Source of the DNA: Candidatus Omnitrophota bacterium
Lineage (GTDB): Bacteria; Omnitrophota; Gorgyraeia; Zapsychrales; JANLHA01
DNA length: 64,000 nucleotides
Assembly (NCBI GenBank): GCA_029560465.1
Contig: JAKQKX010000020.1
Span: 51,434-115,433, forward strand
Reading direction: 5' to 3'
The notes beneath the pieces were generated by a model that was not told the origin of the DNA, made no database searches, and saw nothing but the letters and a program-made list of their open reading frames with translations. Both the position numbers and the translations under genes were made by a program. Positions 1-64,000 of this stretch are shown here, piece by piece. How positions within the stretch are numbered: position 1 is the stretch's first letter; each line of letters begins with the position of its first letter.

Positions 1-251
1 CTCTGGCGCCGGTCTAAGGCGTCCGCAGGAACAAGATGGGGATTGTTTCGAAAAATGTCATCCAGGGGCTTGGTTTCCCAAAACAGCCTTTTATTGACCT
101 TGCGGAAAACAGGGCTCTGTTTCAACCCCTCTGGAGCGTACCGCTCCAGGGGAGTCGGGATCATGTGTTTAAAAAGAACCGGCCGGTCAGGATAGCGCCG
201 TTTCACTTCCCCTATCACCGCCGTCCAGATTAAAGACCCGCCATAGCCCAT
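1..251 (-). CDS. Partial ORF truncated at the window edge (N-terminal ~83 aa; ATG at 251); possible GT9 heptosyltransferase-like N-terminus
   Basis: Hand translation of the minus strand gives MGYGGSLIWTAVIGEVKRRYPDRPVLF... with no stop to position 1. The G-x-x-I-x-T-x-V...K-R-R-Y-P-D pattern resembles GT9 N-termini. This ORF is absent from the supplied track because it is an edge fragment. Confidence 0.3.
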   Translation of the reverse strand, partial: MGYGGSLIWTAVIGEVKRRYPDRPVLFKHMIPTPLERYAPEGLKQSPVFRKVNKRLFWETKPLDDIFRNNPHLVPADALDRRQ

Positions 252-284
252 AAATTTTTCTTCCTCAATTTAATGAAATCCATT

Positions 285-1166
285 TCACACGATCACAATT
301 TCGCGGGCCTCATTTAACACCGGCCCCAGTGTTTCCCGAGAACCCTCCCTGGGCAGACAGATCATGTTCGTCTGATTGCGCCGGCAGTCATAGGCGAAGC
401 GTTTAAACTGTTCCAGCAGGAAAGGCAACCCTTGATCGGACGGATAATACGCCGGATGGATTTCAAAAACGATCACCGGCCTGTGCTTCTCTAAATACCG
501 CGTCGCCGCGAAATCCGCGAAAACATCCCGTTCGAATCCTTCGATATCCATAAAAACATAATCCGGGATAAAATTAATGTCCCGCAAAAATTCAGTCACC
601 TTAATCGCCTTGACCCCGGTCATCCCCTCCGTGGGGCCCTCGTGACTTTGAATACGGCGGATAGCGTTGTAAGGGTGTGTTTCATGATCGTAAAAATGAA
701 CCTGCCGGGCCTCCGCGCTGATAAAAGCGTTATAAATCTGCACATTTTTAAACCCGTTTAAAGCCATATTCTCCGAAAGGATCCGGAAATTGTTCGGGGT
801 TCCCTCGACAGAAACAACCCGGCCGGATTCTCCGGCGCACAGCGCCATGATGGCCGTGAAATAGCCGTAACACCCTCCCAGTTCCAACACCCGGGCGCCG
901 GGATGAACCAGCGCTTTGATGATACCGGTTGTGACAGGCTCCCGGACACCTTCAATGCGTTCCACGATAGGATAGTCCAGCTTATAATCCCGGAACGTCA
1001 TGCGGAAACGCATGTCATCCACCGTAATATTAAAAATATGCCCGGGCGGGTATTTCGAATATTTCCATATACCGTAACGCTGTGTCCAGAGCCGCGCCAT
1101 CCGGCGGACGCGTTTTCCAAAAACCTTTTTTATTTGCGCTAAGGCCCTCATGATCTCATACCTCAA
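285..1166 (-). CDS. FkbM-family SAM-dependent methyltransferase
   Basis: VLELGGCYGYFTAI matches the FkbM (Methyltransf_21) SAM-binding motif. Length is 293 aa. Confidence 0.75.
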   Translation of the reverse strand: MRYEIMRALAQIKKVFGKRVRRMARLWTQRYGIWKYSKYPPGHIFNITVDDMRFRMTFRDYKLDYPIVERIEGVREPVTTGIIKALVHPGARVLELGGCYGYFTAIMALCAGESGRVVSVEGTPNNFRILSENMALNGFKNVQIYNAFISAEARQVHFYDHETHPYNAIRRIQSHEGPTEGMTGVKAIKVTEFLRDINFIPDYVFMDIEGFERDVFADFAATRYLEKHRPVIVFEIHPAYYPSDQGLPFLLEQFKRFAYDCRRNQTNMICLPREGSRETLGPVLNEAREIVIV

Positions 1167-3042
1167 TCAAATCTTTCTGCATGTCAAACTGCAACTGATA
1201 AAGCTGCCGGTACAAGGGGCTGATCTCAAGCAATTCGGCGTGCCGGCCCATGGCTTCGATGCGGCCCTTATTCAAAACCGCGATCTTGTCCGCGTGCAGA
1301 ATCGTGGAAAGCCGGTGGGCGATGACCACGGCGGTGGAACATTCTAGTACGCTGTCAATGGCTTTCTGCACCTGCTGTTCCGACTGCGTGTCCAGGGAAC
1401 TGGTCGCTTCATCAAAAATCAGGATGTCCGGTTTAGCCACAATCGCCCGGGCGATGGCGATCCGCTGCCGCTGCCCGCCGGAAAGCCGCACCCCCCGGTC
1501 CCCCAAGAACGTCTCATACCCGTCCGGCAAATCAAGGATAAATTCATGCGCGTTGGCGAGTTTGGCCGCGGCGACAATATCATCCCGGGAAACACCTTCC
1601 CGGCCAAAAACAATGTTATTCGCCACGGTATCGTTAAATAACAGGCTTTCCTGAGGCACAACTCCGAAAATCTTCCGGTATGCAGAAATTTTCACGTTCC
1701 GTAAATCAACGCCGTCAATCGAAATAAGCCCCTTCTGCGGGTCATAAAACCGCAGCAACAGGTCCGTCAGGGTTGACTTCCCGGCGCCGCTGGGCCCGAC
1801 AAAAGCAATGACCTCCCCCTTTTTAAGCTCAAAATTAATCCCATCGAGAGAAAAATCCTCATTCGGCAGATAACGGAACAGCACATTTTTGACCAAAATC
1901 CGATCTTTAAAGTCCGCCTTGATGACTGTTCCATCCACGACTTGAGTCCGTTCCTGAAACAACTCATCCAGGCGCTCATAAGAAGCCAAGAGCGCTTGGG
2001 TCCAAGTCAAGCACACAGCGAATTTATTCACAGGTTCAATCAAAAGGCGGCCGACGTAAATATAGAGCAGAAAACCCTGCAGGGAGAGGCTGCCTTTCAT
2101 AAGCTGAAAAGCAGCGACCAGGAATATCCCTACAAACGCCGTGGCATCAAGGAACTCGCGGGCATAGGGTTCAACTTGGCGTACCAGGCCTTCTTTAAAA
2201 TCAGCTCGGCTCACTTCCGCCAGATCATGGCCGAGCTGCCGCAATTCAAAATCTTCAACGCCGAAAGATTTGATCACGCGGATATTCGTCATCATTTCCT
2301 GTAAAGAGGAAGTAAGATCCGCAATTCGGTCGAAAAAACACCTCGTTGTCCGGCGGACGGGTCTTTTAATGACTTCTGTCAGGCCGAACTGCAACGTAAT
2401 CATCCCGAAAGCGCAAAGCGTCATCCAAACACTTGTACTGATGAGATACGTGCTGTACATAGCGATCAGGACTCCATGATGGATATACCCTCGCACAAGA
2501 GGCCCCAAGCCCTGCCCGGTGTTCTGGGCGTCCTGGACCACGCGGGAAATCAGCTCCCCAGATTTCTGCCGGTTGTAAAATCCGATATTCAAACTCAAAA
2601 GGTGATCGAGGACATCTTTTCGTATCTTTTCCGTTGAACGAACGCGAATCCACCGAGTCATCACCAGGGCCAGATAATTGATGAGGGCTGACAAAAAAAC
2701 GCTCACCAAAAAAAGTGACAGCATAAAAATCAGCATGTTCCAAAAGTCATCCCCGTCAAAAAGCATGACCCGGGCCAACAACGCTTTAACCTTGGTGCCA
2801 ATGTTATTCAGGTTGAAAACATTGGTCTGTGGCAATGCCTCCACCGCTTCCATGGAGGGCCCGCCCTTATAGTCCGAGATCAACTGCACGACCCCCGACA
2901 CAATAACCGGCTGGACCACTGTAAAAAAATTGCCTACGAGAGTAATCACGATCAGCGCACAGATATGCTTCCAGAGCGGACGAGCGTAGTCTTTCAACAA
3001 CTTGGCAAAAGAAACTTTATAAATAAGACTTTTTTTCTTCAT
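1156..3042 (-). CDS. ABC transporter with fused permease and ATPase domains (MsbA/PglK-like lipid or lipid-linked-oligosaccharide exporter)
   Basis: N-terminal six-TM domain; Walker A GPSGAGKST; ABC signature LSGGQRQRIAIARA; Walker B ILIFDEATSSLD. Length is 628 aa. Confidence 0.85.
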   Translation of the reverse strand: MKKKSLIYKVSFAKLLKDYARPLWKHICALIVITLVGNFFTVVQPVIVSGVVQLISDYKGGPSMEAVEALPQTNVFNLNNIGTKVKALLARVMLFDGDDFWNMLIFMLSLFLVSVFLSALINYLALVMTRWIRVRSTEKIRKDVLDHLLSLNIGFYNRQKSGELISRVVQDAQNTGQGLGPLVRGYIHHGVLIAMYSTYLISTSVWMTLCAFGMITLQFGLTEVIKRPVRRTTRCFFDRIADLTSSLQEMMTNIRVIKSFGVEDFELRQLGHDLAEVSRADFKEGLVRQVEPYAREFLDATAFVGIFLVAAFQLMKGSLSLQGFLLYIYVGRLLIEPVNKFAVCLTWTQALLASYERLDELFQERTQVVDGTVIKADFKDRILVKNVLFRYLPNEDFSLDGINFELKKGEVIAFVGPSGAGKSTLTDLLLRFYDPQKGLISIDGVDLRNVKISAYRKIFGVVPQESLLFNDTVANNIVFGREGVSRDDIVAAAKLANAHEFILDLPDGYETFLGDRGVRLSGGQRQRIAIARAIVAKPDILIFDEATSSLDTQSEQQVQKAIDSVLECSTAVVIAHRLSTILHADKIAVLNKGRIEAMGRHAELLEISPLYRQLYQLQFDMQKDLIEV

Positions 3043-3050
3043 AAATATCC

Positions 3051-3665
3051 TTACTTATGCTTATCCGTGGCCGAATTCCCGTGCTTCACGTAATTATACA
3101 GCGGGACAGGCAGATGGTATATTTTATCCTTATCAATCCGTTTGAAAAGGTCTTTATCTTCAAAAATTTTTTTCTCTGAATTATAAGAGCCGATGATCTC
3201 CAGATACGACGTGCGGAACATCAACCCGCAGGCGATCCCGTTTTCCTGAAAGGATTCCTTGGAAATAATCCGTTCCTCGTTGTCGGTGATAAAATAGTCG
3301 CAGGAGACCGCCACGTATTTGGGATTAAACTTCAGGAAATTATACAGCATGTACAAAAACGGGGGCTGGACATAATCGTCCGAATCCACCCGGACGAAAA
3401 ATTTCCCCCGGGAATTGGCCACCCCGACCTGGGCGCTGGCGCCGATCCCGAGATTTTCGTCGTTTTTAATGATCTTGATGTCCCCCGCCTTGATGAATGT
3501 GTCCAACGCCTTGATGGAGTCATCCGTACTGCAGTCATCCACCACCACGATCTCATAATGTGACCTATCCAGGTCCTGGTTAAGAAGTGACCGGATACAC
3601 CGGCGGATTAAAGTGCCGTAATTATGATTCACCACAATCACAGAGATATCAATAAGTCGCATCAT
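3051..3665 (-). CDS. Family 2 glycosyltransferase
   Basis: ISVIVVNHNYG...YEIVVVDDCSTDDS is a GT-A/GT2 N-terminal signature. Confidence 0.8.
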   Translation of the reverse strand: MMRLIDISVIVVNHNYGTLIRRCIRSLLNQDLDRSHYEIVVVDDCSTDDSIKALDTFIKAGDIKIIKNDENLGIGASAQVGVANSRGKFFVRVDSDDYVQPPFLYMLYNFLKFNPKYVAVSCDYFITDNEERIISKESFQENGIACGLMFRTSYLEIIGSYNSEKKIFEDKDLFKRIDKDKIYHLPVPLYNYVKHGNSATDKHK

Positions 3666-3690
3666 AGCACTCCTTCAAGAATTAGCCGAA

Positions 3691-4422
3691 TCAGTCTTCG
3701 GCCACATTAATAAACTTTTCCATCTCCCGGGACTGCTGGCACAAGGTGCGCAGCTCTTCCGGTGTAGCGCTGCAGACATGGTCCGGGCCGACAAGCCCTT
3801 TATTAAGGGTAAAATGCTTTTCGATGATCCTGGCCCCCCTGGCCACAGCCACCAACGCCGCCTCGATGCCGATCGTGTGGTCGCTGAACCCGTCGTAAGG
3901 GGTCGCCTTAAATGACACCGGCAGATGGATGTCCTTGTACTCCGCCGGATATTTCGCCACGCAATACAGGTATTTCGCTTTGTCATAATCATACGGGACA
4001 TCCGCGTCTTCCCAAAAGCCAAGCGAAATAAAAGACTCTTTCCCGGTCGCGAATATCTTCCGGCACAGCGCTTTCTCCTCTACCGTGCGGCTCGCGATCT
4101 TATAGCGATTGACTTTTAAATTCTCCATCCATTCAAAGCGCTCTTCGTCGAACACCGAAGCCATAAATTCGATGCCTTCTTCGTCACACCAGGTTTTAAG
4201 CCGCTTGGCCTCGTCAAACCCGAACTGCACCGTCAGGGCAAACCGGTAGTTTTCCTCGTTAGGATAGCTTCCTTGCGGCCCGAAAATTTTAGCCGGGTCG
4301 TAAAACTGGAACTTGGCGATATCAGCCCCGCACTGTTTGGCCTGCTTGATCAACTCATGGGCCAGGTGAACGCTGCCGTTATGGTTGATCCCGATTTCCG
4401 CGATGATAATCATATGCACCAC
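3691..4422 (-). CDS. NeuB-family nonulosonic acid synthase homolog, catalytic TIM-barrel domain only, lacking the C-terminal SAF domain
   Basis: IIAEIGINHNGSVHLAHELIKQAKQCGADIAKFQ matches the NeuB/PseI N-terminus. At 243 aa it is too short to include a SAF domain. Confidence 0.65.
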   Translation of the reverse strand: MVHMIIIAEIGINHNGSVHLAHELIKQAKQCGADIAKFQFYDPAKIFGPQGSYPNEENYRFALTVQFGFDEAKRLKTWCDEEGIEFMASVFDEERFEWMENLKVNRYKIASRTVEEKALCRKIFATGKESFISLGFWEDADVPYDYDKAKYLYCVAKYPAEYKDIHLPVSFKATPYDGFSDHTIGIEAALVAVARGARIIEKHFTLNKGLVGPDHVCSATPEELRTLCQQSREMEKFINVAED

Positions 4423-4469
4423 CCCTTATTATAAAAAATCAAAAAATTCCATCATTTATATTGTTTACG

Positions 4470-5189
4470 CTAAAGTTGTGTCCTTCCTGTTTTACCATCG
4501 TCTGACGGGACATTAATAACATAAAGATGATAAAAAGGGCCCAAAGATGCGGCATGAAGCCGTAACGGCTTTTTAGTCCAAGGAACCTTCATTTTATCAA
4601 GCATCCTATCGTAGTTCCAGACATAAGAATGCCGGGCGAATTTCTTATCCGGCCTCTCCAACCCTTTCTTAACCTCTCCTCTCGTTTTGCCAGACACATC
4701 ACCATGAATGCCCTCAATAAACGGTTCAAGCAACAAAGTCATGTTTGATATACGTATGAGTTCACTTATCGTCCATTCCACAATACTTTCATCCGGGAGA
4801 TGATCCAGCACCGAGAGTGTAAATGCCACATCAAAATTCTTCGAGCTGAACTGCCGGAGGTTTTGTTCATCACCCACAATCCCCCGAAATGTCGGATATT
4901 TTTCAGCCAAGCTCAAGACACACTCATTAACTTCTATGCCAACGGTATTAATAGCCGGGATCCTATCCATAAAATATTTCAAATTTCCACCGCTGGCACA
5001 GCCAAACTCCAAAACGCTGGAAAGGGATTGAGGATCCCGGAATTGCATCACTTTCTCATATATAATATGGGCATTCCGGGCCGGGATAGTTAAATTTTGC
5101 CAATATATTTTGGCATCATTGACCTTCCGTTGCGTATAGAAACTTTTCAGGACATCAAAGGCCTTCATGGGACACTCCGTTACTATCAC
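4470..5189 (-). CDS. Class I SAM-dependent methyltransferase
   Basis: VLEFGCASGGNLKYF is a SAM-binding motif I. Confidence 0.7.
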   Translation of the reverse strand: MIVTECPMKAFDVLKSFYTQRKVNDAKIYWQNLTIPARNAHIIYEKVMQFRDPQSLSSVLEFGCASGGNLKYFMDRIPAINTVGIEVNECVLSLAEKYPTFRGIVGDEQNLRQFSSKNFDVAFTLSVLDHLPDESIVEWTISELIRISNMTLLLEPFIEGIHGDVSGKTRGEVKKGLERPDKKFARHSYVWNYDRMLDKMKVPWTKKPLRLHAASLGPFYHLYVINVPSDDGKTGRTQL

Positions 5190-5250
5190 ATAAACATAAT
5201 ATTCCTATAACAGCGAACACGCATGCCCCGAGTATTTTCGCGACACACGT

Positions 5251-6471
5251 CTAAACATTGACTTCTCCCCACGTCCAGAAATCCCGGGCCAACATATCTC
5301 TGTCTAAATCAACATCCTTACCCACCCTGTGAATTTTAATATAATCCCCGGCCGGACGGACCTCAATCTGATTCCGGAAATAGCAATTCAGATAATAACA
5401 CATCCCTGCCGGGTCATCTTCCCGTTTATAATTCACGAAATTTTTCCTGACACGATGCATGCCGTCAAAAAACCATTTATCAAAACCCAGCCAAGTGGGG
5501 AGAAACCCCCAAATCGGCTCCAGGGCTGTTCCGGAAAAAGGGATGTCCAGAACGTCATAAAGACGGCGCGCTTCCAGTTTCGCCGAAAATTTTTCCAGGA
5601 ACGTCCGGCTGACCAAATGCTGACACGTACAACCAAACCATTCCAAAGCATTGTCTTTATGAAAAAGCACCCTGTCTTTCTCTATAAATTCCGGGATGAC
5701 TTTCCTCAAAGGACGCCGGTACGTATTTTCATAAACAACTCTTCCAAATAACGGGAATTCACCTAAATGGCGTAAAGAACGAAAACTGTAATATATCTTC
5801 TGTAATCCTGGAGTAATAACATCGGGGACATGATCTTGTGTAATAGAATGACTCTCTTTACTCCAAGCTAAGACAAGTTTTTTAAATTCTAAATCCCGAC
5901 AAAACACATCATACGCCTCTCTAATTTTTTCATCATGGTAAAAGTCCATTTCTGTCGGCGCTGGTTTTCGTGTATTATATTTAAAAAAAATCCCTTGGGG
6001 GATCCATCGTTTTTCATGTCCTGAAGAGAGGAAATGGATGTTATACCCTCTCAAAAAATCTAAGACTGCCGATAATGATTGATTACGATTTAACAATGTT
6101 CCTTCTTGAAACATGAAAACATAATCATAGGCCTCCCATTTCCTTGTACGAATAAATTTATACCACGCGCCGGAATCCAAGGCATGGTCATTTTCAAAAT
6201 GCATTTCCGTCACGGTTTTACCTTTCATCTGTCGAAGGATATTTAAAACGCGCTCATCCGCCGGGCTAAGCTGAACGTTAACCCCGTATTTTTCCGCCAA
6301 TCGAAAATATGGTGCGTAAGCAGGCTTTGCATAACATTCGCCACCCCCATTTTGAAAAAGGACAAAAATATCATAATCCTGAAAATCCTGCAAAGCCAAC
6401 GTCAACAGCGTTGACATGATAAGCCAGGGTTTATGATGACAGCATAACGCTATGGCCACGCGCGCGCTCAT
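5251..6471 (-). CDS. Hypothetical protein within the glycan locus (possible glycosyltransferase-like enzyme)
   Basis: Long ORF co-directional with its neighbours. The likely start MSARVAIALCCHH overlaps the upstream stop by 4 bp (ATGA). No motif recognised. Confidence 0.4.
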   Translation of the reverse strand: MSARVAIALCCHHKPWLIMSTLLTLALQDFQDYDIFVLFQNGGGECYAKPAYAPYFRLAEKYGVNVQLSPADERVLNILRQMKGKTVTEMHFENDHALDSGAWYKFIRTRKWEAYDYVFMFQEGTLLNRNQSLSAVLDFLRGYNIHFLSSGHEKRWIPQGIFFKYNTRKPAPTEMDFYHDEKIREAYDVFCRDLEFKKLVLAWSKESHSITQDHVPDVITPGLQKIYYSFRSLRHLGEFPLFGRVVYENTYRRPLRKVIPEFIEKDRVLFHKDNALEWFGCTCQHLVSRTFLEKFSAKLEARRLYDVLDIPFSGTALEPIWGFLPTWLGFDKWFFDGMHRVRKNFVNYKREDDPAGMCYYLNCYFRNQIEVRPAGDYIKIHRVGKDVDLDRDMLARDFWTWGEVNV

Positions 6472-7826
6472 GCGGCTTTCTCCTTTCTGGGCCTTTTCCG
6501 AACTGCGGTTTTCACCGCGTCCCAGACGCGCCGGCTGCACCGGCCGTCTCCATGCCCCATATAACTCCGGATAAATTCCTGTTTTTTTCCCCGGTTCATC
6601 TCAAACCTTTTTAAATGCATTTGCGGAAGCCGCTCAATCACATCCTCGATCTCCCAGGTCTCAATGACACCGGGGTAATTAAACTGGGAGCCTTCTTCCG
6701 CGGAAAACCAGAAGCGTTGCGCCTCATCAATAAAGAACTCCCTGGGTAAATTAATATTCAAACAGTACACCCCCGCGTAAATAGCGGTCAAAGAGGCCAG
6801 GCTGTAATACATGACGCACATACGGCTCACGGTCAGCAGTTCTTTTAATATAGGCGGGTTCTGCTGTGTTTCATCATCCCAGACAACCAGATCAGCGCAT
6901 TCCTTCACATAGTCCGCAACCGGGAATTTCATGCGCGGCTTCACCACCAGGTGCAAATTGTTCCGGCGGGAGAACCCCCGGATCGCCTGAAACACTTTCG
7001 CTTCATTCATACCCTGCGCCAAAAATCTCCGGCTTAGAGGATCCTGCATAACGCGCAACAAATTCCAACTCTTTTGTATAAAATCTTTAATAAGATAATT
7101 TTTCTTATCATGAGCATAGGAACCATCCGGGGCTGTCGCCGTATTCGCATAAAGCCCGCAGAACGCCCGCTCCCAGGCGGAGGACCGGTTCCGGTTGCAA
7201 TACGGGAACGGCAGATAAAGCAGAACATCTTTGTCCGGCGGCAGCCCGTATTTCGCCCGCACGGCGTCCGGATTAATGGTCTTAAACGCATCAAATTCCG
7301 CGTTCCCGGAGACAACGATGCGGGTATTATCCGGATAGAGATAATCCGTGTATCCCGGATGAAAATTTTTCAAAAATGCTTTTCCTTTTTCCGCGTAAAT
7401 CTCACTATAAACCAGAAACAGTTCTTTATTCCGTCGTTTCTTTAAAAACCCCAGTTTGGGTATATGAAAAAAGTTGTCCGGCCCGGTCATCAGCGTCACC
7501 CAGGTAAACGGGAATTCATCTAAAGAAGCGTCCGGGAGAGAAAACTTAGAAGGACAAATAGAGACTACTGCGTCAATCGTTTTGGCCTCACGCAATTTTT
7601 TATCCAAATCCTCCGGGCCTTCGAACATAATTCCAGTCGGCCGACATAATCCCGGAAAATCGGGAATATGTTCGATATACGGGAAAGAGAAGCTCTTTCT
7701 TCCCGTCCGGGGGGCGCTGTAATCATGCCAGCATTCCACGCTATAGCCCCGCCGTAACGCTTCCTGAATGACCGGCGTGTAATAACGGTAATAATTCGTC
7801 CTATAGACTAAAAATACGACCCGCAT
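6468..7826 (-). CDS. Putative capsule/teichoic-type glycosyl- or glycerophosphotransferase-like protein
   Basis: 452-aa soluble protein in the glycan locus with weak resemblance to the Capsule_synth / Glyphos_transf families. Assignment is by context only. Confidence 0.35.
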   Translation of the reverse strand: MRVVFLVYRTNYYRYYTPVIQEALRRGYSVECWHDYSAPRTGRKSFSFPYIEHIPDFPGLCRPTGIMFEGPEDLDKKLREAKTIDAVVSICPSKFSLPDASLDEFPFTWVTLMTGPDNFFHIPKLGFLKKRRNKELFLVYSEIYAEKGKAFLKNFHPGYTDYLYPDNTRIVVSGNAEFDAFKTINPDAVRAKYGLPPDKDVLLYLPFPYCNRNRSSAWERAFCGLYANTATAPDGSYAHDKKNYLIKDFIQKSWNLLRVMQDPLSRRFLAQGMNEAKVFQAIRGFSRRNNLHLVVKPRMKFPVADYVKECADLVVWDDETQQNPPILKELLTVSRMCVMYYSLASLTAIYAGVYCLNINLPREFFIDEAQRFWFSAEEGSQFNYPGVIETWEIEDVIERLPQMHLKRFEMNRGKKQEFIRSYMGHGDGRCSRRVWDAVKTAVRKRPRKEKAA

Positions 7827-8487
7827 GATCCCTCCACATGTTTTGCGCGATCAAAAAATCTTCTTCCGTATCGATATCGAACAATTCCAGTTTATCCTTC
7901 AACTCCACCAGTTGAACTTCCTTCCAGTCCCAGTAACGGCCATGCTGAAAAAAATAGTCTTTAGAGAAAAAATACAAGGCATGGGCGAACTCCAAAACCG
8001 GGTCCACGGTCTTGGTATTGATCGTCTGAAGCGACAAAGAAAAATTCAAAGGGTTGCGTTTCATATCGAAATAAAAATTATGGCGTTTCACGACGGCAAA
8101 CGCCGATTCCCAATTATGGTCACAGCATTGTTCCAGGAAATCCGCAATGGTTTTGACTTTTAAAAAAGGTAAACACCCGTTAATGATCAGAAAATATTGA
8201 TAAGGAAGATCCTTCAAAAACGACAGAATCTCCGTGATCGGCCCGTCGATCAGCACTGATTCCTGGCTGCGCTGGACAAATGGCACACCATGAACCCGGC
8301 ACTTATCCGCGAAATCCTGTTCATAACCGGCGAAAAACGTGTGCTCCCCCAACGCGCCCAACTTTTTCAGCATAATATCGGTGAGGGTCGTGTCCCCAAA
8401 CGGCCGGACCATTTTTTCAGGGCAGCGCTGGCTCTGTTTCCGGCCGAATGAAAAAACACCAATTTTTTGCCGCTCAACATGTGCCAT
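7801..8487 (-). CDS. Cytidylyltransferase family protein (CTP_transf_3; NeuA/KdsB/SpsF-like CMP-sugar synthetase)
   Basis: N-terminal FGRKQSQRCPEKMVRPFG resembles the AR-x-S-x-R-x-P-x-K...G motif. C-terminal FDIDTEEDF resembles the DIDTxED motif of KdsB/NeuA. Confidence 0.6.
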   Translation of the reverse strand: MAHVERQKIGVFSFGRKQSQRCPEKMVRPFGDTTLTDIMLKKLGALGEHTFFAGYEQDFADKCRVHGVPFVQRSQESVLIDGPITEILSFLKDLPYQYFLIINGCLPFLKVKTIADFLEQCCDHNWESAFAVVKRHNFYFDMKRNPLNFSLSLQTINTKTVDPVLEFAHALYFFSKDYFFQHGRYWDWKEVQLVELKDKLELFDIDTEEDFLIAQNMWRDHAGRIFSL

Positions 8488-9436
8488 TCAGGAACTCCTT
8501 AAAAGATATGTTAGGGATGCCGTCGACCGGCAGGGAATATTCAAACGGTTCATAGATATTGACAAAATTCATGCCCTGGTATTTCAGGATCTTTTCCAAA
8601 GCGGCAAACTCATGCGGCGGCCGCATGAAAGGGCGTTTATTCTCTTTAAAATTACCGCTGAAAGCCCGCCGCGCTTTTTTAAAAAATTTCCGGTAATGCG
8701 CCATGGATTTAAACGTGTAGCAAGCGGCATACTCCATGCTGCCCAGCATGGACATGTCCATCCCGAGGAAAAACACTTTATCAAAACCCATAAAATTCAG
8801 CACCGGGAACAACGCAATCGCCGAAGAATTCAGAAAACTGTAATCCTTAACGCGAGGCAGAGGCCCGCTTTCATCCAAGGCGTAATAATCCTGGAGATCA
8901 AAATCCCCGGCTGCCGGCCTGATCCCGCAGGTGTACACCGGATTGAGGCGGCAGAAGCTTTCTTTATAACTCTGGAAATTATCTTCTAAAGCCAGGCACG
9001 CTGTTTCCGGGAACCGGGATAACAATTCCAGCGGAGAATCCCGCAGGAACACGTCCGTCTTATAACGGAACCTCTTATGCACGCCGCGGTCCGGCCGGAA
9101 AGCCTCAAAGAACATCCGGAAGTTCTCTTTCAGGTACCGGTACTCGTCTTGGTATTCGTCCCGGATAAGGTCGGTTAAATCAATATCCGCCAAGAACGAT
9201 TGAAACACCACATGCTGAAACGCGTTGGATTTGCATTTTTCCAGATAAAACATAAGGTAAAAATCCGGCATCAAGTTCGCCTTCACAAAATACGGGGTCA
9301 GGGCCTTGCTTTCCAAAAACACCGTGACACGCCTGCGGTCAATACGTTCCAGAGGCACCCGGTTTTCAATGATCGAGGGGCCGCCGAGGATCACCAGCGC
9401 GTCGCGGCCGGCATAAGCGTTCTTTAATCGTTTCAT
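8474..9436 (-). CDS. DUF115 (MptE-like) protein, motility-accessory-factor (Maf)-like putative nonulosonic acid transferase
   Basis: ALVILGGPS-type motif near the N-terminus and a size of 320 aa. Position immediately downstream of pseI, as in Campylobacter/Helicobacter flagellin glycosylation loci. Confidence 0.5.
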   Translation of the reverse strand: MKRLKNAYAGRDALVILGGPSIIENRVPLERIDRRRVTVFLESKALTPYFVKANLMPDFYLMFYLEKCKSNAFQHVVFQSFLADIDLTDLIRDEYQDEYRYLKENFRMFFEAFRPDRGVHKRFRYKTDVFLRDSPLELLSRFPETACLALEDNFQSYKESFCRLNPVYTCGIRPAAGDFDLQDYYALDESGPLPRVKDYSFLNSSAIALFPVLNFMGFDKVFFLGMDMSMLGSMEYAACYTFKSMAHYRKFFKKARRAFSGNFKENKRPFMRPPHEFAALEKILKYQGMNFVNIYEPFEYSLPVDGIPNISFKEFLNGTC

Positions 9437-10485
9437 GACCCAGCGACCAGTTCCTTGGATAAAGGGGTGCCGCGGCGGATATCTTTCACCGCATGCCGCC
9501 CCATCACCTTACGCAGTTCTTTCGGCGGCAGCCCATAAGCCGGACGGATCGAGCGGATATTGTCAGCCGTGAATCGCTCGCCTCGTTTGATGTCCGCCAC
9601 AGCAAATAGGGACCGGCGGAACACCCGGCTCTTTCTTTCATTCTCAGTTTTAACATACGTCGCCGTCCCCAAAGCTTGTTCCGTAATCCGGATATTGTCA
9701 ACCAGCCTCTTAAACTCCCGCGGTTCCGTCGAAAAAAAGCTGTCCGGCGTTTTGTGCTTCCGGGTCAAGGTGAAATGTTTTTCGATCATGACCGCGCCCA
9801 GGCATACGGCAGCCACAGACGCGGCTAAAGTCAGAGTGTGATCCGAAAGCCCCACCGGCGCACGGAAACGCTTGGACATGTCCGGGATGACCTTCAAATT
9901 CATCTCCTGCGGTTGCGCCGGATAATTGCTCACGCATTTAAATAAAAGGATGTCTCGGGCCCCTCCCCGCCGGGCGGCCGTGACCGCGTCCTGAATCTCT
10001 TCCTTCTCCGCCATCCCTGTTGACAGGATAAGCGGTTTCCCGGTCCGGGCGGCGTGCGTGATCAAAGGGGTATCCACCAACTCAAAAGACGCGATTTTGT
10101 GTACCGGCACGTTAAGCGTTTCCAGGAAATCAACGGATGAGGCGTCAAATGCGGTCGCAAAAAACCCGAGGCCGACATCGTCCGCCACCGCTTTCAATTT
10201 TCTCAGCCAAGGCCAGGGGGTATACGCTTTTTGATAAAGCTGATACAGGGTCTGGCCGCCCCACTCTGGGTGGCGGATACGGAAATATTTATTACGGGCG
10301 TCAATCGTCATCGTGTCAGGAGTGTACGCCTGAAACTTAACCGCGTCCGCCCCGCATTCTTTCGCTTTGCGGATCATGGCCACCGCGCGCGGAAAACTTT
10401 GCCCGTGGTTCGCGGAAATCTCGGCGACGACATACACGGGGTATTGCCCCCCCACCAGCCTGTCCCCGATTTTAAACGATTTCAT
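9433..10485 (-). CDS. pseI: Pseudaminic acid synthase (NeuB family with SAF domain)
   Basis: VVAEISANHGQSF...AVKFQ NeuB motif; full length 350 aa with a C-terminal SAF-like region; located in the pse cluster. Confidence 0.85.
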   Translation of the reverse strand: MKSFKIGDRLVGGQYPVYVVAEISANHGQSFPRAVAMIRKAKECGADAVKFQAYTPDTMTIDARNKYFRIRHPEWGGQTLYQLYQKAYTPWPWLRKLKAVADDVGLGFFATAFDASSVDFLETLNVPVHKIASFELVDTPLITHAARTGKPLILSTGMAEKEEIQDAVTAARRGGARDILLFKCVSNYPAQPQEMNLKVIPDMSKRFRAPVGLSDHTLTLAASVAAVCLGAVMIEKHFTLTRKHKTPDSFFSTEPREFKRLVDNIRITEQALGTATYVKTENERKSRVFRRSLFAVADIKRGERFTADNIRSIRPAYGLPPKELRKVMGRHAVKDIRRGTPLSKELVAGS

Positions 10486-10497
10486 ATAATCCTTTCC

Positions 10498-10959
10498 TTA
10501 GAAATCATCCGGATACCGATACGTTAACACATCTTTGTCCTCGGAAAAACGCCGGTACCCGGCTTTCGCAAACGCCTTGACCGACGCCAGGTTCCCTTTA
10601 ATGATCCTGGCGATGACCGTGATCGCCCCGATCTCCTTCAAGAACTGTTCTGTCCCGGCCCGGATGACACGGGACCCAAGCCCCTGCCCCATGCAGGCGG
10701 GGTTGAGATGAACGCTCACCTGCGCGCCATCCCCTTCCGCCTCGAAGCGGATCACGCCCACTTTCTCCTCTCCCCGGCGGGCGATGTAAATCCGGCAACG
10801 GGAATCGGATATTTTCCGTTCAAACCACCGCTGATGCTCATCCCAGGGGACTACGGCGGTGTTAAAAAAATTTTTGCGGATGTCCGGGTGGTTACGCCAC
10901 TCCCAGATATCCCGCATATCCTCTTCCCAGGCCAAAGATACAACAATGTCTTCCTTCAT
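10498..10959 (-). CDS. pseH: GNAT N-acetyltransferase, likely UDP-4-amino-4,6-dideoxy-N-acetyl-beta-L-altrosamine N-acetyltransferase
   Basis: GNAT fold with the Q/R-x-x-G-x-G/A-like segment GQGLGSRVI. The start was trimmed to MKEDIVV so that it overlaps the PIG-L stop by 4 bp. Confidence 0.6.
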   Translation of the reverse strand: MKEDIVVSLAWEEDMRDIWEWRNHPDIRKNFFNTAVVPWDEHQRWFERKISDSRCRIYIARRGEEKVGVIRFEAEGDGAQVSVHLNPACMGQGLGSRVIRAGTEQFLKEIGAITVIARIIKGNLASVKAFAKAGYRRFSEDKDVLTYRYPDDF

Positions 10960-11636
10960 CGGATCGCCCTCACCACCTGAAAAGCTTCCGCGTACGCGCA
11001 ACCAGAGACGCTCCCCCACCGTTGCGCGATGGCCAATAAACTCTTTGCCGAACGGGGATGCGGCGCTGGCCGCATTTCCGAGCGGTAACACCGCATCGCC
11101 TTTATTTTCTGCACGATCGTCTCCTCAACATCAATATAAAGCGTCGGGTCAAAAGTCCGGGGATATGCCCATTCCGACGAGGACGGCACTTCAAACGCGT
11201 AAATTTCCCTGACCGGCTCTCCCTTCATGGGCCGGCAGGCGGTCATCACCGCGTTATACGTGATGCGGTGATCAATATTCAAATCACCCCAGTGATGCGT
11301 CAACACCGTGTCGGGCCGGACCTGCCGTTTGATCTCTTCCAGACGCTGGACAATTTCCAAAAGGGAAACCGTGTCCAGTTTGTTATCAGGAAGGTCAAGC
11401 TGATGCACGTCCTTCACGCCTAAGACCTGGTTGGCGGCCGTCATCTGCTCTTTCAATTTTTTCTTTTCGCGATCCTGTCTCCCGGAAGCGCCGTCGCTGT
11501 AACGCGCGGTCACCCCTTCTCCCAATATGACCGTCGCCACACTGTGCCCTTCTTTGACAAAACGGGCGACCGCCGCCCCGCACCCCAACACCTCATCATC
11601 CGGATGAGCCGCGACGACTAAAATTTTTTTCTTCAT
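10956..11636 (-). CDS. PIG-L/LmbE family N-acetyl-sugar deacetylase
   Basis: ILVVAAHPDDEVLG is the canonical HPDDE zinc-binding motif. Confidence 0.8.
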   Translation of the reverse strand: MKKKILVVAAHPDDEVLGCGAAVARFVKEGHSVATVILGEGVTARYSDGASGRQDREKKKLKEQMTAANQVLGVKDVHQLDLPDNKLDTVSLLEIVQRLEEIKRQVRPDTVLTHHWGDLNIDHRITYNAVMTACRPMKGEPVREIYAFEVPSSSEWAYPRTFDPTLYIDVEETIVQKIKAMRCYRSEMRPAPHPRSAKSLLAIAQRWGSVSGCAYAEAFQVVRAIR

Positions 11637-12328
11637 GCCGTCTCCTTTGGACAGATTTCAACCCGCGCGGTGAGCCGCCGGCCTTTCCTCTCTGCCGCAA
11701 AAAATTCAAACCGTAACGCCTTCGTTTCCAAAAACGCGCGGGGGTAACTTTCCGCGTCCAGCATGCGGATCCTGTCATACGCTTCCGGCACGGAAGAGAC
11801 AGAAACAAGGTCGCTCTCTTCGGGCGTCCTCCGCCGGAAAACGACCGCCGCCCCCTTCTGGGGCCGGGGGGTTATCGCGCCGTGAACAATCGCGGGCATC
11901 ATACGCCCGAAAATAACGGCCGCGGCCCGCCGGTAAATTTCCCCAGCCGACCCCCGCAAAGACAACGCGCGCTTCAAGTACACAGGTCCGGCGTCAAATT
12001 CTTCCGTGACCCTGATCGCGGTAATTTTTGTCGACCGGTGTCCCCGGACAATCAAATTCTGCAACGGGCTCCCGCCCCGGCCGTAAGGCAAATCCGTCAT
12101 GTGAAAAGCAACGCACGGGTACGCCGCATAGATATCCGGCGGGATTTTCCAGGACCAATGCGGAAAAAATATAAAATCCGGGTTATACTTTTTGACCGGC
12201 GCGAGGCGTAAATGGTCCCTATTCAGAATCAGGCGCACGGAAACGCACGGATTGTGTTTCCGGAAATCCCGTGCCGCCGCGATATTCCAAGTCTTAACCG
12301 TCGCGATGATAATCTTTTTCTTTTTCAT
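11633..12328 (-). CDS. Formyltransferase-domain protein (Fmt/PurN-like sugar N-formyltransferase)
   Basis: HMTDLPYGRGGSPLQNLI matches the formyl_trans_N H-x-S-L-P-x-x-RG motif. Start taken at MKKKKIIIA. Confidence 0.7.
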   Translation of the reverse strand: MKKKKIIIATVKTWNIAAARDFRKHNPCVSVRLILNRDHLRLAPVKKYNPDFIFFPHWSWKIPPDIYAAYPCVAFHMTDLPYGRGGSPLQNLIVRGHRSTKITAIRVTEEFDAGPVYLKRALSLRGSAGEIYRRAAAVIFGRMMPAIVHGAITPRPQKGAAVVFRRRTPEESDLVSVSSVPEAYDRIRMLDAESYPRAFLETKALRFEFFAAERKGRRLTARVEICPKETA

Positions 12329-13344
12329 AAAGCCACTCGGGGCTGCGCCGCCCCGGCGTTCACCACAGCATCCACGATCCGGAACGCTCCCTGGCCGTCC
12401 ACACAAGCCTTGCCGGTCTTAGCCAAGCCCTGGCGCAACCCTTTATCGTGATATTTTTTCAAGCCCGCCCGCAGGTTAACGAACACCTCCGGGGCTTCGA
12501 TTCTCCCGCAAAACTCAATCATCCCTTTATGCTGAAGCCCGCGGACGTTCGCGGACTGATTATCAGCCACGCAAACGGCCAAAGTCGGGACCCCGCACCG
12601 GGCCAACTCATACAGGGTTTGGCCGCCCGCCGACACCGCCAAATCCGCTTCCAGCATGCGGGCCTTCATCTGTTGGGCGTCCAGGGCCGCGACAAATTCG
12701 GTTCGCTCGTCCGCCTGCTCAAGCAACGCGGCGTCAGGCCCGCAGCCATGCCCTAAAATAACCGTCTTCTTCACAGCGGGGTATTCCGCTTTTATCGCCT
12801 GATAACACAGCGGCGTGGCCTGTTTCATATCGCTGCCGCCCATCGTTAATAAAATATTCTCAACGCTTTCGCGCACAGGTCTTTGGGGAACCGCCCAAAA
12901 CACCGAACGCAAAGGCATGTATTGTTCACCGAGAAGATAAACCGTCCCCTCCCGGGATGGGTATAAAAACTGTTCCGGACAGGCCGTGGCGTTGACGACA
13001 AACCCCGGAGGATAAAGCAAACGTTTATAATCATCCAGATAAACAACGGACCGGGCAGCTCCTGACACGGCGAGGTAAACAGGCTCCGGCGCCCAATAAG
13101 AATCGATCACAACGGCATCGAGACCCGAAGCCAAAAGGTTGTTTAAACACCCGTTTTCAAACCAGCAAAAAACGTCACTGGCCATGCCTTTTGTGAACGC
13201 GGCCGCTGATCCGTCCCCGTTAATAACCATGCGCGGGGTAAAATCCCGGGACTCAAAAGCCTGATACAACGCCGTGCACCGGGCGAGATGCCCGAATCCG
13301 AACCTTTTTCCCCCTTCGGTGAGGATCAGGACATCACGTTTCAT
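12325..13344 (-). CDS. pseG: UDP-2,4-diacetamido-2,4,6-trideoxy-beta-L-altropyranose hydrolase (MurG-like fold)
   Basis: N-terminal LILTEGGKRFGFGHLARCTALYQ matches the PseG GxGHxxRC motif. Length is 339 aa. Confidence 0.75.
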   Translation of the reverse strand: MKRDVLILTEGGKRFGFGHLARCTALYQAFESRDFTPRMVINGDGSAAAFTKGMASDVFCWFENGCLNNLLASGLDAVVIDSYWAPEPVYLAVSGAARSVVYLDDYKRLLYPPGFVVNATACPEQFLYPSREGTVYLLGEQYMPLRSVFWAVPQRPVRESVENILLTMGGSDMKQATPLCYQAIKAEYPAVKKTVILGHGCGPDAALLEQADERTEFVAALDAQQMKARMLEADLAVSAGGQTLYELARCGVPTLAVCVADNQSANVRGLQHKGMIEFCGRIEAPEVFVNLRAGLKKYHDKGLRQGLAKTGKACVDGQGAFRIVDAVVNAGAAQPRVAL

Positions 13345-14073
13345 TTATAGACTCGCCTCGAGGGCCGCCTGATATTTCATATAAAATTCCGCCTTGAGAA
13401 AATCCTGTTCATGATCAATTTCCGTGGCATAGCGCTCATCATGAACAAGAAGCGCCACCCGGTCTCCCATGTAAGCGTGCACTTTCAAGACCCCGGCCGC
13501 CGCCAGCAAGGGACCTCTTCTTAAAACAATGACCGCCCCATCCAACAAATACAGCGTGGGCAAATCCTGCATCCGGAAAGCATGGGCCGATGGTATAAAA
13601 GGGCGGATCAACCCGCTTTCGGGGTCCAGGATTTTCATCCATTCCGGCCGCTGATCAATCGCGTAGGCGGTCGCCACCGCCGTGCCATCCTCACGGGACA
13701 CCAGTTTTTGCACCGCCTCATCGATCTCCCCATCCTTGCGGATGGGGACATTCGCCTGAAGGGCCACGACAATATCAAAAGTTTTTCCACCCGCCTCTTC
13801 TTCCGCCTGTAAGGCGTGGCGCAAAGCGTCGTCGAACGGGGATGTGTCCCGGGCCAACTCCGCCGGACGCATGATCACCTCCGCGCCATACCTTCCGGCA
13901 ACGGCGCCAATCTCATCATTATCAGTGGACACAACGACCTTATTGCAAAGCCGGCTCTTCAACGCCATCTCGACCGTATAAGCAATAAGAGGCTTGCCGC
14001 AGAGGTCCCGCACATGCTTCATCGGCGCGCGCCGGCTTCCGCCCCTGGCGGGGATCACGCATAGCACATTCAT
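13345..14073 (-). CDS. pseF: Pseudaminic acid cytidylyltransferase (CMP-Pse synthetase)
   Basis: MNVLCVIPARGGSRRAPMKHVRDLCGKPLIAYT is a CTP_transf_3 N-terminus. Confidence 0.8.
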   Translation of the reverse strand: MNVLCVIPARGGSRRAPMKHVRDLCGKPLIAYTVEMALKSRLCNKVVVSTDNDEIGAVAGRYGAEVIMRPAELARDTSPFDDALRHALQAEEEAGGKTFDIVVALQANVPIRKDGEIDEAVQKLVSREDGTAVATAYAIDQRPEWMKILDPESGLIRPFIPSAHAFRMQDLPTLYLLDGAVIVLRRGPLLAAAGVLKVHAYMGDRVALLVHDERYATEIDHEQDFLKAEFYMKYQAALEASL

Positions 14074-14089
14074 GAAATCTCCCTTATTT

Positions 14090-15247
14090 TCATGCCAACA
14101 CCTTGATTAACGTTTGCACAACATGCCGCACGTCGCATTTACGCAACTGCGGATAAAGCGGCAGGGTCATGGCCCGCTCATAATACTGCTCCGCAAAAGG
14201 GAACTGCCCGCGCCGGTAACCAAACCGCTTCTGGTAATACGGCTGAAGGTGAATCGGTATATAATGGACCTGCGGGAGAATCCCCTCCCGCAGCAACGCC
14301 TGAAACGTCCTGTCTCTTAACGCCGCGTCTTTAAACTGGATCACAAAAATATGCCATGCGGCCTTCACGTCTTTCTTTTCCACCGGGAGAATAAAACGCG
14401 AATCTTGCGCCAGCAAAGCATGATACGTCTCCACGTGCGTTCTGCGCTGGTCAAGAAACCGGTCCAGTTTTCTCAACTGGGAAACCCCCAACGCGCACTG
14501 CAGATCGGTGATCCGGTAGTTATACCCCAGGACCGGCATCTCGTAATACCACGGCCCGTCGTTCCTGGTTAATAAACGCGGGGTTTTCGTCATCCCGTGC
14601 GTGCGGAAAATCTGCAGCCGCTCATAAAGGTCTTTACGGTTCGTCAGGATGGCCCCGCCTTCTCCGGTCGTGATGTTCTTCACCGGGTGAAAACTGAACA
14701 CGGTCATATCCGAATACGCGCCGCCGCCGATTTTTTTCCCGCGGTATTCCGCCCCCAGCGCATGACAGGCGTCTTCGATCACCAGAAGCTTACGCTTCCG
14801 GGCGATACGCCGGATCGCCGCCATATCAGCGGGGTGCCCGGCGAAATGCACCGGGATCAGCGCCTTGGTCCTGGCGCTGATCTTTTTTTCGATCGCCGCA
14901 GGATCTATATTCACCGTCTCCTCATCAATATCCGCGAACACCGGCGTCCCTCCGCAGTACACGACACAGTTCGCCGAGGCCAAAAATGTCACCGGAGATG
15001 TGATGACTTCGTCTCCCGGAGCGATCCCCGCGGCCAGGCAGGCCATGTGAAGCGCCGCGGTCCCGTTCGACACGGCCACCGCGTATTTCGCGCCGGTGTA
15101 CCGGCACAGGGCCTCTTCAAACTCCCTGATCTTCGGCCCCTGGGACAGCCAGTCCGAACGGAGCACATCCGTGACCGCTTTGATGTCGTCCTTGGTGATC
15201 GTCTGCCGACCGTAAGAAATTTTGCGTTTCCTCATCATCTTAACCAT
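14090..15247 (-). CDS. pseC: DegT/DnrJ/EryC1 PLP-dependent aminotransferase (UDP-4-keto-6-deoxy-AltNAc aminotransferase)
   Basis: Strong similarity to sugar aminotransferases: GPKIREFEE, AVSNGTAALH, SFHPVKNITTGEGG. Confidence 0.85.
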   Translation of the reverse strand: MVKMMRKRKISYGRQTITKDDIKAVTDVLRSDWLSQGPKIREFEEALCRYTGAKYAVAVSNGTAALHMACLAAGIAPGDEVITSPVTFLASANCVVYCGGTPVFADIDEETVNIDPAAIEKKISARTKALIPVHFAGHPADMAAIRRIARKRKLLVIEDACHALGAEYRGKKIGGGAYSDMTVFSFHPVKNITTGEGGAILTNRKDLYERLQIFRTHGMTKTPRLLTRNDGPWYYEMPVLGYNYRITDLQCALGVSQLRKLDRFLDQRRTHVETYHALLAQDSRFILPVEKKDVKAAWHIFVIQFKDAALRDRTFQALLREGILPQVHYIPIHLQPYYQKRFGYRRGQFPFAEQYYERAMTLPLYPQLRKCDVRHVVQTLIKVLA

Positions 15248-15249
15248 GG

Positions 15250-16695
15250 TTATTTCTTCACATACTCCTTAAATTTCTTAATGACGCCCCATTCCGTCAC
15301 CGCGCGGTAAACCCGCATCAACCGGTAAGAGCAATGCAGCCGGGAGACAAAACATCTGGCCAGCAATTTCCAGAGCGGGCGGTGGCCTTTGTAGACATAA
15401 TAATCAAACCACACGAAATAATGCATCAATCTCCGCCGGGGCAATCCCTTTAAATTCAGGACCGGCCGGGAACGTTCCCGCTCGACATCGAGCCGTTGGG
15501 GCAAAAGCTTCATCTCGCGGCACACCCGGTGGATTTCAGTGCCGGGATACGGGAAAAAGATGGAATGCGAAGGCCACATGTCCGGCTGGCAGGCGCGGTT
15601 GACCGCGATCGTCTGACGGACATCTTCCTCGGTTTCCGTGGGCAGGCCGATCATGTTCAAAAAATGCACTTTGAGCCTGTTCTCCCGGGCCAAGGACGCT
15701 GTGCGGATGATATCGTCATTCGAATAATGCCGTTTCATAATTTCCCGGCGGATGCGTTCGCTCCCCGACTCCACACCCACATTAATAAACGTAAAACCGC
15801 TCCCCCTCATGGCGGCAAACAGCGGGCCGAAATCCGTGTTCGGCGTGACCCGGATATTCACCCCGAAATCCAGCGGCACCGCCCGTTGGCTGTTAAAGGC
15901 CGCCAATTGTCGGCACAAATCCAGGGCCCAAGGCATATTCACGTTAAACGTCTCGACTTCAAAATACACCTCCCGCACAGACGGTTGCTGTTCCGTGATG
16001 TCCTGAAGCTCGGCGATAATGTTGCCGGCGGAACGGCAACGCACATACGCGCCTGAAGCGAGCTTCTTCAGGGCATGATTGGAACAGTACGTGCATTGAA
16101 ACGGGCACCCACGCCCCAACAAGACCGCCGGACGGCTGTCTAAATCCAGGGTCCAGGGCCGCCACATCTCCCGGTCCGGGAAAGGGAGCTCATCAAGGTT
16201 CTCCCAAAACGGCCGCAAACGGTTCTTTTCAACCTTGCCGTTACGGTTAAACCAAAAGTTCTCAATTCCAGACGGTGAACGGCCGCCCTCCAGTCTCTCA
16301 ACCAGTTCCAGGGTCGGGTATTCCCCTTCCCCCAGGCAAACGGCGTCCAGATCCGTCCCCAGCCCGTCTTCCGGGTTCAAAGAAAGATGGCACCCTCCCC
16401 CCAGAAGAAAAATCTGGGGGAATTCCGCCTTTATATTTTTTATCCAGCGGGTGATAAAAAAGAATTCGCTCGTGACCGCGGAAAAACACAGGACCGCCGG
16501 CTTAAAATCGTTGATAAAAGCCCGGAACGCGTCCATCCGCGTATCTTTCGTCAACACAAACAATGTCGTGCGGTGCCCGTGCTTCTTTAACAGCGCCGAA
16601 ATGTAGGAAATCCCGAAATTCATTTCTTCCTGGTACTGAAGCGGTTTTTCAGGAGAAAACACATTCTGGGACGAAAAAACAAACGCGATATTCAT
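15250..16695 (-). CDS. B12-binding-domain radical SAM enzyme
   Basis: N-terminal Rossmann-like cobalamin-binding domain; CxxxCxxC cluster GRGCPFQCTYCSN. Length is 481 aa. Confidence 0.8.
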   Translation of the reverse strand: MNIAFVFSSQNVFSPEKPLQYQEEMNFGISYISALLKKHGHRTTLFVLTKDTRMDAFRAFINDFKPAVLCFSAVTSEFFFITRWIKNIKAEFPQIFLLGGGCHLSLNPEDGLGTDLDAVCLGEGEYPTLELVERLEGGRSPSGIENFWFNRNGKVEKNRLRPFWENLDELPFPDREMWRPWTLDLDSRPAVLLGRGCPFQCTYCSNHALKKLASGAYVRCRSAGNIIAELQDITEQQPSVREVYFEVETFNVNMPWALDLCRQLAAFNSQRAVPLDFGVNIRVTPNTDFGPLFAAMRGSGFTFINVGVESGSERIRREIMKRHYSNDDIIRTASLARENRLKVHFLNMIGLPTETEEDVRQTIAVNRACQPDMWPSHSIFFPYPGTEIHRVCREMKLLPQRLDVERERSRPVLNLKGLPRRRLMHYFVWFDYYVYKGHRPLWKLLARCFVSRLHCSYRLMRVYRAVTEWGVIKKFKEYVKK

Positions 16696-16710
16696 GGTTC
16701 TCCTGCAGGA

Positions 16711-17694
16711 TCAAAGGCCGGCAATGACCCGCTTTAATTGTTCAACCGTGAGCCACTGCTGGTTCGTGTCGCTGGTGTAAGCGAACCCCTCCGGGACAGA
16801 CGACAATTTATCATACTGGCAGTGAACCTCCTGTGTGTCAAAAAACTGCGGAAGAATGACATAATTGTCCCCGTCGATTTTCGTGTTACGGGATTCATCC
16901 CCGGAAATCAAGGTTTCATGGACTTTCTCCCCCGGGCGGATGCCGATTATTTTAAACGTGCAGTCCGGCTCGATGGCCCGGGCCAGATCAACGATCTTCA
17001 TGGAGGGAACCCGGGGGATAAAGACCTCCCCCCCTTCGGAAGTATCCAGGGCCTTGATAACAAGCTGGACGCACTGATCCAGCGTGATCCAGAAGCGGGT
17101 CATCCTTTCATCGGTGAGAGGAAACTCCCGGCATTTTTTGCTTTTCAAATTCAGGAACAACGGGATCACGCTCCCCCGGGACCCCATCACGTTCCCGTAA
17201 CGGACCGCGGAAAACTTGACCCTCCCGCCGGCGAAAGCGTTGGCGGCGATGAAAATTTTCTCCGCGACCAGCTTCGTCGCTCCGTAAAGGTTGACCGGGT
17301 TCACGGCCTTGTCGGTGGACAGCGCGACCACTTTTTTGACCCTGGCGTCAATCGCCGCGTTGACGATATTGTCGGCGCCGATGACGTTGGTCTTCACCGC
17401 TTCCGTCGGATTATATTCCAACGCCGGGACCTGCTTGAGCGCCGCGGCATGAACCACGTAATCGACCCCTTCGAAAGCCCGGTAAAGCCGGTCGCGGTCG
17501 CGGATGTCTCCGAGAAAATAACGGACCGGGTATTTCCGGTCCGGGAAAACCCGGGACATCTCGAACTGTTTAAACTCGTCCCGGCTGAAAATAATAAGCT
17601 TCTTCAACTGATATTTATTCAAAAGGACTTCTGTGAATTTCTTCCCGAACGACCCTGTCCCGCCGGTCACCAGCACCACTTTTTGATTCAACAT
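16711..17694 (-). CDS. pseB: UDP-N-acetylglucosamine 4,6-dehydratase (inverting)
   Basis: VLVTGGTGSFGKKF plus a CapD/FlaA1-like body. Start taken at MLNQKVV. Confidence 0.85.
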   Translation of the reverse strand: MLNQKVVLVTGGTGSFGKKFTEVLLNKYQLKKLIIFSRDEFKQFEMSRVFPDRKYPVRYFLGDIRDRDRLYRAFEGVDYVVHAAALKQVPALEYNPTEAVKTNVIGADNIVNAAIDARVKKVVALSTDKAVNPVNLYGATKLVAEKIFIAANAFAGGRVKFSAVRYGNVMGSRGSVIPLFLNLKSKKCREFPLTDERMTRFWITLDQCVQLVIKALDTSEGGEVFIPRVPSMKIVDLARAIEPDCTFKIIGIRPGEKVHETLISGDESRNTKIDGDNYVILPQFFDTQEVHCQYDKLSSVPEGFAYTSDTNQQWLTVEQLKRVIAGL

Positions 17695-17719
17695 GAGAAC
17701 TCCTTCATAAAATAACGCG

Positions 17720-18682
17720 TTATCCGATAGAAGATTTCCGTTTGAGTGCCCGGTACTCCGCGATCGTCCGCTCCACACCTTCGGCAAGCGAAATGCGCGG
17801 CGTAAAGCCCAACGCGGTCATCCGGTTTATATCCATGCATTTCCGGGCCATGCCGTCCGGCTTGCTTGTGTCCCACGCCAGCCGGCCCCGGAAACCCGCT
17901 TTCTGCGCGATCAATTCCGCCAGGGAACGGATCGTCACCTCTTTCCCGCTTCCCACATTAATAAATTCCGGAGAGTCATAGTGCTCCATCATATACACAA
18001 TCGCGGCCGCCGCATCATCCACGTGCAGGAATTCCCGGAGGGCGCTCCCGGTCCCCCAGAGGGGAACCGCGTCCCGGCCCTCATCCACCGCGTCAACCGT
18101 CTTTTTCACCAAAGCGGAAAGGACATGCGATTTATCCAAATCAAAGCAATCATTCGTCCCGTAGAGATTGCACGGCATCAGGCTGATCCCGGGAAACCCG
18201 TATTGCCGGTTATAATATTCCACCATCTTCAAACCCGCGATCTTGGCCAAAGCATACCCTTCGTTTGTCGGCTCCAAAGCGCCGGTCAACAGATAGTCCT
18301 CCTTCATGGGCTGCGGGCACTCCCTCGGGAAAATGCAGGAACTGCCCAAGAAACAAAATTTCCGGGCACCGTGGACATAAGCCTGATGAATAATATTATT
18401 TTGAATCACCAGGTTTTCATAAAGGAACTCCGCCTTATGTTCATTGTTGGCTTTAATCCCTCCCACCCGCGCTGCGGCGTCGATCACGATATCAGGTTTC
18501 TCCCGGGAGAAAAACTCTTTAACCGCTTCCGTATCCATCAAATCCAATTCCACCCGGGACCTTAAAACAAAATTGGAGAACCCCCTGCCTTTGAGCTGCC
18601 GCACAACGGCAGAACCGACCATGCCGTTATGCCCGGCCACAAAAATTTTATACTCCGGACGTATTTCAAATACCTTCTTCAC
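17720..18682 (-). CDS. fcl: GDP-L-fucose synthase (GDP-4-keto-6-deoxy-D-mannose 3,5-epimerase/4-reductase)
   Basis: IFVAGHNGMVGSA, YALAKIAGL and CNLYG are typical of Fcl. Confidence 0.8.
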   Translation of the reverse strand: MKKVFEIRPEYKIFVAGHNGMVGSAVVRQLKGRGFSNFVLRSRVELDLMDTEAVKEFFSREKPDIVIDAAARVGGIKANNEHKAEFLYENLVIQNNIIHQAYVHGARKFCFLGSSCIFPRECPQPMKEDYLLTGALEPTNEGYALAKIAGLKMVEYYNRQYGFPGISLMPCNLYGTNDCFDLDKSHVLSALVKKTVDAVDEGRDAVPLWGTGSALREFLHVDDAAAAIVYMMEHYDSPEFINVGSGKEVTIRSLAELIAQKAGFRGRLAWDTSKPDGMARKCMDINRMTALGFTPRISLAEGVERTIAEYRALKRKSSIG

Positions 18683-18696
18683 TTAACACCTCGTTT

Positions 18697-19248
18697 CTAT
18701 AAATGAATCTCCCGGGCCAGGGTTTCGAACACATTGACCCTCTTGCCGGCCAGCCATCCCGGAGGTTCCGCTTGCGGACGGCAGATAAAAAGCACCCCGT
18801 CCTCCAGGTCTTCCCGCTCCTCGTCAGAAAGAATCCGAAACCGGCAGCCCTGAAATTCCTCTTCCTTAAAAACCGACTGAACGAGCCAAGACACCTCCTC
18901 ATCCCCGCAAGCCCAGAAATCCCGTTCCCCGCTGCGGTAAAAACCGCGCACAATGTCCCGGATCGTCTGCTTATACCGCTTGATAGACCGAATCGTCTCC
19001 AGCGTGCAATGCCTGGATTTCTCCAACCGCTCGGACAAGCCTTTCGGCGTTAGCGTGTATTCAATTTTTCTTTTCGTGACTTGGCGAATATGAATATACC
19101 CCTGCTCAACAAGACGGCGCAGGAGCATATGGGTTGCCCCTAGAGATATGTTCAAATGACGGGAGAAGTCCCTCTGGCTGGCGGCACATTCCGCCCCAAT
19201 GATATTGATGAGCTCGGCTTCTTTTGTGTTCAGGGTATCTTTGATCAC
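18697..19248 (-). CDS. Winged helix-turn-helix transcriptional regulator (MarR/PadR-like N-terminal domain)
   Basis: N-terminal ELINIIGAECAASQRDFSRHLNISLGATHMLLRRLVEQGYI is an HTH plus wing. Preceded by its own AT-rich promoter region. Confidence 0.55.
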   Translation of the reverse strand: MIKDTLNTKEAELINIIGAECAASQRDFSRHLNISLGATHMLLRRLVEQGYIHIRQVTKRKIEYTLTPKGLSERLEKSRHCTLETIRSIKRYKQTIRDIVRGFYRSGERDFWACGDEEVSWLVQSVFKEEEFQGCRFRILSDEEREDLEDGVLFICRPQAEPPGWLAGKRVNVFETLAREIHL

Positions 19249-19284
19249 AGGGGATCCTCATCTATACGTGTTCAAGACCTGAAC

Positions 19285-19313
19285 ATATTATTAATAATAT
19301 TAATTATTGTCAA
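19285..19313 (-). promoter_or_regulatory. Sigma70-like promoter (TTGACA-N17-TAATAT) for the regulator gene, overlapped by a 12-bp perfect palindrome ATTATTAATAAT (19287-19298) and an adjacent inverted repeat GTTCAAGACCTGAAC (19270-19284)
   Basis: Read directly on the minus strand: the -35 maps to 19313..19308, the spacer is 17 nt, and the -10 maps to 19290..19285. The palindrome overlaps the -10 and spacer. Confidence 0.45.
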
Positions 19314-19384
19314 GTGGTATTCCTGATATATTACGCTCACGGTGCTATATTATTATAAAATTCTAAAGTATTGGGACACAAAGG

Positions 19385-20794
19385 CTAACGGAATTTTATT
19401 TTCTTCATGGCAAAGAAACACATTTTAAAAAGCAATAAGCCGTGGCGGAAACGCTGAATCTGGGTTGTGCCATACGTTCTTTCCTTGTAACGGATCGGTA
19501 ACTCCAGGACTTTCAGGTTCAGCTTGACCGCTCCGAAGATAAGATCAAAATCGCCGAAAGGATCAAACGGGCCGAAATAGCCCCGATTAACGGCCAGTTC
19601 CTCATAATCACGCTTAAACAGCACTTTGGTCCCGCACAGGGTGTCTTTGAAACGCTGGCCCAAAAGCCAGCTGAAGAAAACCCCAAAAAACTTATTGGCA
19701 AGAAGATTAAGGAACCGCATGGCCTGCTTCTCCATGGGATAAACCAGCCGGCATCCGTTAATAAATTCCCCCCGGTTATGGCGGATCGCATCATAAAATT
19801 TAGGCAGGTCTTCCGGAGGAACGGTTAAATCCGCATCCAGGATCATCAGCACCTCTCCGGAAGCCCGGCTGAAACCCAGCCGCACGGCATCGCCCTTCCC
19901 CTTTCCCGTCTGCTTCAAAAGCTTTATGTCCTTCTCTGGATATCGCTGAATAACCCGCTCCACCTCTTCATAAGTGCCGTCTTGGGATCCGCCTTCGACA
20001 AAAATAAATTCCTGATGAAGCCCGAAGGCAGGGGTACGCAAAATCGCCTGTTCAATGTTCCCCTTCTCATTCCGGCAAGGAACCAAGACCGTGACGGAGA
20101 ACTCCCTTTCAAATTCAAAAACCGGCCGGGCGATCACGATATGGTTTAACGTGAGCGCGTTAAAAACCGGCAACGGTGCTATAAAACGGTTGATGACGTA
20201 ACTCAAGCCCCAGACCTGCAGCGGGAACAAAATAGCCCTCTCGGTTTTAACCGGCTCGTACCCCGTCAGGGTTAGAAAATTGCACAGGTCGTGGTATGTC
20301 AGCCAATTCTGAATTTTCTGCTTTATCTTTAACCCGGCTTTTTCCCCAAATTGAAGGATGGTCTGCCAGAGGTAACTGTAATATTCGACAATAATCCGCG
20401 TGTGCGCATGACAGAACGGCCTAAGGTCAGCCAGAAACAGCTGAATATCATCCAATTCCCCCAGCAAACCCGACAACACGATAAAATCAAATTTATCCGG
20501 ACACGAAAAATCTTTTAAAGCACAACATTCGAATCTTAATTGCGGGTATTTCCGCGCCGCGATTTCAACCGAACGGCCGCTGACATCAATCCCAACGCCG
20601 ACGGACGGTTTCAGTTCGTTCAAAAGGCCGCCGGTCGAGCAGCCGACTTCCAGGACCTTCTTCCCCTCCGGGATCAGGTAACGGTATTGTTTATAAAGCA
20701 ATTTATAATAATAACGGTTTTTCTCCAGGAAGCGGTCGCGCCGGTCAGCCAAATGGTCATAATGTTCAGCAATCGAATTAAGGGCGGTCGTCAT
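19385..20794 (-). CDS. Bifunctional class I SAM methyltransferase / family 2 glycosyltransferase (DPM1-like) fusion
   Basis: N-terminus has [15 protein letters not shown] (MTase motif I). C-terminus has [15 protein letters not shown]...LMILDADLT, the DxD of a GT2. Confidence 0.7.
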
Positions 20795-21869
20795 GCGTGG
20801 GGTCTCCTTGTTTCCATCGGTCCTGGTTCAATTCCCATATTTGAGAAAGGGTTTCGCGGATATTAAACATCTGTTCCCATTGCGGGTAATGCGCGGAGAA
20901 TTTCTTCAACCCGCTGATATACCAGACGTGGTCTCCCGCCCGGGGTGCCTCTTTATAGTCCCAGCGAAGCGCGCGGCCAGAAATCTCTTCACACAGCCGG
21001 ATCCCTTCCAGGATAGAGCAACTGTTGGCCCGGCCTCCCCCCATATTATAAACTTCCCCCGGCCTCGGATCGCGATAAAAATGATAAAACGCCTGGATCA
21101 GGTCAAAACTGTGGATATTATCTCGCACCTGTTTGCCTTTATAACCCAAAACAGTGTACGGGGTGCCGGTCATGCAGCATTTCATCAGGTAGGATAAAAA
21201 TCCGTGCAGGACCGTACCGGAATGCCGGGGCCCGGTGAGGCACCCCCCCCGGAAACACCCGGTCTTAAGCCCGAAATAACGGCCGTATTCCTGAACCAGG
21301 ATATCGGCCGCCAGTTTAGACGCGCCGAACAACGAATGTTGACTCTGGTCGACGCTCATGGTTTCATCGATCCCGTCATAAAAAGGGTGCTGTTCGTCGA
21401 GGTCCCAGCGGGTTTCCCGCTCTTCTAAAGGAAGGCGGTTAGGCGCGTCCCCGTAAACTTTGTTGGTGCTGGTAAAAATAAAAACCGCTTCCGGGCAATA
21501 CCGCCGGGTCATTTCCAGCAAGTTTAATGTCCCGTTGGCGTTGATGGCAAAATCCGTCAAAGGCTCCCGGGCCGCCCAGTCGTGCGAAGGCTGGGCCGCC
21601 GTATGAATCACAAGTTTAATGCCCTTCCCGTATTCCGCGAAAACCCTTTCTAAAGCATCCCTGTCCCGGACATCGGCAGACCGGTGGTCGTAACCCGGGA
21701 TTATTTCTTTCAAGCGAGCGGCGTTCCATCGCGTCGATGCCTCTGCCCCGAAGAAAGTCTGCCTCATATCATTATCGATGCCGATTGGCTTAAATCCCCG
21801 GGAAGCAAAAAATTCCACCGCTTCCGAGCCGATCAACCCCGCCGATCCCGTGACCAAGACAACATCCAT
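20778..21869 (-). CDS. NAD-dependent epimerase/dehydratase (CDP-paratose 2-epimerase-like)
   Basis: [16 protein letters not shown] Rossmann motif and YGASKLAAD catalytic Y-x3-K. Confidence 0.75.
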
Positions 21870-21872
21870 GCC

Positions 21873-22676
21873 TCATTCTCCCTGAACGCTTTTAAAATTT
21901 TCTCCCTCTTTTTCGAGTTCGATATAATAAAACATGCTCAACCAGGGGCTCAACGGGGACAACAGCCATTCCAACGCCTTGATCATAGGATACCCCCAGG
22001 TAGGCAGCAACTGCCGGAAGGACACCCCTCCGCTCAACAAATAGCCCAAAGGCCCGAAGGGCCGGAAGCGCTTCAAAACCAGCCGGGGATACCTCCGGCT
22101 AAAAACGCCATAGTCGCGTTGGAACACAATCCACGGCAAAGCGCCGTTGCCGCAGGATAAAGCCCCCTCCCCCTCCACCCCCCATCCGGCGGAAGGGTCA
22201 AACGTCTCATGGTGGAAATTCTGATAGACCCAGCGTCCCCAAAACGAGTTGGCCGGTTCGATCATGACGATTTTCCCTCCCGGACGCAAACACCGCGTCA
22301 TCTCCTCAAAAAAAGCCTGGGTGTCTTTAACATGGTGAAAAACATTCAACATCACAAAAGCGCTGACCGACCCGTTTTTAAACGGGGCCTGATCCACCCG
22401 GAAACATATCTGCAGATGTGGCAGGAAAAGGATGTCAGAGGTGATGACCCGAGGCAGGACGTCCTCGATCAGCCCCCCTCCGCTGCCCAGCTCCACAACC
22501 GCGCCCGGAGGGACGCCCCGCAAGCCACCGGCCAGCATCCGGTAAAAATCCATATACAGCTTCTTTAAAAACGGTTTCTTCCGGATGATTTGCCGATGAA
22601 TCAGCGTGGATTGGGGATCATCCAAATCATTGATCAAGGCCGCTTCAGGGAGTTTTAAAGAATCCAGGAATCTCAT
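21873..22676 (-). CDS. Class I SAM-dependent methyltransferase
   Basis: VVELGSGGGL motif I; downstream FVMLNVFHHV (Methyltransf_11-like). Confidence 0.7.
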   Translation of the reverse strand: MRFLDSLKLPEAALINDLDDPQSTLIHRQIIRKKPFLKKLYMDFYRMLAGGLRGVPPGAVVELGSGGGLIEDVLPRVITSDILFLPHLQICFRVDQAPFKNGSVSAFVMLNVFHHVKDTQAFFEEMTRCLRPGGKIVMIEPANSFWGRWVYQNFHHETFDPSAGWGVEGEGALSCGNGALPWIVFQRDYGVFSRRYPRLVLKRFRPFGPLGYLLSGGVSFRQLLPTWGYPMIKALEWLLSPLSPWLSMFYYIELEKEGENFKSVQGE

Positions 22677-22936
22677 TGTATTTTTGGGTATCCGGGCGTA
22701 CCCGCATACTTTTGGCGCGCGTCGCCCCGTTGGCGCTTGCGCTCAACACCGTCAGAATGTTTTTATTGTATTACAAAACAGCCGGGCGCAGAAATTGTAT
22801 TTTATCATTCTCTAAAAAACCTGCAAAAGACTTTGGGCAGATTTCCCCGGCCATGTTAAAATAGTTTCCGTGACCGAACCGGGATATCCCGTCTCATCAA
22901 TATAAAAAACCTAAAAGGAAATACAGGCCGTATTTT

Positions 22937-23809
22937 ATGAAAAAGCTAACCGATATTTTCGCGGACAAAGAACGCACGTTTTCTTTCGAACTCTTTCCGG
23001 CCAAAACCGAAAAAGGCTACCAAAACCTCCTGGCCACCATCGCCGAACTCGCCACCCTTAACCCGGACTATATTTCCTGCACGTACGGGGCCGGCGGCGG
23101 CAGCCGGGAACGGACTTTCGATATCGTCCAGCATATCCAGGACACATATCACCTGCCGGGGGTTGCACATTTAACCTGCGTCTGCCACACCCGGGACGAA
23201 ATCAAGGCGATCCTCCACAACATGCAAGAGAGGGGCATCTGTAACGTACTCGCCTTGCGGGGCGACCCGCCCCGCGACAATCCGGACTGGCAGCCAGGGC
23301 CGGACAATTTTCAATATTCCTGCGAACTGTGTGCATTTATCCGGCACCATTATGGCGACTTTTTCGCAATAGGCGTCGCGGGCTTCCCCGAAGGGCATAT
23401 CCTCTGCCCGGACCGGGAGCAGGACGCCCGTTACCTGAAAATCAAAATAGACAGCGGCGCCGATTTTGTGACCTCACAATTATTTTTCAACAATCAAGAT
23501 TATTTTGATTACGTTGAAAGATTAAGAAGGCTGGGGGTCAACGCGAGGGTCATCCCGGGGATACTCCCCATCACGAATTACGACAACTTAATCCGTTTCT
23601 GCCAAAACTGCGGCACAACGGTCCCGCAAGAGATCCATGACATTTTCCGCCCCGTCAAGGATGATCCGGAACGCTCTCTTGAAAAAGGGATTGACTTCGC
23701 GGTCCGGCAATGCCGGGATCTGCTGGATCATGGCGCGCCAGGCCTGCACTTCTACGCCCTAAACAAACTCCATCCGGTGGACGCCATCCTGACCGCGGTC
23801 CGCGGATAA
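22937..23809 (+). CDS. metF: 5,10-methylenetetrahydrofolate reductase
   Basis: SFELFPAKT...CTYGAGGGSRERT...ALRGDPP are MetF hallmarks. Confidence 0.9.
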   Translation: MKKLTDIFADKERTFSFELFPAKTEKGYQNLLATIAELATLNPDYISCTYGAGGGSRERTFDIVQHIQDTYHLPGVAHLTCVCHTRDEIKAILHNMQERGICNVLALRGDPPRDNPDWQPGPDNFQYSCELCAFIRHHYGDFFAIGVAGFPEGHILCPDREQDARYLKIKIDSGADFVTSQLFFNNQDYFDYVERLRRLGVNARVIPGILPITNYDNLIRFCQNCGTTVPQEIHDIFRPVKDDPERSLEKGIDFAVRQCRDLLDHGAPGLHFYALNKLHPVDAILTAVRG

Positions 23810-23812
23810 ATA

Positions 23813-24790
23813 TCAGCGGGCCATCCCCGCCGGACGCCCCCCATCCCGGGCGCTGAGCTCTTCAATATATTTCCGTAGGGAATTTTTCATCCTTCGCGTT
23901 ATCTTATAACCATCGACCTTCTTGAGGATCTCTTCTTGCGTACGCCCTTTTTTGTAAAGATTCTTCAGGACACCCTCAAAAACCGCCTTAAAACCGTAAC
24001 GGCCGATGCCTTTCGAAATCACGACTAAAAGGCCCAGGACCCCCAGCCCTCCGATCAACCCCAATGGGCCGCCGAGCCAGGCCAGCCCTTCGACAACAGC
24101 CGCGGCTCCGGCCACGCCGCTTATCTGCACCGCCACAACAAGCACAAGGGCCGGGATCCCCAACTGTGAAATCCTGGCGGTCAGTTCATCATATTTCCAG
24201 TTCTCTGCGTCACGGGCCGCTTCTTTAATATTCCCCGGGACACGGCCGACGGCATAAGCCCCGATCACGGCCGTATCCTTCACCCTTCCCGATCCGCTGC
24301 GTACGCCGTCCACCAGCTTATCTTTCACCGCGGTCCCGGCCCGCAACGGCATGTTCACAAAAGCCTTGGTCCCATCCAGGGCCGAACGGCCCAATTTTTT
24401 CCAAAACCCGAGCGCTTCGTTCATCCGGGTGATATACAATTCCAACAGGAATCTCAAAAGAAATACCGTCAACATGTACGACAAAAAACCATTCAGGAAC
24501 AGCGCCATGTTCGTCTTTAAATATTGCGCCTGCGGATACACCGCGGTGATTTTACCGGAAAGGGTCGTGAAATAATCAAACAAAATCCAGAACAAGAACA
24601 CCGCGTACGCCAGAGCCGCTTTCACAATAAGGATCCTGGCCCTGGGCCCTTTTTTCCGGACATCCGCCGGCGCCTCCCGGTCTTCCCGGGTAAGGCGGTT
24701 GTATCGGACGCGGACCGTCTCCAGCAGAAGGACAGAAACGATAAAATACAAAATTGTTTCTTTATTTTTCTTTAACCCGGAAAAAAACAT
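23813..24790 (-). CDS. Hypothetical integral membrane protein
   Basis: Several predicted TM helices, including a glycine-rich hydrophobic C-terminal region. Co-directional with the helicase/nuclease pair. Confidence 0.45.
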   Translation of the reverse strand: MFFSGLKKNKETILYFIVSVLLLETVRVRYNRLTREDREAPADVRKKGPRARILIVKAALAYAVFLFWILFDYFTTLSGKITAVYPQAQYLKTNMALFLNGFLSYMLTVFLLRFLLELYITRMNEALGFWKKLGRSALDGTKAFVNMPLRAGTAVKDKLVDGVRSGSGRVKDTAVIGAYAVGRVPGNIKEAARDAENWKYDELTARISQLGIPALVLVVAVQISGVAGAAAVVEGLAWLGGPLGLIGGLGVLGLLVVISKGIGRYGFKAVFEGVLKNLYKKGRTQEEILKKVDGYKITRRMKNSLRKYIEELSARDGGRPAGMAR

Positions 24791-24849
24791 TTTCTTCTCC
24801 CCTCCCCAGCCCCACGGCGGCTCCTCCCCTCCCGGGGGCCGAGAAAAAA

Positions 24850-25158
24850 TTACGGCCCTGTCTCCTGCGGACCCATTATCAGCCCTGCCGGGGCCGGGAC
24901 CGGTTTCTTCTGTTCAGCCCAATCATCATAAAGCATCAGTTGAACCGATTTTTTAAAAAATACGTGAGCGAGTGTGTTATTCAGCTGATGCAGGTTCCGC
25001 TGAAATTCTTCATCATCCCAATCACCCTCATCACAAAGGATGTTTAAAACATATTTACCCCCCTCTTCCTTTAACAGTAAGATCCAGGGATGGTCCTGTT
25101 TAAAAATTTCGTTTTCAGAGCAGCTTTGAATGATCTTTTGGACATCGCTCATCGGCAC
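24850..25158 (-). CDS. Hypothetical small acidic protein
   Basis: 102-aa ORF between the helicase and the membrane protein. No motif recognised. Confidence 0.3.
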   Translation of the reverse strand: MPMSDVQKIIQSCSENEIFKQDHPWILLLKEEGGKYVLNILCDEGDWDDEEFQRNLHQLNNTLAHVFFKKSVQLMLYDDWAEQKKPVPAPAGLIMGPQETGP

Positions 25159-25346
25159 CGATTTCGGAAAGTATATTTCATGTTCGGCCTCCCCGAGAAA
25201 TTGGCGCGCCCCACCAAAATAGGGCTGCAGAGACGCATACAGGAATCCCGAAATAAAAAGCGTCCCGATGAAGGTGGACGAATCCCCGGCGGGGAAAATC
25301 TGGCAGTGCTGTTGACAAATTCATCGGCTCCATGGTTCACGGATCT

Positions 25347-26903
25347 CTAAAACAAGCTCATTTGTTCATCCCCGGGCGCGCGTTTCTTGTTCTTCATAAC
25401 GGCCTGTTCATATTCGGCGAGGCCGTCCTCAAAGTCCTTTAAGAAAGGAGACACCTGGGAATGGCATGTCTGTCCGAACAACAAACGTTTTTTAGCCCGT
25501 AAAAGATATAGTCGCTCGCGGGCCCGGGTCATGCCGACGTAAAACAACCGGCGCTCTTCCCGGACTTCGGCCTGAAGCCCCGCCAGGTTAAGCGGCAGCA
25601 AGTTTTCTTCACAGCCCACGATAAACACAACAGGGAATTCCAGCCCTTTGGACGCGTGAAGCGTCATCAAAGACACGCGTTCCGCCGCGGCGCTAAATTC
25701 TTCGTACCGGGAAGGGCACACCGATTCCGGCCCGTCTTCACCGTCTTTCCGTTCTCCCGCGGCATAATAAGGGATCCCCATCCGGTCCAAAGCCTGCTTC
25801 AAAAGTCTTGCTTGCGCCTTCAGCCGGTAAAGAACCGCGATATCACCGAAACTCCGTTCAGCGCCGGTTTCCGCGCCCACCCGGCCGGAATCCTGCGAAA
25901 ACATGCTCGTCCCTCCGACAAGTTTCTCGATCTGGTGGACGACATATTCCGCTTCCGCCTTATCCGTCGCCGCCTCAAAAACCGTTAACTTCCCTGCTCT
26001 GTATAACTGCGCGGTTAAATCCGGGACGACCGCGTCCGCATCGCGGGCCATCACTTGCCCCGAAGCCGCCAAGATCGTCTGGCCGGAGCGGTAATTATCA
26101 CAAAGCGTTACCCGTCGGGCGCCAGGGAAATCATCCGAGAAGCTCTTAAAAAAACGTTGATCCGACCCCCGGAACCCGTAGATCGCCTGGTTCGGGTCCC
26201 CGATCGCGGTAATGCCGCCCTTCTCCCCCACCCAAAGCATTAAAAAAGCGTGCTGGACGGGATTCACGTCCTGATATTCATCCACAAAGATTTCAGGGAT
26301 ATCCGCCCGCAGATCCGAAAGGACAGCCGGATGTTCCTTCAAAAAATAAAGCGTTTCGCATAACAGGTCATCGAAATCCAGCAAACCTCTCTGCCGAAGC
26401 TGAGCGTTGTAAAACGCCACGTCATCGGGGACCGGCCCGGAAAAAACTATGGCCTTCCAACGGGACATCGCATCCATCCTCTCCCGGAGCTTCCTATCGG
26501 ATTCCCCGGGCCAGAGCGAACGGCTGACGCCTAAGGCCTGATCCGGATCCACGCAGCGAAATCCCTCCGGGAGCCCGCTCAAAGGCCCGGCGTCCTTGAG
26601 GATATTCAGGCAGACAGAGTGAAAAGTGCCCGTCACTAGCCTGGGCATGAGCGACTCGGCCCCAGGTGAACGCGCGATGCGCATCTTTATTTCTTCAGCG
26701 GCTTTTTGGGTGAATGTGATCGCGCAAAATTTCTTCTTAGGGCTGGTTTGCCGTAACCGGAACATTAACCTGTAGGTGAGGGTGTGCGTCTTGCCGGTCC
26801 CCGGCCCGGCCACAATTAAGAGGCGCGCCCCGGGCTCGGTTATCGCAGCCCATTGGGCGGGATTCACGTCATGGGGTCGGTCAAGGTCCGCCATACAGGT
26901 CAC
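25347..26903 (-). CDS. UvrD/PcrA/Rep-family SF1 DNA helicase (compact, 518 aa)
   Basis: Motif I LLIVAGPGTGKTHT, motif II FVDEYQD, LYVGMTRA. Confidence 0.85.
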   Translation of the reverse strand: MTCMADLDRPHDVNPAQWAAITEPGARLLIVAGPGTGKTHTLTYRLMFRLRQTSPKKKFCAITFTQKAAEEIKMRIARSPGAESLMPRLVTGTFHSVCLNILKDAGPLSGLPEGFRCVDPDQALGVSRSLWPGESDRKLRERMDAMSRWKAIVFSGPVPDDVAFYNAQLRQRGLLDFDDLLCETLYFLKEHPAVLSDLRADIPEIFVDEYQDVNPVQHAFLMLWVGEKGGITAIGDPNQAIYGFRGSDQRFFKSFSDDFPGARRVTLCDNYRSGQTILAASGQVMARDADAVVPDLTAQLYRAGKLTVFEAATDKAEAEYVVHQIEKLVGGTSMFSQDSGRVGAETGAERSFGDIAVLYRLKAQARLLKQALDRMGIPYYAAGERKDGEDGPESVCPSRYEEFSAAAERVSLMTLHASKGLEFPVVFIVGCEENLLPLNLAGLQAEVREERRLFYVGMTRARERLYLLRAKKRLLFGQTCHSQVSPFLKDFEDGLAEYEQAVMKNKKRAPGDEQMSLF

Positions 26904-28189
26904 CTAAAGAGGGTCATCTGCTGGTCAATCGTGTCTCGTTCATCATCGGAGAAAATATGCACCGTTCCATATTCCCCATCATAACCGGCCGCGATCCGCA
27001 CCCGCCCCTCCCTGACCCGGCGGACGCCCTCCGCGATAAGCGTCCCGCTGACTTTCTGAATATCCGCGACCGGGATATCCCGCAAAATCGCCATTTCATT
27101 TCCGAGTTTTGAGAGCATATCCAGATAAGCGGCCTGCACGGCCTTGGAGTTCACGCCCAGGGAGCGGGCTTCCGCGACTATTTCCGGCAGAGGGATCAAC
27201 CTGACAAAATCGCGGGCGTTGGGGGACCGCCGGCCTTCCGGATGATCGGCCAGCTCTTCCACGCGGGCCATGACCCCCACGGTCACCGGTTTCCCGCACA
27301 CCGGACACAACCCCTGATACTGTCCTGTTTCCCTGGGATGCAACCGCGCGTGGCACTGCCGGTGCCCGTCGAAATGATATTTCCCCTCTTCCGGGAAGAA
27401 TTCGACTGTGCCAACTAAATTTTCATGAAAAGAGTCTTTCAGGGCTTTATAAATTCCGGGGTAAGAAAAATCGGATTGAAAAACCGTGCATTCCCGGCCC
27501 AGCTTGGCCGGAGAATGCGCGTCCGAAGAAGACACTAGGACATACGGGTCCAACTGGCTCAAGCGCCAGTTCATCGGCGGGTCGGAAGAAAGCCCGGTTT
27601 CGACGGCAAAAATATGTTTGGAAAGGTCACCGAAACAATCTTCCATCCGGTCAAAACCGCTTTTGGAGCCTAAAGCCGAGAACCATGGCGTCCATATGTG
27701 CGCCGGAACCAAAAAGCTGGTCGGATCGGCCTCCAGGACAATCTCAAGAAGGTCCCGGGAATCCAGGCCCAGGATAGGCCGTCCGTCCGAACGGATGTTG
27801 CCGATAGCGTCCAACTGTTTCTGAATTTTTTCTCCGGCACTTAAATGGGGGGCAAAGACCACATTATGGACCTTGCGGACCTTATCCATGCGTTTATAAA
27901 TATTCGATATCTCCGTCGAAAGGATAAACCGGACTTCGCCCTGGCACGCCGCCGGCACACGGGATAACATCGGCCGGGCGAGGTCCGGACGCAGTGCGTA
28001 CAAGCCCTCTTGCGCCGGGACAAGTTTTTCCCGCAACTCTTTGGCCCACCCCGGGTGCACGAAATCTCCGGTGCTGACCACGTGAACGCCCTTCATCTGC
28101 GCCCAAACGTATAAATGCTCCAGGTTCAGGTCTTTGCTGGTGGCCCGGGAATAATAAGAATGAATATGCAGGTCCGCGTAAAAGTTCAT
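26900..28189 (-). CDS. PHP-domain nuclease of the EndoQ (endonuclease Q) / TIGR00375 family
   Basis: N-terminal ADLHIHSYYSRATSKDL...VVSTGDFVHPGW and a C-terminal Zn-finger CPVCGKPVTVG match the EndoQ architecture. The stop overlaps the helicase start (ATGA). Confidence 0.7.
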   Translation of the reverse strand: MNFYADLHIHSYYSRATSKDLNLEHLYVWAQMKGVHVVSTGDFVHPGWAKELREKLVPAQEGLYALRPDLARPMLSRVPAACQGEVRFILSTEISNIYKRMDKVRKVHNVVFAPHLSAGEKIQKQLDAIGNIRSDGRPILGLDSRDLLEIVLEADPTSFLVPAHIWTPWFSALGSKSGFDRMEDCFGDLSKHIFAVETGLSSDPPMNWRLSQLDPYVLVSSSDAHSPAKLGRECTVFQSDFSYPGIYKALKDSFHENLVGTVEFFPEEGKYHFDGHRQCHARLHPRETGQYQGLCPVCGKPVTVGVMARVEELADHPEGRRSPNARDFVRLIPLPEIVAEARSLGVNSKAVQAAYLDMLSKLGNEMAILRDIPVADIQKVSGTLIAEGVRRVREGRVRIAAGYDGEYGTVHIFSDDERDTIDQQMTLFR

Positions 28190-28241
28190 AAAATCCTTTT
28201 TATATTGAGCCCATTATACAGAAAAAACATCGGGCCCGCAA

Positions 28242-30077
28242 TCATCCTTCCTGAAAGGGCTCTTGGTCCTGATCCCGGCACAAACACCCCTGCTGTGCGA
28301 TACGGCTGGCAAACAACAACAGCAATGGCGGAGTCGCGTGCAGAAAAAGGCGGGGAAAAACCTCCGGGGAGATATCCGATAAGCTTTCAAGAGGCGTGCC
28401 CAGATGGGCCACCCAAACAAATATTACCATCCCGGCCGATACCAGCCCCAAAAAAACTTCGGGTTCAAGCCACCGGGATCTTTTACGAAACACAAAGATG
28501 TACAAACCCAAAATCAGCGCATAGACCGACATATTGTTTGAACAAAAATTCTTAATGTTAATCAAAAAAAGCTGCAGGGCCTTCAGGGCTGAAACCCCTT
28601 CCTTCAAATGCGTTAACGTCGCCCCCTCCTGACCAGAGACCCATCGCATCCAGCCTAAAGGCAATCCGATGGACAAAAAAACAGCCCATAACCAGGCCCC
28701 AGCCCGTTCTGACATCAAGGTCCTCCTAAAAAGCACCACCATCGTCACGCCGAGAACGCCCGTGGCGGCCATCCCTTCCAGTTTGCTCAAATTCAACCCT
28801 GTCATCAAGATCAACGCCAGCCACAAGTAACTCTTCCGCGTTTTATCATTCATCCACGCCAGCATAACGGTTAAAACGCCTCCCCAAAACGCGAGAAAAA
28901 GGTTTTCCGCATTGGCAAAAGTAAAATGTACGTACCACCAGGGCTTTGTAAAATCATGAAAAGCGGAAACGATGTAAAACAAAAGGACGAAATAACGCGA
29001 CGCCGGTTTTAACCCCAGAATTTGTAAAGATTTTGAAACCTGAATCACAAACGAGAGGAAACAAAAGGCTGATGTCCATTTCGCCAATTCATCAGGCATC
29101 CCGCCCAGCAAGGCGAACTGGGAGGCGATATGAAGGGGCCATAACAGCGGATAAGAATTCAAATGCGTGTCTTGAAAATTCCACTGCTGATAATAATACA
29201 TCGTTTTCGATTTTAATATCCAATGCGACATCCCGTCCCAGTCAAAAACGCCGGTCGAAACGGTGATAAAAAAAACTCCCGCCGCGGCCGCGACAACCAG
29301 GCCGCCTAAAACCGGCGCGGCGCATCCCTCTCTCCGGTTTTGACCGATGGGGGCCCCCGGCCCTCCTGGCACGGGAAAACCCGGCCGGCGGGATAGCCCG
29401 ATCAACAAAAACCCGAGCGCCGCCCATGTCCCCAAAACAACACCGCGGGAAAGATTGGCCCCGAGCATCATGAAGATCCAAAGAACGGCGGTGGAAAACA
29501 GCAATCCCAGGAGATACGCCGTGGCGTAATACCAGAGGCGCCCCCATTCTTGCCATGCGACACCCATCGCCCGCAGCATAAAAACGCCTATCAAAATGTT
29601 ATACCCCAGGCAGAAGAGCGCTCCGATCAGGACAATCGGCAAGGGGGGGGAGGCGGAAGAAACGGGGACCAGCGCCCCGGTCACATGAGGACGGACATAC
29701 AGAGAAACCATGTCCGTGAGCGGGACTTGGATCCACGCCTCCGCCCCACCCGGATTCCGGTTCCTCCCGTCTAAATGGAAATCAGAATTCTCCACGATAC
29801 GGTGGGGAAAAAGGAAATACCGCCAAATAACGTAAGAGAACCCTCTGCTTTTAAAAGGGATGCTCACGTCCGCGCCGGGAGGCAGGATCTCCCGCGCCTT
29901 CAGCGCCGCGCCGGCAAAGGCTTGCTCCCGGCGCAACCGATCATAATCAAAACCACGCCGTGCGAATATCTTCACGGAAATATAAGCTTTTTTCGTGAGA
30001 AACCAACCCCCGGAGAGAGTCAGGCAAAAAACAGGAAGGATCAAACATAATAAGGACAATTGGATTCGAGATTTCAT
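28242..30077 (-). CDS. Large polytopic membrane protein of unknown function (possible GT-C-like)
   Basis: 611 aa with at least 12 hydrophobic segments. No catalytic motif recognised. Confidence 0.45.
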   Translation of the reverse strand: MKSRIQLSLLCLILPVFCLTLSGGWFLTKKAYISVKIFARRGFDYDRLRREQAFAGAALKAREILPPGADVSIPFKSRGFSYVIWRYFLFPHRIVENSDFHLDGRNRNPGGAEAWIQVPLTDMVSLYVRPHVTGALVPVSSASPPLPIVLIGALFCLGYNILIGVFMLRAMGVAWQEWGRLWYYATAYLLGLLFSTAVLWIFMMLGANLSRGVVLGTWAALGFLLIGLSRRPGFPVPGGPGAPIGQNRREGCAAPVLGGLVVAAAAGVFFITVSTGVFDWDGMSHWILKSKTMYYYQQWNFQDTHLNSYPLLWPLHIASQFALLGGMPDELAKWTSAFCFLSFVIQVSKSLQILGLKPASRYFVLLFYIVSAFHDFTKPWWYVHFTFANAENLFLAFWGGVLTVMLAWMNDKTRKSYLWLALILMTGLNLSKLEGMAATGVLGVTMVVLFRRTLMSERAGAWLWAVFLSIGLPLGWMRWVSGQEGATLTHLKEGVSALKALQLFLINIKNFCSNNMSVYALILGLYIFVFRKRSRWLEPEVFLGLVSAGMVIFVWVAHLGTPLESLSDISPEVFPRLFLHATPPLLLLFASRIAQQGCLCRDQDQEPFQEG

Positions 30078-30104
30078 TCCACCCCATCAAATCCGGTCAA
30101 GAGT

Positions 30105-30779
30105 TCAAAACATTAAACGTCCGGCTTTAACAAAATAATATTCCGCCAAAATAATAAGCGCCAACGCGCACGCTTGTTTTATCCGGTTAAGCCACGGCCC
30201 GGATTTCGGCAGCTGGCTCAATAACCCGCTGAACGTCCCGACAAGAATAAGCGAAGCGCCCACGCCATACGAAAAGACAAAAAGCAGGCTGATCGCATGG
30301 AGAAGGTTTTGTTTGGAAGCCACGTAAAGCAGCACCGTGCCCAAGACCGGGGCCGTGCAGGGGCCGACAACCAGGCCACCAACCCCTCCCAGCAGAAAGA
30401 CTGACCAAAGATTCCTGAGTTTGAGGCCCGCGGGCCGGTGAAGCGCCAGGCCCGGCAGAGGAATAACATCCAGCATGACCATCGCGAAAACCAGCAAAAC
30501 ATTCCCGACGGTCAAAAACACAACCGGGGAATTCTGGAACTGGCCGAAAACTTTCCCGGTTAAAGCGGCCGCCACCCCCAGCCCGCAATAGGTCATAGCC
30601 ACCCCAAGGACATACACCAGTGAAATCACGAAGCCCATGAGTTTGGTGCCCCGTGTGTTCACGCCGGCAATGATACTCGCCACCACCGGGACCGCCGGGT
30701 AAACACACGGCGTAAAACTGACGGCCACCCCGGCCCCGAACACCAAAAAATAATCAAACACATTCCCTTGAAGTTGCAT
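30105..30779 (-). CDS. ccdA: Cytochrome c-type biogenesis / thiol-disulfide transporter CcdA (DsbD transmembrane domain family)
   Basis: The two conserved Cys motifs SFTPCVYP and GPCTAP lie in TM helices. Confidence 0.8.
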   Translation of the reverse strand: MQLQGNVFDYFLVFGAGVAVSFTPCVYPAVPVVASIIAGVNTRGTKLMGFVISLVYVLGVAMTYCGLGVAAALTGKVFGQFQNSPVVFLTVGNVLLVFAMVMLDVIPLPGLALHRPAGLKLRNLWSVFLLGGVGGLVVGPCTAPVLGTVLLYVASKQNLLHAISLLFVFSYGVGASLILVGTFSGLLSQLPKSGPWLNRIKQACALALIILAEYYFVKAGRLMF

Positions 30780-30824
30780 CGCCCTCCCCGCGCGGCTCAA
30801 GAAACCAGGCTATCAGAGCCAGTC

Positions 30825-31616
30825 CTATTCCGATTTAAACGGCAATTTAATGACATTCGTAATCGTGTCCGTCGTGCCTTTAATAATCTTTCCCGTTGTA
30901 TCGACAACCCCCTTGGTCACGCCACCGGCAACATCAACCGTTCCGGAAACCATGGATTTTAACCCGTCGATTTTCAACTCCGGCAAATCAGCAAAGGGAG
31001 TTTTCATCAAAGCTTTCAAAACAATAATCTGCACCAGACTGTTAGGATCGGTGATGTTTTCAATCCGTTCATCCAGGCCGATCATCTTTTCCGTTATGAC
31101 CGGGTCGCCGCCTTTGGAATAATCTTTATACACCACCTTATCCACTTTCAGCTGCAAAACATCAATCTGGATCTCCGGCATTTCTTCCTTCTTCTGGGCC
31201 GGGGCCGTTCCCGGGGCCGGCTTCTCGCTCGTTTTCTGCTGCAAAGCTTTCAGCTTATCGAGATTCATTTTACCATCGGTGTTTTTCACCAAAACAACCT
31301 CTTTCAGGTAAAAACGCACTTCTTTGATATGGATATTCTTTTTCATCAAGGCCTGGACATCCAGTCTGACATAGACCTCCGGGATGTCCACCATAAGCTT
31401 TTCCGGGAAGCCTTCCGGGTTATAAAGCTGCATCCCCTGGATATGGACATAAGATTTCGTGAAACTGATATCCATGCTCGCAATCTTCATCGGCAGGCCG
31501 GTCACGAGCTTAACCCCCTGCTCAATCCCCGTTTTGACGACCATATTCTTGGCCACGATCACGCCCACAACCAGGACAATTAAAATCACGACAATAAACA
31601 TAAAAAACTTTTTCAT
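30825..31616 (-). CDS. Hypothetical membrane-anchored protein (N-terminal TM helix, lysine-rich periplasmic region)
   Basis: MKKFFMFIVVILIVLVVGVIVA is a signal-anchor. No further motif recognised. Confidence 0.4.
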   Translation of the reverse strand: MKKFFMFIVVILIVLVVGVIVAKNMVVKTGIEQGVKLVTGLPMKIASMDISFTKSYVHIQGMQLYNPEGFPEKLMVDIPEVYVRLDVQALMKKNIHIKEVRFYLKEVVLVKNTDGKMNLDKLKALQQKTSEKPAPGTAPAQKKEEMPEIQIDVLQLKVDKVVYKDYSKGGDPVITEKMIGLDERIENITDPNSLVQIIVLKALMKTPFADLPELKIDGLKSMVSGTVDVAGGVTKGVVDTTGKIIKGTTDTITNVIKLPFKSE

Positions 31617-31651
31617 GGATCATTCCCTCCTAAGGATGAATGGGTTCGACG

Positions 31652-31828
31652 TTAACCTTTCATCTCTTTTTTATAATACTTCAAGCACTTATGGCACAAC
31701 CCGTCCTGTTCAATCCATTCAGGGTGTTTCTTTTTAATAATATCAACGATGTGCTTCTCCGTATGGTCAACATATTGGTGAAGGTCCTCGCTGACGGGTT
31801 TCCCGCAGACAGGGCAAACATATTCCAT
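31652..31828 (-). CDS. Small zinc-ribbon protein (59 aa, two CxxC pairs)
   Basis: Hand translation gives MEYVCPVCGKPVSEDLHQYVDHTEKHIVDIIKKKHPEWIEQDGLCHKCLKYYKKEMKG. It falls below the 60-aa cutoff of the supplied ORF track. Confidence 0.45.
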   Translation of the reverse strand: MEYVCPVCGKPVSEDLHQYVDHTEKHIVDIIKKKHPEWIEQDGLCHKCLKYYKKEMKG

Positions 31829-31853
31829 CCTTCCCTCCTGGCGCCTTCAAGCC

Positions 31854-32558
31854 TTATTTCTTCGGTTTATAAAGCAGTTTCCAGGGGTTTTCCTTGAGAT
31901 CGTAACTTAACTCTTCCAAATTCTTCGTCGTGCTGTTAGCATGCCCCATCATCTCGTCCACAAGATGCTGATTCGCCGCGAAGCGTTCATTGATATTATC
32001 CGAGATGGTATGCACATTCTTCATCGAGGCGCGCATATCCGCAAGGACATCATCGACCGCCTGCGCGTTCACTTTCAGCCGCTCATTGAGGTTGGCGGAT
32101 ATCCCCTCGATATTGGCGGCGATATTTTCACCCTGCTTAAGTATTTTTTCAAAACTGGCCTGTTCGGTCCCGGTGATCACCTCTCCGGGCGCGAGATGCC
32201 CGCCGCCGGCCTCACTGGTCATAACAAGCCCGATATATTTTTCCCCCATAAATCCCAAATTTTTCACATGCGCTTCGACCCCCTTGAAAATTTTAATGTC
32301 CTGTTTGATCCAGAGAGTCAACTCCACTTTCGGGACCCGGCCGTAAACGATATGGATATCCTTGACGCGGCCGATCTCAAGCCCGTTGAGCGTTACGGGC
32401 GAGTTCAACTCTATGCCATCGACATTGACAAAATGGACTTTAATGTCATAACCCCTCTCTTTAAAATGGAAATCTCCCGCCCTCACGGTTAACACGGCCA
32501 GCATCGACAACACAACAGCGATCAGGATGCCGACTTTAGTCTCATTGTTGATCCTCAT
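31854..32558 (-). CDS. mlaD: MlaD/MCE-domain protein (outer membrane lipid asymmetry ABC transporter substrate-binding component)
   Basis: N-terminal TM helix followed by the MCE domain GIELNSPVTLNGLEIGRV. Confidence 0.8.
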   Translation of the reverse strand: MRINNETKVGILIAVVLSMLAVLTVRAGDFHFKERGYDIKVHFVNVDGIELNSPVTLNGLEIGRVKDIHIVYGRVPKVELTLWIKQDIKIFKGVEAHVKNLGFMGEKYIGLVMTSEAGGGHLAPGEVITGTEQASFEKILKQGENIAANIEGISANLNERLKVNAQAVDDVLADMRASMKNVHTISDNINERFAANQHLVDEMMGHANSTTKNLEELSYDLKENPWKLLYKPKK

Positions 32559-32569
32559 ATAGTCCCCCT

Positions 32570-33370
32570 CTACGGTTTGCCGACCCGCGCCCCTTGATGG
32601 CCGTTCTCCATGATATTGATGGGCCCTTCGATTTCACCTTTAAGAAACTGCTGGACAATCGCGTTCCCGGAATTTTTGATCTCCTTCGGTGTCCCGACCT
32701 CCAGCACCCGTCCCTGATGGAGCATCGCCACGCGATTCGCGATGCGGAAAACACTTTCCATGTTATGCGTGACGACCACTGACGTGAGCAACAATTTTTT
32801 GTTTAAATCCAAGATCAGTTTATCGACCACGGCCGATACAATCGGGTCCAGCCCCGCGGTTGGCTCATCATAAAAAACCACTTCCGGGTCCATCGCGATC
32901 GCCCTGGCCAAGCCGACGCGCTTCTTCATCCCTCCGGAAAGCATGCTCGGCATCAAATGTTCGTACCCCTGCAGCCCGACCAGATTCAATTTCATTTTAA
33001 CGATAATGCTGATAATCTGGGGATCCAGTTTCGTGTGCTCGCGCAAAGGCAGGCTGACGTTTTCTTCCACCGTCATGTAATCAATCAGGGCCGCGGACTG
33101 GAAGCTCATGCCAAAGCGCCGCTTGATCCGTTCCTTTTCTTCTTCCGTCATCAAGGTTAAATCTTTCCCCTGAAAATAAACCTGGCCCGCGTCCGGCTTA
33201 ATGGCCCCGGTCATATGCCTCAAAAGCGTGCTCTTCCCGCACCCGGAGCCCCCCATAATGACAAACGTTTCCCCCTGATAAATATCAAGGGTAACCCCGT
33301 CCAACACCGTCCTGCCGTCAAAGGTCTTGACCAAATTTCTTACCGATATAGCCACCGGCCGCTCCGCCAT
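32570..33370 (-). CDS. mlaF: ABC transporter ATP-binding protein, MlaF-like
   Basis: Walker A GGSGCGKST; signature LSGGMKKRVGLARA; Walker B VVFYDEPTAGLD. Confidence 0.85.
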   Translation of the reverse strand: MAERPVAISVRNLVKTFDGRTVLDGVTLDIYQGETFVIMGGSGCGKSTLLRHMTGAIKPDAGQVYFQGKDLTLMTEEEKERIKRRFGMSFQSAALIDYMTVEENVSLPLREHTKLDPQIISIIVKMKLNLVGLQGYEHLMPSMLSGGMKKRVGLARAIAMDPEVVFYDEPTAGLDPIVSAVVDKLILDLNKKLLLTSVVVTHNMESVFRIANRVAMLHQGRVLEVGTPKEIKNSGNAIVQQFLKGEIEGPINIMENGHQGARVGKP

Positions 33371-33425
33371 GACTCCCCGCGCTCCTTTAAAAATATTTTA
33401 TGACCCGCAACCGGCGGGGCCAGGA

Positions 33426-34223
33426 TCACATGTTTTGAAAATAATAAATACCCGTGACGATGCAATCCGCCACAATGATCAGGATAAAACTCGTCACAAC
33501 GCTGATCGTGGTATGCTTCCCGACCCCCACCGCTCCACCCCGGGTTTTTAAGCCCTGATACGCGCCCACGAGGACGATGATTATCGCAAACACAAACGAT
33601 TTCGATAAGCCGGTGTAAACATCTTTAAGCATAAGATATTTAAACGTGGTTTGAATATACAGATGCTTATTAATACCCAAGTTATAAACCCCGATCACAT
33701 ACCCTCCCAGAATCCCGGACACATCCCCCAAAATCGTTAAACAGGGCAGCATCACAAACAGGGAAAGCAATTTGGGGGCGACTAAAAAACGGACCGGATT
33801 GATGGCCATTGTCTCTAAGGCTTCGATCTGCTCATTGACCTGCATGGAACCGATTTCAGCGGTGATCGCCGCGCCGATACGGCCGGCCACGACTAAAGCG
33901 GTCAACACCGGCCCCAGCTCCCGGCAGATCGAAACCGCGGTCAGGCTCGCGACATAAATCGTACCGCCCAGCTTGGACAGCTGATAGGCCGATTGCATCG
34001 CCAAGACAACCCCGGTAAAAAACATAACAAAAAACACAATCAGGACCGACTGGATGCCCATAAAGACCATCTGCTCAAATACCGTCTTATGTTTGAGCGG
34101 TTTATCCCTGAATGGGCCGAAGATGATCCAGAAAAAAGCTTGCAGGCTCAGGTGCATAAAATCGAGGAACACCCTGATGCCGTAAACAACCGGGCTCCCC
34201 ATCTTTTCAAAAAGCTTTATCAT
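33426..34223 (-). CDS. mlaE: ABC transporter permease, MlaE family
   Basis: Polytopic permease upstream of mlaF/mlaD. Start trimmed to MIKLFEK to avoid overlapping the receiver gene. Confidence 0.75.
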   Translation of the reverse strand: MIKLFEKMGSPVVYGIRVFLDFMHLSLQAFFWIIFGPFRDKPLKHKTVFEQMVFMGIQSVLIVFFVMFFTGVVLAMQSAYQLSKLGGTIYVASLTAVSICRELGPVLTALVVAGRIGAAITAEIGSMQVNEQIEALETMAINPVRFLVAPKLLSLFVMLPCLTILGDVSGILGGYVIGVYNLGINKHLYIQTTFKYLMLKDVYTGLSKSFVFAIIIVLVGAYQGLKTRGGAVGVGKHTTISVVTSFILIIVADCIVTGIYYFQNM

Positions 34224-34278
34224 GTCATTATTTCTACTTCGGATCAAAGTACAATTTCTCAAGGGCGAGGGATCCCCA

Positions 34279-34668
34279 CTATCCCGCCACGGACAAAAGC
34301 TCGCGGACTTTCTCAAGAAACAACTTTGTATCAATAGGTTTGGGTAAATAAGCGTTCGCCCCGACTTCCTGCCCGATGACAAAATCTTCCTCGGACGTCC
34401 GCGAGGTTAAAAGGATAACCGGAATTCTCATGGCAATTTCCTGGGATTTCAGGAGGCGGCATATATTGAAACCGTTGATGATCGGCATCATCACGTCTAA
34501 AACAACGAGGTCCGGCGTGGTTCTGATTGCCATCTCCAACCCCCGGGCCGCGTCATTCGTGGAGGAAACGTTATATCCCTGCGCGCCCAAAAGCGTTTCC
34601 ACAAGCTTTAAAACGCCCTGGTCATCATCGATAATCAGGATTCTTCCCCTTTTCGTTTCCGCGTTCAT
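34279..34668 (-). CDS. Stand-alone response regulator receiver (CheY-like) domain protein
   Basis: ILIIDDD...LVVLDVMMP...AYLPKP carries the conserved D/D/K receiver residues. It has no output domain. Confidence 0.8.
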   Translation of the reverse strand: MNAETKRGRILIIDDDQGVLKLVETLLGAQGYNVSSTNDAARGLEMAIRTTPDLVVLDVMMPIINGFNICRLLKSQEIAMRIPVILLTSRTSEEDFVIGQEVGANAYLPKPIDTKLFLEKVRELLSVAG

Positions 34669-34941
34669 AATGAAATAATTTTACCTATTTCTATAAGTGA
34701 AAACAAGGGAATTGATTGAAATGTTAGCCTGTCCCCATAAAAATCGATAAGATACGGGGGAAAACGACTAAATGTCTTAGAAACCATTTCAAGACCGCTT
34801 GGAGTGACGGGTCCCGCCGAACGGCCTTCCCCCGTCGCACCCATCTGATGGAAATTTTGAAATGGCTTATAGTCAAATATGCCTGTGAATGGCCCGGACC
34901 AGGATATTTCTGGCCGGATCATTTCAAATGGGGTTGCGGCG

Positions 34942-37900
34942 TCATGGGGCCGCGTCGTAACCAAGGACAGGGCTCAACCACTTTTCCAGCTCACGCACCG
35001 GCATGCCTTTTCTTCTGGCAAGGTCTTCGACCTGGTCAAGGGCTATTTTCCCAAGCCAGAAATATTTTGATTCCGGGTGGGAAAAATAGAACCCGCAGAC
35101 AGAGGAGGCGGGGACCATGGCAAAATTTTCTGTTAACCGGATCCCGGTGGCCTGCTCCGCATTTAACAGGCCGAACAACAATGCTTTCTCCGTGTGATCC
35201 GGGCAAGCAGGGTACCCGGGGGCGGGACGAATGCCTCGATAACGGCACTGAAACAATTCATCGTTTGTCAGGGTCTCCCTGGCATCATACCCCCAGTATT
35301 TTTTCCGGACCAGCTCATGCATACGCTCGGCAAAGGCTTCCGCCAGGCGATCGGACAACGCTTTAACCAAAATCCCGTGATAGGAATCGTGATCCTTCTC
35401 ATACTTTTCCGCGAGATCGGCCGTGCCAAACCCCGCGCTCACCGCGAACCCGCCCAAATAATCTTTTCGCCCCGTCGCCCGGGGAGCGATAAAGTCCGAA
35501 AGGGCGTAATACGGGCGGTTATCATATTTCACAACCTGCTGCCGCAAAGCGTGAAAGACCGTTAAGACCTCCTCACGCCTCTCATCTTTATAAACCTCTA
35601 TGTCATCCCCGGCGCTGTTTGCCGGGAAGAACCCCACCACCGCCCTGGCCATCAAAGACTTCTGACACACGATTTCATCCAGCAGCCGCTGTGCATCCGC
35701 GTAAAGCCTGCGGGCCTCCGCCCCCTGTTGGGGGTCATCCAGGATCTTAGGGAAATGCCCTTTCAATTCCCAGGCCATAAAGAAAGGCGACCAGTCAATT
35801 TTTTCCCGGATCTCCGAGAGGTCAAAATGATCAAAAACGCGGGTGCCTAAAAACGCCGGCGGCGTGAGGGGCAACTGCGACCAATCAGTTTTGAGTCCTC
35901 TCCCTCGGGCTTCTTCCAAAGTTAAAAACTTCGTTTCACTCCGGCGCCTGTCGAACTCTTCCCGGATCACCCGCTGTTCCGCCTTGATCTGCTCCGTCAC
36001 GGCGGCTCTTTGATCCGCGTTCAAAAGTTGCCGGCTCAGCTGCACGCACCGGGACGCGTCTTTGATATGGATTACCGGCCCGCTGTAACAGGGCGCGATC
36101 TTGACGGCCGTGTGCTGCGGCGAGGTCGTCGCTCCGCCGATCAAAATCGGGACCGTTAACCCGGCCTTCCCCATTTCCCGGGCGACATGAACCATTTCCT
36201 CCAACGACGGCGTGATCAATCCGCTTAACCCCACCATGTCCACGTTTTCCTGTATCGCGGCCGCGACGATCTTTTCAGCAGAGACCATCACGCCCAGGTC
36301 CAAGACTTCAAAATGATTGCACGCCAAAACCACACTGACGATATTTTTCCCGATATCGTGCACATCGCCTTTCACGGTGGCCAGCAAAATTTTCCCCTGC
36401 CGGTGCGCGGCTTGCCCTCTTTTTTCTTTTTCGATAAACGGCGTTAAATACGCCACGGATTTTTTCATCACCCGGGCGCTTTTAACGACCTGTGGCAAAA
36501 ACATTTTCCCGGAACCGAACAATTCCCCCACGGCACTCATCCCTTTCATAAGCGGGCCTTCAATAATATCCAAAGGCCGCAGGGCGCTCTGGCGCGCTTC
36601 CTCAGTGTCTTCCTCAATGTGCTCCACAAGCCCTTTCACCATAGCGTGAGCAAGCCGCTCTTCAACCGGGAGGCTCCGCCATTCCCGGTCGGCCGTCACA
36701 ACCCGCCCCCCCTGGCTTCTGACCTGTTCGGCAAACGTGACGAGACGCTCTGTCGCGTCCGGCCTTCTGTTAAAAAGCACATCCTCGACATACCCCAACA
36801 AATCCCCAGGGATTGCGTCATAAACGGCAATCATGCCCGCATTCACAATCCCCATGTCCATCCCCGCCTGAATCGCGTGATACAAGAACGCCGCGTGCAT
36901 CGCTTCCCGGACAATGTTATTCCCCCGGAAAGAAAACGAAATATTGCTCACGCCCCCGGAAACCCGGCAATGCGGCAAAGTCTTCTTAATGATACGGGTC
37001 GCCTCTATAAAATCCAAGGCGTAATTATTATGCTCTTCCATGCCGGTCGCAACGGCAAAAACATTGGGGTCAAAAATAATATCCTGCGGGGGGAACCCAA
37101 CCTCCTGCGTTAAAATACGGTACGCCCTCGTGCAGACCTCCACTTTCCGGGCCTTCGTGTCCGCCTGCCCGCGCTCATCAAATGCCATCACAACCACGGC
37201 CGCGCCGAATTTCTTCAACACCGCCGCCTGTCTCTTAAAAACCTCTTCGCCTTCTTTCAGGGATATGGAATTGACGATCGATTTGCCCTGAAGACATTTC
37301 AGCCCGGCTTCAATAACCGGCCAACGGGACGAATCAATCATGACAGGAACCCGGGCGATGTCCGGCTCACTGGCGACAAGATTAAGGAATCTCACCATCG
37401 CTTTTTGCGAATCCAGCATGGCCTCATCCATATTCACGTCGATCACCTGGGCTCCGGCCTCCACCTGCTGGCGGGCCACAGATAACGCGTCTTCATATTG
37501 CTCCCTTTTGATCAGATTCGCGAATTTCTGGGAACCGGCGACATTCGTCCTCTCGCCGATATTGATAAAATTAGCCTCTGGGCGGACGACCAGCGCCTCC
37601 AATCCACTGAAACAGGTTTGAACCGGGAGATGAGGAAGGACACGCGGCTTAAACGGAGACACGGCCTGGCGAATCGCCCGGATATATTCCGGGGTGGTTC
37701 CACAGCAGCCGCCCACGATGTTCACATACCCTTCTTTCGCAAAATCAGCGACCAGCTTGGCCATCTCCAAAGGCCCCTGGTCAAACCCGCCAAACCCGTC
37801 CGGCAACCCCGCGTTAGGATAACAACTGATGTAACACGGCGCCAACCGGGACAATTCCGCGATATAGGGCCGCAATTTATCCGCGCCCAGGGAACAATTG

Positions 37901-38676
37901 AGCCCCACGGACAAAGGCTTGGCATGCGTCACGGAAATCCAGAACGCCTCCAGGGTCTGCCCGGAGAACATCCGGCCGCTGGCATCGGCAATCGTCCCGG
38001 AAATCATAACCGGAAGCCGGCGCCCCGCCCTTTCAAAAACGCCCTCGATCGCATAAAGGGCCGCCTTGCTATTAAGCGTGTCAAATATCGTCTCTATCAA
38101 AAGAAAATCCACCCCTCCCTCCATGAGCCCGCGGACCTGTTCGGCGTACGCTGCCGCCAGCTGGTCAAAGGTGACCGCCCGGGAGCCGGGGTCATTGACA
38201 TCCGTGGACATGGACGCCGTACGGTTCGTCGGGCCGATAGAACCGGCCACGAAACGGGGCTGTGTGGGACCTTCACGGGTTGCGTCATCCGCGACCCTGC
38301 GGGCGATCCTGGCGGCCGCAACATTCAATTCATACGCCTTCTCTTCCAGCTTGTAATCAGCCAGACTGATCGCATTGGAGCCGAAAGTGTTTGTCTCAAT
38401 AATATCCGCGCCCGCCGCAAGGTACGCCCGGTGAATCTCCTCAATAATCTGCGGTTGGGTCAAAGACAGGACGTCGTTATTCCGCCTTAAATCCACCGGG
38501 TGATCCGCAAAAACTTTGCCCCGGGCCGCCTTTTCGTCCAGATTATATTCCTGAACCATGGTGCCCATGGCCCCGTCTAAAATCAGGATCCGCTCCCCAA
38601 GGAGCTTAATAATCGGATGGGATAAACATGTTTGATGCATAGCATTCACCATAGTGGATTCCTTCTTAAAAGTCAA
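34942..38676 (-). CDS. metH: Cobalamin-dependent methionine synthase
   Basis: 1244 aa with homocysteine-binding, pterin-binding, B12-binding ([10 protein letters not shown]) and AdoMet-activation domains in the canonical order. Confidence 0.95.
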
Positions 38677-38920
38677 CGGATAAGAGAAAAACTCTTGGGC
38701 TGCGACGCTGCGCCTCTCGGGATCTTCCCTAATATCGAATCTAGAACATCATGGGAAATTATAGTAAATATTCCCGTAAAATACTACTGCTTTCTGTGTT
38801 GAAGCACCCGCCCTGCCCTTCAATTATTACGGTGCCTGGTCGGCACACGGGGCTTATGGAAAAACAATGTGTGTCCATTAAAAAGATTTGGGGGTATCTG
38901 GTGAAGCTTGCTGACGGGTG

Positions 38921-38964
38921 TAAAAAAATGAAAAGCCTACTCCTAGGCAAGAGATAGGCTTCTC
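38921..38964 (-). terminator. Rho-independent terminator on the minus strand: 10-bp stem GAGAAGCCTA/TAGGCTTTTC (one mismatch) followed by TTTTCATTTTTTT
   Basis: Read directly from the sequence; the T-tract lies on the minus strand. Confidence 0.5.
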
Positions 38965-39057
38965 ATCATTTATTCGGCAGCCGGGCTTTCCTGCTAGGAT
39001 CCTTGGCTTTGCGTCCCCGCTTTACAACGGGTTTGCTTTTTCGCTAAATGAACGTTT
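38921..39057 (-). ncRNA. Candidate small non-coding RNA (~135 nt) bounded by a TTGCAA-N17-TATATT promoter (39092..39064, minus strand) and the terminator above; identity unknown
   Basis: No ORF; promoter-like and terminator elements in the correct orientation. There is no protein gene on this strand between cinA and metH. Confidence 0.25.
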
Positions 39058-39222
39058 GGTGGACCGCTTTATGCGATCAACCCTTTCTTAGTTAAATATA
39101 ATATATAATGTTATGATTTGCAAACAAAATGCCATTAAATTAACTATATAACAACAAATAAGTTACGTATTGATTATTCCTTAAACAGACAAAAAATAAT
39201 TAAAAATCTTGTGAAAACGACC

Positions 39223-39251
39223 TTGTCAAAGTCTGTTTTATTCCGTATAAT
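39223..39251 (+). promoter_or_regulatory. Sigma70-like promoter TTGTCA-N17-TATAAT immediately upstream of the cinA-C/pncC start (ATG at 39259), implying a leaderless or near-leaderless mRNA
   Basis: Hexamers and the 17-nt spacer were read directly. The -10 ends 7 nt before the ATG. Confidence 0.4.
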
Positions 39252-39258
39252 AAATTTT

Positions 39259-39726
39259 ATGCTATTAGAAGAAAAAGCCGCGGCCCAGTTATTATCCCGC
39301 AACGAAACTCTGGCGCTCGCCGAATCATGCACCGGCGGATTACTGGGGCATCGGCTGACCAATGTCCCGGGGAGTTCTAAATTTCTAACCGCTGACCTTG
39401 TGTGTTATAGTCAGGACGCCAAAGAAAATCTTCTGAAAATTCCAGAGCAAACACTGAGTTCTTTCGGCGCGGTTTCTGAACCCGTGGCAGAATTGATGGC
39501 CAAAAACGTACGCGCGCTCTTTAAAGCCCATTACGGCATTGGTATTACCGGCATTGCCGGCCCATCCGGAGGCACCAAGGCCAAACCTGTCGGGTTAACT
39601 TTTATCGCCATTGCCACAGAATCCGAAGCGCTCTGCCTCAAATGCCAGTTCCCCGGAGACCGGGCCCAAATCAAGAAAGCCGCCACAACCACGGCTTTAA
39701 ACTTGCTGCTGGAATTCATGAGCTGA
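39259..39726 (+). CDS. pncC: CinA C-terminal domain protein / nicotinamide-nucleotide amidohydrolase PncC-like
   Basis: LALAESCTGGLLGHRLTNVPGSS is the CinA_C signature. No N-terminal MoCF domain is present. Confidence 0.8.
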   Translation: MLLEEKAAAQLLSRNETLALAESCTGGLLGHRLTNVPGSSKFLTADLVCYSQDAKENLLKIPEQTLSSFGAVSEPVAELMAKNVRALFKAHYGIGITGIAGPSGGTKAKPVGLTFIAIATESEALCLKCQFPGDRAQIKKAATTTALNLLLEFMS

Positions 39727-39765
39727 GAACCGCCTGACCGAAACACCTTTCACGCCTCAACGCCT

Positions 39766-40335
39766 ATGTCCGACACAATCCGATCTTTTATCGCCATAGA
39801 ATTAAACAAAACACTTCAGGAAGGCCTTCATCAAATCCAAAGGCATCTGCAAACCTGCCATCCGGACGTGAAGTGGGTGGAACCTACCAATATTCATCTG
39901 ACCCTGAAATTTCTCGGTGACGTGCCTCTCTTGACAATTCAAACCATTGTTGAACAGCTCCCCTCTTGGGTGACCGGGATCTGCCCGTTTCAAATTGCCC
40001 TTAACATGGTCGGGGCGTTCCCCCGCATCAAGCAACCCCGCGTCATCTGGGCGGGGGTTCCGGAGAGTCATGCCCAACCCATAGGACAACTGGCCGATGC
40101 CATTGAAAAAGGAGTCCAAATTCTCGGATTTGAAAAAGAGAGAAAAGCTTTTATCGCCCATGTCACCATCGGGCGAGTCCGGTCGGAAAAAAACATCAAA
40201 GCCCTGGCCGAAATGCTGGCTCAATGCGAAATCCCCCATATCCCATCACAGACGGTTCGATCCGTTTCTCTGTTCAGAAGCACCCTCACCCCTCAAGGCC
40301 CGATCTATGAAATGCTTTCCAAAGTCATGCTGTGA
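39766..40335 (+). CDS. thpR: RNA 2',3'-cyclic phosphodiesterase (2H family, ThpR/LigT)
   Basis: Two H-x-T-x motifs: HLTLKFLG and HVTIGR. Confidence 0.85.
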   Translation: MSDTIRSFIAIELNKTLQEGLHQIQRHLQTCHPDVKWVEPTNIHLTLKFLGDVPLLTIQTIVEQLPSWVTGICPFQIALNMVGAFPRIKQPRVIWAGVPESHAQPIGQLADAIEKGVQILGFEKERKAFIAHVTIGRVRSEKNIKALAEMLAQCEIPHIPSQTVRSVSLFRSTLTPQGPIYEMLSKVML

Positions 40336-40391
40336 AACGTTAGTCTGTAACGCGTCCGGCTGAACCACTCTTCCTTTTATTGTATATTAGA

Positions 40392-40853
40392 TTAGATTCC
40401 CGCCAGACGAATAGCGATCTGCATGACAAGGTTCGTATAGATGCCCGCGATGATGTCATCCATCATGATCCCTGTCCCGCCTTTACAGATTTCAAACTTG
40501 TTGGCCGGATAAATTTTGAACATATCAAACGCCCTGAAGAGGAAAAAAGCGGTCCACAGGACCTTCGGGACCGGGGGAAGGAGAAAAAAAGAAATCAACA
40601 CGCCGGACACCTCATCGATGACAATGCACCCCGGATCTTTACGGCCCACCATCTTCTCCATGGCCCCGCCGGAAAAAAAACCCCAGGCAGTCAGGGCCGA
40701 GAAACCAGCAAGATACAGGCCCACATGCCCTCGCAGGATCCAGTAAAGGAAAACCGCCGCCGCGCTAGCGAATGTTCCCGGAGCTCCCGGGAAATACCCG
40801 CAATAAAAAAAGGTCGCGCCTATTTTGTGAAACCATTCAACGTGTTTTCTCAT
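40392..40853 (-). CDS. pgpA: Phosphatidylglycerophosphatase A
   Basis: GYFPGAPGTFASAAAV is the PgpA signature. Length is 153 aa. Confidence 0.85.
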   Translation of the reverse strand: MRKHVEWFHKIGATFFYCGYFPGAPGTFASAAAVFLYWILRGHVGLYLAGFSALTAWGFFSGGAMEKMVGRKDPGCIVIDEVSGVLISFFLLPPVPKVLWTAFFLFRAFDMFKIYPANKFEICKGGTGIMMDDIIAGIYTNLVMQIAIRLAGI

Positions 40854-40873
40854 GGGACAAGAAACCCGGGAGG

Positions 40874-41461
40874 TTAAGTGTTCATGAAACTTATACGATT
40901 ATTGAAAAGGTAAATAACCCCGGAATAGACGGTGGCGATCACCGTCATAATCAAAAGCACATCAATACTGGCTTGCCAAAACTGGAAAAAAAACGGGCTC
41001 CCAAACGCCTCTCGGGGTTGGAACACGTGGAGGTCCTGCAGGACCAAGGACAAAAGGATGACCCAGATTGAAGACATCTGTAAGACTGTCTTAATTTTCC
41101 CAGCCCGCTCGGCCGCCAGAACTCTTCCCAAAAGCATCGCCGTGAGCCGAAAGCCTGTTAACAGGATTTCCCTTAATGCGATAAGATAAAAAATCCAACT
41201 TGCCACAATATGCATGCGCATAAAAATATAAAACGCTGATAGGATCAGGAATTTATCCGCGATAGGGTCCATAATTTTTCCGAAATTACTCACCTGGTTG
41301 CGTTTCTTGGCAAAATAGCCGTCGTAATAATCCGTGACAGACGCTAAGACAAAAAAACATCCCGCCAGGCAGACGGAAAGGATATCCCCTTGTTTGATAA
41401 AAAAAATGAATCCCAGGGTTAAAAAAATTCGCGATACTGTCAACACATTAGGCACGTTCAT
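40874..41461 (-). CDS. pgsA: CDP-diacylglycerol--glycerol-3-phosphate 3-phosphatidyltransferase
   Basis: CDP-alcohol phosphatidyltransferase motif DYYDGYFAKK...GKIMDPIADK. Confidence 0.9.
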   Translation of the reverse strand: MNVPNVLTVSRIFLTLGFIFFIKQGDILSVCLAGCFFVLASVTDYYDGYFAKKRNQVSNFGKIMDPIADKFLILSAFYIFMRMHIVASWIFYLIALREILLTGFRLTAMLLGRVLAAERAGKIKTVLQMSSIWVILLSLVLQDLHVFQPREAFGSPFFFQFWQASIDVLLIMTVIATVYSGVIYLFNNRISFMNT

Positions 41462-42813
41462 ACAAGTTCTCCCACCAGGTCATATTCCAAAGCGTCCGTG
41501 ATCATGACCCGGATAAAAGTCCCGGGCTGGATGTCTTTGTCGGAACGCACAAAAACCGAGCCATCCACTTCCGGGGCATCATATTCTGTGCGGGCAATAT
41601 ACATATTTTCTCCCGGTTTTGGTTTTTCGTCAACCAAAACCCTAAAAATTGCGCCCACCATCTTCTGTAAAGCCACCTTGGATATCTCCTGCTGATGGCG
41701 CATCAGGATATCATAGCGCCGGCGCTTGACAGAGTTCGGGACAGGATCCTGGAAACGGAACGCCGGGGTCCCCTCTTCCGGGGAAAACACAAAAGCCCCG
41801 GCCCTGTCAAAACAGGCTTCTTCTAAGAAAGCCAGCAACTCCTGGAAGGCTTCTTCCGTTTCCCCAGGGAATCCGACAATAAAACTCGAACGCAAGCGCA
41901 CCTCGGGAATACGGCTCCTTATTTTTGCCAATAAAGCTCTCGTTTCGTCGGCGGAAATCTGCCGGTTCATCTTCTTTAAAACACGGTCATTGATATGTTG
42001 CAGCGGGATATCGATATATTTGCATATCTTCCTCTCTTCCGCCACCGTGCTGATCAAATCATCCGTCACGTGCGCCGGATACGTATATAGCAACCGGATC
42101 CACTCAATATTCCGGGTCACCCGGCAAATCTCCCTTAATAAAGCCGGGAGCTCTTTCCCGGCGTAGATATCCATCCCGTAAGCCGTAATGTCCTGTCCGA
42201 TAAGATTCAATTCCTTGACTCCACGCTGATCAAGACGGAGCACTTCTTCTAAAACCGCCTCCCGGCTCCTTGATTGAAAACGTCCTTTGATAAGGGGGAT
42301 CGCGCAGAAGCTGCAATGATTATAACAGCTTTCACAAATCTTGAGATACGCAAAATGATCCGGAGTTAAATGCACTTGTTCCGGAATGGTCCCGGTCTCA
42401 AACGGATTGATCCCGGCCATACCGTCAATTTCCTGAAACTCGGCCAACAATTCCTTGCCGTAGCGCTGAGACAAACACCCGATAACAAACAACTTCCTGA
42501 TTTTGCCCTGGCGCTTCAGTTCAACAAGGTCCAGGATCATATCAAGGGATTCCTGCTTGGCCTCTTCAATAAACCCGCAGGTGTTGAGGATAACGGTAGA
42601 CGCCCGGTTTGGATCCACGATGCGGCACCCCGCCCGCCTTAAACGCCCGAGGATTTCCTGGGCATCAACCAAATTCCGCGCACACCCCAAGTTGATAAGG
42701 CCGACTTCCTCCCCTGGATTAAAATACCGGGAAGGCAGGCCCGAATCCTTTTGAAAAGGCTGCCTTTCTCGCTCAGATGTCATTATCTTGACCCCTGGAA
42801 TCCGTTCACTCAA
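41458..42813 (-). CDS. rimO: Ribosomal protein S12 methylthiotransferase (MiaB-family radical SAM)
   Basis: MTTase N-domain cysteines LINLGCARNLVDAQ; radical SAM CNHCSFCAIP; TRAM domain at the C-terminus. Confidence 0.9.
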   Translation of the reverse strand: MSERIPGVKIMTSERERQPFQKDSGLPSRYFNPGEEVGLINLGCARNLVDAQEILGRLRRAGCRIVDPNRASTVILNTCGFIEEAKQESLDMILDLVELKRQGKIRKLFVIGCLSQRYGKELLAEFQEIDGMAGINPFETGTIPEQVHLTPDHFAYLKICESCYNHCSFCAIPLIKGRFQSRSREAVLEEVLRLDQRGVKELNLIGQDITAYGMDIYAGKELPALLREICRVTRNIEWIRLLYTYPAHVTDDLISTVAEERKICKYIDIPLQHINDRVLKKMNRQISADETRALLAKIRSRIPEVRLRSSFIVGFPGETEEAFQELLAFLEEACFDRAGAFVFSPEEGTPAFRFQDPVPNSVKRRRYDILMRHQQEISKVALQKMVGAIFRVLVDEKPKPGENMYIARTEYDAPEVDGSVFVRSDKDIQPGTFIRVMITDALEYDLVGELV

Positions 42814-42878
42814 TTTTTATACGACAAGGGTTTTCAAATTCATTACGGGGATAAAAATCTGGATAGGCATCCGAAAGG

Positions 42879-43748
42879 CTACTGTTTCACCGAAAAACCG
42901 TCTTTGGTGATAACCACTCGCCGGGCAGACCGGTCCGAGCGGCCAAGCTCTCCCAGGACTTTCCCGTTCACTTCGTATTCAAGAGAATGGATATTCTTTC
43001 CCGAAAGTTCGATGGACTGCTCGGCCTGCCACGTTTCAGTCGCCCCACTGTTTAAAATCGACTGAAAAACCATGCTCCCGTCGACTTTAACCTGTAACCA
43101 CCCGCTCTTTTTCGCCTTCACCGTCAAACGGACTTCTTTAGGCTGCGGCGAGGATTTTTCTTCCTTAGGGGGAGTTTCCTTCTTGGGGGCCGCTGTCGGC
43201 GCGGGGGCCACGGTCTTTTTCTCTTCGGCTTTCTTCTCCTCCCCTGATAGCGTCTTTTTATCCGTGACTTCAGGGGCGATGGCGGGGACAGCGACGGAAG
43301 AAGCAGCCATTTTTTTCTGGCGGTGATCCCGGACGCAACCGACAATCCTCAAAATCAGGAAAACGGAAAGCAAGCCAACCAGGCCTTTCAGCAAAAGCTG
43401 CTGATTCTCCCTGGTAAGATACTTTTGAAAATCAAGGCGGATGAAAGGCTCCGGAGGCAAAGAAACCGGACGATCTTCCTTAACTCTTTCGGAAGCCTTT
43501 TCTGGCACCGGGGACGGCTCTAAAACCTGATTGATATCCACACCCAAATACTGCGCATACATCTTCATAAATCCCCTGATATAAAAAGGCGAAAGCGTCC
43601 GGATCGTGTACCCTTCTTCAATGGCTTTAAGAACATCCATCGGGATTTTCGTTGATTCATGAACCGTCGCCAACGGCAAGCCCTGGGCTTCCCTAGCCTC
43701 CTTGAAAATTTCCCCTCGCGGACGATTATGCTGTCTGGCGTCAGCCAT
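42879..43748 (-). CDS. rodZ: RodZ-like cytoskeleton protein (HTH_25 + TM + Pro/Lys-rich linker + DUF4115)
   Basis: N-terminal XRE-type HTH (GEIFKEAREAQGLPLATVHESTKIP), a central TM helix, and a PAPTAAPKKETPPKEE linker. Confidence 0.7.
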   Translation of the reverse strand: MADARQHNRPRGEIFKEAREAQGLPLATVHESTKIPMDVLKAIEEGYTIRTLSPFYIRGFMKMYAQYLGVDINQVLEPSPVPEKASERVKEDRPVSLPPEPFIRLDFQKYLTRENQQLLLKGLVGLLSVFLILRIVGCVRDHRQKKMAASSVAVPAIAPEVTDKKTLSGEEKKAEEKKTVAPAPTAAPKKETPPKEEKSSPQPKEVRLTVKAKKSGWLQVKVDGSMVFQSILNSGATETWQAEQSIELSGKNIHSLEYEVNGKVLGELGRSDRSARRVVITKDGFSVKQ

Positions 43749-45994
43749 TAGGCTTCACTCCCATTCTGGTTAAGGTGTTCCATGAGCCACTCCTCGCGGT
43801 CGACGAGGATGTCCCGGGGTTTGCTGCCGCAATACGGCCCGACAAGCCCATTTTGTTCCATCATATCAATAAGGCGGGCCGCACGGGTGTACCCAAGCCG
43901 CATGCGCCGCTGTAAAATCGAAACAGAAGCCTGGTTGGTTTCAATCACCAACCGGACAGCTTCATCATAAAGCTCATCCTTGTTCCCCTCGCCTGCCTCT
44001 CCCGAAGCTTTTTGGGACGTTAAAATCGTGTCGTCATAGGTCGGGCTCTGCTGTTCTTTGATAAAATTAATCACGCTATGCACTTCTTCATCCGCCACGA
44101 AACTGCATTGGCCGCGTGTCGGTTTGGCGTCTCCCGGCTTCATAAAAAGCATGTCGCCTTTTCCCAACAGCGTCTCGGCGCCATTCATATCCAGCACCGT
44201 GCGGGAATCGACTTTCGAAGCCACCTTAAAAGAAATCCTGGCCGGGAAATTCGCCTTAATCACGCCCGTAATAACATCGACGGAAGGCCTCTGGGTCGCG
44301 AGGATCAGATGGATGCCCACGGCCCGCGACAACTGAGCCAATCGGGTGATGGCGCTCTCCACGGTCTTGGCCGACACCTGCATTAAGTCCGCCAGCTCAT
44401 CGATAATAATGATGATGTACGGCAGACTCAATCCCCGGGCGTGGTAGGCCTTGATATTCCTCACCCCTGTCTTGGACAACAGCTGATAACGATTTTCCAT
44501 CTCCCCGACCACCCAATTCAACGCGGGGGAAACTTTTTTATGATCCGTCACCGCCGGGCATAACATATGCGGGATGTCATTATACTGTGTCAACTCTACC
44601 ATTTTCGGGTCGACCATAAGGAATTTCACCTCATCAGGGGTGGCGTTAAATAACACAGACATAATCAGGCTGTTGACACAAACGGTTTTCCCCGCGCCCG
44701 TGGTCCCGGCGATCAAAAGATGCGGCATATCTCCCAAATCTGCCACGATCGGGTGTCCAGAAATGTCTTTCCCGATCGCAAGCATTAGTTTCGATTTTGA
44801 CTTCTGAAAATTGCTGCCCTGCAAAACTTCTTTCAGAAAGACGGCCGCTGTCGAGCTGTTGGGCACCTCAATGCCCACACGGTTCTTCCCGGGGATAGGG
44901 GCCACGATGCGCACAGCCGCCGCCCGCATGGCTAAGGCAATATCATCTGATAACGTGGTAATCCGCTGAATCTTCACCCCCGGGGCGGGTTCCAGCTCAT
45001 AGCGGGTGATCACCGGCCCCCGCTCAATATCCGCCACCCTGGCGTTGACATTAAAATCACTTAAAGTGTTTTCCAATGTCCTGGCCCCCTCTTCCAAGTC
45101 GCTCTGCAGCCTTGTTGTCGAAACCTGCGGGGGGGAAGCTAAAAGATCCAGGCTAGGGATAATATATTCTCCAACAATTTTCGGCGGCTCCGGGGCTTCA
45201 GCGCCCTGCGGCTCTTTGGTTTTAGCAATACGTATCCGCGGCTTGGCCCGGCCAGACATCTCCTCGCAAAATTCAGGATCTTCCTGCGCTGCCTCGCATT
45301 CGTCCTCTTCCCCGTATCCTTCCTCCGGATCCCTGCGAGGGCTTTTCTTGGGTTTCTCGTTGAGTGATGGGTTGATTTTAAACCGTGGCTGGGGCGGCTT
45401 GGTAAGTTTCTGGGCCTTACGTTTTTCCAGCCATGCGTAGGCCCCGTCCCGGCAACAAAACAAAACAGAACGGCAGCCATCCATTAACTTAAAAAGTAAC
45501 GGTGACACAAGGAATTCTCCTGTCAGGACAAGCGTCATCGCTCCCAATGTCAGCAGAATAATATACGCGCCGGTCGGGCTTAAATACCGAACCAAATAGT
45601 CCGATGTAATAAAACCAATCATCCCCCCCCGTTCAAAACGAGCGACGCTCATTCCGTCTCCAGCCATAGACAAGAGGGCGCTTATAACGCAAAACAGGAC
45701 AAAAGCAATAAATACCTTCGAGAACGTGAAATCCAATTCCTGTTGAGAGAATTTATTCCAACTCCAAAAGAAAAGAAAGATTACCAGACAATAGGCGCTA
45801 TAGCCAAAGGCAAAAAAAAGCGCTCCGGCCGCATATGCGCCCACCACTCCGACAAGATTTTTAACTGGGATATACGGTTGGGAACTGTACCAAGGCAAAT
45901 CATCCGGGACAAATGAAATGAGGCTGGCCAAAAGAATTAACCCTATGGCAAGAACAATGATCCCCTGGATTTCATTGAAAAGGTCCTTCTTCAT
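43748..45994 (-). CDS. ftsK: DNA translocase FtsK/SpoIIIE
   Basis: N-terminal TM domain, acidic linker, Walker A LIAGTTGAGKTV, C-terminal gamma winged-helix. Confidence 0.9.
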   Translation of the reverse strand: MKKDLFNEIQGIIVLAIGLILLASLISFVPDDLPWYSSQPYIPVKNLVGVVGAYAAGALFFAFGYSAYCLVIFLFFWSWNKFSQQELDFTFSKVFIAFVLFCVISALLSMAGDGMSVARFERGGMIGFITSDYLVRYLSPTGAYIILLTLGAMTLVLTGEFLVSPLLFKLMDGCRSVLFCCRDGAYAWLEKRKAQKLTKPPQPRFKINPSLNEKPKKSPRRDPEEGYGEEDECEAAQEDPEFCEEMSGRAKPRIRIAKTKEPQGAEAPEPPKIVGEYIIPSLDLLASPPQVSTTRLQSDLEEGARTLENTLSDFNVNARVADIERGPVITRYELEPAPGVKIQRITTLSDDIALAMRAAAVRIVAPIPGKNRVGIEVPNSSTAAVFLKEVLQGSNFQKSKSKLMLAIGKDISGHPIVADLGDMPHLLIAGTTGAGKTVCVNSLIMSVLFNATPDEVKFLMVDPKMVELTQYNDIPHMLCPAVTDHKKVSPALNWVVGEMENRYQLLSKTGVRNIKAYHARGLSLPYIIIIIDELADLMQVSAKTVESAITRLAQLSRAVGIHLILATQRPSVDVITGVIKANFPARISFKVASKVDSRTVLDMNGAETLLGKGDMLFMKPGDAKPTRGQCSFVADEEVHSVINFIKEQQSPTYDDTILTSQKASGEAGEGNKDELYDEAVRLVIETNQASVSILQRRMRLGYTRAARLIDMMEQNGLVGPYCGSKPRDILVDREEWLMEHLNQNGSEA

Positions 45995-46164
45995 AAGGAA
46001 TCAATCATAACCGCAACAAGGTTTTCATTAAAAAATGAGGTATGGGTTCGTTCTGGGAGCGGCGCCCCGAAAGCACATCAGGGATACAGCGCTGAAACAT
46101 GTTGAAAAAACAATGGTAATGGAGAAACCGGGAACCAACTTCTATTTAAACAAGGAATCAAAAA

Positions 46165-46225
46165 TCATTTCGGGAGAAAACTCCAAAAGAATTGTTCGCT
46201 CTTTCTTTATTCTCTCCCGAAATAT
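46165..46225 (-). terminator. Long hairpin (TTTCGGGAGA ... TCTCCCGAAA) followed by a T-rich tract downstream of pnp
   Basis: Read on the minus strand 3' of the pnp stop at 46262. Confidence 0.45.
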
Positions 46226-46261
46226 TAAAATTGCAAATTATTTCTAATATTTATAACGATT

Positions 46262-48373
46262 TTATTCTTCTGCTTCCGCCTGCTTCTTACTCAGGTTCAT
46301 CCGTTTCAGCTTATCGATTTCGACCAGCTTCACTTTAAAGCGATCCCCTTCGTGCACGACCCCCGTGCAATCTTTCACATAGCTGTTGGACAATTCTGAG
46401 ACATGCACCAAACCCTCTTTCCCGGGTAAAAATTCAACAAAGGCGCCGAAATTCATAACACGTTTCACGGTTCCCATGTAAATTTTCCCGATTTCGGGTT
46501 CTTCGACCAAACCCTTCACGATTTCCAGGGCCTTTTCCGCGGCGGCACGGTCGGTCGAGGCAATAAGCACCTTGCCGTCATCTTCAATATCAATAGAGGT
46601 AACACCCGAATCCTCCATGATTTTTTTGATAACCTTCCCGCCCGGGCCGATCACTTCCCCTATCTTATCCGTCGGAATTTGACAAAACAAAATCCTCGGG
46701 GCGTACTCGGACAGCTCTTCCCGCGGCGCGGCGATAGCGGCGTGCATTTTGTCAAGGATGAGCAAACGCGCTTCCCGCGCTTGCTCAAGGGCTTTTGAAA
46801 GAAGATCCAAGCTGACGTTCTTTATTTTTAAATCCAACTGAATAGCGGTGACACCCTTGCGGGTTCCCGCCACTTTAAAATCCATGTCCCCGAAATGATC
46901 TTCCAACCCCATAATATCGGTTAAAAGGATCGCTTTATCGCCATGGGTAATCAAACCAACAGAAATCCCGGCCACGGTATCCTTGATCGGGACCCCAGCA
47001 TCCATCAGGGACAAACACCCGGCACAGACCGAGGCCATACTGGAAGACCCGTTGGATTCCAGGATTTCAGAAACAACCCGTATTGTATACGGAAAATCCT
47101 CTTTGGAAGGGAGCACTGGGACAAGAGCTCTGGCAGACAGGGCTCCATGCCCGATCTCTCGGCGCCCGGGCCCCCGCATCGGCTTGGTTTCTCCAACGCT
47201 GAAAGACGGAAAATTGTAATGCAGCATAAAATTCTTATAAGTGGTTTCTTCCAAAGATTCAATCAACTGTTCATCCCGTTTCGTCCCTAAGGTGACGATG
47301 GCGAGGCTTTGCGTCTGCCCCCGGGTAAACAAACTGGCTCCGTGCGTACGCGGCAAAACATTCACCTCGCAGGATATAGGGCGTATTTCTTTTAATCCCC
47401 GGCCGTCAGCGCGGCGGCCTTCCTCAATAATAAGGCGGCGCACTTCTTCATATTCAATCTGGTCAAAAATCCGGCGAATCAGGGACTCTGAAATATCATC
47501 ATCCGCATTCTGTTTAAACGCCTCAAAGACTGACATGTCCTGCACCAATCCTTCAAACAATTCATGCAAGGCGTCTTCTCGTTCAGATTTCTCGCTGATC
47601 TTATAGACCCCCGCCAAGCGGCCTTTACACAGCTCTCTGATCTTATCAATCAGGGCAGGATTGGGTAAGCGGACATCCACTTCCATTTTGGGTTTTCCCA
47701 CTTGTTTTCGCAACTCATTTTGTATCGTCGCGATAGGGATCAGTGCCTCATAACCGAATTTCAAAGCATTGAGAATTTTCTCTTCCGGGACAAACTTCGC
47801 GTCCCCCTCAATCATGGTGATCCCTTTCTCGTGGCCAGCTAAAATAAAATCCAACTCGCATTCATCTCTCTGCTGATATGTGGGGTTTAAAACAAATTCC
47901 CCATTAACACAGCCAACCCGCACTGCCCCTAAAGAAACCTCAAAAGGGATATCAGACACCAGAAGGGCAGCGGAAGCTCCCACTAAAGCCAAAATATCCG
48001 GGTCATACTCTCCATCGCTACTCAAAACGGAAGCGACAATCTGAACATCATGGTATAATCCCTCCGGGAACAACGGCCGGATCGGCCGGTCAATCACCCT
48101 GGCGGTCAAAATCTCTTTTTCCGTAGGCCGGCCTTCTCTTTTGAAAAAGCCTCCCGGAATCCGGCCGGCAGAATACGTCTTTTCCTGATATTCCACCATA
48201 AGCGGGAAGAAATCCACCCCTTCTTTAGGTTTTTTCGCCATACAAGCAGTCACTAAAACAACATTACCCCCATAGGTGACAGTGACCGCTCCGTTAGCTT
48301 GCTTAGCGAGCCGGCCACTTTCAATAATTAGATTCTGGGCACCGAAAGGGATTTCAATTCGTCCTAACGTCAT
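46262..48373 (-). CDS. pnp: Polyribonucleotide nucleotidyltransferase (PNPase)
   Basis: 703 aa with two RNase PH domains plus KH and S1 domains. Sits in the conserved rpsO-pnp arrangement. Confidence 0.95.
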   Translation of the reverse strand: MTLGRIEIPFGAQNLIIESGRLAKQANGAVTVTYGGNVVLVTACMAKKPKEGVDFFPLMVEYQEKTYSAGRIPGGFFKREGRPTEKEILTARVIDRPIRPLFPEGLYHDVQIVASVLSSDGEYDPDILALVGASAALLVSDIPFEVSLGAVRVGCVNGEFVLNPTYQQRDECELDFILAGHEKGITMIEGDAKFVPEEKILNALKFGYEALIPIATIQNELRKQVGKPKMEVDVRLPNPALIDKIRELCKGRLAGVYKISEKSEREDALHELFEGLVQDMSVFEAFKQNADDDISESLIRRIFDQIEYEEVRRLIIEEGRRADGRGLKEIRPISCEVNVLPRTHGASLFTRGQTQSLAIVTLGTKRDEQLIESLEETTYKNFMLHYNFPSFSVGETKPMRGPGRREIGHGALSARALVPVLPSKEDFPYTIRVVSEILESNGSSSMASVCAGCLSLMDAGVPIKDTVAGISVGLITHGDKAILLTDIMGLEDHFGDMDFKVAGTRKGVTAIQLDLKIKNVSLDLLSKALEQAREARLLILDKMHAAIAAPREELSEYAPRILFCQIPTDKIGEVIGPGGKVIKKIMEDSGVTSIDIEDDGKVLIASTDRAAAEKALEIVKGLVEEPEIGKIYMGTVKRVMNFGAFVEFLPGKEGLVHVSELSNSYVKDCTGVVHEGDRFKVKLVEIDKLKRMNLSKKQAEAEE

Positions 48374-48382
48374 GAATTAACC

Positions 48383-48652
48383 TCATTTACGTAAATCAAG
48401 TTTTTTAATAGTTTCTTCGTATCTCTGGGGATTCTTACTTTTCAGGTAGGATAAAAGACGCCGCCTTTTACCAATCATCATAAGCAACCCGCGCCGGGAA
48501 TGGAAATCCTTGCGATGGACCTTTAAATGTTCCGAGAGATAATTAATTTTTTCAGTCAACAAAGCCACCTGAACCTCTGCCGATCCAGTATCCTTGGCAT
48601 GAATTCTGAAATTATCGATCACTTCACTTTTTCTTTCCTTAAGTAACACCAA
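48383..48652 (-). CDS. rpsO: 30S ribosomal protein S15
   Basis: 89 aa; [37 protein letters not shown]. Confidence 0.95.
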
Positions 48653-48778
48653 TTTTCCTTCTCCTCCTTAAATAGTTAATATTTTTAATACTTATAAACG
48701 TGGGACATTATACACTCTACCCTAAAAATAGTCAAGCTTCATAAATCCCGGCCAGGGCCAGGGATTCCCGTTGAGAAA

Positions 48779-49156
48779 TCATACCTGCTCTTCGCCCGGG
48801 GGAGTCACTTTAGAACGCGCGGGGCTGCGGGCCAACCTTTTTTTTCTCGGCTTCAGATTCTGTCGCAATTGTCCCAAATCTTTTTCCAATTTATGATACT
48901 CCACAACCAGTTTCTTCATCTTCGGAGAATGAGGCCCCGGGAAATTAGCCTTGGCATATTCTTTTCCTAGCAGATGAAACAAGTGTTCCTGTTTTAACCT
49001 CAGCGCCGCTGAATCAACATGGACCTTCCCAACCTTGGAAAATTTAACAATTTCCGCCTCACCGCGCTTGGCTATCTTTAACGCCTCTTGACTGACTCTC
49101 TTTAATTCCTTCTTAATCTTAGGCCACTCTTGCTTAAAATCATATCTGTCTTCCAT
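48779..49156 (-). CDS. Hypothetical basic coiled-coil protein
   Basis: 125-aa lysine-rich ORF upstream of rpsO. No motif recognised. Confidence 0.35.
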   Translation of the reverse strand: MEDRYDFKQEWPKIKKELKRVSQEALKIAKRGEAEIVKFSKVGKVHVDSAALRLKQEHLFHLLGKEYAKANFPGPHSPKMKKLVVEYHKLEKDLGQLRQNLKPRKKRLARSPARSKVTPPGEEQV

Positions 49157-49307
49157 CCCGAATCCCTCCTTTTATGCAAGTCTGACATTGACTTCGTGTT
49201 ACATAATTGGGAGAATGAACGTATTCAATGTGACACATTTTACATTAAATATCAAGAACAATTATCTTCCTATTGAAGATTTTCATTTTTTTAGCTATAC
49301 TAAAGCC

Positions 49308-49535
49308 ATGAAAGGTTTTATTTTTGCATTAGTCGGATTAGCTTGGATGTTAGCCCTCTATTTCGGATGGATGTTCTTTGTCGGCCGAACTTATTCCGGC
49401 AACCCGGAAATCGACTCCTCCGAAACATTGAAACAAAAACAATACACCACGCGTCAGGCTGAAGAGATCAAAAAGAAGCAACGCCTCCTGCTGCAAGAAC
49501 GCGAACAACGCATGAAGGATCTCCAGCGCCGGTAA
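49308..49535 (+). CDS. Hypothetical small membrane protein
   Basis: MKGFIFALVGLAWMLALYFGWMFFVG TM helix followed by a charged tail. Confidence 0.3.
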   Translation: MKGFIFALVGLAWMLALYFGWMFFVGRTYSGNPEIDSSETLKQKQYTTRQAEEIKKKQRLLLQEREQRMKDLQRR

Positions 49536-49550
49536 CCTCGGCTAATATTC

Positions 49551-49823
49551 ATGAGCCACCCAAACACAAAACAGGGCGGGGTTTTAAATACCAAGATTTT
49601 CTTTGCCCTAGTTTTTCTGACCTGCCTGAGCGGATGCGCCAACCCATCTCCCTCTTCATCGGCAGAAAGCCCAACGGCTGGATCCGCTCTCGAGAATCTA
49701 TTCGCCGGATCGGGGGAGATGGAAGAAACCCAAGATAAGAGAAAATTGCAGCAGGAAAAAATGATCCAACAACAAAAAGAACTGCAAAAAAAACGCCTCG
49801 ACTCTTACGACCCTCCCCGTTAA
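49551..49823 (+). CDS. Small putative lipoprotein
   Basis: Signal peptide with an LSGC lipobox (IFFALVFLTCLSGCANPS). Confidence 0.4.
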   Translation: MSHPNTKQGGVLNTKIFFALVFLTCLSGCANPSPSSSAESPTAGSALENLFAGSGEMEETQDKRKLQQEKMIQQQKELQKKRLDSYDPPR

Positions 49824-49910
49824 GCTTTTTTCCCTCGTTCAACTTTCCAGGAACCTTTTTCCTTAAGAAATTTAATGCACCGCGGAGATATTAAAACATG
49901 GCTTTTTTTA

Positions 49911-51809
49911 TTAACGCAGGAGGCGAGGATAAAGCAAAGAATGAATATGGGAATCCGGGATATCACGAGCTAACCCGTGGACATGCCCCAGGGCCCTTCG
50001 AAACCGCTGTTCATTAAGAACACGCAATGGAACAGGGATGGCGTTAGGCAGGAAGGTTGTGTCCTGGACAAGGTCCGCCTTAGACATAAACAGGAATCCC
50101 TGCTTGATACTCCCCGAGAAAGACTCTACGGCGCGCTGCACTTGTCTTAATTTATCCGAATCCGGCACACAGCTGGTCACAGAGGGCTCACATGCAGGAT
50201 CGGAAAAGTACTCCCGGCCCCACAAAACCGCGCCCACCGCTTCAATCGCCTTCGGGTTATCCGGCTCTAAATCAATAGTATAAGGAACAATTGTTTTAAA
50301 CCCCGCCGCAAACAGCGTGTTGCGGAAGACCAACCAAGACGTTTTCGATAAAGACCCGGCCTTTCCCGGGAGGAAAGATGCCGAGGAGTCAACCACCGCG
50401 AACGCCTGGGGAGCCATATGCTCAGCGATGAGCCGGAAAAATTCCAGAGTGTAATACTGCCCCGCGCTAAAATCAACAGCATCGGGATAATGGATATAAA
50501 CAGCGTCAAAAACCTCTTTATTGTTTTTCAAAAAACGAAACGCCTCTTGAGAAACGATGCGAATCCGAGGATCCTTTAAGGCGCCGGCCATGATGCTGTA
50601 ACTCATCATCGGATCCTCCTCCAACAGAGACAACATCGAATCATCAACCCCAGCCAAAGTAATCTGCTCTATCCCAGAATATTTCACAAGTTCCTTCAAA
50701 ATAAAAGGGCCCGCGCGCCCTAACACTAAAACCCGCCTGGGAACATCCCCCCGGAGGGAAACCGGGACATGAACGCAATACTCCTGAAAAAACTCATCCC
50801 ACTGGGAATTCATAATTAATTGATGGTTCAGAAAGAAAAAATACCCCCAAGGATAGGCCGGGTCTTCCAAATACTTTTTGCTGTAAGACGTTAACAGCCA
50901 AATATCCAAAGGGTGAGGAGAAAACGGGACGACATCAACATACCCGTTAGCCACAAGATGACGGCTCACGTCCGGCCAGGATTCTTTGACCCGTAATATA
51001 TCGGATAACTCTCGGACGGGCTCCACAAAATATGTCTTTTTCAAAAAATACTGTTCTAAAAGAGAAACCCGAATCATCGCGATGATGATAAAAGCAAGCA
51101 AGGCGCTCGCGATTATAATGTGCCTCTTCTGGTTTACGGCCTGGTTTCCCAAGAGCAAGATCAAAAGCCACATGATAGTCAAGACGGACAATCCTAATCC
51201 AAATCCCAGCAGCAGCAAATCCCTGTGCGCAAAGGGTAACAACGTGGCCAACAAACCCGCGGCAAAATACCCCAGGAACTGAAATCTCGCGTGACGCTCC
51301 CAGGGCTTTTGGGAGTCTTCTGCTCTCCAGTTCCAGCACGCGATCCGCGCCAGGAGTCCTCCGGACAAGCGGCCGAGTGCGAAGACAAGCCCGAATAACC
51401 CCAAAGAAAAAACAATCCGGCCCGCCAAGATGCCAAAACGGTCTAGAAAATATAAATTTATAAAATACAAAATATAAAGCACCGGAATGGCGGCCGCGAC
51501 AACCGCACTAAAAAAAAGCCCGGGCATAATAACAGCTTCCCGGGCCTGAGATATTTTCCGAAGTCCTCTCATGAACCCAACAGCATGAATGCCAAGATAC
51601 ACCCCGACCAGCAAACTAAACCAGAACATCTCCTGATGAAAAAACAAACTGAGGATTTGCGCCATCAACAATACAGCACAAAAGCTGCAGGCAGAAAGGA
51701 TAAAAATAATTATAGATGTCATAAAAAACGGCCTCCCCACAAAATATCCCGGGACAAAACAAGTCTCGGTCTTCGTATTCCCCTCTCTCAAAATATTCAT
51801 AAACGCCAT
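49911..51809 (-). CDS. Polytopic membrane protein fused to a spermidine-synthase-like (polyamine aminopropyltransferase fold) C-terminal domain with a degenerate glycine motif
   Basis: Eight to ten N-terminal TM helices, then VLVLGRAGPFILKEL...ITLAGVDDS resembling the VLVIGGGDGG...EID pattern of SpeE. Start set at MAFMNIL because the upstream part of the track ORF is an out-of-frame read of the Thr-Pro repeat. Confidence 0.5.
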   Translation of the reverse strand: MAFMNILREGNTKTETCFVPGYFVGRPFFMTSIIIFILSACSFCAVLLMAQILSLFFHQEMFWFSLLVGVYLGIHAVGFMRGLRKISQAREAVIMPGLFFSAVVAAAIPVLYILYFINLYFLDRFGILAGRIVFSLGLFGLVFALGRLSGGLLARIACWNWRAEDSQKPWERHARFQFLGYFAAGLLATLLPFAHRDLLLLGFGLGLSVLTIMWLLILLLGNQAVNQKRHIIIASALLAFIIIAMIRVSLLEQYFLKKTYFVEPVRELSDILRVKESWPDVSRHLVANGYVDVVPFSPHPLDIWLLTSYSKKYLEDPAYPWGYFFFLNHQLIMNSQWDEFFQEYCVHVPVSLRGDVPRRVLVLGRAGPFILKELVKYSGIEQITLAGVDDSMLSLLEEDPMMSYSIMAGALKDPRIRIVSQEAFRFLKNNKEVFDAVYIHYPDAVDFSAGQYYTLEFFRLIAEHMAPQAFAVVDSSASFLPGKAGSLSKTSWLVFRNTLFAAGFKTIVPYTIDLEPDNPKAIEAVGAVLWGREYFSDPACEPSVTSCVPDSDKLRQVQRAVESFSGSIKQGFLFMSKADLVQDTTFLPNAIPVPLRVLNEQRFRRALGHVHGLARDIPDSHIHSLLYPRLLR

Positions 51810-51945
51810 GGAGCACAAAAATTCAAAAAAGGATTCCGCGCTTGGGTAACATTTTAATATATTCCATGCGTTTTGCAAGAAAAGATGATCCGGAATCCCA
51901 AAACGGGAATGACGGCAGGACACGCCCCCAAAAGGACAGGCGCTC

Positions 51946-53295
51946 CTAAGGCGTCGGGGTCGGGGTGTTCGTCGGAGTTGGCGTGTTCGTTGGCGCAGGC
52001 GTCGGCGTATTCGTTGGGGTCGGGGTATTTGTCGGCGTTGGCGTGACCGTTGGGGTCGGGGTATTTGTCGGCGTCGGCGTGACCGTTGGAGTCGGCGTTG
52101 GGGTCGGGGTAACCGTTGACGTTGGGGTCGGCGTTGGGGTTGGCGTTGGGGTCGGCGTCGGCGTCGGTGTTGGGGTCGGCGTACAGCTCGGGACCACACA
52201 CGCAATCGTCGAAGGCGGCTGAGTCGCTGAATTACAATAGCTGTTCCCGACGGTCCCCCCGGTCATATCCTCACACCAAACCAGACGGTCACAGGTTCCC
52301 GGAGCGCCGCCGGTCGGGCTGCAGGCGCCATTACAAGGCCCACAGGCGCCGACATCCCATGTGCACCACCCGCAATCGGCATAACAGGCGTCACAATCTT
52401 CAGTCGCGGGGTAATTACAGGTTCCGTCCCCGCACAGTGACCCGCAATCCCAGGAGCAATTCGAACTATTTTCGCCGGCACAACTATCACAGACAAAATT
52501 AGGACATACCGCCGTACAATCCGCTGGACAAGCGACAGTCCCTCCCCCACCGCAAAAAGATTCCTGGCTGGTCGTACAGACCATATCCCCGCAACACGGC
52601 TGGCACGCCACGCAGGACAAACAGGCCCCTGGAGCGGTACAATCAAAAGAAGGATGCCCGCAAACAACCGGGCAGTCAGCCGCGCAACTTAACGGATCCT
52701 CATTACAGGTCCCATCCCCGCAACACGGTGAACACGCCGGGCAAATGCCGCATTGCCCGGCACAGTTAAACCCTGGCTCCCCGCAAGCCGGGGTTCCGCA
52801 ATCCCCGGGGCAGGAGAGATGCGTTTCCCCTCCGCTACACGATCCATCCCCACAGCACGGCTGGCAGGCCGCGCAACCCGCACAGTTCGCAGGAAGGTCA
52901 CAATTAAACGTCGGGTCTCCGCATTCTGGGGGGCAGTCGGTCGGGCAGTTTGTCTTATCTTCCACATAAGGAATGTCGGGCCTATTATCACAAGTGCCGT
53001 TCCCGCAACACGGGTCGCATGCCGAGCACGACACACAACCCTCAACATCAAAACTGAGTCTGACCTGCATACAATAGACAGGATCAGGGCAGGTCATGGT
53101 TACAAAGCAGTTTTCATCAGTACATATCTTTGCGGTTTCAGCGTTGATTTGATTCAAGGACTGTTTAAAACTCCCCATAACCGCGCCGCGGAAAGGGCCA
53201 AACGGGCCGATAAAAGATAGGATGGCAACAACAACTACCGCAACAAGCAGTAGATATTCGATAATTTGTTGTGCTGTTTTGTTGACAACTTTCAT
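51946..53295 (-). CDS. Flp/Fap-type pilin-like N-terminus fused to a large cysteine-rich tandem-repeat extracellular domain and a C-terminal Thr-Pro repeat tail
   Basis: N-terminal [25 protein letters not shown] matches the Flp G/A-x4-E-Y hydrophobic motif. About five copies of CxxCxPCCGDGxC...E...CPxDC follow. The C-terminus is (TP)n/(TPTN)n. Confidence 0.55.
51950..52195. repeat. Tandem hexanucleotide-based repeat (GGBGTY)n encoding the Thr-Pro tail; low-complexity DNA that creates a spurious Arg/Pro/Gln-rich ORF in another frame
   Basis: Visible directly as gtcggggtcggggt... repeated for ~250 bp. Confidence 0.7.
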
Positions 53296-53443
53296 ATCAA
53301 GATTTTAGAAAAGACCGCCAATAAAAGACAAAATTAGTATATCATATTCTTTTATAAATTATAAAAAAATATTATTAATCAAAAATTTATCTCCGGAATG
53401 AATTGGGCAAAACAACCCCCAAAGAGTTGAATCCGCAAAAAAC

Positions 53444-53662
53444 TTACGGATTAAGAATTGTCAGAGTGCCAGCGGCGTCTCCCCAAACCATGCCGGCGAC
53501 ATCCACCATCCCCTGCACCGGAGCGTTAAGAGAACGTTCATACTCAGTCCGGAACTCACCACCAGGGCCCATAAACACAAAAATTACTACGATGACAATC
53601 GTAAACAGCAACAAAAACTCAATCGTATGCTGGCCAGAATTATTATGAACTGTTTTTAACAT
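53444..53662 (-). CDS. flp: Flp/Fap family type IVb pilin
   Basis: MLKTVHNNSGQHTIEFLLLFTIVIVVIFVF has the G-x4-E-F/Y processing and hydrophobic motif. Size is ~72 aa. Confidence 0.55.
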   Translation of the reverse strand: MLKTVHNNSGQHTIEFLLLFTIVIVVIFVFMGPGGEFRTEYERSLNAPVQGMVDVAGMVWGDAAGTLTILNP

Positions 53663-53797
53663 TTTATCCCCCTTATACACCTATATCATATTTTAAATGA
53701 AGATAAAGGAGACAAAATAAAATTTTGGTGCTTAAAACTATTAAATTCATATGTTTAGCTAAATTGGTCTCAACCCGGGATAGAAAGCCTCCAGCGA

Positions 53798-54220
53798 TTA
53801 AGCATGCTCCCTGGCCTTTAATATACGCTCCGTCATCTCTTCTTCATACGCTCTTTCAATTTTTACAAGCTCTCCGGCCCCAAGAAACGACCGGATGGCT
53901 TTCTTGACCGCGTCCAACCGTCTATGAAGATACCAATAATCTGCCTTAAGCTCTCCCTTCCGCCCCTCTTCATATTTATTCACATACGCACTTTTTCCTT
54001 TATGTTTCATATACTGCTGAAAGGCAATAATTTTAATATGATATTTCTTATCTTTCAATTCCGGGGCCTTTTTAAGCTCTTTCAATAAAAAATCATCCAC
54101 GTCCAGTTGCGTGAATTTACGGTCTATCCGTTCCAAGTCTTCTTTGGTTGTCTTATAGCACCATAATAAATACCGCCTGTACAAATTTTTTTCTTCCGGA
54201 GTCATCTTTTTTTTCCGCAT
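53798..54220 (-). CDS. Hypothetical lysine-rich protein
   Basis: 140-aa ORF. No motif recognised. Confidence 0.3.
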   Translation of the reverse strand: MRKKKMTPEEKNLYRRYLLWCYKTTKEDLERIDRKFTQLDVDDFLLKELKKAPELKDKKYHIKIIAFQQYMKHKGKSAYVNKYEEGRKGELKADYWYLHRRLDAVKKAIRSFLGAGELVKIERAYEEEMTERILKAREHA

Positions 54221-54256
54221 AAATTAAGCCTCCTAAGTCCTCACACCCCACCCTGA

Positions 54257-56338
54257 TTAAAATGCGGGAGTCATGATACGGCTCATCGTTCTATGAACGA
54301 CAAAAGTCCCCCCGTTCTGAAAAACAACATCCCCCAAGGCGCGTAACTGGTCCGACCGCAGGTCCGGATACGCTTCCCGTTCCTTGTCTCCCACAAAAAT
54401 ATAATCCACCATATACTTCTCAAACATTCTGGCAGACGCTAAAGAAAACGGCTGTTCATACATGCTTTTCACGTCCTCAATCCGTGGGGCCGGGATATCA
54501 TACGACCCACGCCAGAGCCACTCGTGAACCGGCCATCCGACAACGGTGGGAAGCCCCGTAAACGCGGAAACCCGGCTAAAATCGGAATAACTCGTTCCCA
54601 CGGCCTCCAATATAACCGGCTGGCCTGAAACATGAGCATTCAGCCATAATATGCCCGCATAATCTTCCGGATATTTTTCCTTAAGCCAGTTCAGTCCGTT
54701 GAGTCCCTTAAAGTTCTTAAATCCGTACCGGTCCCGATATCCAAAATAAGGAAATATCAAAAGCAAGCACACCGTCAGGGAAATCACCAGCGTCAAGGCG
54801 GACTGGATTCCCTTCCGGGACTTGTTATCCGGGATAAAGTCTTTGAGCCAGATAAACCCCGCCACCCAACCCGTCGCAATTCCCATAAAAATAAAACTCT
54901 GCAGAGTAAATTTAAACATTGTATTCGCCCGGGGATGCTCGGGATAAATGTCCTTCACATAAATGATTTCCGGGATGAGAATTAACACCCACGCAGCGAT
55001 GATGAGCGCGAGGATAAAACCTAACACGCCCTGTTTTTTCCTCCGCAAGGCACTGGCGACAGCGAAAAGCGAACGATTCTGATGATCCGCGACCCAAAAC
55101 GCGATCAAGCTGAGGATTCCTATCCCGCCCCACACAACCAACAGGCGCCAAAAATCCGAGCTGTCTTCTACCCACCTGACCCCACTTGAAATCGACCGAA
55201 AATGTGTCCACCATAAGGATGAAACCCCGGCTGCCACGGCCCCAATGAGCGTCAAGGATGTGCACACGTGCCCAAAACGGGATGGATAAAACAGGGTGAG
55301 GGTCATCCCGCACAAACACAACAAAAGCGCATACACCCCGCCCGACCAGGCGCTCGTCATAAAACAAACCCCTAACATCATGCCCGTGGCCAAAGCCCGG
55401 GGATAAATCTTCCAAGCCCTTTCGGAAACAAGGACCCCATGATACCAAAGAAAAACACACAACAACAAACTGACCGCCAAAGGGAAATCCCAGACATGGG
55501 CGTGCAGATCACCGACGATCAACGAATAAGACGGGAATTCATGGATAGTCTGCGGGATAAACCGGGTGGCGTCCGGATACCAGTAGCCTTTCCACCCGTG
55601 ATTCTTGATCCCATACCAAATCGCGTGGGTGTTCCCGGCAAACGCGACCAAAACAGCAGCCACCGCGCTACCCCATATAAGCGGTTTTCCGATGTCCTCC
55701 GTTTCCGTACTCTTATAAATCAGGTTCAAAACCACGCTGAACGTTTCCGCCATAAACAATCCCATAATAAACCCCAGCAGTAAGTTATAACTATACGGCA
55801 ACTCCAGGGACCAGTACCGGGTCATCACGGATCCGAGAAAGTGGCCGAACGTATAATAATTCATGGTTTCACCGGCAAACCACATATCCAAGACAGGGAG
55901 CGTCGGGGCCCGCAAATATGAAGCCATCAGGCCGGCGTCCATAAATTTCTCTAAATCATTGATGTCCGGGCCGAACCCCCGGGCCACACAAAGGAAAAAG
56001 AAGCCAGCCGCAAACAAAATCTCTTCCGCCATCAGCCACTTCCAGCGCTCTTGCAAAAACAGGACAATCTCATCTTTGTTCAAATGAAAGACCGCAATGC
56101 TCAACACGGCAAAAAGCAAGAAAACAACGAACAATCCCCCCTGGTTATTGACCGGAAAACCGAAATGGGCCAAGACCCACACCGGCAAAGCCAGGACAAG
56201 CCATGTCAGCAGACGGCCAAAAGCCCACCCGGCGTCAAACAACGTATTGCGGAGCCGGGTAATTAAAATCGGCATCGCAAAAAGCTGCAGGAGCGCTGTC
56301 ATAAACCACGCAAAAACAATCAACCCCAGATCCTTCAT
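54257..56338 (-). CDS. DUF2298-type (YYY-domain) large membrane protein, putative GT-C-like glycosyltransferase
   Basis: Polytopic membrane protein whose C-terminal region GLPTVVGWPVHEWLWRG is typical of the DUF2298/TIGR03662 family. Start taken at MKDLGLIV. Confidence 0.5.
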   Translation of the reverse strand: MKDLGLIVFAWFMTALLQLFAMPILITRLRNTLFDAGWAFGRLLTWLVLALPVWVLAHFGFPVNNQGGLFVVFLLFAVLSIAVFHLNKDEIVLFLQERWKWLMAEEILFAAGFFFLCVARGFGPDINDLEKFMDAGLMASYLRAPTLPVLDMWFAGETMNYYTFGHFLGSVMTRYWSLELPYSYNLLLGFIMGLFMAETFSVVLNLIYKSTETEDIGKPLIWGSAVAAVLVAFAGNTHAIWYGIKNHGWKGYWYPDATRFIPQTIHEFPSYSLIVGDLHAHVWDFPLAVSLLLCVFLWYHGVLVSERAWKIYPRALATGMMLGVCFMTSAWSGGVYALLLCLCGMTLTLFYPSRFGHVCTSLTLIGAVAAGVSSLWWTHFRSISSGVRWVEDSSDFWRLLVVWGGIGILSLIAFWVADHQNRSLFAVASALRRKKQGVLGFILALIIAAWVLILIPEIIYVKDIYPEHPRANTMFKFTLQSFIFMGIATGWVAGFIWLKDFIPDNKSRKGIQSALTLVISLTVCLLLIFPYFGYRDRYGFKNFKGLNGLNWLKEKYPEDYAGILWLNAHVSGQPVILEAVGTSYSDFSRVSAFTGLPTVVGWPVHEWLWRGSYDIPAPRIEDVKSMYEQPFSLASARMFEKYMVDYIFVGDKEREAYPDLRSDQLRALGDVVFQNGGTFVVHRTMSRIMTPAF

Positions 56339-56553
56339 GCTTCTGTTCCCTGCCCCTCCCTGATTCCCCGAAGAGGTCTGCGGCCGGATAAACACCCGTC
56401 CCCCTCTTCCTTCTAATTGAGGACACAACACCCCTTTAAATTATCGCATTTGATTTCTTATTCACTCTTCTCTTGTGTTATAATAAAACACGAATTCGCC
56501 GAACGGAACAAAAATATCCATTTTTCTTCCCATTCATTACCAACAAAGGCCTT

Positions 56554-57594
56554 ATGAACATCCTTATCACCGGGGCTTCGGGATTTCTGGGAACGCATTG
56601 TTTCCAGTCTCTTCGCCAAAACGGCCACAACCTGACCCTCGTTGACATTGCGCCTCCGGACGGAGAACGGCAAACCCCGGGCTGCCGGTTTGAACGCGTC
56701 GACATACGCCAGAAACACGCGGTTTCCCCCCTTATCCAAGGGGCCCATATCGTCATCCACGCGGCCGCAGCCTTACCGTTATGGAAACGGGGAGATATTT
56801 TCTCGACAAACGTGGAGGGCACGCGGAATATTTTATCGGCGGCCCTGAGTCACGGGATTCAAAGGGTCATTTATATCTCTTCAACGGCTGTCTATGGCAT
56901 CCCTGAAAAACATCCCATCCTGGAAAGCGACCGCCTCATGGGCGTGGGGCCCTACGGCGAGTCTAAAATCCTGGCTGAAAAACTATGCCTTGACTTTATG
57001 GAGAAAGGGCTGGATATCACCATCCTCCGGCCCAAAACGTTTCTGGGAGCCGGCCGCCTGGGTGTTTTCGAAATCCTGTTTGACTGGGTTCACGACGGAA
57101 AAAAAATCCCCGTCATCGGCGACGGGCAAAACCTTTACCAGCTGCTCGCTGTCGATGACCTTGTGGAGGTGATCACGCTCTGCATTCAAAACGCCTCCAA
57201 GGAATATAACGACGTGTTCAACGTCGCGGCGGAAACATTCGGGACAGTCCAAGAAGACTTGAACGCACTTTTTGAATTTGCGCAATCCGGCTCGCGCGTT
57301 CAGCCAACACCCGCGACTTTGGTGAAAGGCGCCCTGCGGATTTTCGAGATGCTTCACCTCTCTCCGCTTTATCAATGGGTCTATGACACAGCGGATAAAG
57401 ACTCCTTCGTTTCCATTGACAAACTCAAGAACACTTTTCACTGGTCCCCCCGTTTTTCCAACGCTCAAATCCTGATTAAAACCTATGAATGGTATCTCAA
57501 AAATTACGCCCTCATCAAAAGCAGACAGGCGGGGATCACCCACACCGCGGCCTGGAAACAAGGCCTGCTGGCGCTGGTCAAAAAATTTATGTAA
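56554..57594 (+). CDS. NAD-dependent epimerase/dehydratase family protein
   Basis: MNILITGASGFLGTHC Rossmann motif and YGESKILAE (Y-x3-K). Confidence 0.8.
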   Translation: MNILITGASGFLGTHCFQSLRQNGHNLTLVDIAPPDGERQTPGCRFERVDIRQKHAVSPLIQGAHIVIHAAAALPLWKRGDIFSTNVEGTRNILSAALSHGIQRVIYISSTAVYGIPEKHPILESDRLMGVGPYGESKILAEKLCLDFMEKGLDITILRPKTFLGAGRLGVFEILFDWVHDGKKIPVIGDGQNLYQLLAVDDLVEVITLCIQNASKEYNDVFNVAAETFGTVQEDLNALFEFAQSGSRVQPTPATLVKGALRIFEMLHLSPLYQWVYDTADKDSFVSIDKLKNTFHWSPRFSNAQILIKTYEWYLKNYALIKSRQAGITHTAAWKQGLLALVKKFM

Positions 57595-57635
57595 ATTCGA
57601 AACGGCACCGGGAACCCGCCTTAAAATTTTGAATT

Positions 57636-59357
57636 TCAAAAATTCCGCGCGGGCCGGGGGTCCTCAATGAACGGGTATCCTTCCTGCGCGGATGAAAAAT
57701 CCTGCTTCTTAAAAACATAAACCCGGGGATGATCATAAACGGAAAACGATTCATCCGCCCGGTCATCCGGGACGGGAAAACGCCTTCCGCCCAACGTTAT
57801 CCCGGGATAAGAGGTGAATTCAGCCACTTTAGAAAACCCCAGTTCTCCGGCAAAAAGCTTACGGTAATATTCACCGGCACGCGGATAGCAGACACGGTGC
57901 GTCCCGCAATCCATAACCCGCGGCAAGGGGACAAAAAGTTTTTGGGACGCGATGATGATATACTCCGCCTCGAAAAGCTTTTGCGCAACGCTCCGCCATT
58001 TCCGCACGTCATCGGGCTGGTCGTAAAACGGCAATTCGACAAAGCGGTATTTCTCAACACCGAACAACGGCAGCCGTTCATCCCAATGTTCCACCGCCAA
58101 AGTCGTGCCGGGCGGAATATGACGGTTAATCCAGCGCGAAGCCTCAACGCGGGTCAGTGGCCGCCGGTATATATCCATAAATAAAGCAACCCACAGGGCC
58201 AAAGCCCCGTAAACCACAACCAGATAAATCCGCCGCATGTTCTTTCTTCGAATGGGCCCTAAAGCCCAATCCAGGGCCACCGCCGCCATAACAGCACAAA
58301 AAGGATACAACGGCAACATGTAGCGCATAAACTTAACCGCGGTCCGACCCACGACGGCAAAATAATACAGGTTGAGCAAAACATACACTAAGCTCAAAAA
58401 GCTGGCCGCCCCCCCCCTCCGGTGACGGTTCAGCCAATGCCAAACAAAAACGGCCAACCCGCAAAGAAAAAGAAACGACAACATCGGTCCCATGCCCCAG
58501 AAAAACATGTTTTCCAAATAATAGAAATACGCCTTTGTTCCCACATATTGCAGGGTGTACGGGAAAATGTACGGATCGCGACTCATCTGAAGCTGGGCCA
58601 TCGTGTCTGACCAGAAACGAGAGAAATGCGCATACGCGTATGGCATCAAAACAGCATGGACGCTGACAAGCGCCAGCAGAAAAACAACCCCATATTTCAA
58701 CGGGCGGCCGGCGGGCTTCATGAAATCCCAGCGCGGCCCGTTGGCCTGCCAAAACAGAAGAGGCAGGATAACCGGCAGAAAAATAACCGGGGTTATTTTT
58801 GTGGCCAGCAAAACGGCAAAGACACAACCCATGCCCGCTGCCCGGGCCGCCGACGCCCTCTGCAAATAATTTATAAAAAGAATGGCGAAAAACGTAATGA
58901 AAAAATTCACAAAATTATCGACGATGTAAAAATTGCTGTTTTGGATGGGGAAAAAGCTCAGGGCATAAAAGGCCGCGGCGGACAGGGCCAGGCGGGGACG
59001 ATGAAACAACTGCCCCGCCAGGCGATAGACCAGGTAAACGACAAGCGTGTCCAACAGCGAGGACAAAACCCGGCCCACAAACAACATCCCGTCATAATTC
59101 GCCCACTCCGTGTGAAACAACGCGTCACTCAACTGCGCGACCGCCCGCAGAAAATAAACCGGGAAAGACCCGTAATTAAAAAAATCCGGGTCCATCTGGC
59201 GGAACAGATGAATACGGCAGGCGACCAGCATCAACATGCGTTCATCCGGATGCTGCTGATAACCGTAATCCCAATTCACACCGTAAAAACGCAAGCCAGC
59301 GGCGGCCAAAAGGATCACAACAAGGATCAGGGTTGTTTTAAATGATGTCGTGTTCAT
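57636..59357 (-). CDS. Family 39-like (PMT/ArnT-type, GT-C fold) polyprenol-phosphate-sugar dependent membrane glycosyltransferase
   Basis: Polytopic membrane protein with HPDER in the first periplasmic loop (the DE motif of the GT39/ArnT family). Length is 573 aa. Confidence 0.65.
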   Translation of the reverse strand: MNTTSFKTTLILVVILLAAAGLRFYGVNWDYGYQQHPDERMLMLVACRIHLFRQMDPDFFNYGSFPVYFLRAVAQLSDALFHTEWANYDGMLFVGRVLSSLLDTLVVYLVYRLAGQLFHRPRLALSAAAFYALSFFPIQNSNFYIVDNFVNFFITFFAILFINYLQRASAARAAGMGCVFAVLLATKITPVIFLPVILPLLFWQANGPRWDFMKPAGRPLKYGVVFLLALVSVHAVLMPYAYAHFSRFWSDTMAQLQMSRDPYIFPYTLQYVGTKAYFYYLENMFFWGMGPMLSFLFLCGLAVFVWHWLNRHRRGGAASFLSLVYVLLNLYYFAVVGRTAVKFMRYMLPLYPFCAVMAAVALDWALGPIRRKNMRRIYLVVVYGALALWVALFMDIYRRPLTRVEASRWINRHIPPGTTLAVEHWDERLPLFGVEKYRFVELPFYDQPDDVRKWRSVAQKLFEAEYIIIASQKLFVPLPRVMDCGTHRVCYPRAGEYYRKLFAGELGFSKVAEFTSYPGITLGGRRFPVPDDRADESFSVYDHPRVYVFKKQDFSSAQEGYPFIEDPRPARNF

Positions 59358-59413
59358 TAAAACCCCATATTAAAAGTCATTTCAAAACCTCTGAGCGTGA
59401 CGAGTCCTACCAC

Positions 59414-59477
59414 GGGGGAAGGCCGTTCATAGGCCCCTCCCGCCCGGGGTGAACTCTCCCTTTCGCGGCCTTCCCCC
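59414..59477. repeat. Perfect 12-bp inverted repeat GGGGGAAGGCCG ... CGGCCTTCCCCC with a ~40-nt GC-rich spacer in the intergenic region
   Basis: Read directly. No flanking T-tract. Confidence 0.5.
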
Positions 59478-59500
59478 ATGGCCCCCGTTTGAAAAAGGCT

Positions 59501-61180
59501 TTAAAATGGCTTGTAAGGATTCCCAAGAAAAGCGCATTCCCTCCCGACCGAATAAACCCGGTACCCTTCCTGATGGCTGAACACCGGTTCCCAATTCTTC
59601 AAAAGCGAGCTCTCGCGGACATCCGTCTCGGGCCAGGCGTCGTGCCCAGGCTCAACAATAATGAAATCAATCTTCTCTTGCTTCAACAAGCGGCAAGCTG
59701 CCGCAGAATCAGCCGCCGGGTGGAATACCGGCTCAATGGTCCGCAACCGCTCATAAGCCGGGAGCCCGGCCGACCATGGGAAATACACGTAACCGATATA
59801 AATTCTCCGCCCTAAAAGAGACGGCGGGCAATACATCCCTGTTGTGCATAAATACACCGCATCCGGGGGGGTCTGGTCTTTGAGCCAGACAGCCACCGGA
59901 GACCGGCGAAAATCCCTTAACTCGCCTTGATGATCGTTCAGGACCGGGAACAGGTCCACGATCCCCGAGAAGGTCAACACAAAAAGGAAAAGCAGCCCGG
60001 CCATCTTAAACCAACGGGACCCCGCCAGACACGAAGCCAAGAACCCCGCGACCGCGACTTGAACGGAGATCATGAAAAAATTGATCAGCTTATGATTATT
60101 AAACATGTCCGGAGAAAACCGCCAGATGTTGCTTGCGGCAAAAAAAACCACCGCGACTCCGACCCATATTTTCACCGGTTTCTTCCCCCAAAAGAAAACC
60201 GCCGGGATCATCACCGAATATAGCCCCAGGTTATAAAACCAATATCTCCCCCATTCCAAAAAATTTTTCGGCTGCTGGACAAAACCCGGGCAGTACACAA
60301 TTTCTAACGGCTGCCCGGCGCGGATATACCACAACGCCGGGACAGTGCACAGGAACATCAAAAAATAATAAAAGCCCAGGGGACGGACAAAGCCCGGCGA
60401 AACAATGAACCAAATGACGACATACGTCAAAACTATCGGGATAATCGCATGGTGCAACAAAGGGGCCAAAGCCGCCATCAGGACAATGGCTGTCATGGAC
60501 CGACGGGAAAGAAGCGTCCCTTGACAGGCGTATTTTAAGAGCGGCCATAAGCAGGCTAAAATGAAAGCATAGCTGAGCGCCAAATGCCTTTGATTAGTGT
60601 AAATATTGAGCGTCCAGAAAATACTGACGAGCCCGTTCCAGGGACCAAAGCTGGTAAAATGCGTGGCGGTGACAATATCTTTCCAGGAGGCCCCATGAAA
60701 GGGGTGTTTTTGAAAAAAGAACAGAAACGATAAAGATCCGTTGAACCAAAACAGCACCACGGCGATGAACCCCGCTAGCCGATTGGCAAACATCATGCTC
60801 CCCAGGCGGTAGAGAAGCCACAAGAGGAGCGTCAACCCGGCGGCGCTCAACAAGTTCAAAGCAACCGCGATATTAACACCCGCCTTTTCCAGCAGCCCCA
60901 CCCAGGAATAAAAAAGGAAGTGGTACCGGATGGGCTGGCCGGCAAAAAGAGGATGCTCAAGCGCGTGATTTCCACCCATCGAAAAAGACCGGATCAGCGG
61001 GATGTGGGCCCCGAAATCGCTCCACAATTTATCCCGGATAAAAAAAGTGTTATCCCGGTATTCAAAGGTGTGCTGCATAAGCGACCAGCTAAGGGTCAAA
61101 AAAAGCAGGAACAGGGCTGCGTCTAAATATTTACCCCGGAAAAAAGGGCTCAAAGAAAATGTGGGCCATCGGCATTTCAT
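59501..61180 (-). CDS. Polytopic membrane protein, possible additional GT-C-type glycosyltransferase
   Basis: 559 aa with more than 10 TM segments, co-directional with the GT39 and GT2 genes. No catalytic motif recognised. Confidence 0.4.
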   Translation of the reverse strand: MKCRWPTFSLSPFFRGKYLDAALFLLFLTLSWSLMQHTFEYRDNTFFIRDKLWSDFGAHIPLIRSFSMGGNHALEHPLFAGQPIRYHFLFYSWVGLLEKAGVNIAVALNLLSAAGLTLLLWLLYRLGSMMFANRLAGFIAVVLFWFNGSLSFLFFFQKHPFHGASWKDIVTATHFTSFGPWNGLVSIFWTLNIYTNQRHLALSYAFILACLWPLLKYACQGTLLSRRSMTAIVLMAALAPLLHHAIIPIVLTYVVIWFIVSPGFVRPLGFYYFLMFLCTVPALWYIRAGQPLEIVYCPGFVQQPKNFLEWGRYWFYNLGLYSVMIPAVFFWGKKPVKIWVGVAVVFFAASNIWRFSPDMFNNHKLINFFMISVQVAVAGFLASCLAGSRWFKMAGLLFLFVLTFSGIVDLFPVLNDHQGELRDFRRSPVAVWLKDQTPPDAVYLCTTGMYCPPSLLGRRIYIGYVYFPWSAGLPAYERLRTIEPVFHPAADSAAACRLLKQEKIDFIIVEPGHDAWPETDVRESSLLKNWEPVFSHQEGYRVYSVGRECAFLGNPYKPF

Positions 61181-61235
61181 ATCAATATGACGGTCATTTT
61201 AAACCCGCCTCCTTCAAAACTTCAATGTGTCCCGC

Positions 61236-62534
61236 TCAATCGAAATAGCGCTGCATAAAAGCCGAAACGGAACTTAAAATCCCGTCCATATTCAGATAAT
61301 CCCAGTGCCCGTTGCGGCCCACAAGGTACAGGCCCTGGCGCTCCAACCGGCGGGTGATGATGTCCTTGACCGGGCCGGCGTCAACCGTGGGGATGGGATA
61401 AGTGTAAGGGACCCTCTTTATATCCGTCAACACGACGTCGCCCCGGTCCCGAAGGATCCCCAGCCGGATTAAATCCTCAACCACCCGTTCGCGCAAAGTC
61501 TCCGGGGGAAGGCCATCCCTCCCGTTTTTATCGGTGATTTCCGCGACTAGCGCCGGAGGAAAACAGGGGCTGAAATTGTGCATCATGGTGATCCGGAAAA
61601 AACTTTCCGACTCCTTGAAGAACGCCCAGTGACAGTCATTTAACAGAGAAAAAGCTGCCCCCTTTTTTAAACCGACCAGAATAAAATAAGTGTCATTCCA
61701 CTTCAGGGGCGGATAACTTCGTTCCAACCCGCTGACGCTGATCATTTTCAAAAGCTCGACCAAGGGGATCGTGGAAATCACGGTGTCAGCCTGTTCCGTT
61801 GCCCCGTCCCGGGTCGTGATCCGCCACCCCCGGGAATCCCGGACAATCTCCCTCACGTCTTTATTGAGAGCGATCCGCGATTCCATTCCCCGGGCCGTGT
61901 AATCCATCAGCGCCTGAATCCCGTTCTTGGGATAAATAAACCTCCACTGATACATCCGCCCGATCACCTCTTTTCCAAACGCGGCCATCAAAAAATTCTT
62001 CAATGACGCCGGATGGATCTTCGCATTCACCAGATCCATGGAGATCTGCCGAAGGTCACAGTTCCAGATCTTGCGGTTATACGGCGTCATAAAATGTTTG
62101 GCGATACCGAACCCCAGGCCATGATCAATCCAGTCCTGCAGATGCCGGAATTCCGGCTGATTCCGGGTTCTCGCCATCAGGTACCCGCAAACACATTCGA
62201 GCCAGTCCCTGAAAGGCAGGCCCTTGATCCCTTCTTCAAAGGGATAATTGATCAAATAGCGGCGAGACTTCCGGTCGGTGTGATAAATTGAAACCCGCCG
62301 TTGCGCCAGCACATAATCCAGAGGGAGGGAACGCAGGTAATCGGTCATACGCGGGTCACGGCTGTAAAGCGCATGGACCCCGAAATCCCATCGGTAATCG
62401 CCGCTCACGTTGGTTTTGGCCAGGCCGCCGATCTGCCCCTCTTTCTCAAGGATTTTAAACTCGCGGCCTCTCAAATTGAGCTGCCTTCCGCATTCCAAGC
62501 CGGATAACCCGGCGCCCAGGATGACTGTCTTCAT
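61236..62534 (-). CDS. FAD-dependent oxidoreductase (amine oxidase / UDP-galactopyranose mutase-like Rossmann FAD fold)
   Basis: N-terminal VILGAGLSGLECGRQL...ILEKEGQIGG is a GxGxxG dinucleotide-binding motif. Confidence 0.65.
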   Translation of the reverse strand: MKTVILGAGLSGLECGRQLNLRGREFKILEKEGQIGGLAKTNVSGDYRWDFGVHALYSRDPRMTDYLRSLPLDYVLAQRRVSIYHTDRKSRRYLINYPFEEGIKGLPFRDWLECVCGYLMARTRNQPEFRHLQDWIDHGLGFGIAKHFMTPYNRKIWNCDLRQISMDLVNAKIHPASLKNFLMAAFGKEVIGRMYQWRFIYPKNGIQALMDYTARGMESRIALNKDVREIVRDSRGWRITTRDGATEQADTVISTIPLVELLKMISVSGLERSYPPLKWNDTYFILVGLKKGAAFSLLNDCHWAFFKESESFFRITMMHNFSPCFPPALVAEITDKNGRDGLPPETLRERVVEDLIRLGILRDRGDVVLTDIKRVPYTYPIPTVDAGPVKDIITRRLERQGLYLVGRNGHWDYLNMDGILSSVSAFMQRYFD

Positions 62535-63253
62535 CTTGAAGTCCTGTTATGATATTCCTGTTTAAGTTTAAAGAGCCCGCAGAGAAGTCCTCCGACAATC
62601 CCCGGCAGACGCCCCGGGCGGAAAATGGCCGTGCCGCCGGCCGGACGGGGATAATGCCGGACAGGGATTTCCACGATTTTATAACCGGACAGGTACGCCC
62701 TTAAGATAAATTCCGACATTACGCAATACCTCATATGCTTCAATTGGGGGAGGACCTGCTCAATAACGCCCCGGCGGATAAGTTTAAACCCGGAATCAAT
62801 GTCTTTCATCCAGAGCCCGAACAGCAGGCCGATCAAACGGTTATACACGAACGACAGGACCCGCCGGTGAACAGGGTCTCTGCGGGGGCTCTTGCACCCG
62901 CTTATAATATCATACCCGGAACGTCCGTTCATCAACTTATGGATATCCTCCGGGGCGTGCTGGCCGTCAGAATCGCTGAACAGCACCCACGGAGTGCGCG
63001 CCAAGGATAAGGCGTCCTTAAAAGCCTGTGTATACCCCTTGCGCCGTGGGGAACTGACAAGCGTAAACGGGATCTCCTGCTGCAACCGGGCCAAAAGCTC
63101 TTTTGTCCCGTCGTCACTCCCATCTTCGGCGATCATCAAAGTCACCGGGGCCCCGCATCGCGCTGTAGCGGCATGAAAATCCCGGATAACTTTCTCGATC
63201 GTACGGGCTTCATTATAAACAGGCATGATTAAAGTCAACGGCTCATCAATCAT
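62531..63253 (-). CDS. Family 2 glycosyltransferase, polyprenol-phosphate sugar synthase-like (DPM1/ArnC/GtrB type)
   Basis: LTLIMPVYNEARTIEKV...MIAEDGSDDGT. At 240 aa it has the size of ArnC/GtrB-type enzymes. Confidence 0.8.
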   Translation of the reverse strand: MIDEPLTLIMPVYNEARTIEKVIRDFHAATARCGAPVTLMIAEDGSDDGTKELLARLQQEIPFTLVSSPRRKGYTQAFKDALSLARTPWVLFSDSDGQHAPEDIHKLMNGRSGYDIISGCKSPRRDPVHRRVLSFVYNRLIGLLFGLWMKDIDSGFKLIRRGVIEQVLPQLKHMRYCVMSEFILRAYLSGYKIVEIPVRHYPRPAGGTAIFRPGRLPGIVGGLLCGLFKLKQEYHNRTSR

Positions 63254-64000
63254 AATATGTCTTCCGGCGCTTCGGCCGGTGGTACAATTTCTTTATCCAA
63301 ACGCGGGGGAGAACTCGGCTCAAAATTTAAATACGCCGCGGCGAATCGCGCCAGCATGTCACCGATAAACGCGTTCCCTTCCGGTTTATAATGACAGTGG
63401 TCATACAACATGTCTTCCTGGTCCCGCGCATACTTGTCCCTTAGCCACGGAAGCAGGTCCAGATAAGGAAGCCGCCGTTTGCGCATTTCCGCGACAAAGC
63501 GCTGCTGAGGTTCATTCCTTAATATCTTCGACATGATTTGAGGCCTGACCGGGAAATACACGAAAATCAATTTAAAACCGGCATCCCGGCTCACCATCCT
63601 CATCATATCAACAAACGGCAATATCTTCTCCCAAGACCCGTCATCCCAAGCATATCCCCAATCTTGGAACGCATGGTGGATGTGCCAATTAAATGATTCT
63701 TCCGTATCCCACTCCCCGGTTTCCTTCATGCGATGCGTGCTGGCAAAGCGTTCTCTGGCCGCCTTCCACTCCTCTGGCGACTGGTTCTCCCACTGATGCT
63801 CCTTATACAAAGCCCGCAACCTATCCACCTTGGCCAGTACCCATCTGGCCAGATGGCTAAACGACAACCAGCCCGGCAACCGGACGATCTTGAGCAAGGG
63901 AGACGCATACGCGTCATTGAGGTAGAGACCCACCAGCACAATATCAGGCTTAACAGAGAGCCCGGTTTCCATCAGCACGGCAAACTCATTCTGCAAGTCA
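63250..64000 (-). CDS. SGNH/GDSL-hydrolase-like protein, N-terminally truncated by the window edge
   Basis: VLVGLYLNDAY resembles block III (GxND); DHCHYKPEGNAFIGD resembles block V (DxxH). The track start at 63996 is a TTG, and the frame is open to the window end. Confidence 0.45.
   Translation of the reverse strand, partial: DLQNEFAVLMETGLSVKPDIVLVGLYLNDAYASPLLKIVRLPGWLSFSHLARWVLAKVDRLRALYKEHQWENQSPEEWKAARERFASTHRMKETGEWDTEESFNWHIHHAFQDWGYAWDDGSWEKILPFVDMMRMVSRDAGFKLIFVYFPVRPQIMSKILRNEPQQRFVAEMRKRRLPYLDLLPWLRDKYARDQEDMLYDHCHYKPEGNAFIGDMLARFAAAYLNFEPSSPPRLDKEIVPPAEAPEDIL

What the first reader, a model, noticed from the sequence alone, without database searches (positions are those of the whole stretch)
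9433..17694. Complete pseudaminic acid pathway (pseB-pseC-pseH-pseG-pseI-pseF) embedded in a single-strand glycan locus
All six canonical Pse enzymes are recognisable by motif: PseB, PseC, PseH, PseG (GxGHxxRC), PseI with SAF, and PseF. They are tightly packed, several with 4-bp ATGA overlaps, but interleaved with non-canonical enzymes (PIG-L, formyltransferase, B12-radical SAM). This predicts a CMP-activated, modified pseudaminic acid rather than plain Pse5Ac7Ac.
Basis: partly seen in the sequence, partly recalled or inferred. Interest (0 to 1): 0.6.

Follow-up and report, generated by a model that had tools for sequence, protein, structure and literature searches.

The report
Pseudaminic acid operon with tailoring enzymes
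An uncultured Omnitrophota bacterium carries a complete operon for the bacterial sialic-acid-like sugar pseudaminic acid, and three extra enzymes inside it probably alter the sugar's nitrogen substituents and perhaps its carbon skeleton; the core pathway is ordinary, the extras are uncharacterised.

Summary
On the minus strand, 9433-17694 encodes PseB, a B12-type radical SAM enzyme, PseC, PseF-like, PseG-like, a 1ZGH-family formyltransferase-like protein, a PIG-L deacetylase, a PseH-like GNAT and PseI. Four gene junctions are ATGA overlaps.

PseB, PseC and PseI exceed NCBIfam's curated equivalog cut-offs. PseF, PseG and PseH fall below theirs but are the best hits. A profile of PseG orthologues finds C. 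jejuni PseG in the PDB at E 1e-22. Legionaminic and neuraminic acid models score far lower, and the locus has no NeuC/LegG-type epimerase.

The window matches a Candidatus Omnitrophota MAG. NCBI already names its PseI "pseudaminic acid synthase".

The formyltransferase-like/PIG-L pair recurs in all seven Pse-type clusters examined, in bacteria and an archaeon. One cluster has the formyltransferase-like protein fused to the GNAT. A related Omnitrophota genome carries a different acyl cassette in its place. A 2026 preprint links a deacetylase plus formyltransferase to formylated, free-amine nonulosonic acids in Kuenenia.

The likely product is therefore a CMP-activated Pse with one acetamido group exchanged, probably for formamido. 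The radical SAM role is unknown. This is a new variant of a known pathway, of moderate interest.

The parts
16711..17694 (-). pseB: UDP-GlcNAc 4,6-dehydratase (inverting). ATG at 17694; the listed ORF extends to a TTG at 17787.
   Evidence: TIGR03589 488.2 bits, above the 407.75 cut-off; LegB model 64 bits. Polysacc_synt_2 329 bits.
15250..16695 (-). B12-binding-domain radical SAM enzyme, function unknown. Candidate sugar-tailoring enzyme (C-methylase or other radical chemistry).
   Evidence: PF02310 plus PF04055. CxxxCxxC motif at C197/C201/C204, invariant in 45 homologues. AF2 model pLDDT 92.9; best folds are MgmA 9ccb and AprD4 6fd2. Lies between pseB and pseC in L001, L002 and L006 as well.
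14090..15247 (-). pseC: UDP-4-amino-4,6-dideoxy-L-AltNAc aminotransferase.
   Evidence: TIGR03588 507.2 bits, above the 423.5 cut-off; LegC model 268 bits, below its 420 cut-off.
13345..14073 (-). pseF-like CMP-nonulosonate synthetase.
   Evidence: Best NCBIfam hit is TIGR03584 PseF at 120.4 bits (cut-off 205.7). CTP_transf_3 83 bits. Best PDB hit is a chain deposited as NeuA, 9ftb, E 1.6e-22.
12325..13344 (-). pseG-like UDP-sugar hydrolase.
   Evidence: TIGR03590 122.2 bits over model positions 3-278 of 280 (cut-off 153.55). An orthologue profile hits C. jejuni PseG 3hbm at E 1.3e-22. G16, G18, H19, R22 and C23 are invariant.
11633..12328 (-). Formyltransferase-like protein of the 1ZGH/PF21553 family. 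ATG at 12328, ATGA overlap with pseG.
   Evidence: PDB 1zgh E 2.8e-66. PF21553 61 bits plus PF00551 29 bits. More than 7,700 homologues. His and Asp of the N-H-D triad are conserved but the Asn is absent.
10956..11636 (-). PIG-L/LmbE-family de-N-acetylase.
   Evidence: PF02585 96.4 bits. AHPDDE motif present. PDB hits include diacetylchitobiose deacetylase and BshB. Adjacent to the FT-like gene in 7 of 7 contexts.
10498..10959 (-). pseH-like GNAT N-acetyltransferase. ATG at 10959, ATGA overlap with the PIG-L gene.
   Evidence: Best NCBIfam hit is TIGR03585 at 68.3 bits (cut-off 93.1). Best PDB hit is H. pylori PseH 4xpk, E 1.4e-10.
9433..10485 (-). pseI: pseudaminic acid synthase with a C-terminal SAF domain.
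   Evidence: TIGR03586 448.1 bits, above the 340.25 cut-off; NeuB model 299.6, below its 399.65 cut-off. NeuB plus SAF domains. NCBI names the identical protein pseudaminic acid synthase.
8474..9436 (-). Conserved 320-aa protein translationally coupled to pseI, distantly MptE-like/DUF115. Candidate nonulosonic acid transferase (inference only).
   Evidence: ATGA overlap with pseI. PF01973 E 0.0035. About half of 117 homologues carry PF01973. AF2 model pLDDT 93.7; best PDB fold is M. jannaschii MptE/HPPK 8sd5, E 0.011. Syntenic in L001 and L002.
17720..19248 (-). Head of the operon: a MarR-like EPS-associated regulator (18697-19248) and a GDP-L-fucose-synthase-like reductase (17720-18682).
   Evidence: TIGR04176 42.9 bits; NF047922 421.7 bits, below its 500 cut-off. 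The best promoter-like site (TTGACA-17-TAATAT) is at 19313-19285, in the only large upstream gap (136 bp).

Best explanation
This is a co-transcribed operon of a Candidatus Omnitrophota bacterium. It converts UDP-GlcNAc into a CMP-activated pseudaminic acid derivative for a surface glycan.

Shown by profile matches:
- PseB dehydrates and inverts UDP-GlcNAc to the 4-keto-6-deoxy-L sugar.
- PseC aminates C4.
- The PseG-type hydrolase removes UDP.
- PseI condenses the hexose with PEP.
- The PseF-like enzyme adds CMP.

Inferred: the translationally coupled block pseG / FT-like / PIG-L / GNAT is an N-substituent exchange module.
- The PIG-L enzyme removes an N-acetyl group. The likeliest target is the GlcNAc-derived acetyl that becomes N5.
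- The FT-like protein re-acylates an amine, most likely with formyl from 10-formyl-THF.
- The PseH-like GNAT acylates the other amine.
- The product would be a Pse with one formamido and one acetamido group: Pse5Fo7Ac, or less likely Pse5Ac7Fo. Which nitrogen carries which group is unresolved.

The B12-type radical SAM enzyme between pseB and pseC adds a further modification of unknown chemistry. C-methylation and another radical transformation are both open.

The coupled MptE-like protein downstream is the candidate transferase.
For: Core pathway:
- Equivalog-level scores for PseB, PseC and PseI; best-hit status for PseF, PseG and PseH.
- PseG orthologue profile matches C. jejuni PseG at E 1.3e-22.
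- GNAT matches H. pylori PseH.

Operon:
- All gaps are 25 nt or less from 19248 down to 6468; four are ATGA overlaps.
- A promoter-like site sits in the 136-bp gap upstream.

Module:
- FT-like and PIG-L are adjacent inside Pse-type clusters in the window and in L001, L009, L010, L011, L095 and L096. Together with the Omnitrophota window and L001 (record title 'uncultured Planctomycetales'), these cover a Planctomycetes MAG, a Parcubacteria-group MAG, a Margulisiibacteriota MAG, a Thermoplasmatota archaeon MAG and an unclassified metagenome contig.
- L009 has an FT-like::GNAT fusion protein.
- In L096 a canonical Formyl_trans_N protein takes the GNAT's place while the FT-like/PIG-L pair stays.
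- In the related Omnitrophota genome L002, the frame pseB-rSAM-pseC...pseG...pseI is kept. FT-like/PIG-L/GNAT is replaced by a NeuD-type acyltransferase plus E1 alpha/beta plus a lipoyl protein, which indicates a swappable N-acyl cassette.

Chemistry precedent:
- Ca. Kuenenia makes CMP-nonulosonic acids with one free amine and one N-formyl group. Its cluster holds a deacetylase and a formyltransferase (bioRxiv 10.64898/2026.04.20.719630).
- 5-N-formyl-legionaminic acid exists in Halorubrum (PMC6137143).
- PseF tolerates N-formyl Pse (PMC11040635).

Radical SAM enzyme:
- The orthologue lies between pseB and pseC in all four genomes where identity is 56% or more.
- Other B12-rSAM lineages sit in comparable Pse clusters: the second copy in L001, and L095.
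Against: - PseF, PseG and PseH are below NCBIfam's curated cut-offs.
- All six canonical enzymes are present, so plain Pse5Ac7Ac could be made without the extras.
- The FT-like family lacks the Asn of the canonical Asn-His-Asp formyltransferase triad: it has A/V-F-H in place of N-x-H. No member has a demonstrated activity.
- In L096 a canonical formyltransferase sits beside the FT-like gene. This could mean the FT-like protein is not itself the formyl donor enzyme.
- I could not retrieve the Kuenenia genes, so their homology to this pair is unverified.
- Radical SAM relatives at 36-54% identity lie in generic polysaccharide loci. None of 80 metagenome loci has them flanked by PseB and PseC. 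The enzyme may therefore act on something other than the Pse intermediate.
- No glycan chemistry is available for this organism.
Confidence: 0.6

Rival explanations
1. The operon makes plain CMP-Pse5Ac7Ac. The FT-like/PIG-L pair acts only transiently, as formyl protection and deprotection of an amine in the manner of ArnA/ArnD in Ara4N synthesis. Alternatively, it acts with the radical SAM enzyme on other sugars of the same glycan.
For: - All six canonical enzymes are present.
- The radical SAM family is mostly found in non-Pse polysaccharide loci.
- The locus also encodes fucose-synthase-like and other NDP-sugar enzymes, GT2s and methyltransferases that need substrates.
- The ArnA/ArnD formylate-then-deformylate logic is established knowledge.
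Against: - The pair is translationally coupled between pseG and pseH and stays inside Pse-type clusters across phyla.
- The position holds a different acyl cassette in L002. That fits a product-diversifying role, not a housekeeping one.
- CMP-nonulosonic acids carrying formyl and free-amine groups are stable end products in Kuenenia.
Confidence: 0.25
2. The FT-like protein is not a formyltransferase. With PIG-L and the GNAT it installs a different substituent, or leaves a free amine. The product is then a Pse with a free amino group or a non-formyl acyl group.
For: - The canonical catalytic Asn is absent across 120 homologues, while a family-specific FFPHWSW / FHMTDLPxGRGGSPLQNLI signature is conserved.
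- A separate canonical Formyl_trans_N protein sits next to the FT-like gene in L096.
- Free-amine nonulosonic acids exist.
Against: - The His and Asp of the triad and the overall formyltransferase fold are retained: 1zgh, ArnA and Fmt are the PDB hits.
- Every characterised relative of this fold that I know of uses 10-formyl-THF (own knowledge, not tested here).
Confidence: 0.12
3. The genes belong to a legionaminic acid or neuraminic acid pathway rather than Pse.
For: NeuB-family, DegT-family and SDR enzymes are shared by all three pathways. The PseF-like protein's PDB hits are all deposited as NeuA or CMP-sialic acid synthetases.
Against: - Pse models beat Leg and Neu models by 150-420 bits, and three pass the curated Pse cut-offs.
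- A PseG-type hydrolase is present, and no NeuC/LegG 2-epimerase was found in the locus.
Confidence: 0.03

Closest known systems
Canonical pseudaminic acid pathway of Campylobacter jejuni / Helicobacter pylori (PseB, PseC, PseH, PseG, PseI, PseF)
   Same: All six steps have a counterpart here. PseB, PseC and PseI meet the equivalog cut-offs. PseG aligns to the C. jejuni structure with its catalytic-motif histidine. The GNAT is nearest to H. pylori PseH.
   Different: Three extra enzymes are embedded here: a B12 radical SAM enzyme, a 1ZGH-type formyltransferase-like protein and a PIG-L deacetylase. PseF, PseG and PseH are too diverged to reach curated thresholds. The host is an uncultured Omnitrophota bacterium, and the 64-kb window shows no flagellin context.
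PseJ route to Pse5Ac7Fo (canonical sugar N-formyltransferase replacing PseH; cited in PMC11040635)
   Same: Both involve a formyltransferase-fold enzyme inside a Pse pathway that is predicted to give an N-formyl Pse.
   Different: No chain deposited as PseJ appeared among the PDB hits (E up to 0.01) of the protein here, which belongs to the 1ZGH/PF21553 family. It lacks the catalytic Asn. It is always paired with a deacetylase, and it coexists with a PseH-like GNAT rather than replacing it.
Ca. Kuenenia stuttgartiensis nonulosonic acid cluster with deacetylase plus formyltransferase (bioRxiv 10.64898/2026.04.20.719630)
   Same: A deacetylase and a formyltransferase lie between the early (B/C) and late (synthase, cytidylyltransferase) genes. 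CMP-activated products carry N-formyl and free-amine groups. The cytidylyltransferase-like gene is duplicated, as it is here.
   Different: That cluster is described as Leg-type, with a legG-type gene. No N-acetyltransferase is listed for it. Homology of its two enzymes to the pair here could not be checked. It has no radical SAM gene.
Class B (B12-binding domain) radical SAM enzymes: MgmA, TsrM, TokK and CysS (methylases), AprD4 (aminoglycoside 1,2-diol dehydratase)
   Same: Same two-domain architecture and CxxxCxxC motif. The model superposes on MgmA and AprD4 with TM 0.67-0.76. AprD4, and GenK from own knowledge, act on amino-sugar substrates.
   Different: Only 13-20% identity. NCBIfam scores are far below every cut-off; the best is HpnJ at 117 bits against 578. 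The sequence does not indicate cobalamin use or reaction type.

Membership tests
Pseudaminic acid biosynthesis pathway (Pse) | Inverting UDP-GlcNAc 4,6-dehydratase/5-epimerase PseB (TIGR03589 at or above cut-off) | tested here: met
   488.2 bits against cut-off 407.75; FnlA 249 and LegB 64 bits.
Pseudaminic acid biosynthesis pathway (Pse) | PseC aminotransferase (TIGR03588 at or above cut-off) | tested here: met
   507.2 bits against 423.5; LegC 268 bits, below its 420 cut-off.
Pseudaminic acid biosynthesis pathway (Pse) | PseI synthase, NeuB plus SAF domains (TIGR03586 at or above cut-off) | tested here: met
   448.1 bits against 340.25; NeuB_NnaB 299.6, below its 399.65 cut-off. SAF domain 46.7 bits.
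Pseudaminic acid biosynthesis pathway (Pse) | PseG UDP-sugar hydrolase (GT-B fold, N-terminal GxGHxxR histidine) | tested here: met
   TIGR03590 gives 122.2 bits, below its 153.55 cut-off. However, the orthologue profile hits C. jejuni PseG 3hbm at E 1.3e-22 over residues 1-273 of 282. The next hit is at 5e-6. GxGHxxRC is invariant in 8 orthologues.
Pseudaminic acid biosynthesis pathway (Pse) | PseH N-acetyltransferase (GNAT, TIGR03585 at or above cut-off) | tested here: inconclusive
   Best hit, but 68.3 bits against cut-off 93.1. Best PDB hit is H. pylori PseH, E 1.4e-10. Substrate and acyl donor cannot be read from the sequence.
Pseudaminic acid biosynthesis pathway (Pse) | PseF CMP-Pse synthetase (TIGR03584 at or above cut-off) | tested here: inconclusive
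   Best hit, but 120.4 bits against cut-off 205.7. PARGGS nucleotide-binding motif present. PDB hits are CMP-sialic acid synthetases.
Legionaminic / neuraminic acid pathways | NeuC/LegG-type hydrolysing 2-epimerase (PF02350) and LegB/LegC/NeuB equivalogs | tested here: not met
   No Epimerase_2 hit among the locus genes scanned. LegB, LegC and NeuB models are all below their cut-offs and below the Pse models.
N10-formyl-THF-dependent sugar N-formyltransferases (ArnA, PseJ, WlaRD type) | Catalytic Asn-His-Asp triad (N-x-H...D) | tested here: not met
   His (FHMTDLP) and Asp (DxG) are conserved, but the Asn position is Ala or Val in the query, in 1zgh and in the family consensus.
N10-formyl-THF-dependent sugar N-formyltransferases (ArnA, PseJ, WlaRD type) | Formyl transfer to an amino sugar | not testable with these tools
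   Requires an enzyme assay. Only the fold and partial motif similarity were shown.
PIG-L/LmbE zinc de-N-acetylases | PF02585 domain with the AHPDDE metal-binding motif | tested here: met
   96.4 bits against cut-off 28.2, covering model positions 1-129 of 129. 'AAHPDDEVLG' is present. PDB relatives are GlcNAc-type deacetylases.
Cobalamin-dependent (class B) radical SAM methyltransferases | N-terminal B12-binding domain plus a radical SAM core with CxxxCxxC | tested here: met
   PF02310 58.3 bits and PF04055 73.1 bits. C197, C201 and C204 are invariant. Fold matches MgmA, TsrM, TokK, CysS and OxsB.
Cobalamin-dependent (class B) radical SAM methyltransferases | Cobalamin binding and methyl transfer | not testable with these tools
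   AprD4 has the same architecture, is an equally good fold match, and is a dehydratase. The architecture alone does not decide the reaction type.
Maf/DUF115 (MptE-like) nonulosonic acid transferases (for the coupled gene 8474-9436) | PF01973 domain at the gathering score | tested here: inconclusive
   Query scores 17.6 bits against cut-off 34.6. About half of the homologues carry PF01973 in precomputed annotation. The fold match to MptE is only E 0.011. The family profile finds no PDB relative.

The most novel reading that the evidence does not exclude
The B12-type radical SAM enzyme wedged between pseB and pseC C-methylates, or otherwise rebuilds, the 6-deoxy-hexose intermediate. Together with the deacetylase/formyltransferase-like pair, the operon would then make a CMP-activated ulosonic acid with an extended or branched carbon skeleton and an N-formyl group. 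This would give the first genetic handle on 'higher-carbon' (C10) ulosonic acids. Such sugars were reported by mass spectrometry in Magnetospirillum with no known biosynthesis.
Probability: 0.15. Interest if true: 0.7.

Novelty: new variant of a known kind. Interest (0 to 1): 0.4.

Why it matters
Pseudaminic acids decorate flagella, pili, capsules and S-layers. Their N-substituents control charge, phage recognition and immune evasion. The enzymes that diversify those substituents are mostly unknown.

This locus, and the related loci gathered here, show that a 1ZGH-type formyltransferase-like protein and a PIG-L deacetylase form a widespread, mobile two-gene module inside Pse clusters of bacteria and archaea. 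The formyltransferase-like family has more than 7,700 homologues, routinely annotated as 'methionyl-tRNA formyltransferase'. The module is sometimes fused to the acetyltransferase.

Assigning it a role in N-acyl exchange would correct a common misannotation. It would also explain the formylated and free-amine nonulosonic acids now being detected by mass spectrometry.

The radical SAM enzyme points to a further, unexplored layer of nonulosonic acid tailoring. For the organism itself, the result is simply that an Omnitrophota bacterium displays a Pse-type sugar on its surface.

Tried and rejected
- Leg/Neu assignment was rejected on profile scores and on the absence of a 2-epimerase.
- Single-sequence PDB search for PseG found nothing. 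The orthologue profile resolved this.
- I tested whether the radical SAM family is Pse-specific. It is not. Homologues at about 50% identity sit in generic polysaccharide loci, and one sits outside any glycan locus. None of 80 metagenome loci (36-54% identity) is flanked by PseB and PseC. Only the copies at 56% identity or more are.
- I tried to decide methylase versus dehydratase by fold. MgmA and AprD4 match equally well, so this was inconclusive.
- I tried to identify the pseI-coupled gene 8474-9436. There is a weak PF01973 hit, a good AF2 model but only a marginal MptE fold match, and no PDB sequence relative. It remains a candidate transferase only.
- Literature searches for radical SAM with pseudaminic or nonulosonic acid, for LmbE with nonulosonic acid, and for 1ZGH returned nothing useful. 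PMC8851196 was irrelevant.
- The long plus-strand ORFs opposite the genes (for example 16738-17715 and 14597-15310) are treated as shadow ORFs of a GC-rich coding strand and were not pursued.
- The overall counts of promoter-like and terminator-like sites are not above shuffles. Only the position of the best promoter-like site is used.

Full report
**Observation**

The window is almost entirely coded on the minus strand. I refined starts by domain coverage and upstream stop codons. On that basis, 9433-17694 holds nine contiguous genes, in transcription order:

1. pseB, 16711-17694
2. B12-binding radical SAM, 15250-16695
3. pseC, 14090-15247
4. pseF-like, 13345-14073
5. pseG-like, 12325-13344
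6. formyltransferase-like (FT-like), 11633-12328
7. PIG-L deacetylase, 10956-11636
8. pseH-like GNAT, 10498-10959
9. pseI, 9433-10485

Junction sequences show four exact ATGA start/stop overlaps: pseG/FT, FT/PIG-L, PIG-L/GNAT, and pseI/next gene. No other gap exceeds 16 nt. Only the gene order given in the title differs from the physical order.

**Pathway identity**

NCBIfam equivalog models place three enzymes above their curated cut-offs:

| Enzyme | Score (bits) | Cut-off |
|---|---|---|
| PseB | 488.2 | 407.75 |
| PseC | 507.2 | 423.5 |
| PseI | 448.1 | 340.25 |

The competing models are far lower: LegB 64, LegC 268, NeuB 300, FnlA 249 bits.

PseF (120.4 against 205.7), PseG (122.2 against 153.55) and PseH (68.3 against 93.1) are the top hits but sit below threshold. 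I tested PseG further. A profile of eight syntenic orthologues finds C. jejuni PseG (3hbm, 'UDP-sugar hydrolase') at E 1.3e-22 over residues 1-273 of 282. The next hit, a generic GT-B glycosyltransferase, is at 5e-6. The G-x-G-H-x-x-R-C residues are invariant.

The GNAT's best solved relative is H. pylori PseH (4xpk, E 1.4e-10). No NeuC/LegG-type epimerase appears among the locus genes.

**Source and annotation status**

The radical SAM, PseI and FT-like proteins are identical to proteins of a Candidatus Omnitrophota MAG in NCBI. There they are already named 'radical SAM protein', 'pseudaminic acid synthase' and 'formyltransferase family protein'. The rest of the window carries housekeeping genes: metH, ftsK, pnp and a MiaB-like gene. 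This is a chromosomal locus.

**Extent of the locus**

The operon probably starts at a MarR-like EPS regulator (18697-19248). That gene follows the only large gap (136 bp), which contains the best promoter-like site. A GDP-fucose-synthase-like gene follows the regulator.

Downstream of pseI lie, in order:

- an MptE-like protein (8474-9436)
- a weak cytidylyltransferase-like gene
- two unknowns
- a methyltransferase
- a SAF-less NeuB paralogue
- a GT2
- an MsbA/PglK-like ABC exporter
- an FkbM methyltransferase

Upstream of the regulator are a methyltransferase-GT2 fusion, an SDR enzyme and another methyltransferase. This is a surface-glycan locus. The acceptor is unknown, and the window holds no flagellin gene.

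**The FT-like/PIG-L/GNAT block**

The FT-like protein is 50-60% identical over residues 5-226 to the structural-genomics protein 1zgh, 'methionyl-tRNA formyltransferase' (E 2.8e-66). It belongs to a family of more than 7,700 homologues of about 230 aa, generally annotated as Fmt.

Conservation analysis of 120 homologues shows the signatures FFPHWSW, FHMTDLPxGRGGSPLQNLI, DxG and IRMLDxExYPxAF. The His and Asp of the formyltransferase triad are kept. The Asn two residues before the His is Ala or Val. Strict membership of the canonical N-formyltransferases therefore fails on a defining feature.

I examined the genomic context of five distant homologues. Each time the gene was next to a PIG-L gene inside a Pse-type cluster:

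- L010, Planctomycetes MAG: pseB-pseC-...-pseG-FT-PIG-L-GNAT-pseI-CT.
- L011, Thermoplasmatota archaeon MAG: pseG-pseI-FT-PIG-L-GNAT.
- L095, Parcubacteria-group MAG: pseB-pseC-B12 rSAM-CT-FT-PIG-L-GNAT-pseI.
- L009, unclassified metagenome contig: PIG-L followed by an FT::GNAT fusion protein.
- L096, Margulisiibacteriota MAG: a canonical Formyl_trans_N protein, then FT-like, then PIG-L.

With the window and L001 this makes 7 of 7.

In the related Omnitrophota chromosome L002, the frame pseB-rSAM-pseC-CT-pseG ... pseI-MptE-like is conserved at 44-85% identity. The three genes are replaced there by a NeuD-type acyltransferase, E1 alpha/beta-like proteins and a lipoyl-domain protein. The position thus behaves as an exchangeable N-acyl cassette.

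**Mechanistic reading (inference)**

In Pse, N5 derives from the acetamido group of GlcNAc, and N7 from the amine installed by PseC (established pathway knowledge). A deacetylase is needed only if the GlcNAc-derived acetyl is to be removed. Its obligatory pairing with an acyl-transfer-fold protein suggests deacetylation followed by re-acylation.

The variable partner would serve the PseC-derived amine: GNAT in most clusters, a canonical formyltransferase in L096, and none listed in Kuenenia.

This fits the preprint's chemistry. Ca. Kuenenia makes CMP-nonulosonic acids with one free amine and one N-formyl group, and its cluster has a deacetylase and a formyltransferase. 5-N-formyl-legionaminic acid is known in Halorubrum. 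PseF accepts N-formyl Pse.

The alternative assignment is equally compatible with the gene content: FT-like on N7, PIG-L on N5, and GNAT re-acylating N5. An ArnA/ArnD-like transient formyl cycle cannot be excluded either.

**The radical SAM enzyme**

It has a B12-binding domain, a radical SAM core and an invariant CxxxCxxC motif. Its family has more than 2,000 homologues.

Orthologues at 56% identity or more (window, L001, L002, L006) always lie between pseB and pseC. Homologues at about 50% lie next to GT4, Wzy, Wzx and similar genes in generic polysaccharide loci or elsewhere. None of 80 metagenome loci at 36-54% identity is flanked by PseB and PseC.

Other B12-rSAM lineages also occur in Pse clusters, namely the second copy in L001 and the one in L095. 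L010 has an rSAM-SPASM gene. Radical tailoring of these clusters is therefore recurrent but polyphyletic.

The AF2 model (pLDDT 92.9) matches the C-methylase MgmA and the aminoglycoside diol-dehydratase AprD4 equally well. TsrM, OxsB, CysS and TokK follow. The reaction type is undecided. No paper in the searchable library links radical SAM enzymes to pseudaminic or nonulosonic acids.

**Verdict**

The core is an ordinary, already auto-annotated Pse pathway in a new phylum.

The interesting part is the set of embedded tailoring enzymes. One element is a widespread but biochemically uncharacterised FT-like/PIG-L module. The other is a radical SAM enzyme of unknown role.

I rate the locus a new variant of a known kind, interest 0.4. 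There is a 15% chance that the radical SAM enzyme creates a skeleton-modified (for example C10) ulosonic acid.

Noticed in passing
window 3691-4422 (-) and 7801-8487 (-): The same locus holds a second NeuB-family gene that lacks the SAF domain. It is 243 aa, 31% identical to PseI, and its best PDB hit is 6ncs. A second, weak cytidylyltransferase-like gene is also present. Together they hint at a second ulosonic-acid branch or a diverged paralogue pair.
   Followed up: partly
window 38973-39047 (-): A c-di-GMP-I riboswitch (RF01051, 61.9 bits, E 1e-9) lies about 300 nt upstream of the cobalamin-dependent methionine synthase ORF (34942-38676). That is an unusual gene for this riboswitch class to precede. 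It is unclear whether the riboswitch controls metH.
   Followed up: partly
L002 14399-17471: In the related Omnitrophota chromosome (OY759724), the FT-like/PIG-L/GNAT block is replaced by a NeuD-type acyltransferase, pyruvate-dehydrogenase-E1-like alpha and beta subunits and a lipoyl-domain protein. This may be a TPP/lipoyl-based supply of an unusual N-acyl group. L096 carries transketolase/E1-like genes in a comparable place.
   Followed up: partly
L001 12603-13973: The closest relative (85-94% protein identity; record title 'uncultured Planctomycetales') has an additional B12 radical SAM gene between pseC and pseF. That gene is HpnJ/BchE-like (192 and 181 bits) and is absent from the window. 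The taxonomic label also conflicts with the Omnitrophota assignment of the window's identical proteins.
   Followed up: partly
L009 7001-8215: A natural fusion of the formyltransferase-like domain (PF21553) with a GNAT domain (protein P0205, 404 aa) sits directly after a PIG-L gene and before pseI. This is Rosetta-stone evidence that the two act together.
   Followed up: yes
window 8474-9436 (-): A family of about 117 'hypothetical proteins', mostly from Omnitrophota and other uncultured lineages, is translationally coupled to pseI here. It gives a confident AF2 model but has no convincing solved relative. Invariant residues include the GGxS motif (G18, G19, S21) and G225 and D227 of the GMDMS motif.
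   Followed up: partly
window 22937-23809 (+) and 34942-38676 (-): Methylenetetrahydrofolate reductase lies right next to the glycan locus, and a B12-dependent MetH lies nearby. The organism therefore uses folate one-carbon units and cobalamin, the presumed cofactors of the FT-like and radical SAM enzymes. The adjacency may be coincidental.
   Followed up: no
window 54257-59357 (-): A DUF2298 membrane protein (724 aa) and a PMT/ArnT-like GT-C protein (573 aa) lie downstream in the window. They are possible glycan-transfer machinery and were not linked to the Pse locus here.
   Followed up: no

Follow-up and report, generated by a model that had tools for sequence, protein, structure and literature searches.

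Flagella, pili, capsules and S-layers bear pseudaminic (Pse) and legionaminic (Leg) acids, whose N-acyl groups set antigenicity, charge and phage recognition. Variation at N7 comes from PseH, PseJ or another enzyme acting on the free 4-amine. The N5 group begins as the acetyl of UDP-GlcNAc; yet Pse5Hb7Fo, 5-N-formyl-Leg and nonulosonates with a free amine exist, and we know of no route by which the N5 acyl group is exchanged. Elsewhere, PIG-L enzymes such as MshB, BshB and teicoplanin Orf2*/Dbv21 deacetylate 2-acetamido sugars for re-acylation.

The one characterised formyltransferase of Pse biosynthesis, PseJ, was reportedly the subject of a study by Reimer et al. in 2018. PMC11040635 describes PseJ of Anoxybacillus kamchatkensis (PDB 6CI2/6CI4), characterised in 2018, as a UDP-4-amino-4,6-dideoxy-L-AltNAc N-formyltransferase, and this assignment of 7-N-formylation overtakes the view, held in a sequence-only reading of the locus described below, that the enzymology of formylated Pse is poorly defined. 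The CMP-nonulosonates of Candidatus Kuenenia stuttgartiensis carry one formyl group and one free amine, the acetyl being missing, and its cluster KSMBR1_RS09820-09860 has, flanked by the dehydratase/aminotransferase genes and by NeuB, genes for a PIG-L enzyme and for a "formyltransferase family protein" (SugarBase preprint of 2026, bioRxiv 10.64898/2026.04.20.719630). Nothing was found on a pair of this kind in the literature on the Pse5Hb7Fo genes of Pseudomonas aeruginosa O7/O8 and on clostridial flagellar glycosylation islands.

The window analysed here is a stretch of 64,000 nucleotides from a Candidatus Omnitrophota bacterium. The six enzyme types of the canonical CMP-pseudaminic acid pathway (PseB, C, H, G, I and F) are encoded together in a cluster whose genes (positions 9433-17694) all lie on the minus strand (Table 1). 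PseC and PseI pass the cutoffs of their equivalog models, whereas the PseF-, PseG- and PseH-like proteins are best matches to those models with scores below cutoff. For the PseH-like GNAT, the score is 69.4 bits against a cutoff of 93.1 (TIGR03585), and among solved structures it matches C. jejuni PseH best (4XPK, E 1.4e-10). Since the window holds the full canonical set, the formyltransferase-like protein (FT) and the PIG-L deacetylase are extras. Both sit between the PseG-like gene and the PseH-like GNAT, inside the Pse operon, and are coupled through the four bases ATGA, in agreement with the sequence-only reading on position and coupling alike; further ATGA overlaps join PseG to FT (12325-12328) and PIG-L to GNAT (10956-10959). 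The ATG at 12328 was taken as the FT start because homologues begin with MKKKKIIIAT and a 99%-identical database protein has 231 residues, and the longer TTG-initiated frame of the mechanical ORF list (to 12406) was rejected. The radical SAM enzyme encoded between PseB and PseC, for which no NCBIfam equivalog matched above cutoff, is an additional tailoring candidate.

Table 1. Genes of the Pse cluster in the window and the overlap joining the FT and PIG-L genes.
Feature	Position	Strand	Size and basis
PseI pseudaminic acid synthase	9433..10485	-	TIGR03586 448 bits, cutoff 340.25 (above)
PseH-like GNAT N-acetyltransferase	10498..10959	-	153 aa from ATG at 10959; Pfam Acetyltransf_3
PIG-L/LmbE-family zinc deacetylase	10956..11636	-	226 aa; PF02585 E 2.4e-27
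ATGA overlap, FT stop / PIG-L start (translational coupling)	11633..11636	-	sequence read directly
FT-like protein, 1ZGH family	11633..12328	-	231 aa; ATG start, TGA at 11635-11633; Pfam, PDB 1ZGH
PseG-like UDP-sugar hydrolase	12325..13344	-	339 aa; TIGR03590 122 bits, cutoff 153.55 (below); Glyco_tran_28_C
PseF-like CMP-nonulosonate synthetase	13345..14073	-	CTP_transf_3; TIGR03584 120 bits, cutoff 205.7 (below)
PseC aminotransferase	14090..15247	-	TIGR03588 507 bits, cutoff 423.5 (above)
B12-binding radical SAM enzyme, between PseB and PseC	15250..16695	-	PF04055 and PF02310
PseB-like UDP-GlcNAc 4,6-dehydratase	16711..17694	-	Polysacc_synt_2, E 2.6e-98

Judged by its profile and structure matches, the FT is a short protein of two domains, the N-domain being reduced, and belongs to the 1ZGH family, which is uncharacterised. 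Its C-terminal domain is Formyl_trans_C_2 (Pfam PF21553, E 6.9e-17). The match to Formyl_trans_N (PF00551; 29.4 bits, cutoff 26.1) covers profile positions 74-155 only, the N-terminal part being reduced, so that the earlier description as a formyl_trans_N-domain protein holds for this partial match and leaves out the PF21553 domain and the 1ZGH family. Residues 5-226 match PDB entry 1ZGH with an E value of 2.8e-66, and the PDB relatives include FMT, ArnA and HypX. Presumably from Clostridium thermocellum, 1ZGH is a structural-genomics entry named "methionyl-tRNA formyltransferase", a name not backed by the score of the fmt model; it shares the family and motifs of the FT and has Val at the site of the canonical Asn. 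It is the only structure in the family, and no functional paper on it was found in the literature searched. The family spans about 3,800 representative clusters and at least 581 species, with carriers including gut Lachnospiraceae, Clostridium, Treponema, CPR bacteria, Omnitrophota, cyanobacteria and archaea.

Mapping the active site of FMT and ArnA on the FT aligns His76 with the catalytic His and Asp112 with the catalytic Asp. These two residues, which the sequence-only reading had singled out for inspection, are kept in 81/81 family members in the residue census; the canonical Asn, two residues ahead of the His, is missing, its place being taken by Ala74. None of the 81 members has Asn at this site of the triad (Val in 69, Ala in 5, Ile in 3, Gly in 2, Cys in 1 and Leu in 1). 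The HxxxLPxxRGxxP loop is strictly kept, the motifs FFPHWSW and FHMTDLPxGRGGSPLQNLI are invariant in alignment A1 and in the 81 sequences, and the family has invariant residues of its own (W14-N15, H57-W58-S59, T78-D79, Q90-N91, R166-R167). Formyl transfer is plausible but not assured, because the canonical Asn is missing in the FT and in all 81 family members examined; nor is the use of folate assured, given the reduced N-domain. ArnA (E about 5e-10), one of the nearest relatives with a known function, is a sugar-nucleotide N-formyltransferase that likewise has a hydrolase as partner. In ArnA the Asn-His-Asp triad is complete, the formyl group is only transient and the partner, ArnD, is not a PIG-L enzyme, whereas the FT lacks the Asn.

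The deacetylase matches PF02585 over the full profile (positions 1-129 of 129), and the HPDDE motif noticed in the sequence-only reading is confirmed at residues 11-15 (AAHPDDEVLG). Its motifs comprise AHPDDE, H114, D118, N120, D122-H123 and PHxRS. Residues H11, D13, D14 and H123 align with the zinc ligands and catalytic Asp of MshB and BshB and are invariant in 74 sequences, as is the pair D122-H123; the first His of HxDH is an invariant Asn (N120) in this subfamily (n=74). The PDB relatives include Dac, TT1542 and BshB, and membership of the BshB or MshB families was rejected on scores far below the equivalog cutoffs (BshB1, 84.5 vs a cutoff of 182.5; BshB2, 60.3 vs 195.25; MshB, 36.1 vs 224.35). 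With MshB, BshB1/2, Dac and teicoplanin Dbv21/Orf2*, the window PIG-L shares the fold, the metal-binding AHPDD and the second His of HxDH.

A PIG-L gene lies directly downstream of the FT gene, on the same strand, in 75 of 80 FT-seeded loci from different species. In the five exceptions, the contig ends at most 0.4 kb downstream of the FT (L039, L056, L070) or the FT region is interrupted by a gap in the assembly or by a frameshift (L042, L004). The pairing is far above chance, and the pair is found in hundreds of microbial species. FT stop and PIG-L start overlap in 44/74 homologous pairs, most commonly by 4 bases, and the FT stands within Pse clusters at 73 of the 80 loci. A metagenome scan seeded with PIG-L recovered 80 loci, 57 of them with a NeuB/PseI synthase; this FT was upstream in only 18 of the 61 informative ones, which rules out an obligate two-way pair. 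The dependence is one-way: the FT was not found without PIG-L, whereas PIG-L often occurs without the FT. Such reliance of the FT on PIG-L, and not the reverse, is as expected if the substrate of the FT is the amine made by PIG-L.

Which acylating gene accompanies the pair as third member varies between loci. It is a PseH-like GNAT in 62 of 80 loci by iterated search (50 of 80 by single-sequence phmmer, which misses the Pfam-confirmed GNAT of L002/L082), and otherwise an FT2 paralogue (7 loci), a canonical N-x-H sugar formyltransferase related to PseJ/VioF (3 loci) or an ATP-grasp protein (3 loci). A gene that varies while FT and PIG-L stay constant would be behaving as an N4-acylation slot. 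Fusions were observed among the 150 best family representatives (26 GNAT::FT, 3 PseG::GNAT::FT and 3 FT::GNAT); they associate the FT with the reactions of PseH and PseG, implying that PseH takes N4 and the FT another nitrogen.

The FT and PseJ have in common the formyltransferase superfamily and a place in a Pse cluster, and the FT, like PseJ, would alter the N-acyl pattern of pseudaminic acid. PseJ (6CI2/6CI4) was absent from the PDB matches of the window FT up to E 1 and from those of the family profile up to E 10, while the canonical N-x-H formyltransferase of locus L055 finds PseJ with an E value of 2.4e-20; identity of the FT with PseJ was rejected on these grounds. The two also differ in context: PseJ stands in for PseH and has no need of a deacetylase, whereas the window-type FT occurs alongside PseH and is invariably dependent on PIG-L.

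Most likely, to judge from the gene content and its conservation, the pair swaps one N-acetyl group of pseudaminic acid for N-formyl. The comparative genomics supports removal of the acetyl and then re-acylation at one and the same nitrogen, and to that extent the deacetylation and N-formylation proposed in the sequence-only reading appear sound; with the Asn missing, the formyl transfer itself is not assured. In the route that we propose, PseB and PseC would yield the UDP-4-amino sugar, the PseH-like GNAT would acetylate N4 (the later N7 of Pse), the PIG-L zinc hydrolase would remove the N-acetyl at C2 inherited from UDP-GlcNAc (the later N5) and the FT would formylate the freed amine, presumably with N10-formyl-tetrahydrofolate as donor; after PseG, PseI and PseF, the product would be CMP-Pse5Fo7Ac. 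We give about an even chance to this full assignment, in which FT and PIG-L form a tailoring module of the CMP-Pse pathway that replaces the GlcNAc-derived acetyl by formyl and leads to Pse5Fo7Ac. Within it, we infer which nitrogen is modified, the donor of the formyl group and the stage of the pathway (UDP-sugar, free hexose, Pse or CMP-Pse). Pse5Fo7Ac is not known to have been reported.

The earlier reading had left 7-N- and 5-N-formyl Pse open. The GlcNAc-derived nitrogen, N5 of Pse, is now favoured and N7 disfavoured, since the cluster has a PseH-like N4 acetyltransferase, an enzyme that is often fused to the FT. The logic resembles that of MshB, BshB, Dac and Dbv21, in which an acetyl comes off a 2-acetamido sugar and another group goes on; the substrates would differ, being GlcNAc-Ins or GlcNAc-malate for MshB and BshB and a 2,4-diamino-trideoxyhexose or a nonulosonate for the window PIG-L. 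5-N-formyl-legionaminic acid occurs in Halorubrum (PMC6137143), and in a related haloarchaeal Leg-type cluster a PIG-L gene, whose product is 41% identical to the window PIG-L, adjoins an FMT-like gene lacking the Asn. The window GNAT scores below the PseH equivalog cutoff and could therefore acylate the other nitrogen, which counts against the route. The order of the genes, FT then PIG-L, is opposite to the proposed order of reactions, and this speaks weakly against it. As a tentative extension, somewhat less probable than even, the whole 1ZGH-type family may be an Asn-less, PIG-L-dependent class that re-acylates N5 of nonulosonic acids, the product being Pse5Fo7Ac or, should the donor be something other than formyl-THF, a sugar with a different group on N5.

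The Kuenenia cluster has the order PIG-L, WbqC, FT with no GNAT, and its FT is comparable to the window FT by annotation name. A WbqC-like ORF adjoins a 1ZGH-type FT in locus L080, and WbqC-like ORFs adjoin PIG-L in six loci without FT. In an unlikely alternative, the regiochemistry would be the opposite one, with the FT formylating the PseC-derived 4-amine (7-N-formyl, the job of PseJ) and PIG-L stripping the GlcNAc acetyl, so that N5 would remain a free amine or receive a new acyl group from the GNAT, FT2 or ATP-grasp enzyme encoded beside the pair. The products would be of the type Pse5N7Fo or Pse5(acyl)7Fo, to be compared with Pse5Hb7Fo of P. aeruginosa O7. Such a scheme fits a Kuenenia product with one formyl and one free amine from a cluster without GNAT, the label "legH/fmt" given to the Kuenenia FT by the preprint authors, and a reaction order that agrees with the gene order; the variable third enzyme could equally be the slot that re-acylates N5, and a free 4-amino aldose after PseG would be chemically awkward. 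It leaves the one-way dependence of FT on PIG-L unexplained, however, since an N4 formyltransferase should need PseC only. Loci L006, L026 and L055, where canonical PseJ/VioF-like formyltransferases adjoin the pair, would then hold two N4 enzymes. The PseG::GNAT::FT fusions retain the classical PseG-PseH architecture, and the nearest solved relative of the window GNAT is PseH.

The peculiar active site raises a further alternative, which we regard as improbable, namely that the FT acts on the amine made by PIG-L with an acyl or one-carbon donor other than N10-formyl-THF, or that it accompanies the deacetylase as a partner without catalytic activity. The loss of the canonical Asn throughout the family, the family-specific invariant residues, the reduced N-domain and the absence of a characterised member in the 1ZGH family all speak for this alternative. 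However, the two residues that matter most for formyl transfer, the His and the Asp, are strictly kept, as is the HxxxLPxxRGxxP loop, and formylated nonulosonates are seen where PIG-L and a "formyltransferase family protein" co-occur; a non-catalytic role is opposed by strong purifying conservation.

Transient protection in the manner of ArnA/ArnD, where the FT would draw the PseC equilibrium forward by formylating the 4-amine as it is made and PIG-L would later deformylate, leaving a final sugar without formyl, seems highly improbable. It would account for the constant need of FT for PIG-L and for the gene order, and ArnA is among the nearest characterised relatives. Against it, the operon already has PseH to trap the amine; the PIG-L subfamily is common in clusters without FT, so the FT product cannot be its primary substrate; in Kuenenia the formyl persists and the acetyl vanishes; and ArnD, the known deformylase of the Ara4N pathway, is of another fold family. 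That the gene is a methionyl-tRNA formyltransferase lying near sugar genes by chance, as the name in public records and in PDB entry 1ZGH would have it, has next to no probability and was rejected on model score (fmt equivalog TIGR00460, 36.5 bits against a cutoff of 201.5), length (231 aa against about 315 aa for fmt, with the small C-domain PF21553 in place of the fmt C-domain), genomic context (Pse clusters at 73/80 loci, and occurrence also in archaeal MAGs) and fusion to PseH and PseG.

Returning to the proposed N5 exchange by PIG-L and the FT, a deacetylase with a dedicated re-acylating enzyme is a concrete and widely conserved candidate for the step. A crystal structure of the family exists (1ZGH), and cultured carriers include Picosynechococcus sp. 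NIES-970 (on a plasmid), Clostridium sporogenes and Lachnospiraceae; Acetivibrio thermocellus and Lachnospiraceae bacterium A4 are further candidate carriers. The assignment would correct a systematic misannotation as "methionyl-tRNA formyltransferase", archaea included. If the Asn-less, PIG-L-dependent N5 class is real, it would provide the missing general route for N5 diversity in pseudaminic and legionaminic acids.

The span 10956-12328, previously singled out as a coupled deacetylase and formyltransferase pair, corresponds exactly to two minus-strand genes, encoding a formyltransferase-like protein (FT) and a PIG-L/LmbE deacetylase (PIG-L). The 4-base coupling is confirmed, with an ATGA at 11633-11636 common to the FT stop and the PIG-L start. 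The same overlap joins the PseG-like gene to FT (12325-12328) and PIG-L to the GNAT gene (10956-10959), so that PseG-like, FT, PIG-L, and GNAT are chained at three junctions. A longer FT ORF with a TTG start is also listed; the ATG start is supported by the MKKKKIIIAT N-terminus conserved in homologues and by a 99%-identical database protein of 231 aa. The nearest relatives of FT come from Candidatus Omnitrophota MAGs (84-85% identity).

The minus-strand operon runs in the order PseB-like, radical SAM, PseC, PseF-like, PseG-like, FT, PIG-L, PseH-like GNAT, and PseI. Since the six-enzyme canonical route to CMP-Pse5Ac7Ac is complete without FT and PIG-L, these two are add-on tailoring genes. The radical SAM enzyme, which matched no NCBIfam equivalog above cutoff and resembles genes at related Pse loci (L003, L028, L051), may be a C-methylase or another nonulosonate tailoring enzyme. 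Downstream in the same strand block lies a short NeuB-family gene distinct from the full-length PseI, and three further proteins (5251-7826 and 8474-9436) might supply the nonulosonate transferase and further tailoring. Upstream of the operon, a winged-helix/MarR-like protein has a homologue with similar N-terminal sequence that immediately precedes PseB on an Omnitrophota genome, which suggests a conserved cluster regulator. A methyltransferase-glycosyltransferase fusion also lies upstream of the cluster, amid epimerase/dehydratase genes.

Features of the window and of comparison loci (L numbers; FT2, a second, shorter FT-like paralogue family)
Feature	Location	Strand	Remarks
Short NeuB-family gene	3691-4422	-	~240 aa only, without SAF domain; PF03102, E 4.7e-50
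Two large proteins	5251-7826	-	452 aa and about 407-429 aa; no Pfam match
Second cytidylyltransferase-like gene	7801-8487		
320-aa protein	8474-9436	-	weak MptE-like/DUF115 match only (E 0.0035); overlaps cytidylyltransferase-like gene
PseI	9433-10485	-	TIGR03586, 448 bits, above cutoff
PseH-like GNAT	10498-10959	-	C. jejuni PseH 4XPK best solved relative, E 1.4e-10
PIG-L	11636..10956	-	226 aa, downstream gene of pair
FT	12328..11633	-	ATG start, 231 aa, upstream gene of pair
PseG-like	12325-13344	-	TIGR03590 best match, below cutoff
PseF-like	13345-14073	-	TIGR03584 best match, below cutoff
PseC	14090-15247	-	TIGR03588, 507 bits, above cutoff
B12-binding radical SAM enzyme	15250-16695	-	481 aa; PF04055 + PF02310; between PseB and PseC
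PseB-like dehydratase	16711-17694	-	Polysacc_synt_2, E 2.6e-98
Winged-helix/MarR-like protein	18697-19248	-	
Fusion protein	19385-20794	-	469 aa; N-terminal SAM methyltransferase, C-terminal family-2 glycosyltransferase
Winged-helix/MarR-like homologue	L011 4283-4861		
FT2	L028 11342-12013		
FT2	L031 6589-7260		
FT2	L033 8290-8952		
FT2	L045 12035-12715		
FT2	L047 11932-13716		
FT2	L068 8276-8941		
FT2	L075 9354-9995		
WbqC-like protein	L080 9093-9971		between PseG and FT
WbqC-like protein	L114 5144-5878		just upstream of PIG-L
Archaeal Leg-type cluster	L165 5676-10584		Halorussus caseinilyticus plasmid NZ_CP119810; two formyltransferase-like proteins, window-subfamily PIG-L

Over almost its full length, FT is closest to PDB 1ZGH (E 2.8e-66), a structural-genomics entry titled 'methionyl-tRNA formyltransferase' for which a literature search found no functional paper. 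Its C-terminal region matches Formyl_trans_C_2 (PF21553, E 6.9e-17), and the Formyl_trans_N match is partial, confined to profile positions 74-155 (29.4 bits; cutoff 26.1). Alignment to B. anthracis FMT and ArnA shows H76 and D112 at the catalytic His and Asp positions, with Ala in place of the Asn two residues before the His. The His and Asp, whose loss the sequence-only reading had named as grounds for rejection, are invariant among 81 family members, and the Asn site holds Val (69), Ala (5), Ile (3), Gly (2), Cys (1), or Leu (1), never Asn. The family has invariant residues of its own (W14-N15, FFPHWSW, FHMTDLPxGRGGSPLQNLI, R166-R167). One defining residue of the classical triad is missing family-wide, and formyl transfer by FT is putative. 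Identity with PseJ (cited in PMC11040635), the only Pse formyltransferase known to be characterised biochemically, was rejected: 6CI2/6CI4 are absent from the PDB matches of FT even with the family profile at E up to 10, while the canonical sugar formyltransferase of locus L055 does match PseJ readily.

The deacetylase assignment holds, with a full-length PIG-L/LmbE match (PF02585, E 2.4e-27) and an AAHPDDE motif at residues 9-15. Its closest matches among solved structures are diacetylchitobiose deacetylases, TT1542, and BshB; scores for BshB, MshB, and Mca identity fall far under the equivalog cutoffs. Among 74 subfamily sequences, the positions aligned to the MshB/BshB zinc ligands and catalytic Asp (H11, D13, D14, D122-H123) are invariant, as are H114, D118, and a C-terminal PHxRS, and the first His of HxDH is replaced by an invariant Asn (N120). 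PIG-L thus appears to be an active zinc amidohydrolase from a subfamily of its own.

Scanning one genome per species revealed FT relatives in at least 581 species, and the window proteins were searched against all ORFs of the best 80 loci, which span Lachnospiraceae, Clostridium, Planctomycetota, Patescibacteria, Omnitrophota, Helicobacter, Sulfurimonas, Treponema, Thermotogaceae, Terriglobia, Aquificaceae, and one archaeon. In 75 of them, FT is followed directly by a same-strand PIG-L; in the others, the contig ends at most 0.4 kb past FT (L039, L056, L070) or the FT region has an assembly gap or frameshift (L042, L004). The stop and start overlap in 44 of 74 pairs, mostly by 4 bases, and a further 14 lie within 20 nt. 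PseI is found in 73/80 loci, and PseB and PseC in 56-59. An annotated cultured carrier is Picosynechococcus sp. NIES-970, whose plasmid AP017960 encodes PseB, PseC, PseF, PseG, a small transferase, a 'methionyl-tRNA formyltransferase', an 'LmbE-like protein', and NeuB.

The third acylating gene adjoining the pair varies across the 80 loci: a PseH-like GNAT (62), FT2 (7), a canonical N-x-H sugar formyltransferase (3), or an ATP-grasp ligase (3). FT2 lacks the canonical Asn, carries the motif HNLVVHESxLPxGKGWxP, and has a C-terminal region related to that of FT (FNLLRIVxNExFPAFF). It adjoins the pair; of its seven loci, L045 and L047 also encode a PseH-like GNAT and the other five lack one. FT2::FT fusions were found (database protein P0126). 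In the GNAT-less L021, L025, and L035 (regions of ~12-14 kb), a conserved trio of short PseB-like SDR, metallophosphoesterase, and ATP-grasp ligase lies alongside the pair, which may point to amino-acyl or carboxyl-acyl decoration of the nonulosonate.

The reverse test was a metagenome scan that started from the PIG-L subfamily and recovered 80 loci at 40-54% identity. Of the 61 whose upstream sequence was long enough, only 18 have a 1ZGH-type FT directly upstream of PIG-L; a NeuB/PseI synthase is present in 57/80. Where FT is absent, WbqC-like proteins (L114 and five other loci), methyltransferases, and ATP-grasp enzymes often occupy the upstream position. The dependence is one-way: FT is not found without PIG-L, whereas PIG-L serves nonulosonate clusters generally as a deacetylase and has several other partners. 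This is explained most simply if the amine exposed by PIG-L is the substrate of FT.

When 1.84 billion representative proteins were searched exhaustively with HMMER, 3,817 FT-family representatives reached E 1e-3 or better, 279 of them 1e-30 or better. Among the 150 best, counted with Pfam confirmation, 108 are stand-alone, 26 GNAT::FT, 3 PseG::GNAT::FT, 3 FT::GNAT, 2 FT::FT, 1 an FT/PIG-L read-through, and 7 other or unresolved (GNAT-GNAT-FT; FT with unassigned extension). PseG-PseH fusions are a feature of canonical Pse clusters in TIGRFAM descriptions, and the addition of FT to this architecture would tie it to the UDP-sugar stage. The fusions suggest that GNAT keeps the PseH role (N4) and FT serves another nitrogen.

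N-formyl nonulosonates, one N5-formyl included, exist where PIG-L and formyltransferase genes co-occur. In Ca. Kuenenia stuttgartiensis, the SugarBase preprint (bioRxiv 10.64898/2026.04.20.719630) detected CMP-nonulosonates bearing a single formyl group beside a free amine, and pointed to a cluster that has a PIG-L deacetylase, a WbqC protein, a 'formyltransferase family protein', and no GNAT. The order there (PIG-L, WbqC, formyltransferase) is mirrored by the WbqC-like neighbours of PIG-L and by the WbqC-like protein of L080. Halorubrum sp. PV6 carries 5-N-formyl-legionaminic acid, with a predicted formyltransferase gene (~317 aa) in its Leg cluster (PMC6137143). A related haloarchaeal plasmid, that of Halorussus, encodes neuC, a PIG-L 41% identical to that of the window (E 2e-50), neuB, a 314-aa 'methionyl-tRNA formyltransferase' with Gly at the Asn site, and a separate canonical NLH formyltransferase. 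Because archaea do not use fMet, the methionyl-tRNA formyltransferase annotation is almost certainly wrong.

In Pse biosynthesis, hexose C2 becomes Pse C5 and C4 becomes C7, so N5 carries the acetyl from UDP-GlcNAc and N7 derives from the amine that PseC introduces. The free N4 amine is open to direct acylation by PseH or PseJ; a deacetylase is needed beforehand only for changing the N5 group. PIG-L enzymes (MshB, BshB, teicoplanin Dbv21) remove the acetyl of 2-acetamido sugars, permitting re-acylation. Taking this mapping and precedent together with the locus counts, the reverse test, and the fusions, we favour as best explanation, at about an even chance, a route in which PseH would acetylate N4, PIG-L would deacetylate N2, and FT would formylate N2 to yield CMP-Pse5Fo7Ac; the donor of the formyl group, the nitrogen modified, and the step at which the pair acts are inferred. 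The opposite regiochemistry, with FT on N4 and N5 freed by PIG-L for GNAT or remaining a free amine (cf. Kuenenia or P. aeruginosa Pse5Hb7Fo), is plausible though unlikely, and leaves unexplained both the one-way dependence and the coexistence of FT with PseJ-like enzymes. The missing Asn prompts a non-formyl chemistry or non-catalytic role for FT, which we consider quite improbable. Transient formylation as in ArnA/ArnD, with PIG-L acting as deformylase, is hard to credit given that PIG-L is common without FT and that formyl persists in Kuenenia. A genuine fmt can practically be dismissed (36.5 bits vs a cutoff of 201.5; 231 aa vs ~315 aa).

The N-acyl swapping proposed earlier is thus partly sustained: the pair is real, lies in a Pse operon, and keeps His and Asp, but the canonical Asn is never present and formyl transfer stays presumptive. 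A 2026 preprint on one organism has already raised the pairing of a deacetylase with a formyltransferase in a nonulosonate cluster (bioRxiv 10.64898/2026.04.20.719630). The window pair belongs to a module that is very widespread, mis-annotated, and distinct from the PseJ route. A crystal structure of an FT family member and cultured carriers are already to hand, and this module makes the origin of N5 acyl diversity in pseudaminic and legionaminic acids directly testable.

Follow-up and report, generated by a model that had tools for sequence, protein, structure and literature searches.

The gene analysed here, rSAM1, encodes a radical SAM enzyme with a B12-binding domain and lies in a window of 64,000 nucleotides (the whole stretch of DNA that was analysed) from a Candidatus Omnitrophota bacterium. 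It lies within a complete pse-type operon, among the core genes and on the same strand as they are (Table 1). Completeness of this core is concluded because PseB, PseC and PseI score over their NCBIfam equivalog cut-offs, PseF-, PseG- and PseH-like genes (each below its cut-off) supply the other functions, and the gene is separated from pseB by 15 nt and its stop codon from pseC by 2 nt. The placement between pseC and pseB inside a nonulosonic acid operon, as proposed by a first-pass annotation, is thus borne out by the equivalogs that adjoin rSAM1 on either side.

Table 1. Features of the rSAM1 locus, with positions in the window
Feature	Position	Strand	Basis or remark
pseI, pseudaminic acid synthase	9433..10485	-	TIGR03586, 448 bits vs cut-off 340
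pseH-like GNAT N-acetyltransferase	10498..11091	-	TIGR03585, 68 bits (below cut-off 93)
PIG-L family de-N-acetylase	10956..11636	-	Pfam PF02585, 96 bits
Sugar N-formyltransferase-like protein	11633..12406	-	Pfam Formyl_trans_N + Formyl_trans_C_2
pseG-like UDP-sugar hydrolase	12325..13344	-	TIGR03590, 122 bits (below cut-off 154)
pseF-like cytidylyltransferase	13345..14073	-	TIGR03584, 120 bits (below cut-off 206); Pfam CTP_transf_3
Junction without rSAM2	14082..14093	-	Only first 9 nt of rSAM2, ATGAAAATA, left
pseC, PLP-dependent 4-aminotransferase	14090..15247	-	TIGR03588, 507 bits vs cut-off 424
rSAM1, B12-binding-domain radical SAM enzyme, 481 aa	15250..16695	-	ORF + Pfam + motif + AF2 model
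pseB, UDP-GlcNAc 4,6-dehydratase (inverting)	16711..17787	-	TIGR03589, 488 bits vs cut-off 408
Fcl-like epimerase/reductase	17720-18682	-	Pfam; GDP-L-fucose synthase model, 422 bits (below cut-off 500)
MarR-type regulator	18697-19248	-	Pfam; heads pse sub-operon with Fcl-like gene
MT-GT2 fusion gene	19385-20794		
MTHFR	22937-23809		Divergently transcribed

Three of the open reading frames probably start further downstream than listed. The likely true start of pseB is the ATG at 17694 (327 aa), the TIGR03589 match beginning at residue 32 of the long ORF and the gene of the relatives being called in the 327-aa form; likewise, the N-formyltransferase-like and pseH-like genes probably start with the ATGs at 12328 and 10959, their relatives having 231-aa and 153-aa forms, respectively. 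The order of the MarR-type regulator and the Fcl-like gene recurs in loci L081, L084, L089, L091, L096 and L097.

To our knowledge, the canonical six-enzyme pseudaminic acid pathway (PseB, C, H, G, I, F) includes no radical SAM enzyme. All six functions are encoded around rSAM1, but the operon in the window adds to that pathway a formyltransferase, a PIG-L deacetylase and, between its first and second steps, a radical SAM gene; sister strains have a second B12-radical SAM gene as well.

Architecture and fold of rSAM1

The gene starts with an ATG, with an AGGAG 5-9 nt upstream, and its product carries a B12-binding domain (PF02310, residues 25-131, 58.3 bits against a cut-off of 32.1) and a Radical_SAM domain (PF04055, residues 193-363, 73.1 bits against 29.5). 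The CxxxCxxC motif occurs once only (C197/C201/C204) and is invariant across 28 homologues. A chance ORF is excluded, the E-values being 1e-16 to 1e-20 and full-length homologues numbering in the hundreds. By its motif, its PF04055 domain and its fold rSAM1 is a member of the Radical SAM superfamily, and the PF02310 Rossmann domain ahead of the radical SAM core gives it the class-B architecture, with cobalamin binding itself predicted from sequence. The call of a B12-binding domain plus CxxxCxxC radical SAM enzyme in the first-pass annotation therefore stands.

The AF2 model (pLDDT 92) displays the class-B fold, in which an N-terminal cobalamin-type Rossmann domain is followed by a [4Fe-4S]/SAM barrel and a helical C-terminal cap, and every top Foldseek match is a radical SAM enzyme. 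This three-domain fold is shared with MgmA/QCMT (PDB 9CCB), TsrM, CysS, TokK and OxsB (E 5e-22 to 5e-17, query TM-score 0.61-0.71), which differ in acting on peptides, tryptophan, carrier-linked small molecules or nucleotides. AprD4 and OxsB, both non-methylases, are placed alongside the methylases MgmA, TsrM, CysS and TokK, identity to the top folds being 14-20% for methylases and non-methylases alike. AprD4 (PDB 6FD2), whose substrate is an aminosugar, is both one of the top fold matches and the best PDB sequence match, the latter over the radical SAM core (E 1.4e-20). This enzyme, the 1,2-diol dehydratase of apramycin biosynthesis, does not bind cobalamin, and a Rossmann domain by itself is no proof of cobalamin binding in AprD4-like proteins (PMC12931638). 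Its N-terminal domain was left unaligned with the rSAM1 profile, whereas the cobalamin domains of CysS (1.2e-9) and TokK (6.5e-8) were aligned, GGxH and GEGE stretches included. The DxHxxG His-on motif was searched for in the rSAM1 sequence and is absent, consistent with a predicted His-off mode of cobalamin binding. In TokK and CysS a Trp lies beneath the corrin (preprint 10.1101/2021.07.10.451909); the rSAM1 family has Ser/Thr at this position, followed by a near-invariant Glu.

Several other residues are conserved throughout the family. Arginines R195, R219, R221, R316, R322 and R408 are at least 95% conserved and would fit an anionic substrate bearing a nucleotide or pyrophosphate; C120 and C369 are conserved family-wide outside the cluster motif. 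The protein was also screened for transmembrane segments, and none was found; its basic, aromatic-rich C-terminal helices might mediate peripheral membrane binding.

Curated models did not assign rSAM1 to a subfamily. It gave 27 weak NCBIfam matches, none close to the cut-off, the best being HpnJ (TIGR03471, 116.9 bits against 577.6). HpnJ acts on a substrate with an aminosugar moiety, but the rSAM1 score is five-fold under the cut-off, and HpnJ is a hopanoid-associated non-methylase of a lipid-linked sugar; no hopanoid genes were found among the annotated ORFs of the window. The TIGR04072-like affiliation suggested as a check by the first-pass annotation failed, the model for lipid/ladderane B12-radical SAM enzymes giving 78.2 bits against 360. 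Nor was the cut-off reached for the AprD4 family diol dehydratases (NF033070, 62.7 bits against 500) or for the methylase models HpnR (61 against 650), PhpK (72 against 600), KedN5 (25 against 700), Trp-2-C-MT (24 against 500), TIGR04014 (57 against 360) and TIGR03975 (33 against 282). With every NCBIfam class-B model below its cut-off, membership in a curated subfamily was rejected, TIGR04072 and the curated class-B methylase families included.

Conservation in pse operons and contexts of the wider family

Close relatives (P0001-P0009, 99-56% identity) were retrieved by exact-protein look-up, and form a single clade in a NJ tree. The order pseB-rSAM-pseC is kept in all nine, so the position of rSAM1 is not an accident of one genome, and its gaps to pseB and pseC stay within 2-15 nt down to 56% identity. 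Downstream of pseC the N-acyl tailoring genes differ among these relatives, and the whole gene order there is reshuffled. PseB, rSAM1 and PseC co-diverge, and rSAM1 is under purifying selection, its dN/dS (~0.10) being similar to that of PseC and PseI; it also retains all 38 positions that are at least 95% conserved across the family. A metagenome scan for further close relatives yielded three loci, none of them close.

The wider family is large, comprising 2106 representatives at E<=1e-30 from many phyla of bacteria and archaea, Patescibacteria among the carriers, and most of its members at 35-54% identity occur outside pse operons, some as orphans. We inspected 80 genome loci at 35-53% identity to rSAM1 with crude gene calling (longest non-overlapping ORFs). 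A polysaccharide-cluster context was recognised in 42 of them, which is a lower bound because this calling left many neighbours unlabelled, and in the other 38 no glycan gene could be recognised among the five genes on each side. GT4 and GT2 glycosyltransferases, flippases and deacetylases are the commonest immediate neighbours elsewhere, some members are fused to GT2, GT4-GT2 or GT4-GT2-GT4 modules (P0124, P0125, P0146, P0233), and in more remote relatives the fusion partner is a class I methyltransferase, or a methyltransferase together with a kinase. The MT-GT2 fusion gene of the window co-occurs with family members in unrelated loci (50-53% identity), and up to three or four other B12-radical SAM genes may share one cluster with a family member. 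Neighbourhood and glycosyltransferase fusions together support a tie of the wider family to glycan biosynthesis.

A family specific to pse or nonulosonic acid clusters was rejected, given that pseB-rSAM-pseC was found in none of the 80 more distant loci and a NeuB-family gene within 10 kb in only four. Already at 52-54% identity, P0010, P0017 and P0039 have contexts other than pse. The homologue of Alkaliflexus imshenetskii, a cultured organism, has 43% identity and stands as an orphan between recA/ahpC and TPR/nfeD/floA, while in an Actinomycetota clade the consecutive genes are the radical SAM gene, a small ORF, HMG-CoA-synthase/DUF35 and thiolase. When positions specific to the pse clade were sought against the rest of the family, F7 and L346 alone emerged. 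Because most of the family lies outside pse operons and clade-specific positions number only two, the substrate may be some general feature of sugars or glycans and not an intermediate peculiar to the pse pathway. The earlier proposal of a tailoring step for a pseudaminic acid intermediate is hence upheld in part: synteny in nine of nine relatives and purifying selection favour it, whereas the distribution of the family and the scarcity of clade-specific positions weigh against the pse-specific part of it.

A candidate radical tailoring step on a surface sugar

We propose that rSAM1 is functional and belongs to a large family of class-B type, associated with glycans and so far uncharacterised, and that in this lineage it has been fixed in the pse operon as a seventh enzyme beyond the canonical six. 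Our best guess, tentatively favoured at somewhat less than even confidence, is the cobalamin-dependent C-methylation of a sugar carbon. In this mechanism, the reduced cluster would cleave SAM to a 5'-deoxyadenosyl radical, which would pull a hydrogen atom off an unactivated carbon; this carbon would belong to a 6-deoxy-hexosamine or Pse intermediate in nucleotide-activated form, or perhaps to a sugar already in the glycan. The substrate radical would then receive a methyl group from methylcobalamin, to be regenerated by a second SAM, and the product, a C-methylated pseudaminic acid derivative, would be N-acylated through the neighbouring formyltransferase, deacetylase and GNAT genes. The host uses cobalamin, since MetH is encoded in the window. 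MTHFR was rejected as a dedicated methyl supplier, given its divergent transcription and a MetH 11 kb away, and the two look like parts of an ordinary methionine cycle.

Precedents for such a step exist in secondary metabolism. Most characterised class-B enzymes are methylases, and some of them (GenK, GenD1, MoeK5) act on sugars (PMC9204698); GenK methylates C6' of an aminosugar ring (PMC9204698; PMC4039129). With their B12 domain plus radical SAM architecture and their sugar-carbon targets, GenK, GenD1, Fms7 and MoeK5 resemble rSAM1, but they belong to the secondary-metabolite pathways of aminoglycosides and moenomycin and use pseudo-oligosaccharide substrates, whereas rSAM1 lies in a primary cell-surface nonulosonic acid pathway. 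In function, GenK-type sugar C-methylases would come closest to the step proposed here, the likeness being one of architecture and function. In fosfomycin biosynthesis the class-B methylase Fom3 acts on an sp3 carbon of the nucleotide-activated 2-HEP-CMP (PMC8158854), which sets an example for class-B chemistry on intermediates linked to CMP or UDP, like those of the pse pathway; its substrate is nevertheless a phosphonate and not a sugar, and the related PhpK-family P-methyltransferase model is among those far from being reached by rSAM1.

Methylation by rSAM1 is an unproven base-rate guess, because no curated class-B model was reached and the AprD4 and OxsB folds are as close as those of methylases. 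Non-methylating radical chemistry on the sugar (rearrangement or ring contraction, AprD4-like diol dehydration, dehydrogenation or epimerisation), leading to an isomeric or deoxy nonulosonic acid, is rather unlikely in our estimate but draws on several observations. OxsB is reported to carry out such a rearrangement or contraction on deoxyribose. Like HpnJ and BchE it is a class-B non-methylase, and glucosamine ring contraction has been proposed for HpnJ (PMC9204698). Moreover, rSAM1 has its best NCBIfam match in HpnJ and its best PDB sequence match in AprD4, an aminosugar diol dehydratase; the top fold matches include AprD4 and OxsB, and C120 and C369 may be hydrogen-atom donors. Nonetheless, the HpnJ and AprD4 scores are far under the family cut-offs, the likeness to AprD4 is confined to the radical SAM core, while the N-terminal domain of rSAM1 resembles true cobalamin domains, and the six canonical Pse enzymes are retained; a drastic skeletal change is disfavoured because the intermediate must suit all of them. 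Instead of a soluble Pse intermediate, the enzyme might modify a residue of a lipid-linked glycan after its assembly, or a different sugar of that glycan, by methylation or other chemistry, its site between pseB and pseC reflecting co-regulation and shared descent only. Such a role, which we regard as unlikely, would agree with the fusions to GT2 and GT4 in the family and to methyltransferases in distant relatives, with neighbours elsewhere that are mostly glycosyltransferases, flippases and deacetylases, with only two pse-clade-specific substitutions at conserved positions and with the MT-GT2 fusion gene that accompanies the family in unrelated loci, but it is at odds with a strict pseB-pseC placement down to 56% identity while genes past pseC reshuffle, and with a protein lacking a transmembrane segment.

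A housekeeping or lipid role of the family (on an isoprenoid carrier or a membrane lipid), to which the pse location would be incidental, appears very improbable: the orphan Alkaliflexus homologue, the HMG-CoA-synthase/thiolase neighbours in Actinomycetota, the 38 of 80 crudely called loci in which no glycan gene was recognised within five genes each side, and top NCBIfam matches to lipid-pathway enzymes (HpnJ, the ladderane radical SAM enzyme) would be in line with it, yet those scores are far under the cut-offs, and the glycosyltransferase fusions, the enrichment in polysaccharide clusters and the unvarying pse gene order of the close clade all speak against such a role. The idea of a decaying or non-functional insertion has no direct support, the loss of genes in this operon, seen in the rSAM2 polymorphism, being all that could be brought forward; it is effectively refuted by the conservation data, namely an intact ORF present in every close relative, with dN/dS ~0.10 and all conserved positions kept.

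A broader formulation seems to us possible, if doubtful: that rSAM1 diverts the pse pathway to a nonulosonic acid whose carbon skeleton is changed (C-alkylated, rearranged or epimerised), and that its family of ~2000 clusters represents a widespread and as yet unrecognised radical tailoring layer for cell-surface glycans of anaerobic, mostly uncultured bacteria and archaea. Equally doubtful examples of an altered skeleton would be a 9-C-methyl ten-carbon sugar acid or the lengthening of an N-acetyl to an N-propionyl group.

Pseudaminic and related nonulosonic acids are found on flagella, pili, S-layers, capsules and O-antigens, where they shape immune and phage recognition, and the diversity known to us so far is one of stereochemistry and of N- and O-substituents introduced through polar chemistry only. 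The presence of rSAM1 in the pse operon suggests that its host group, uncultured bacteria, makes a chemically new version of pseudaminic acid. If so, this would be a new kind of modification, at carbon, for nonulosonic acids, and the first role of class-B radical SAM enzymes in primary cell-surface glycan biosynthesis. Because the family is large, spread over many phyla and partly fused to glycosyltransferases, a single biochemical characterisation would extend to the annotation of thousands of genes, and new sugar structures could come to light.

We know of no C-methylated nonulosonic acid, and our literature search returned no example. Full-text literature search turned up no paper on a radical SAM or cobalamin step in the biosynthesis of pseudaminic, legionaminic or other nonulosonic acids or of polysaccharides, in agreement with the first-pass view that a radical or C-methyl step on a pseudaminic intermediate was previously undescribed. 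The only nearby item from this search concerns Campylobacter fetus, in which phase-variable, uncharacterised radical SAM genes of the MoaA/SPASM type (not B12-type) occur with methyltransferase, SDR and formyltransferase-domain genes (PMC6321876), in what may be a surface-glycan locus.

Polymorphism of a second radical SAM gene

A second B12-radical SAM gene, rSAM2 (456 aa), is present in a 99%-identical strain and missing from the window. Assembly GCA_030153525.1 represents a strain with rSAM2. By blastn against L084/L085 the difference is a clean 1349-bp indel at the rSAM2 site, and a 90% relative (L097) has an rSAM2-less junction identical to that of the window. Presence and absence of rSAM2 between 99%-identical strains suggest that such enzymes may drive strain-level surface variation.

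An additional radical SAM gene in the core of a pse operon

The open reading frame under study, rSAM1, begins with ATG, preceded 5-9 nt upstream by a Shine-Dalgarno AGGAG, and its B12-binding domain (PF02310, 58.3 bits against a cut-off of 32.1) and, C-terminal to it, its Radical_SAM domain (PF04055, 73.1 against 29.5) both exceeded their Pfam cut-offs, in agreement with the first-pass annotation. One CxxxCxxC motif (C197/C201/C204) is present, and the sequence holds no DxHxxG motif. The placement that annotation proposed, between pseC and pseB, was also borne out: on the same strand, pseB lies upstream (TIGR03589, 488 bits against 408) and pseC downstream (TIGR03588, 507 against 424), at distances of 15 and 2 nt, respectively. 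Beyond pseC, the pseF-like and pseG-like genes are separated from a pseH-like GNAT gene by those for a formyltransferase and a PIG-L deacetylase, and pseI follows (448 bits against 340). All six canonical Pse functions are thus encoded, and rSAM1 constitutes an additional gene in the operon core.

Table. Coordinates of rSAM1 and other features (positions in the window unless stated)
Feature	Position	Strand	Length (aa)
rSAM1	15250-16695	minus	481
PF02310 B12-binding domain	rSAM1 residues 25-131		
PF04055 Radical_SAM domain	rSAM1 residues 193-363		
PIG-L de-N-acetylase and sugar-formyltransferase-like gene	10956-12406	minus	
MetH	34942-38676	minus	1244
MTHFR	22937-23809	plus	
Methyltransferase-GT2 fusion	19385-20794	minus	469
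Short NeuB-family and cytidylyltransferase-like genes (pair, as listed)	3691-4422 and 7801-8487	minus	
ORF downstream of pseI	8474-9436	minus	320
ORF downstream of pseI	6468-7826	minus	452
ORF downstream of pseI	5251-6540	minus	429
Large ORFs in regions of high AT skew	28242-30077, 57636-59357, 59501-61180		
rSAM2 indel	14082-14093		
rSAM2 (locus L084)	12603-13973		456
Glycan cluster (locus L018)	700-14700		

Looking up the genomic loci of the nine closest relatives (P0001-P0009) revealed the pseB-rSAM-pseC block in all nine, with order and orientation unchanged. The genes 3' of pseC vary. One version is the window's set of formyltransferase, PIG-L and GNAT; in L081 a PglD-like acetyltransferase occurs together with E1 alpha/beta and one lipoyl-domain protein, and L082 and L091 encode an MBOAT and a GNAT beside an amidotransferase set of the HisH/HisF type. 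N-acyl tailoring is therefore the variable part of the operon and pseB-rSAM-pseC-pseF the constant one. Protein identities of PseB, rSAM and PseC drop in step (89/85/87, 84/77/62, 73/61/54 and 69/56/55%), and dN/dS against the related locus L089 was 0.105 for rSAM1, 0.052 for PseB, 0.120 for PseC and 0.094 for PseI. In a neighbour-joining tree the pse-linked rSAM sequences form a single clade, whose nearest neighbours are two Omnitrophota loci with a NeuB gene within 10 kb. Synteny, co-falling identities, dN/dS and the single clade together provide good evidence for a functional rSAM1 that acts in concert with the pse genes of this lineage.

The AlphaFold2 model of rSAM1 was confident (pLDDT 92, pTM 0.91), its closest PDB folds being MgmA/QCMT, TsrM, AprD4, CysS, OxsB and TokK (14-20% identity, E 5e-22 to 5e-17). 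A profile-against-PDB sequence search related the rSAM core to AprD4 and MgmA, and the N-terminal domain to the cobalamin domains of CysS and TokK, with GGxH and GEGE stretches in common, whereas the non-cobalamin N-domain of AprD4 failed to align with the profile; AprD4-type proteins possess a Rossmann-like domain yet do not bind cobalamin (PMC12931638). Judged from these alignments, rSAM1 likely binds cobalamin, and the full-length cobalamin-dependent methionine synthase MetH encoded in the window indicates that the organism handles this cofactor. Among curated NCBIfam families rSAM1 fell below every cut-off, the top match being HpnJ (117 bits against 578), and all methylase models scored it far under theirs; TIGR04072, the profile that the first-pass annotation named for a check, reached 78 bits against 360.

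A large family with glycan-related contexts

Homologues of rSAM1 number more than 2000 (2106 proteins at E<=1e-30 when 1.84 billion cluster representatives were searched exhaustively). Nine of them share 56-99% identity, and below these stretches a long plateau at about 50%, made up of full-length proteins from Omnitrophota, Planctomycetota, Actinomycetota, Margulisbacteria, Scalindua and others. A 28-member alignment contained 68 invariant columns, and 38 positions were at least 95% conserved among 86 sequences down to 35% identity, including the cluster cysteines, C120 (in DAxCxGEGE), N206/H207 and six arginines. Only F7 and L346, among positions otherwise conserved, set the pse clade apart from the remaining family members; the chemistry is thus family-wide rather than pse-specific, as probably is the recognised substrate moiety.

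Relatives at 35-54% identity occur outside pse operons. Among 80 loci surveyed in GTDB species genomes, GT2 genes were found in 29, GT4 in 23, and epimerases/dehydratases, paralogous B12-rSAMs and ABC transporters in 11 each, with DegT aminotransferases, flippases and carbamoyltransferases likewise present; 42 of the 80 carried a glycan-type gene within five genes on either side. Immediate same-strand neighbours (n=102) included GT4 (12), GT2 (7), rSAM, flippase and GDSL (6 each), and methyltransferase and polysaccharide deacetylase (5 each). P0010 (52% identity) belongs to a Wzx/Wzy cluster that contains three further rSAMs, and P0039 (54%) is flanked by a Wzy gene and GT4 genes. Several homologues are themselves fused to glycosyltransferases: P0124 (rSAM-GT4-GT2-GT4, 2088 aa, 48% identity), P0125 (rSAM-GT2, 45%), P0146 (rSAM-GT4-GT2) and P0233 (rSAM-GT2-TPR). 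These fusions make a glycan-related function of the family hard to doubt. Remoter relatives carry a fused class I methyltransferase, or a methyltransferase together with an APH-type kinase, an architecture recalling O-antigen polymerase and terminator proteins; P0207, P0229 and P0252 were also noted among the fusion proteins.

An exception is an Actinomycetota clade in which genes for HMG-CoA-synthase/DUF35 and thiolase follow the rSAM and a small ORF, a context that is not glycan-related. In these metagenome-assembled genomes (L094, L007, L012, L043; homologue at 50-54% identity) a conserved ORF of 109-121 aa lacking a Pfam match directly follows the rSAM; in L094 this ORF is succeeded by an HMG-CoA-synthase/DUF35 fusion and then a thiolase, and the homologous neighbour (c25) recurs in the other three. 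In cultured Alkaliflexus imshenetskii the homologue is an orphan among housekeeping genes.

Putative reaction and alternatives

To our knowledge, the canonical pse pathway involves no radical enzyme. A full-text literature search returned no relevant paper on radical SAM or cobalamin in a pseudaminic, legionaminic or nonulosonic acid context, in line with the first-pass annotation, which knew of no description of such a step; a search for B12-rSAMs in polysaccharide or O-antigen clusters was equally negative, and a 2026 review of B12-dependent rSAM enzymes lacks the words sugar, glycan, polysaccharide, aminoglycoside and UDP. The sole nearby case concerns uncharacterised, phase-variable MoaA/SPASM-type rSAM genes of Campylobacter fetus, in what may be a surface-glycan locus with methyltransferase, SDR and formyltransferase-domain genes (PMC6321876). 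While the enzyme class of rSAM1 is already known, the recruitment of a class-B rSAM into the nonulosonic acid core and the whole glycan-associated family appear undescribed; the finding is real and merits experiment.

Having established the enzyme's architecture, its intact motifs, the selection on it, its synteny, the glycan link of its family and the host's use of cobalamin, we infer that rSAM1 would cleave SAM to yield a 5'-dA radical, that this would take hydrogen from an unactivated sugar carbon and that, as the most likely outcome, a methyl group would pass from methylcobalamin to the sugar. C-methylation of a Pse intermediate, as first suggested from the sequence, is only the leading hypothesis, and cobalamin-dependent methylation of a sugar carbon is the explanation we tentatively place foremost, because methylases are the majority of characterised class-B enzymes and include the sugar-acting GenK, GenD1, Fms7 and MoeK5 (PMC9204698), Fom3 offers a precedent for a nucleotide-activated substrate (PMC8158854), the many conserved arginines would suit an anionic substrate linked to UDP, CMP or pyrophosphate, and all six Pse enzymes are kept, which is easier to reconcile with a minor alteration, for instance a methyl group, than with a skeletal rearrangement. 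Given a constant rSAM amid varying N-acyl genes, a lineage-specific acyl group is a less likely target than the sugar skeleton or the common N-acetyl of a UDP-GlcNAc-derived intermediate.

HpnJ, OxsB and AprD4 are among the best profile or structural matches of rSAM1, and non-methylating radical chemistry of their kind on the sugar, or an epimerisation, is a serious if unlikely rival; the retained Pse enzymes speak against skeletal rearrangement. Somewhat less probable again is that the substrate is the assembled glycan rather than a Pse intermediate; the glycosyltransferase fusions in the family would favour this, and the constant place of the gene between pseB and pseC in the closest relatives speaks against it. 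A role outside glycans, the Actinomycetota clade notwithstanding, is improbable, the glycosyltransferase fusions and synteny making it unlikely that this B12-rSAM is unrelated to sugar chemistry, and a dead gene, given its intact motifs and dN/dS, is scarcely credible.

Neighbouring genes and variable loci

A second B12-rSAM gene, rSAM2 (27% identity to rSAM1; best NCBIfam matches HpnJ, 194 bits, and BchE, 181 bits), lies between pseC and pseF in L084/L085, a strain 99% identical to the window at the DNA level, and also occurs in L089, L090 and L096. The window lacks it through a clean 1349-bp indel, only the first 9 nt of the gene remaining (ATGAAAATA). L097 (90% identity) is likewise without rSAM2 at this junction, so the polymorphism is old, and it was probably spread by recombination. 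A glycan cluster in an Omnitrophota metagenome-assembled genome (L018) combines an rSAM1 homologue with two more B12-rSAMs, a plain rSAM, an ATP-grasp enzyme, a TylF-type methyltransferase, NeuB, GNAT and a flippase; together with L010 and L092, this cluster shows that multiple radical SAM enzymes per polysaccharide cluster are common in these uncultured anaerobes.

The PIG-L/formyltransferase pair between pseG and pseH hints at a Pse derivative that is N-formylated; L089 lacks the formyltransferase, and other acyl-tailoring genes replace the pair in L081 and L082. The three ORFs downstream of pseI matched no Pfam or NCBIfam family and lack multi-pass membrane character, with at most one weak hydrophobic stretch; those of 320 and 452 aa are kept beside pseI in close relatives (65-88% and 37-79% identity), and all three are candidates for a transferase using the modified sugar. 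The same cluster encodes a short second NeuB-family protein (243 aa; 183 bits on the NeuB model, under cut-off), with the TIM-barrel part only and no SAF domain, and a second cytidylyltransferase-like gene, which may represent a second keto-sugar-acid branch. Within a few genes of rSAM1-family members, unrelated loci of Desulfobulbaceae, Thermodesulfatator and Syntrophales (L030, L054, L055, L061) encode homologues of the methyltransferase-GT2 fusion (50-53% identity); this fusion could be one of the family's recurring partners.

MTHFR, the sole large plus-strand gene between about 1 and 39 kb, directly adjoins the glycan cluster, an arrangement kept in L081, L084 and L089. Nearly all long ORFs of the window are on the minus strand, and GC skew is negative in all 2-kb bins (-0.06 to -0.19). 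Unusually high AT skew (0.22-0.29) marks the regions at 28-30, 50-52 and 58-62 kb, which hold large ORFs that lack family matches.
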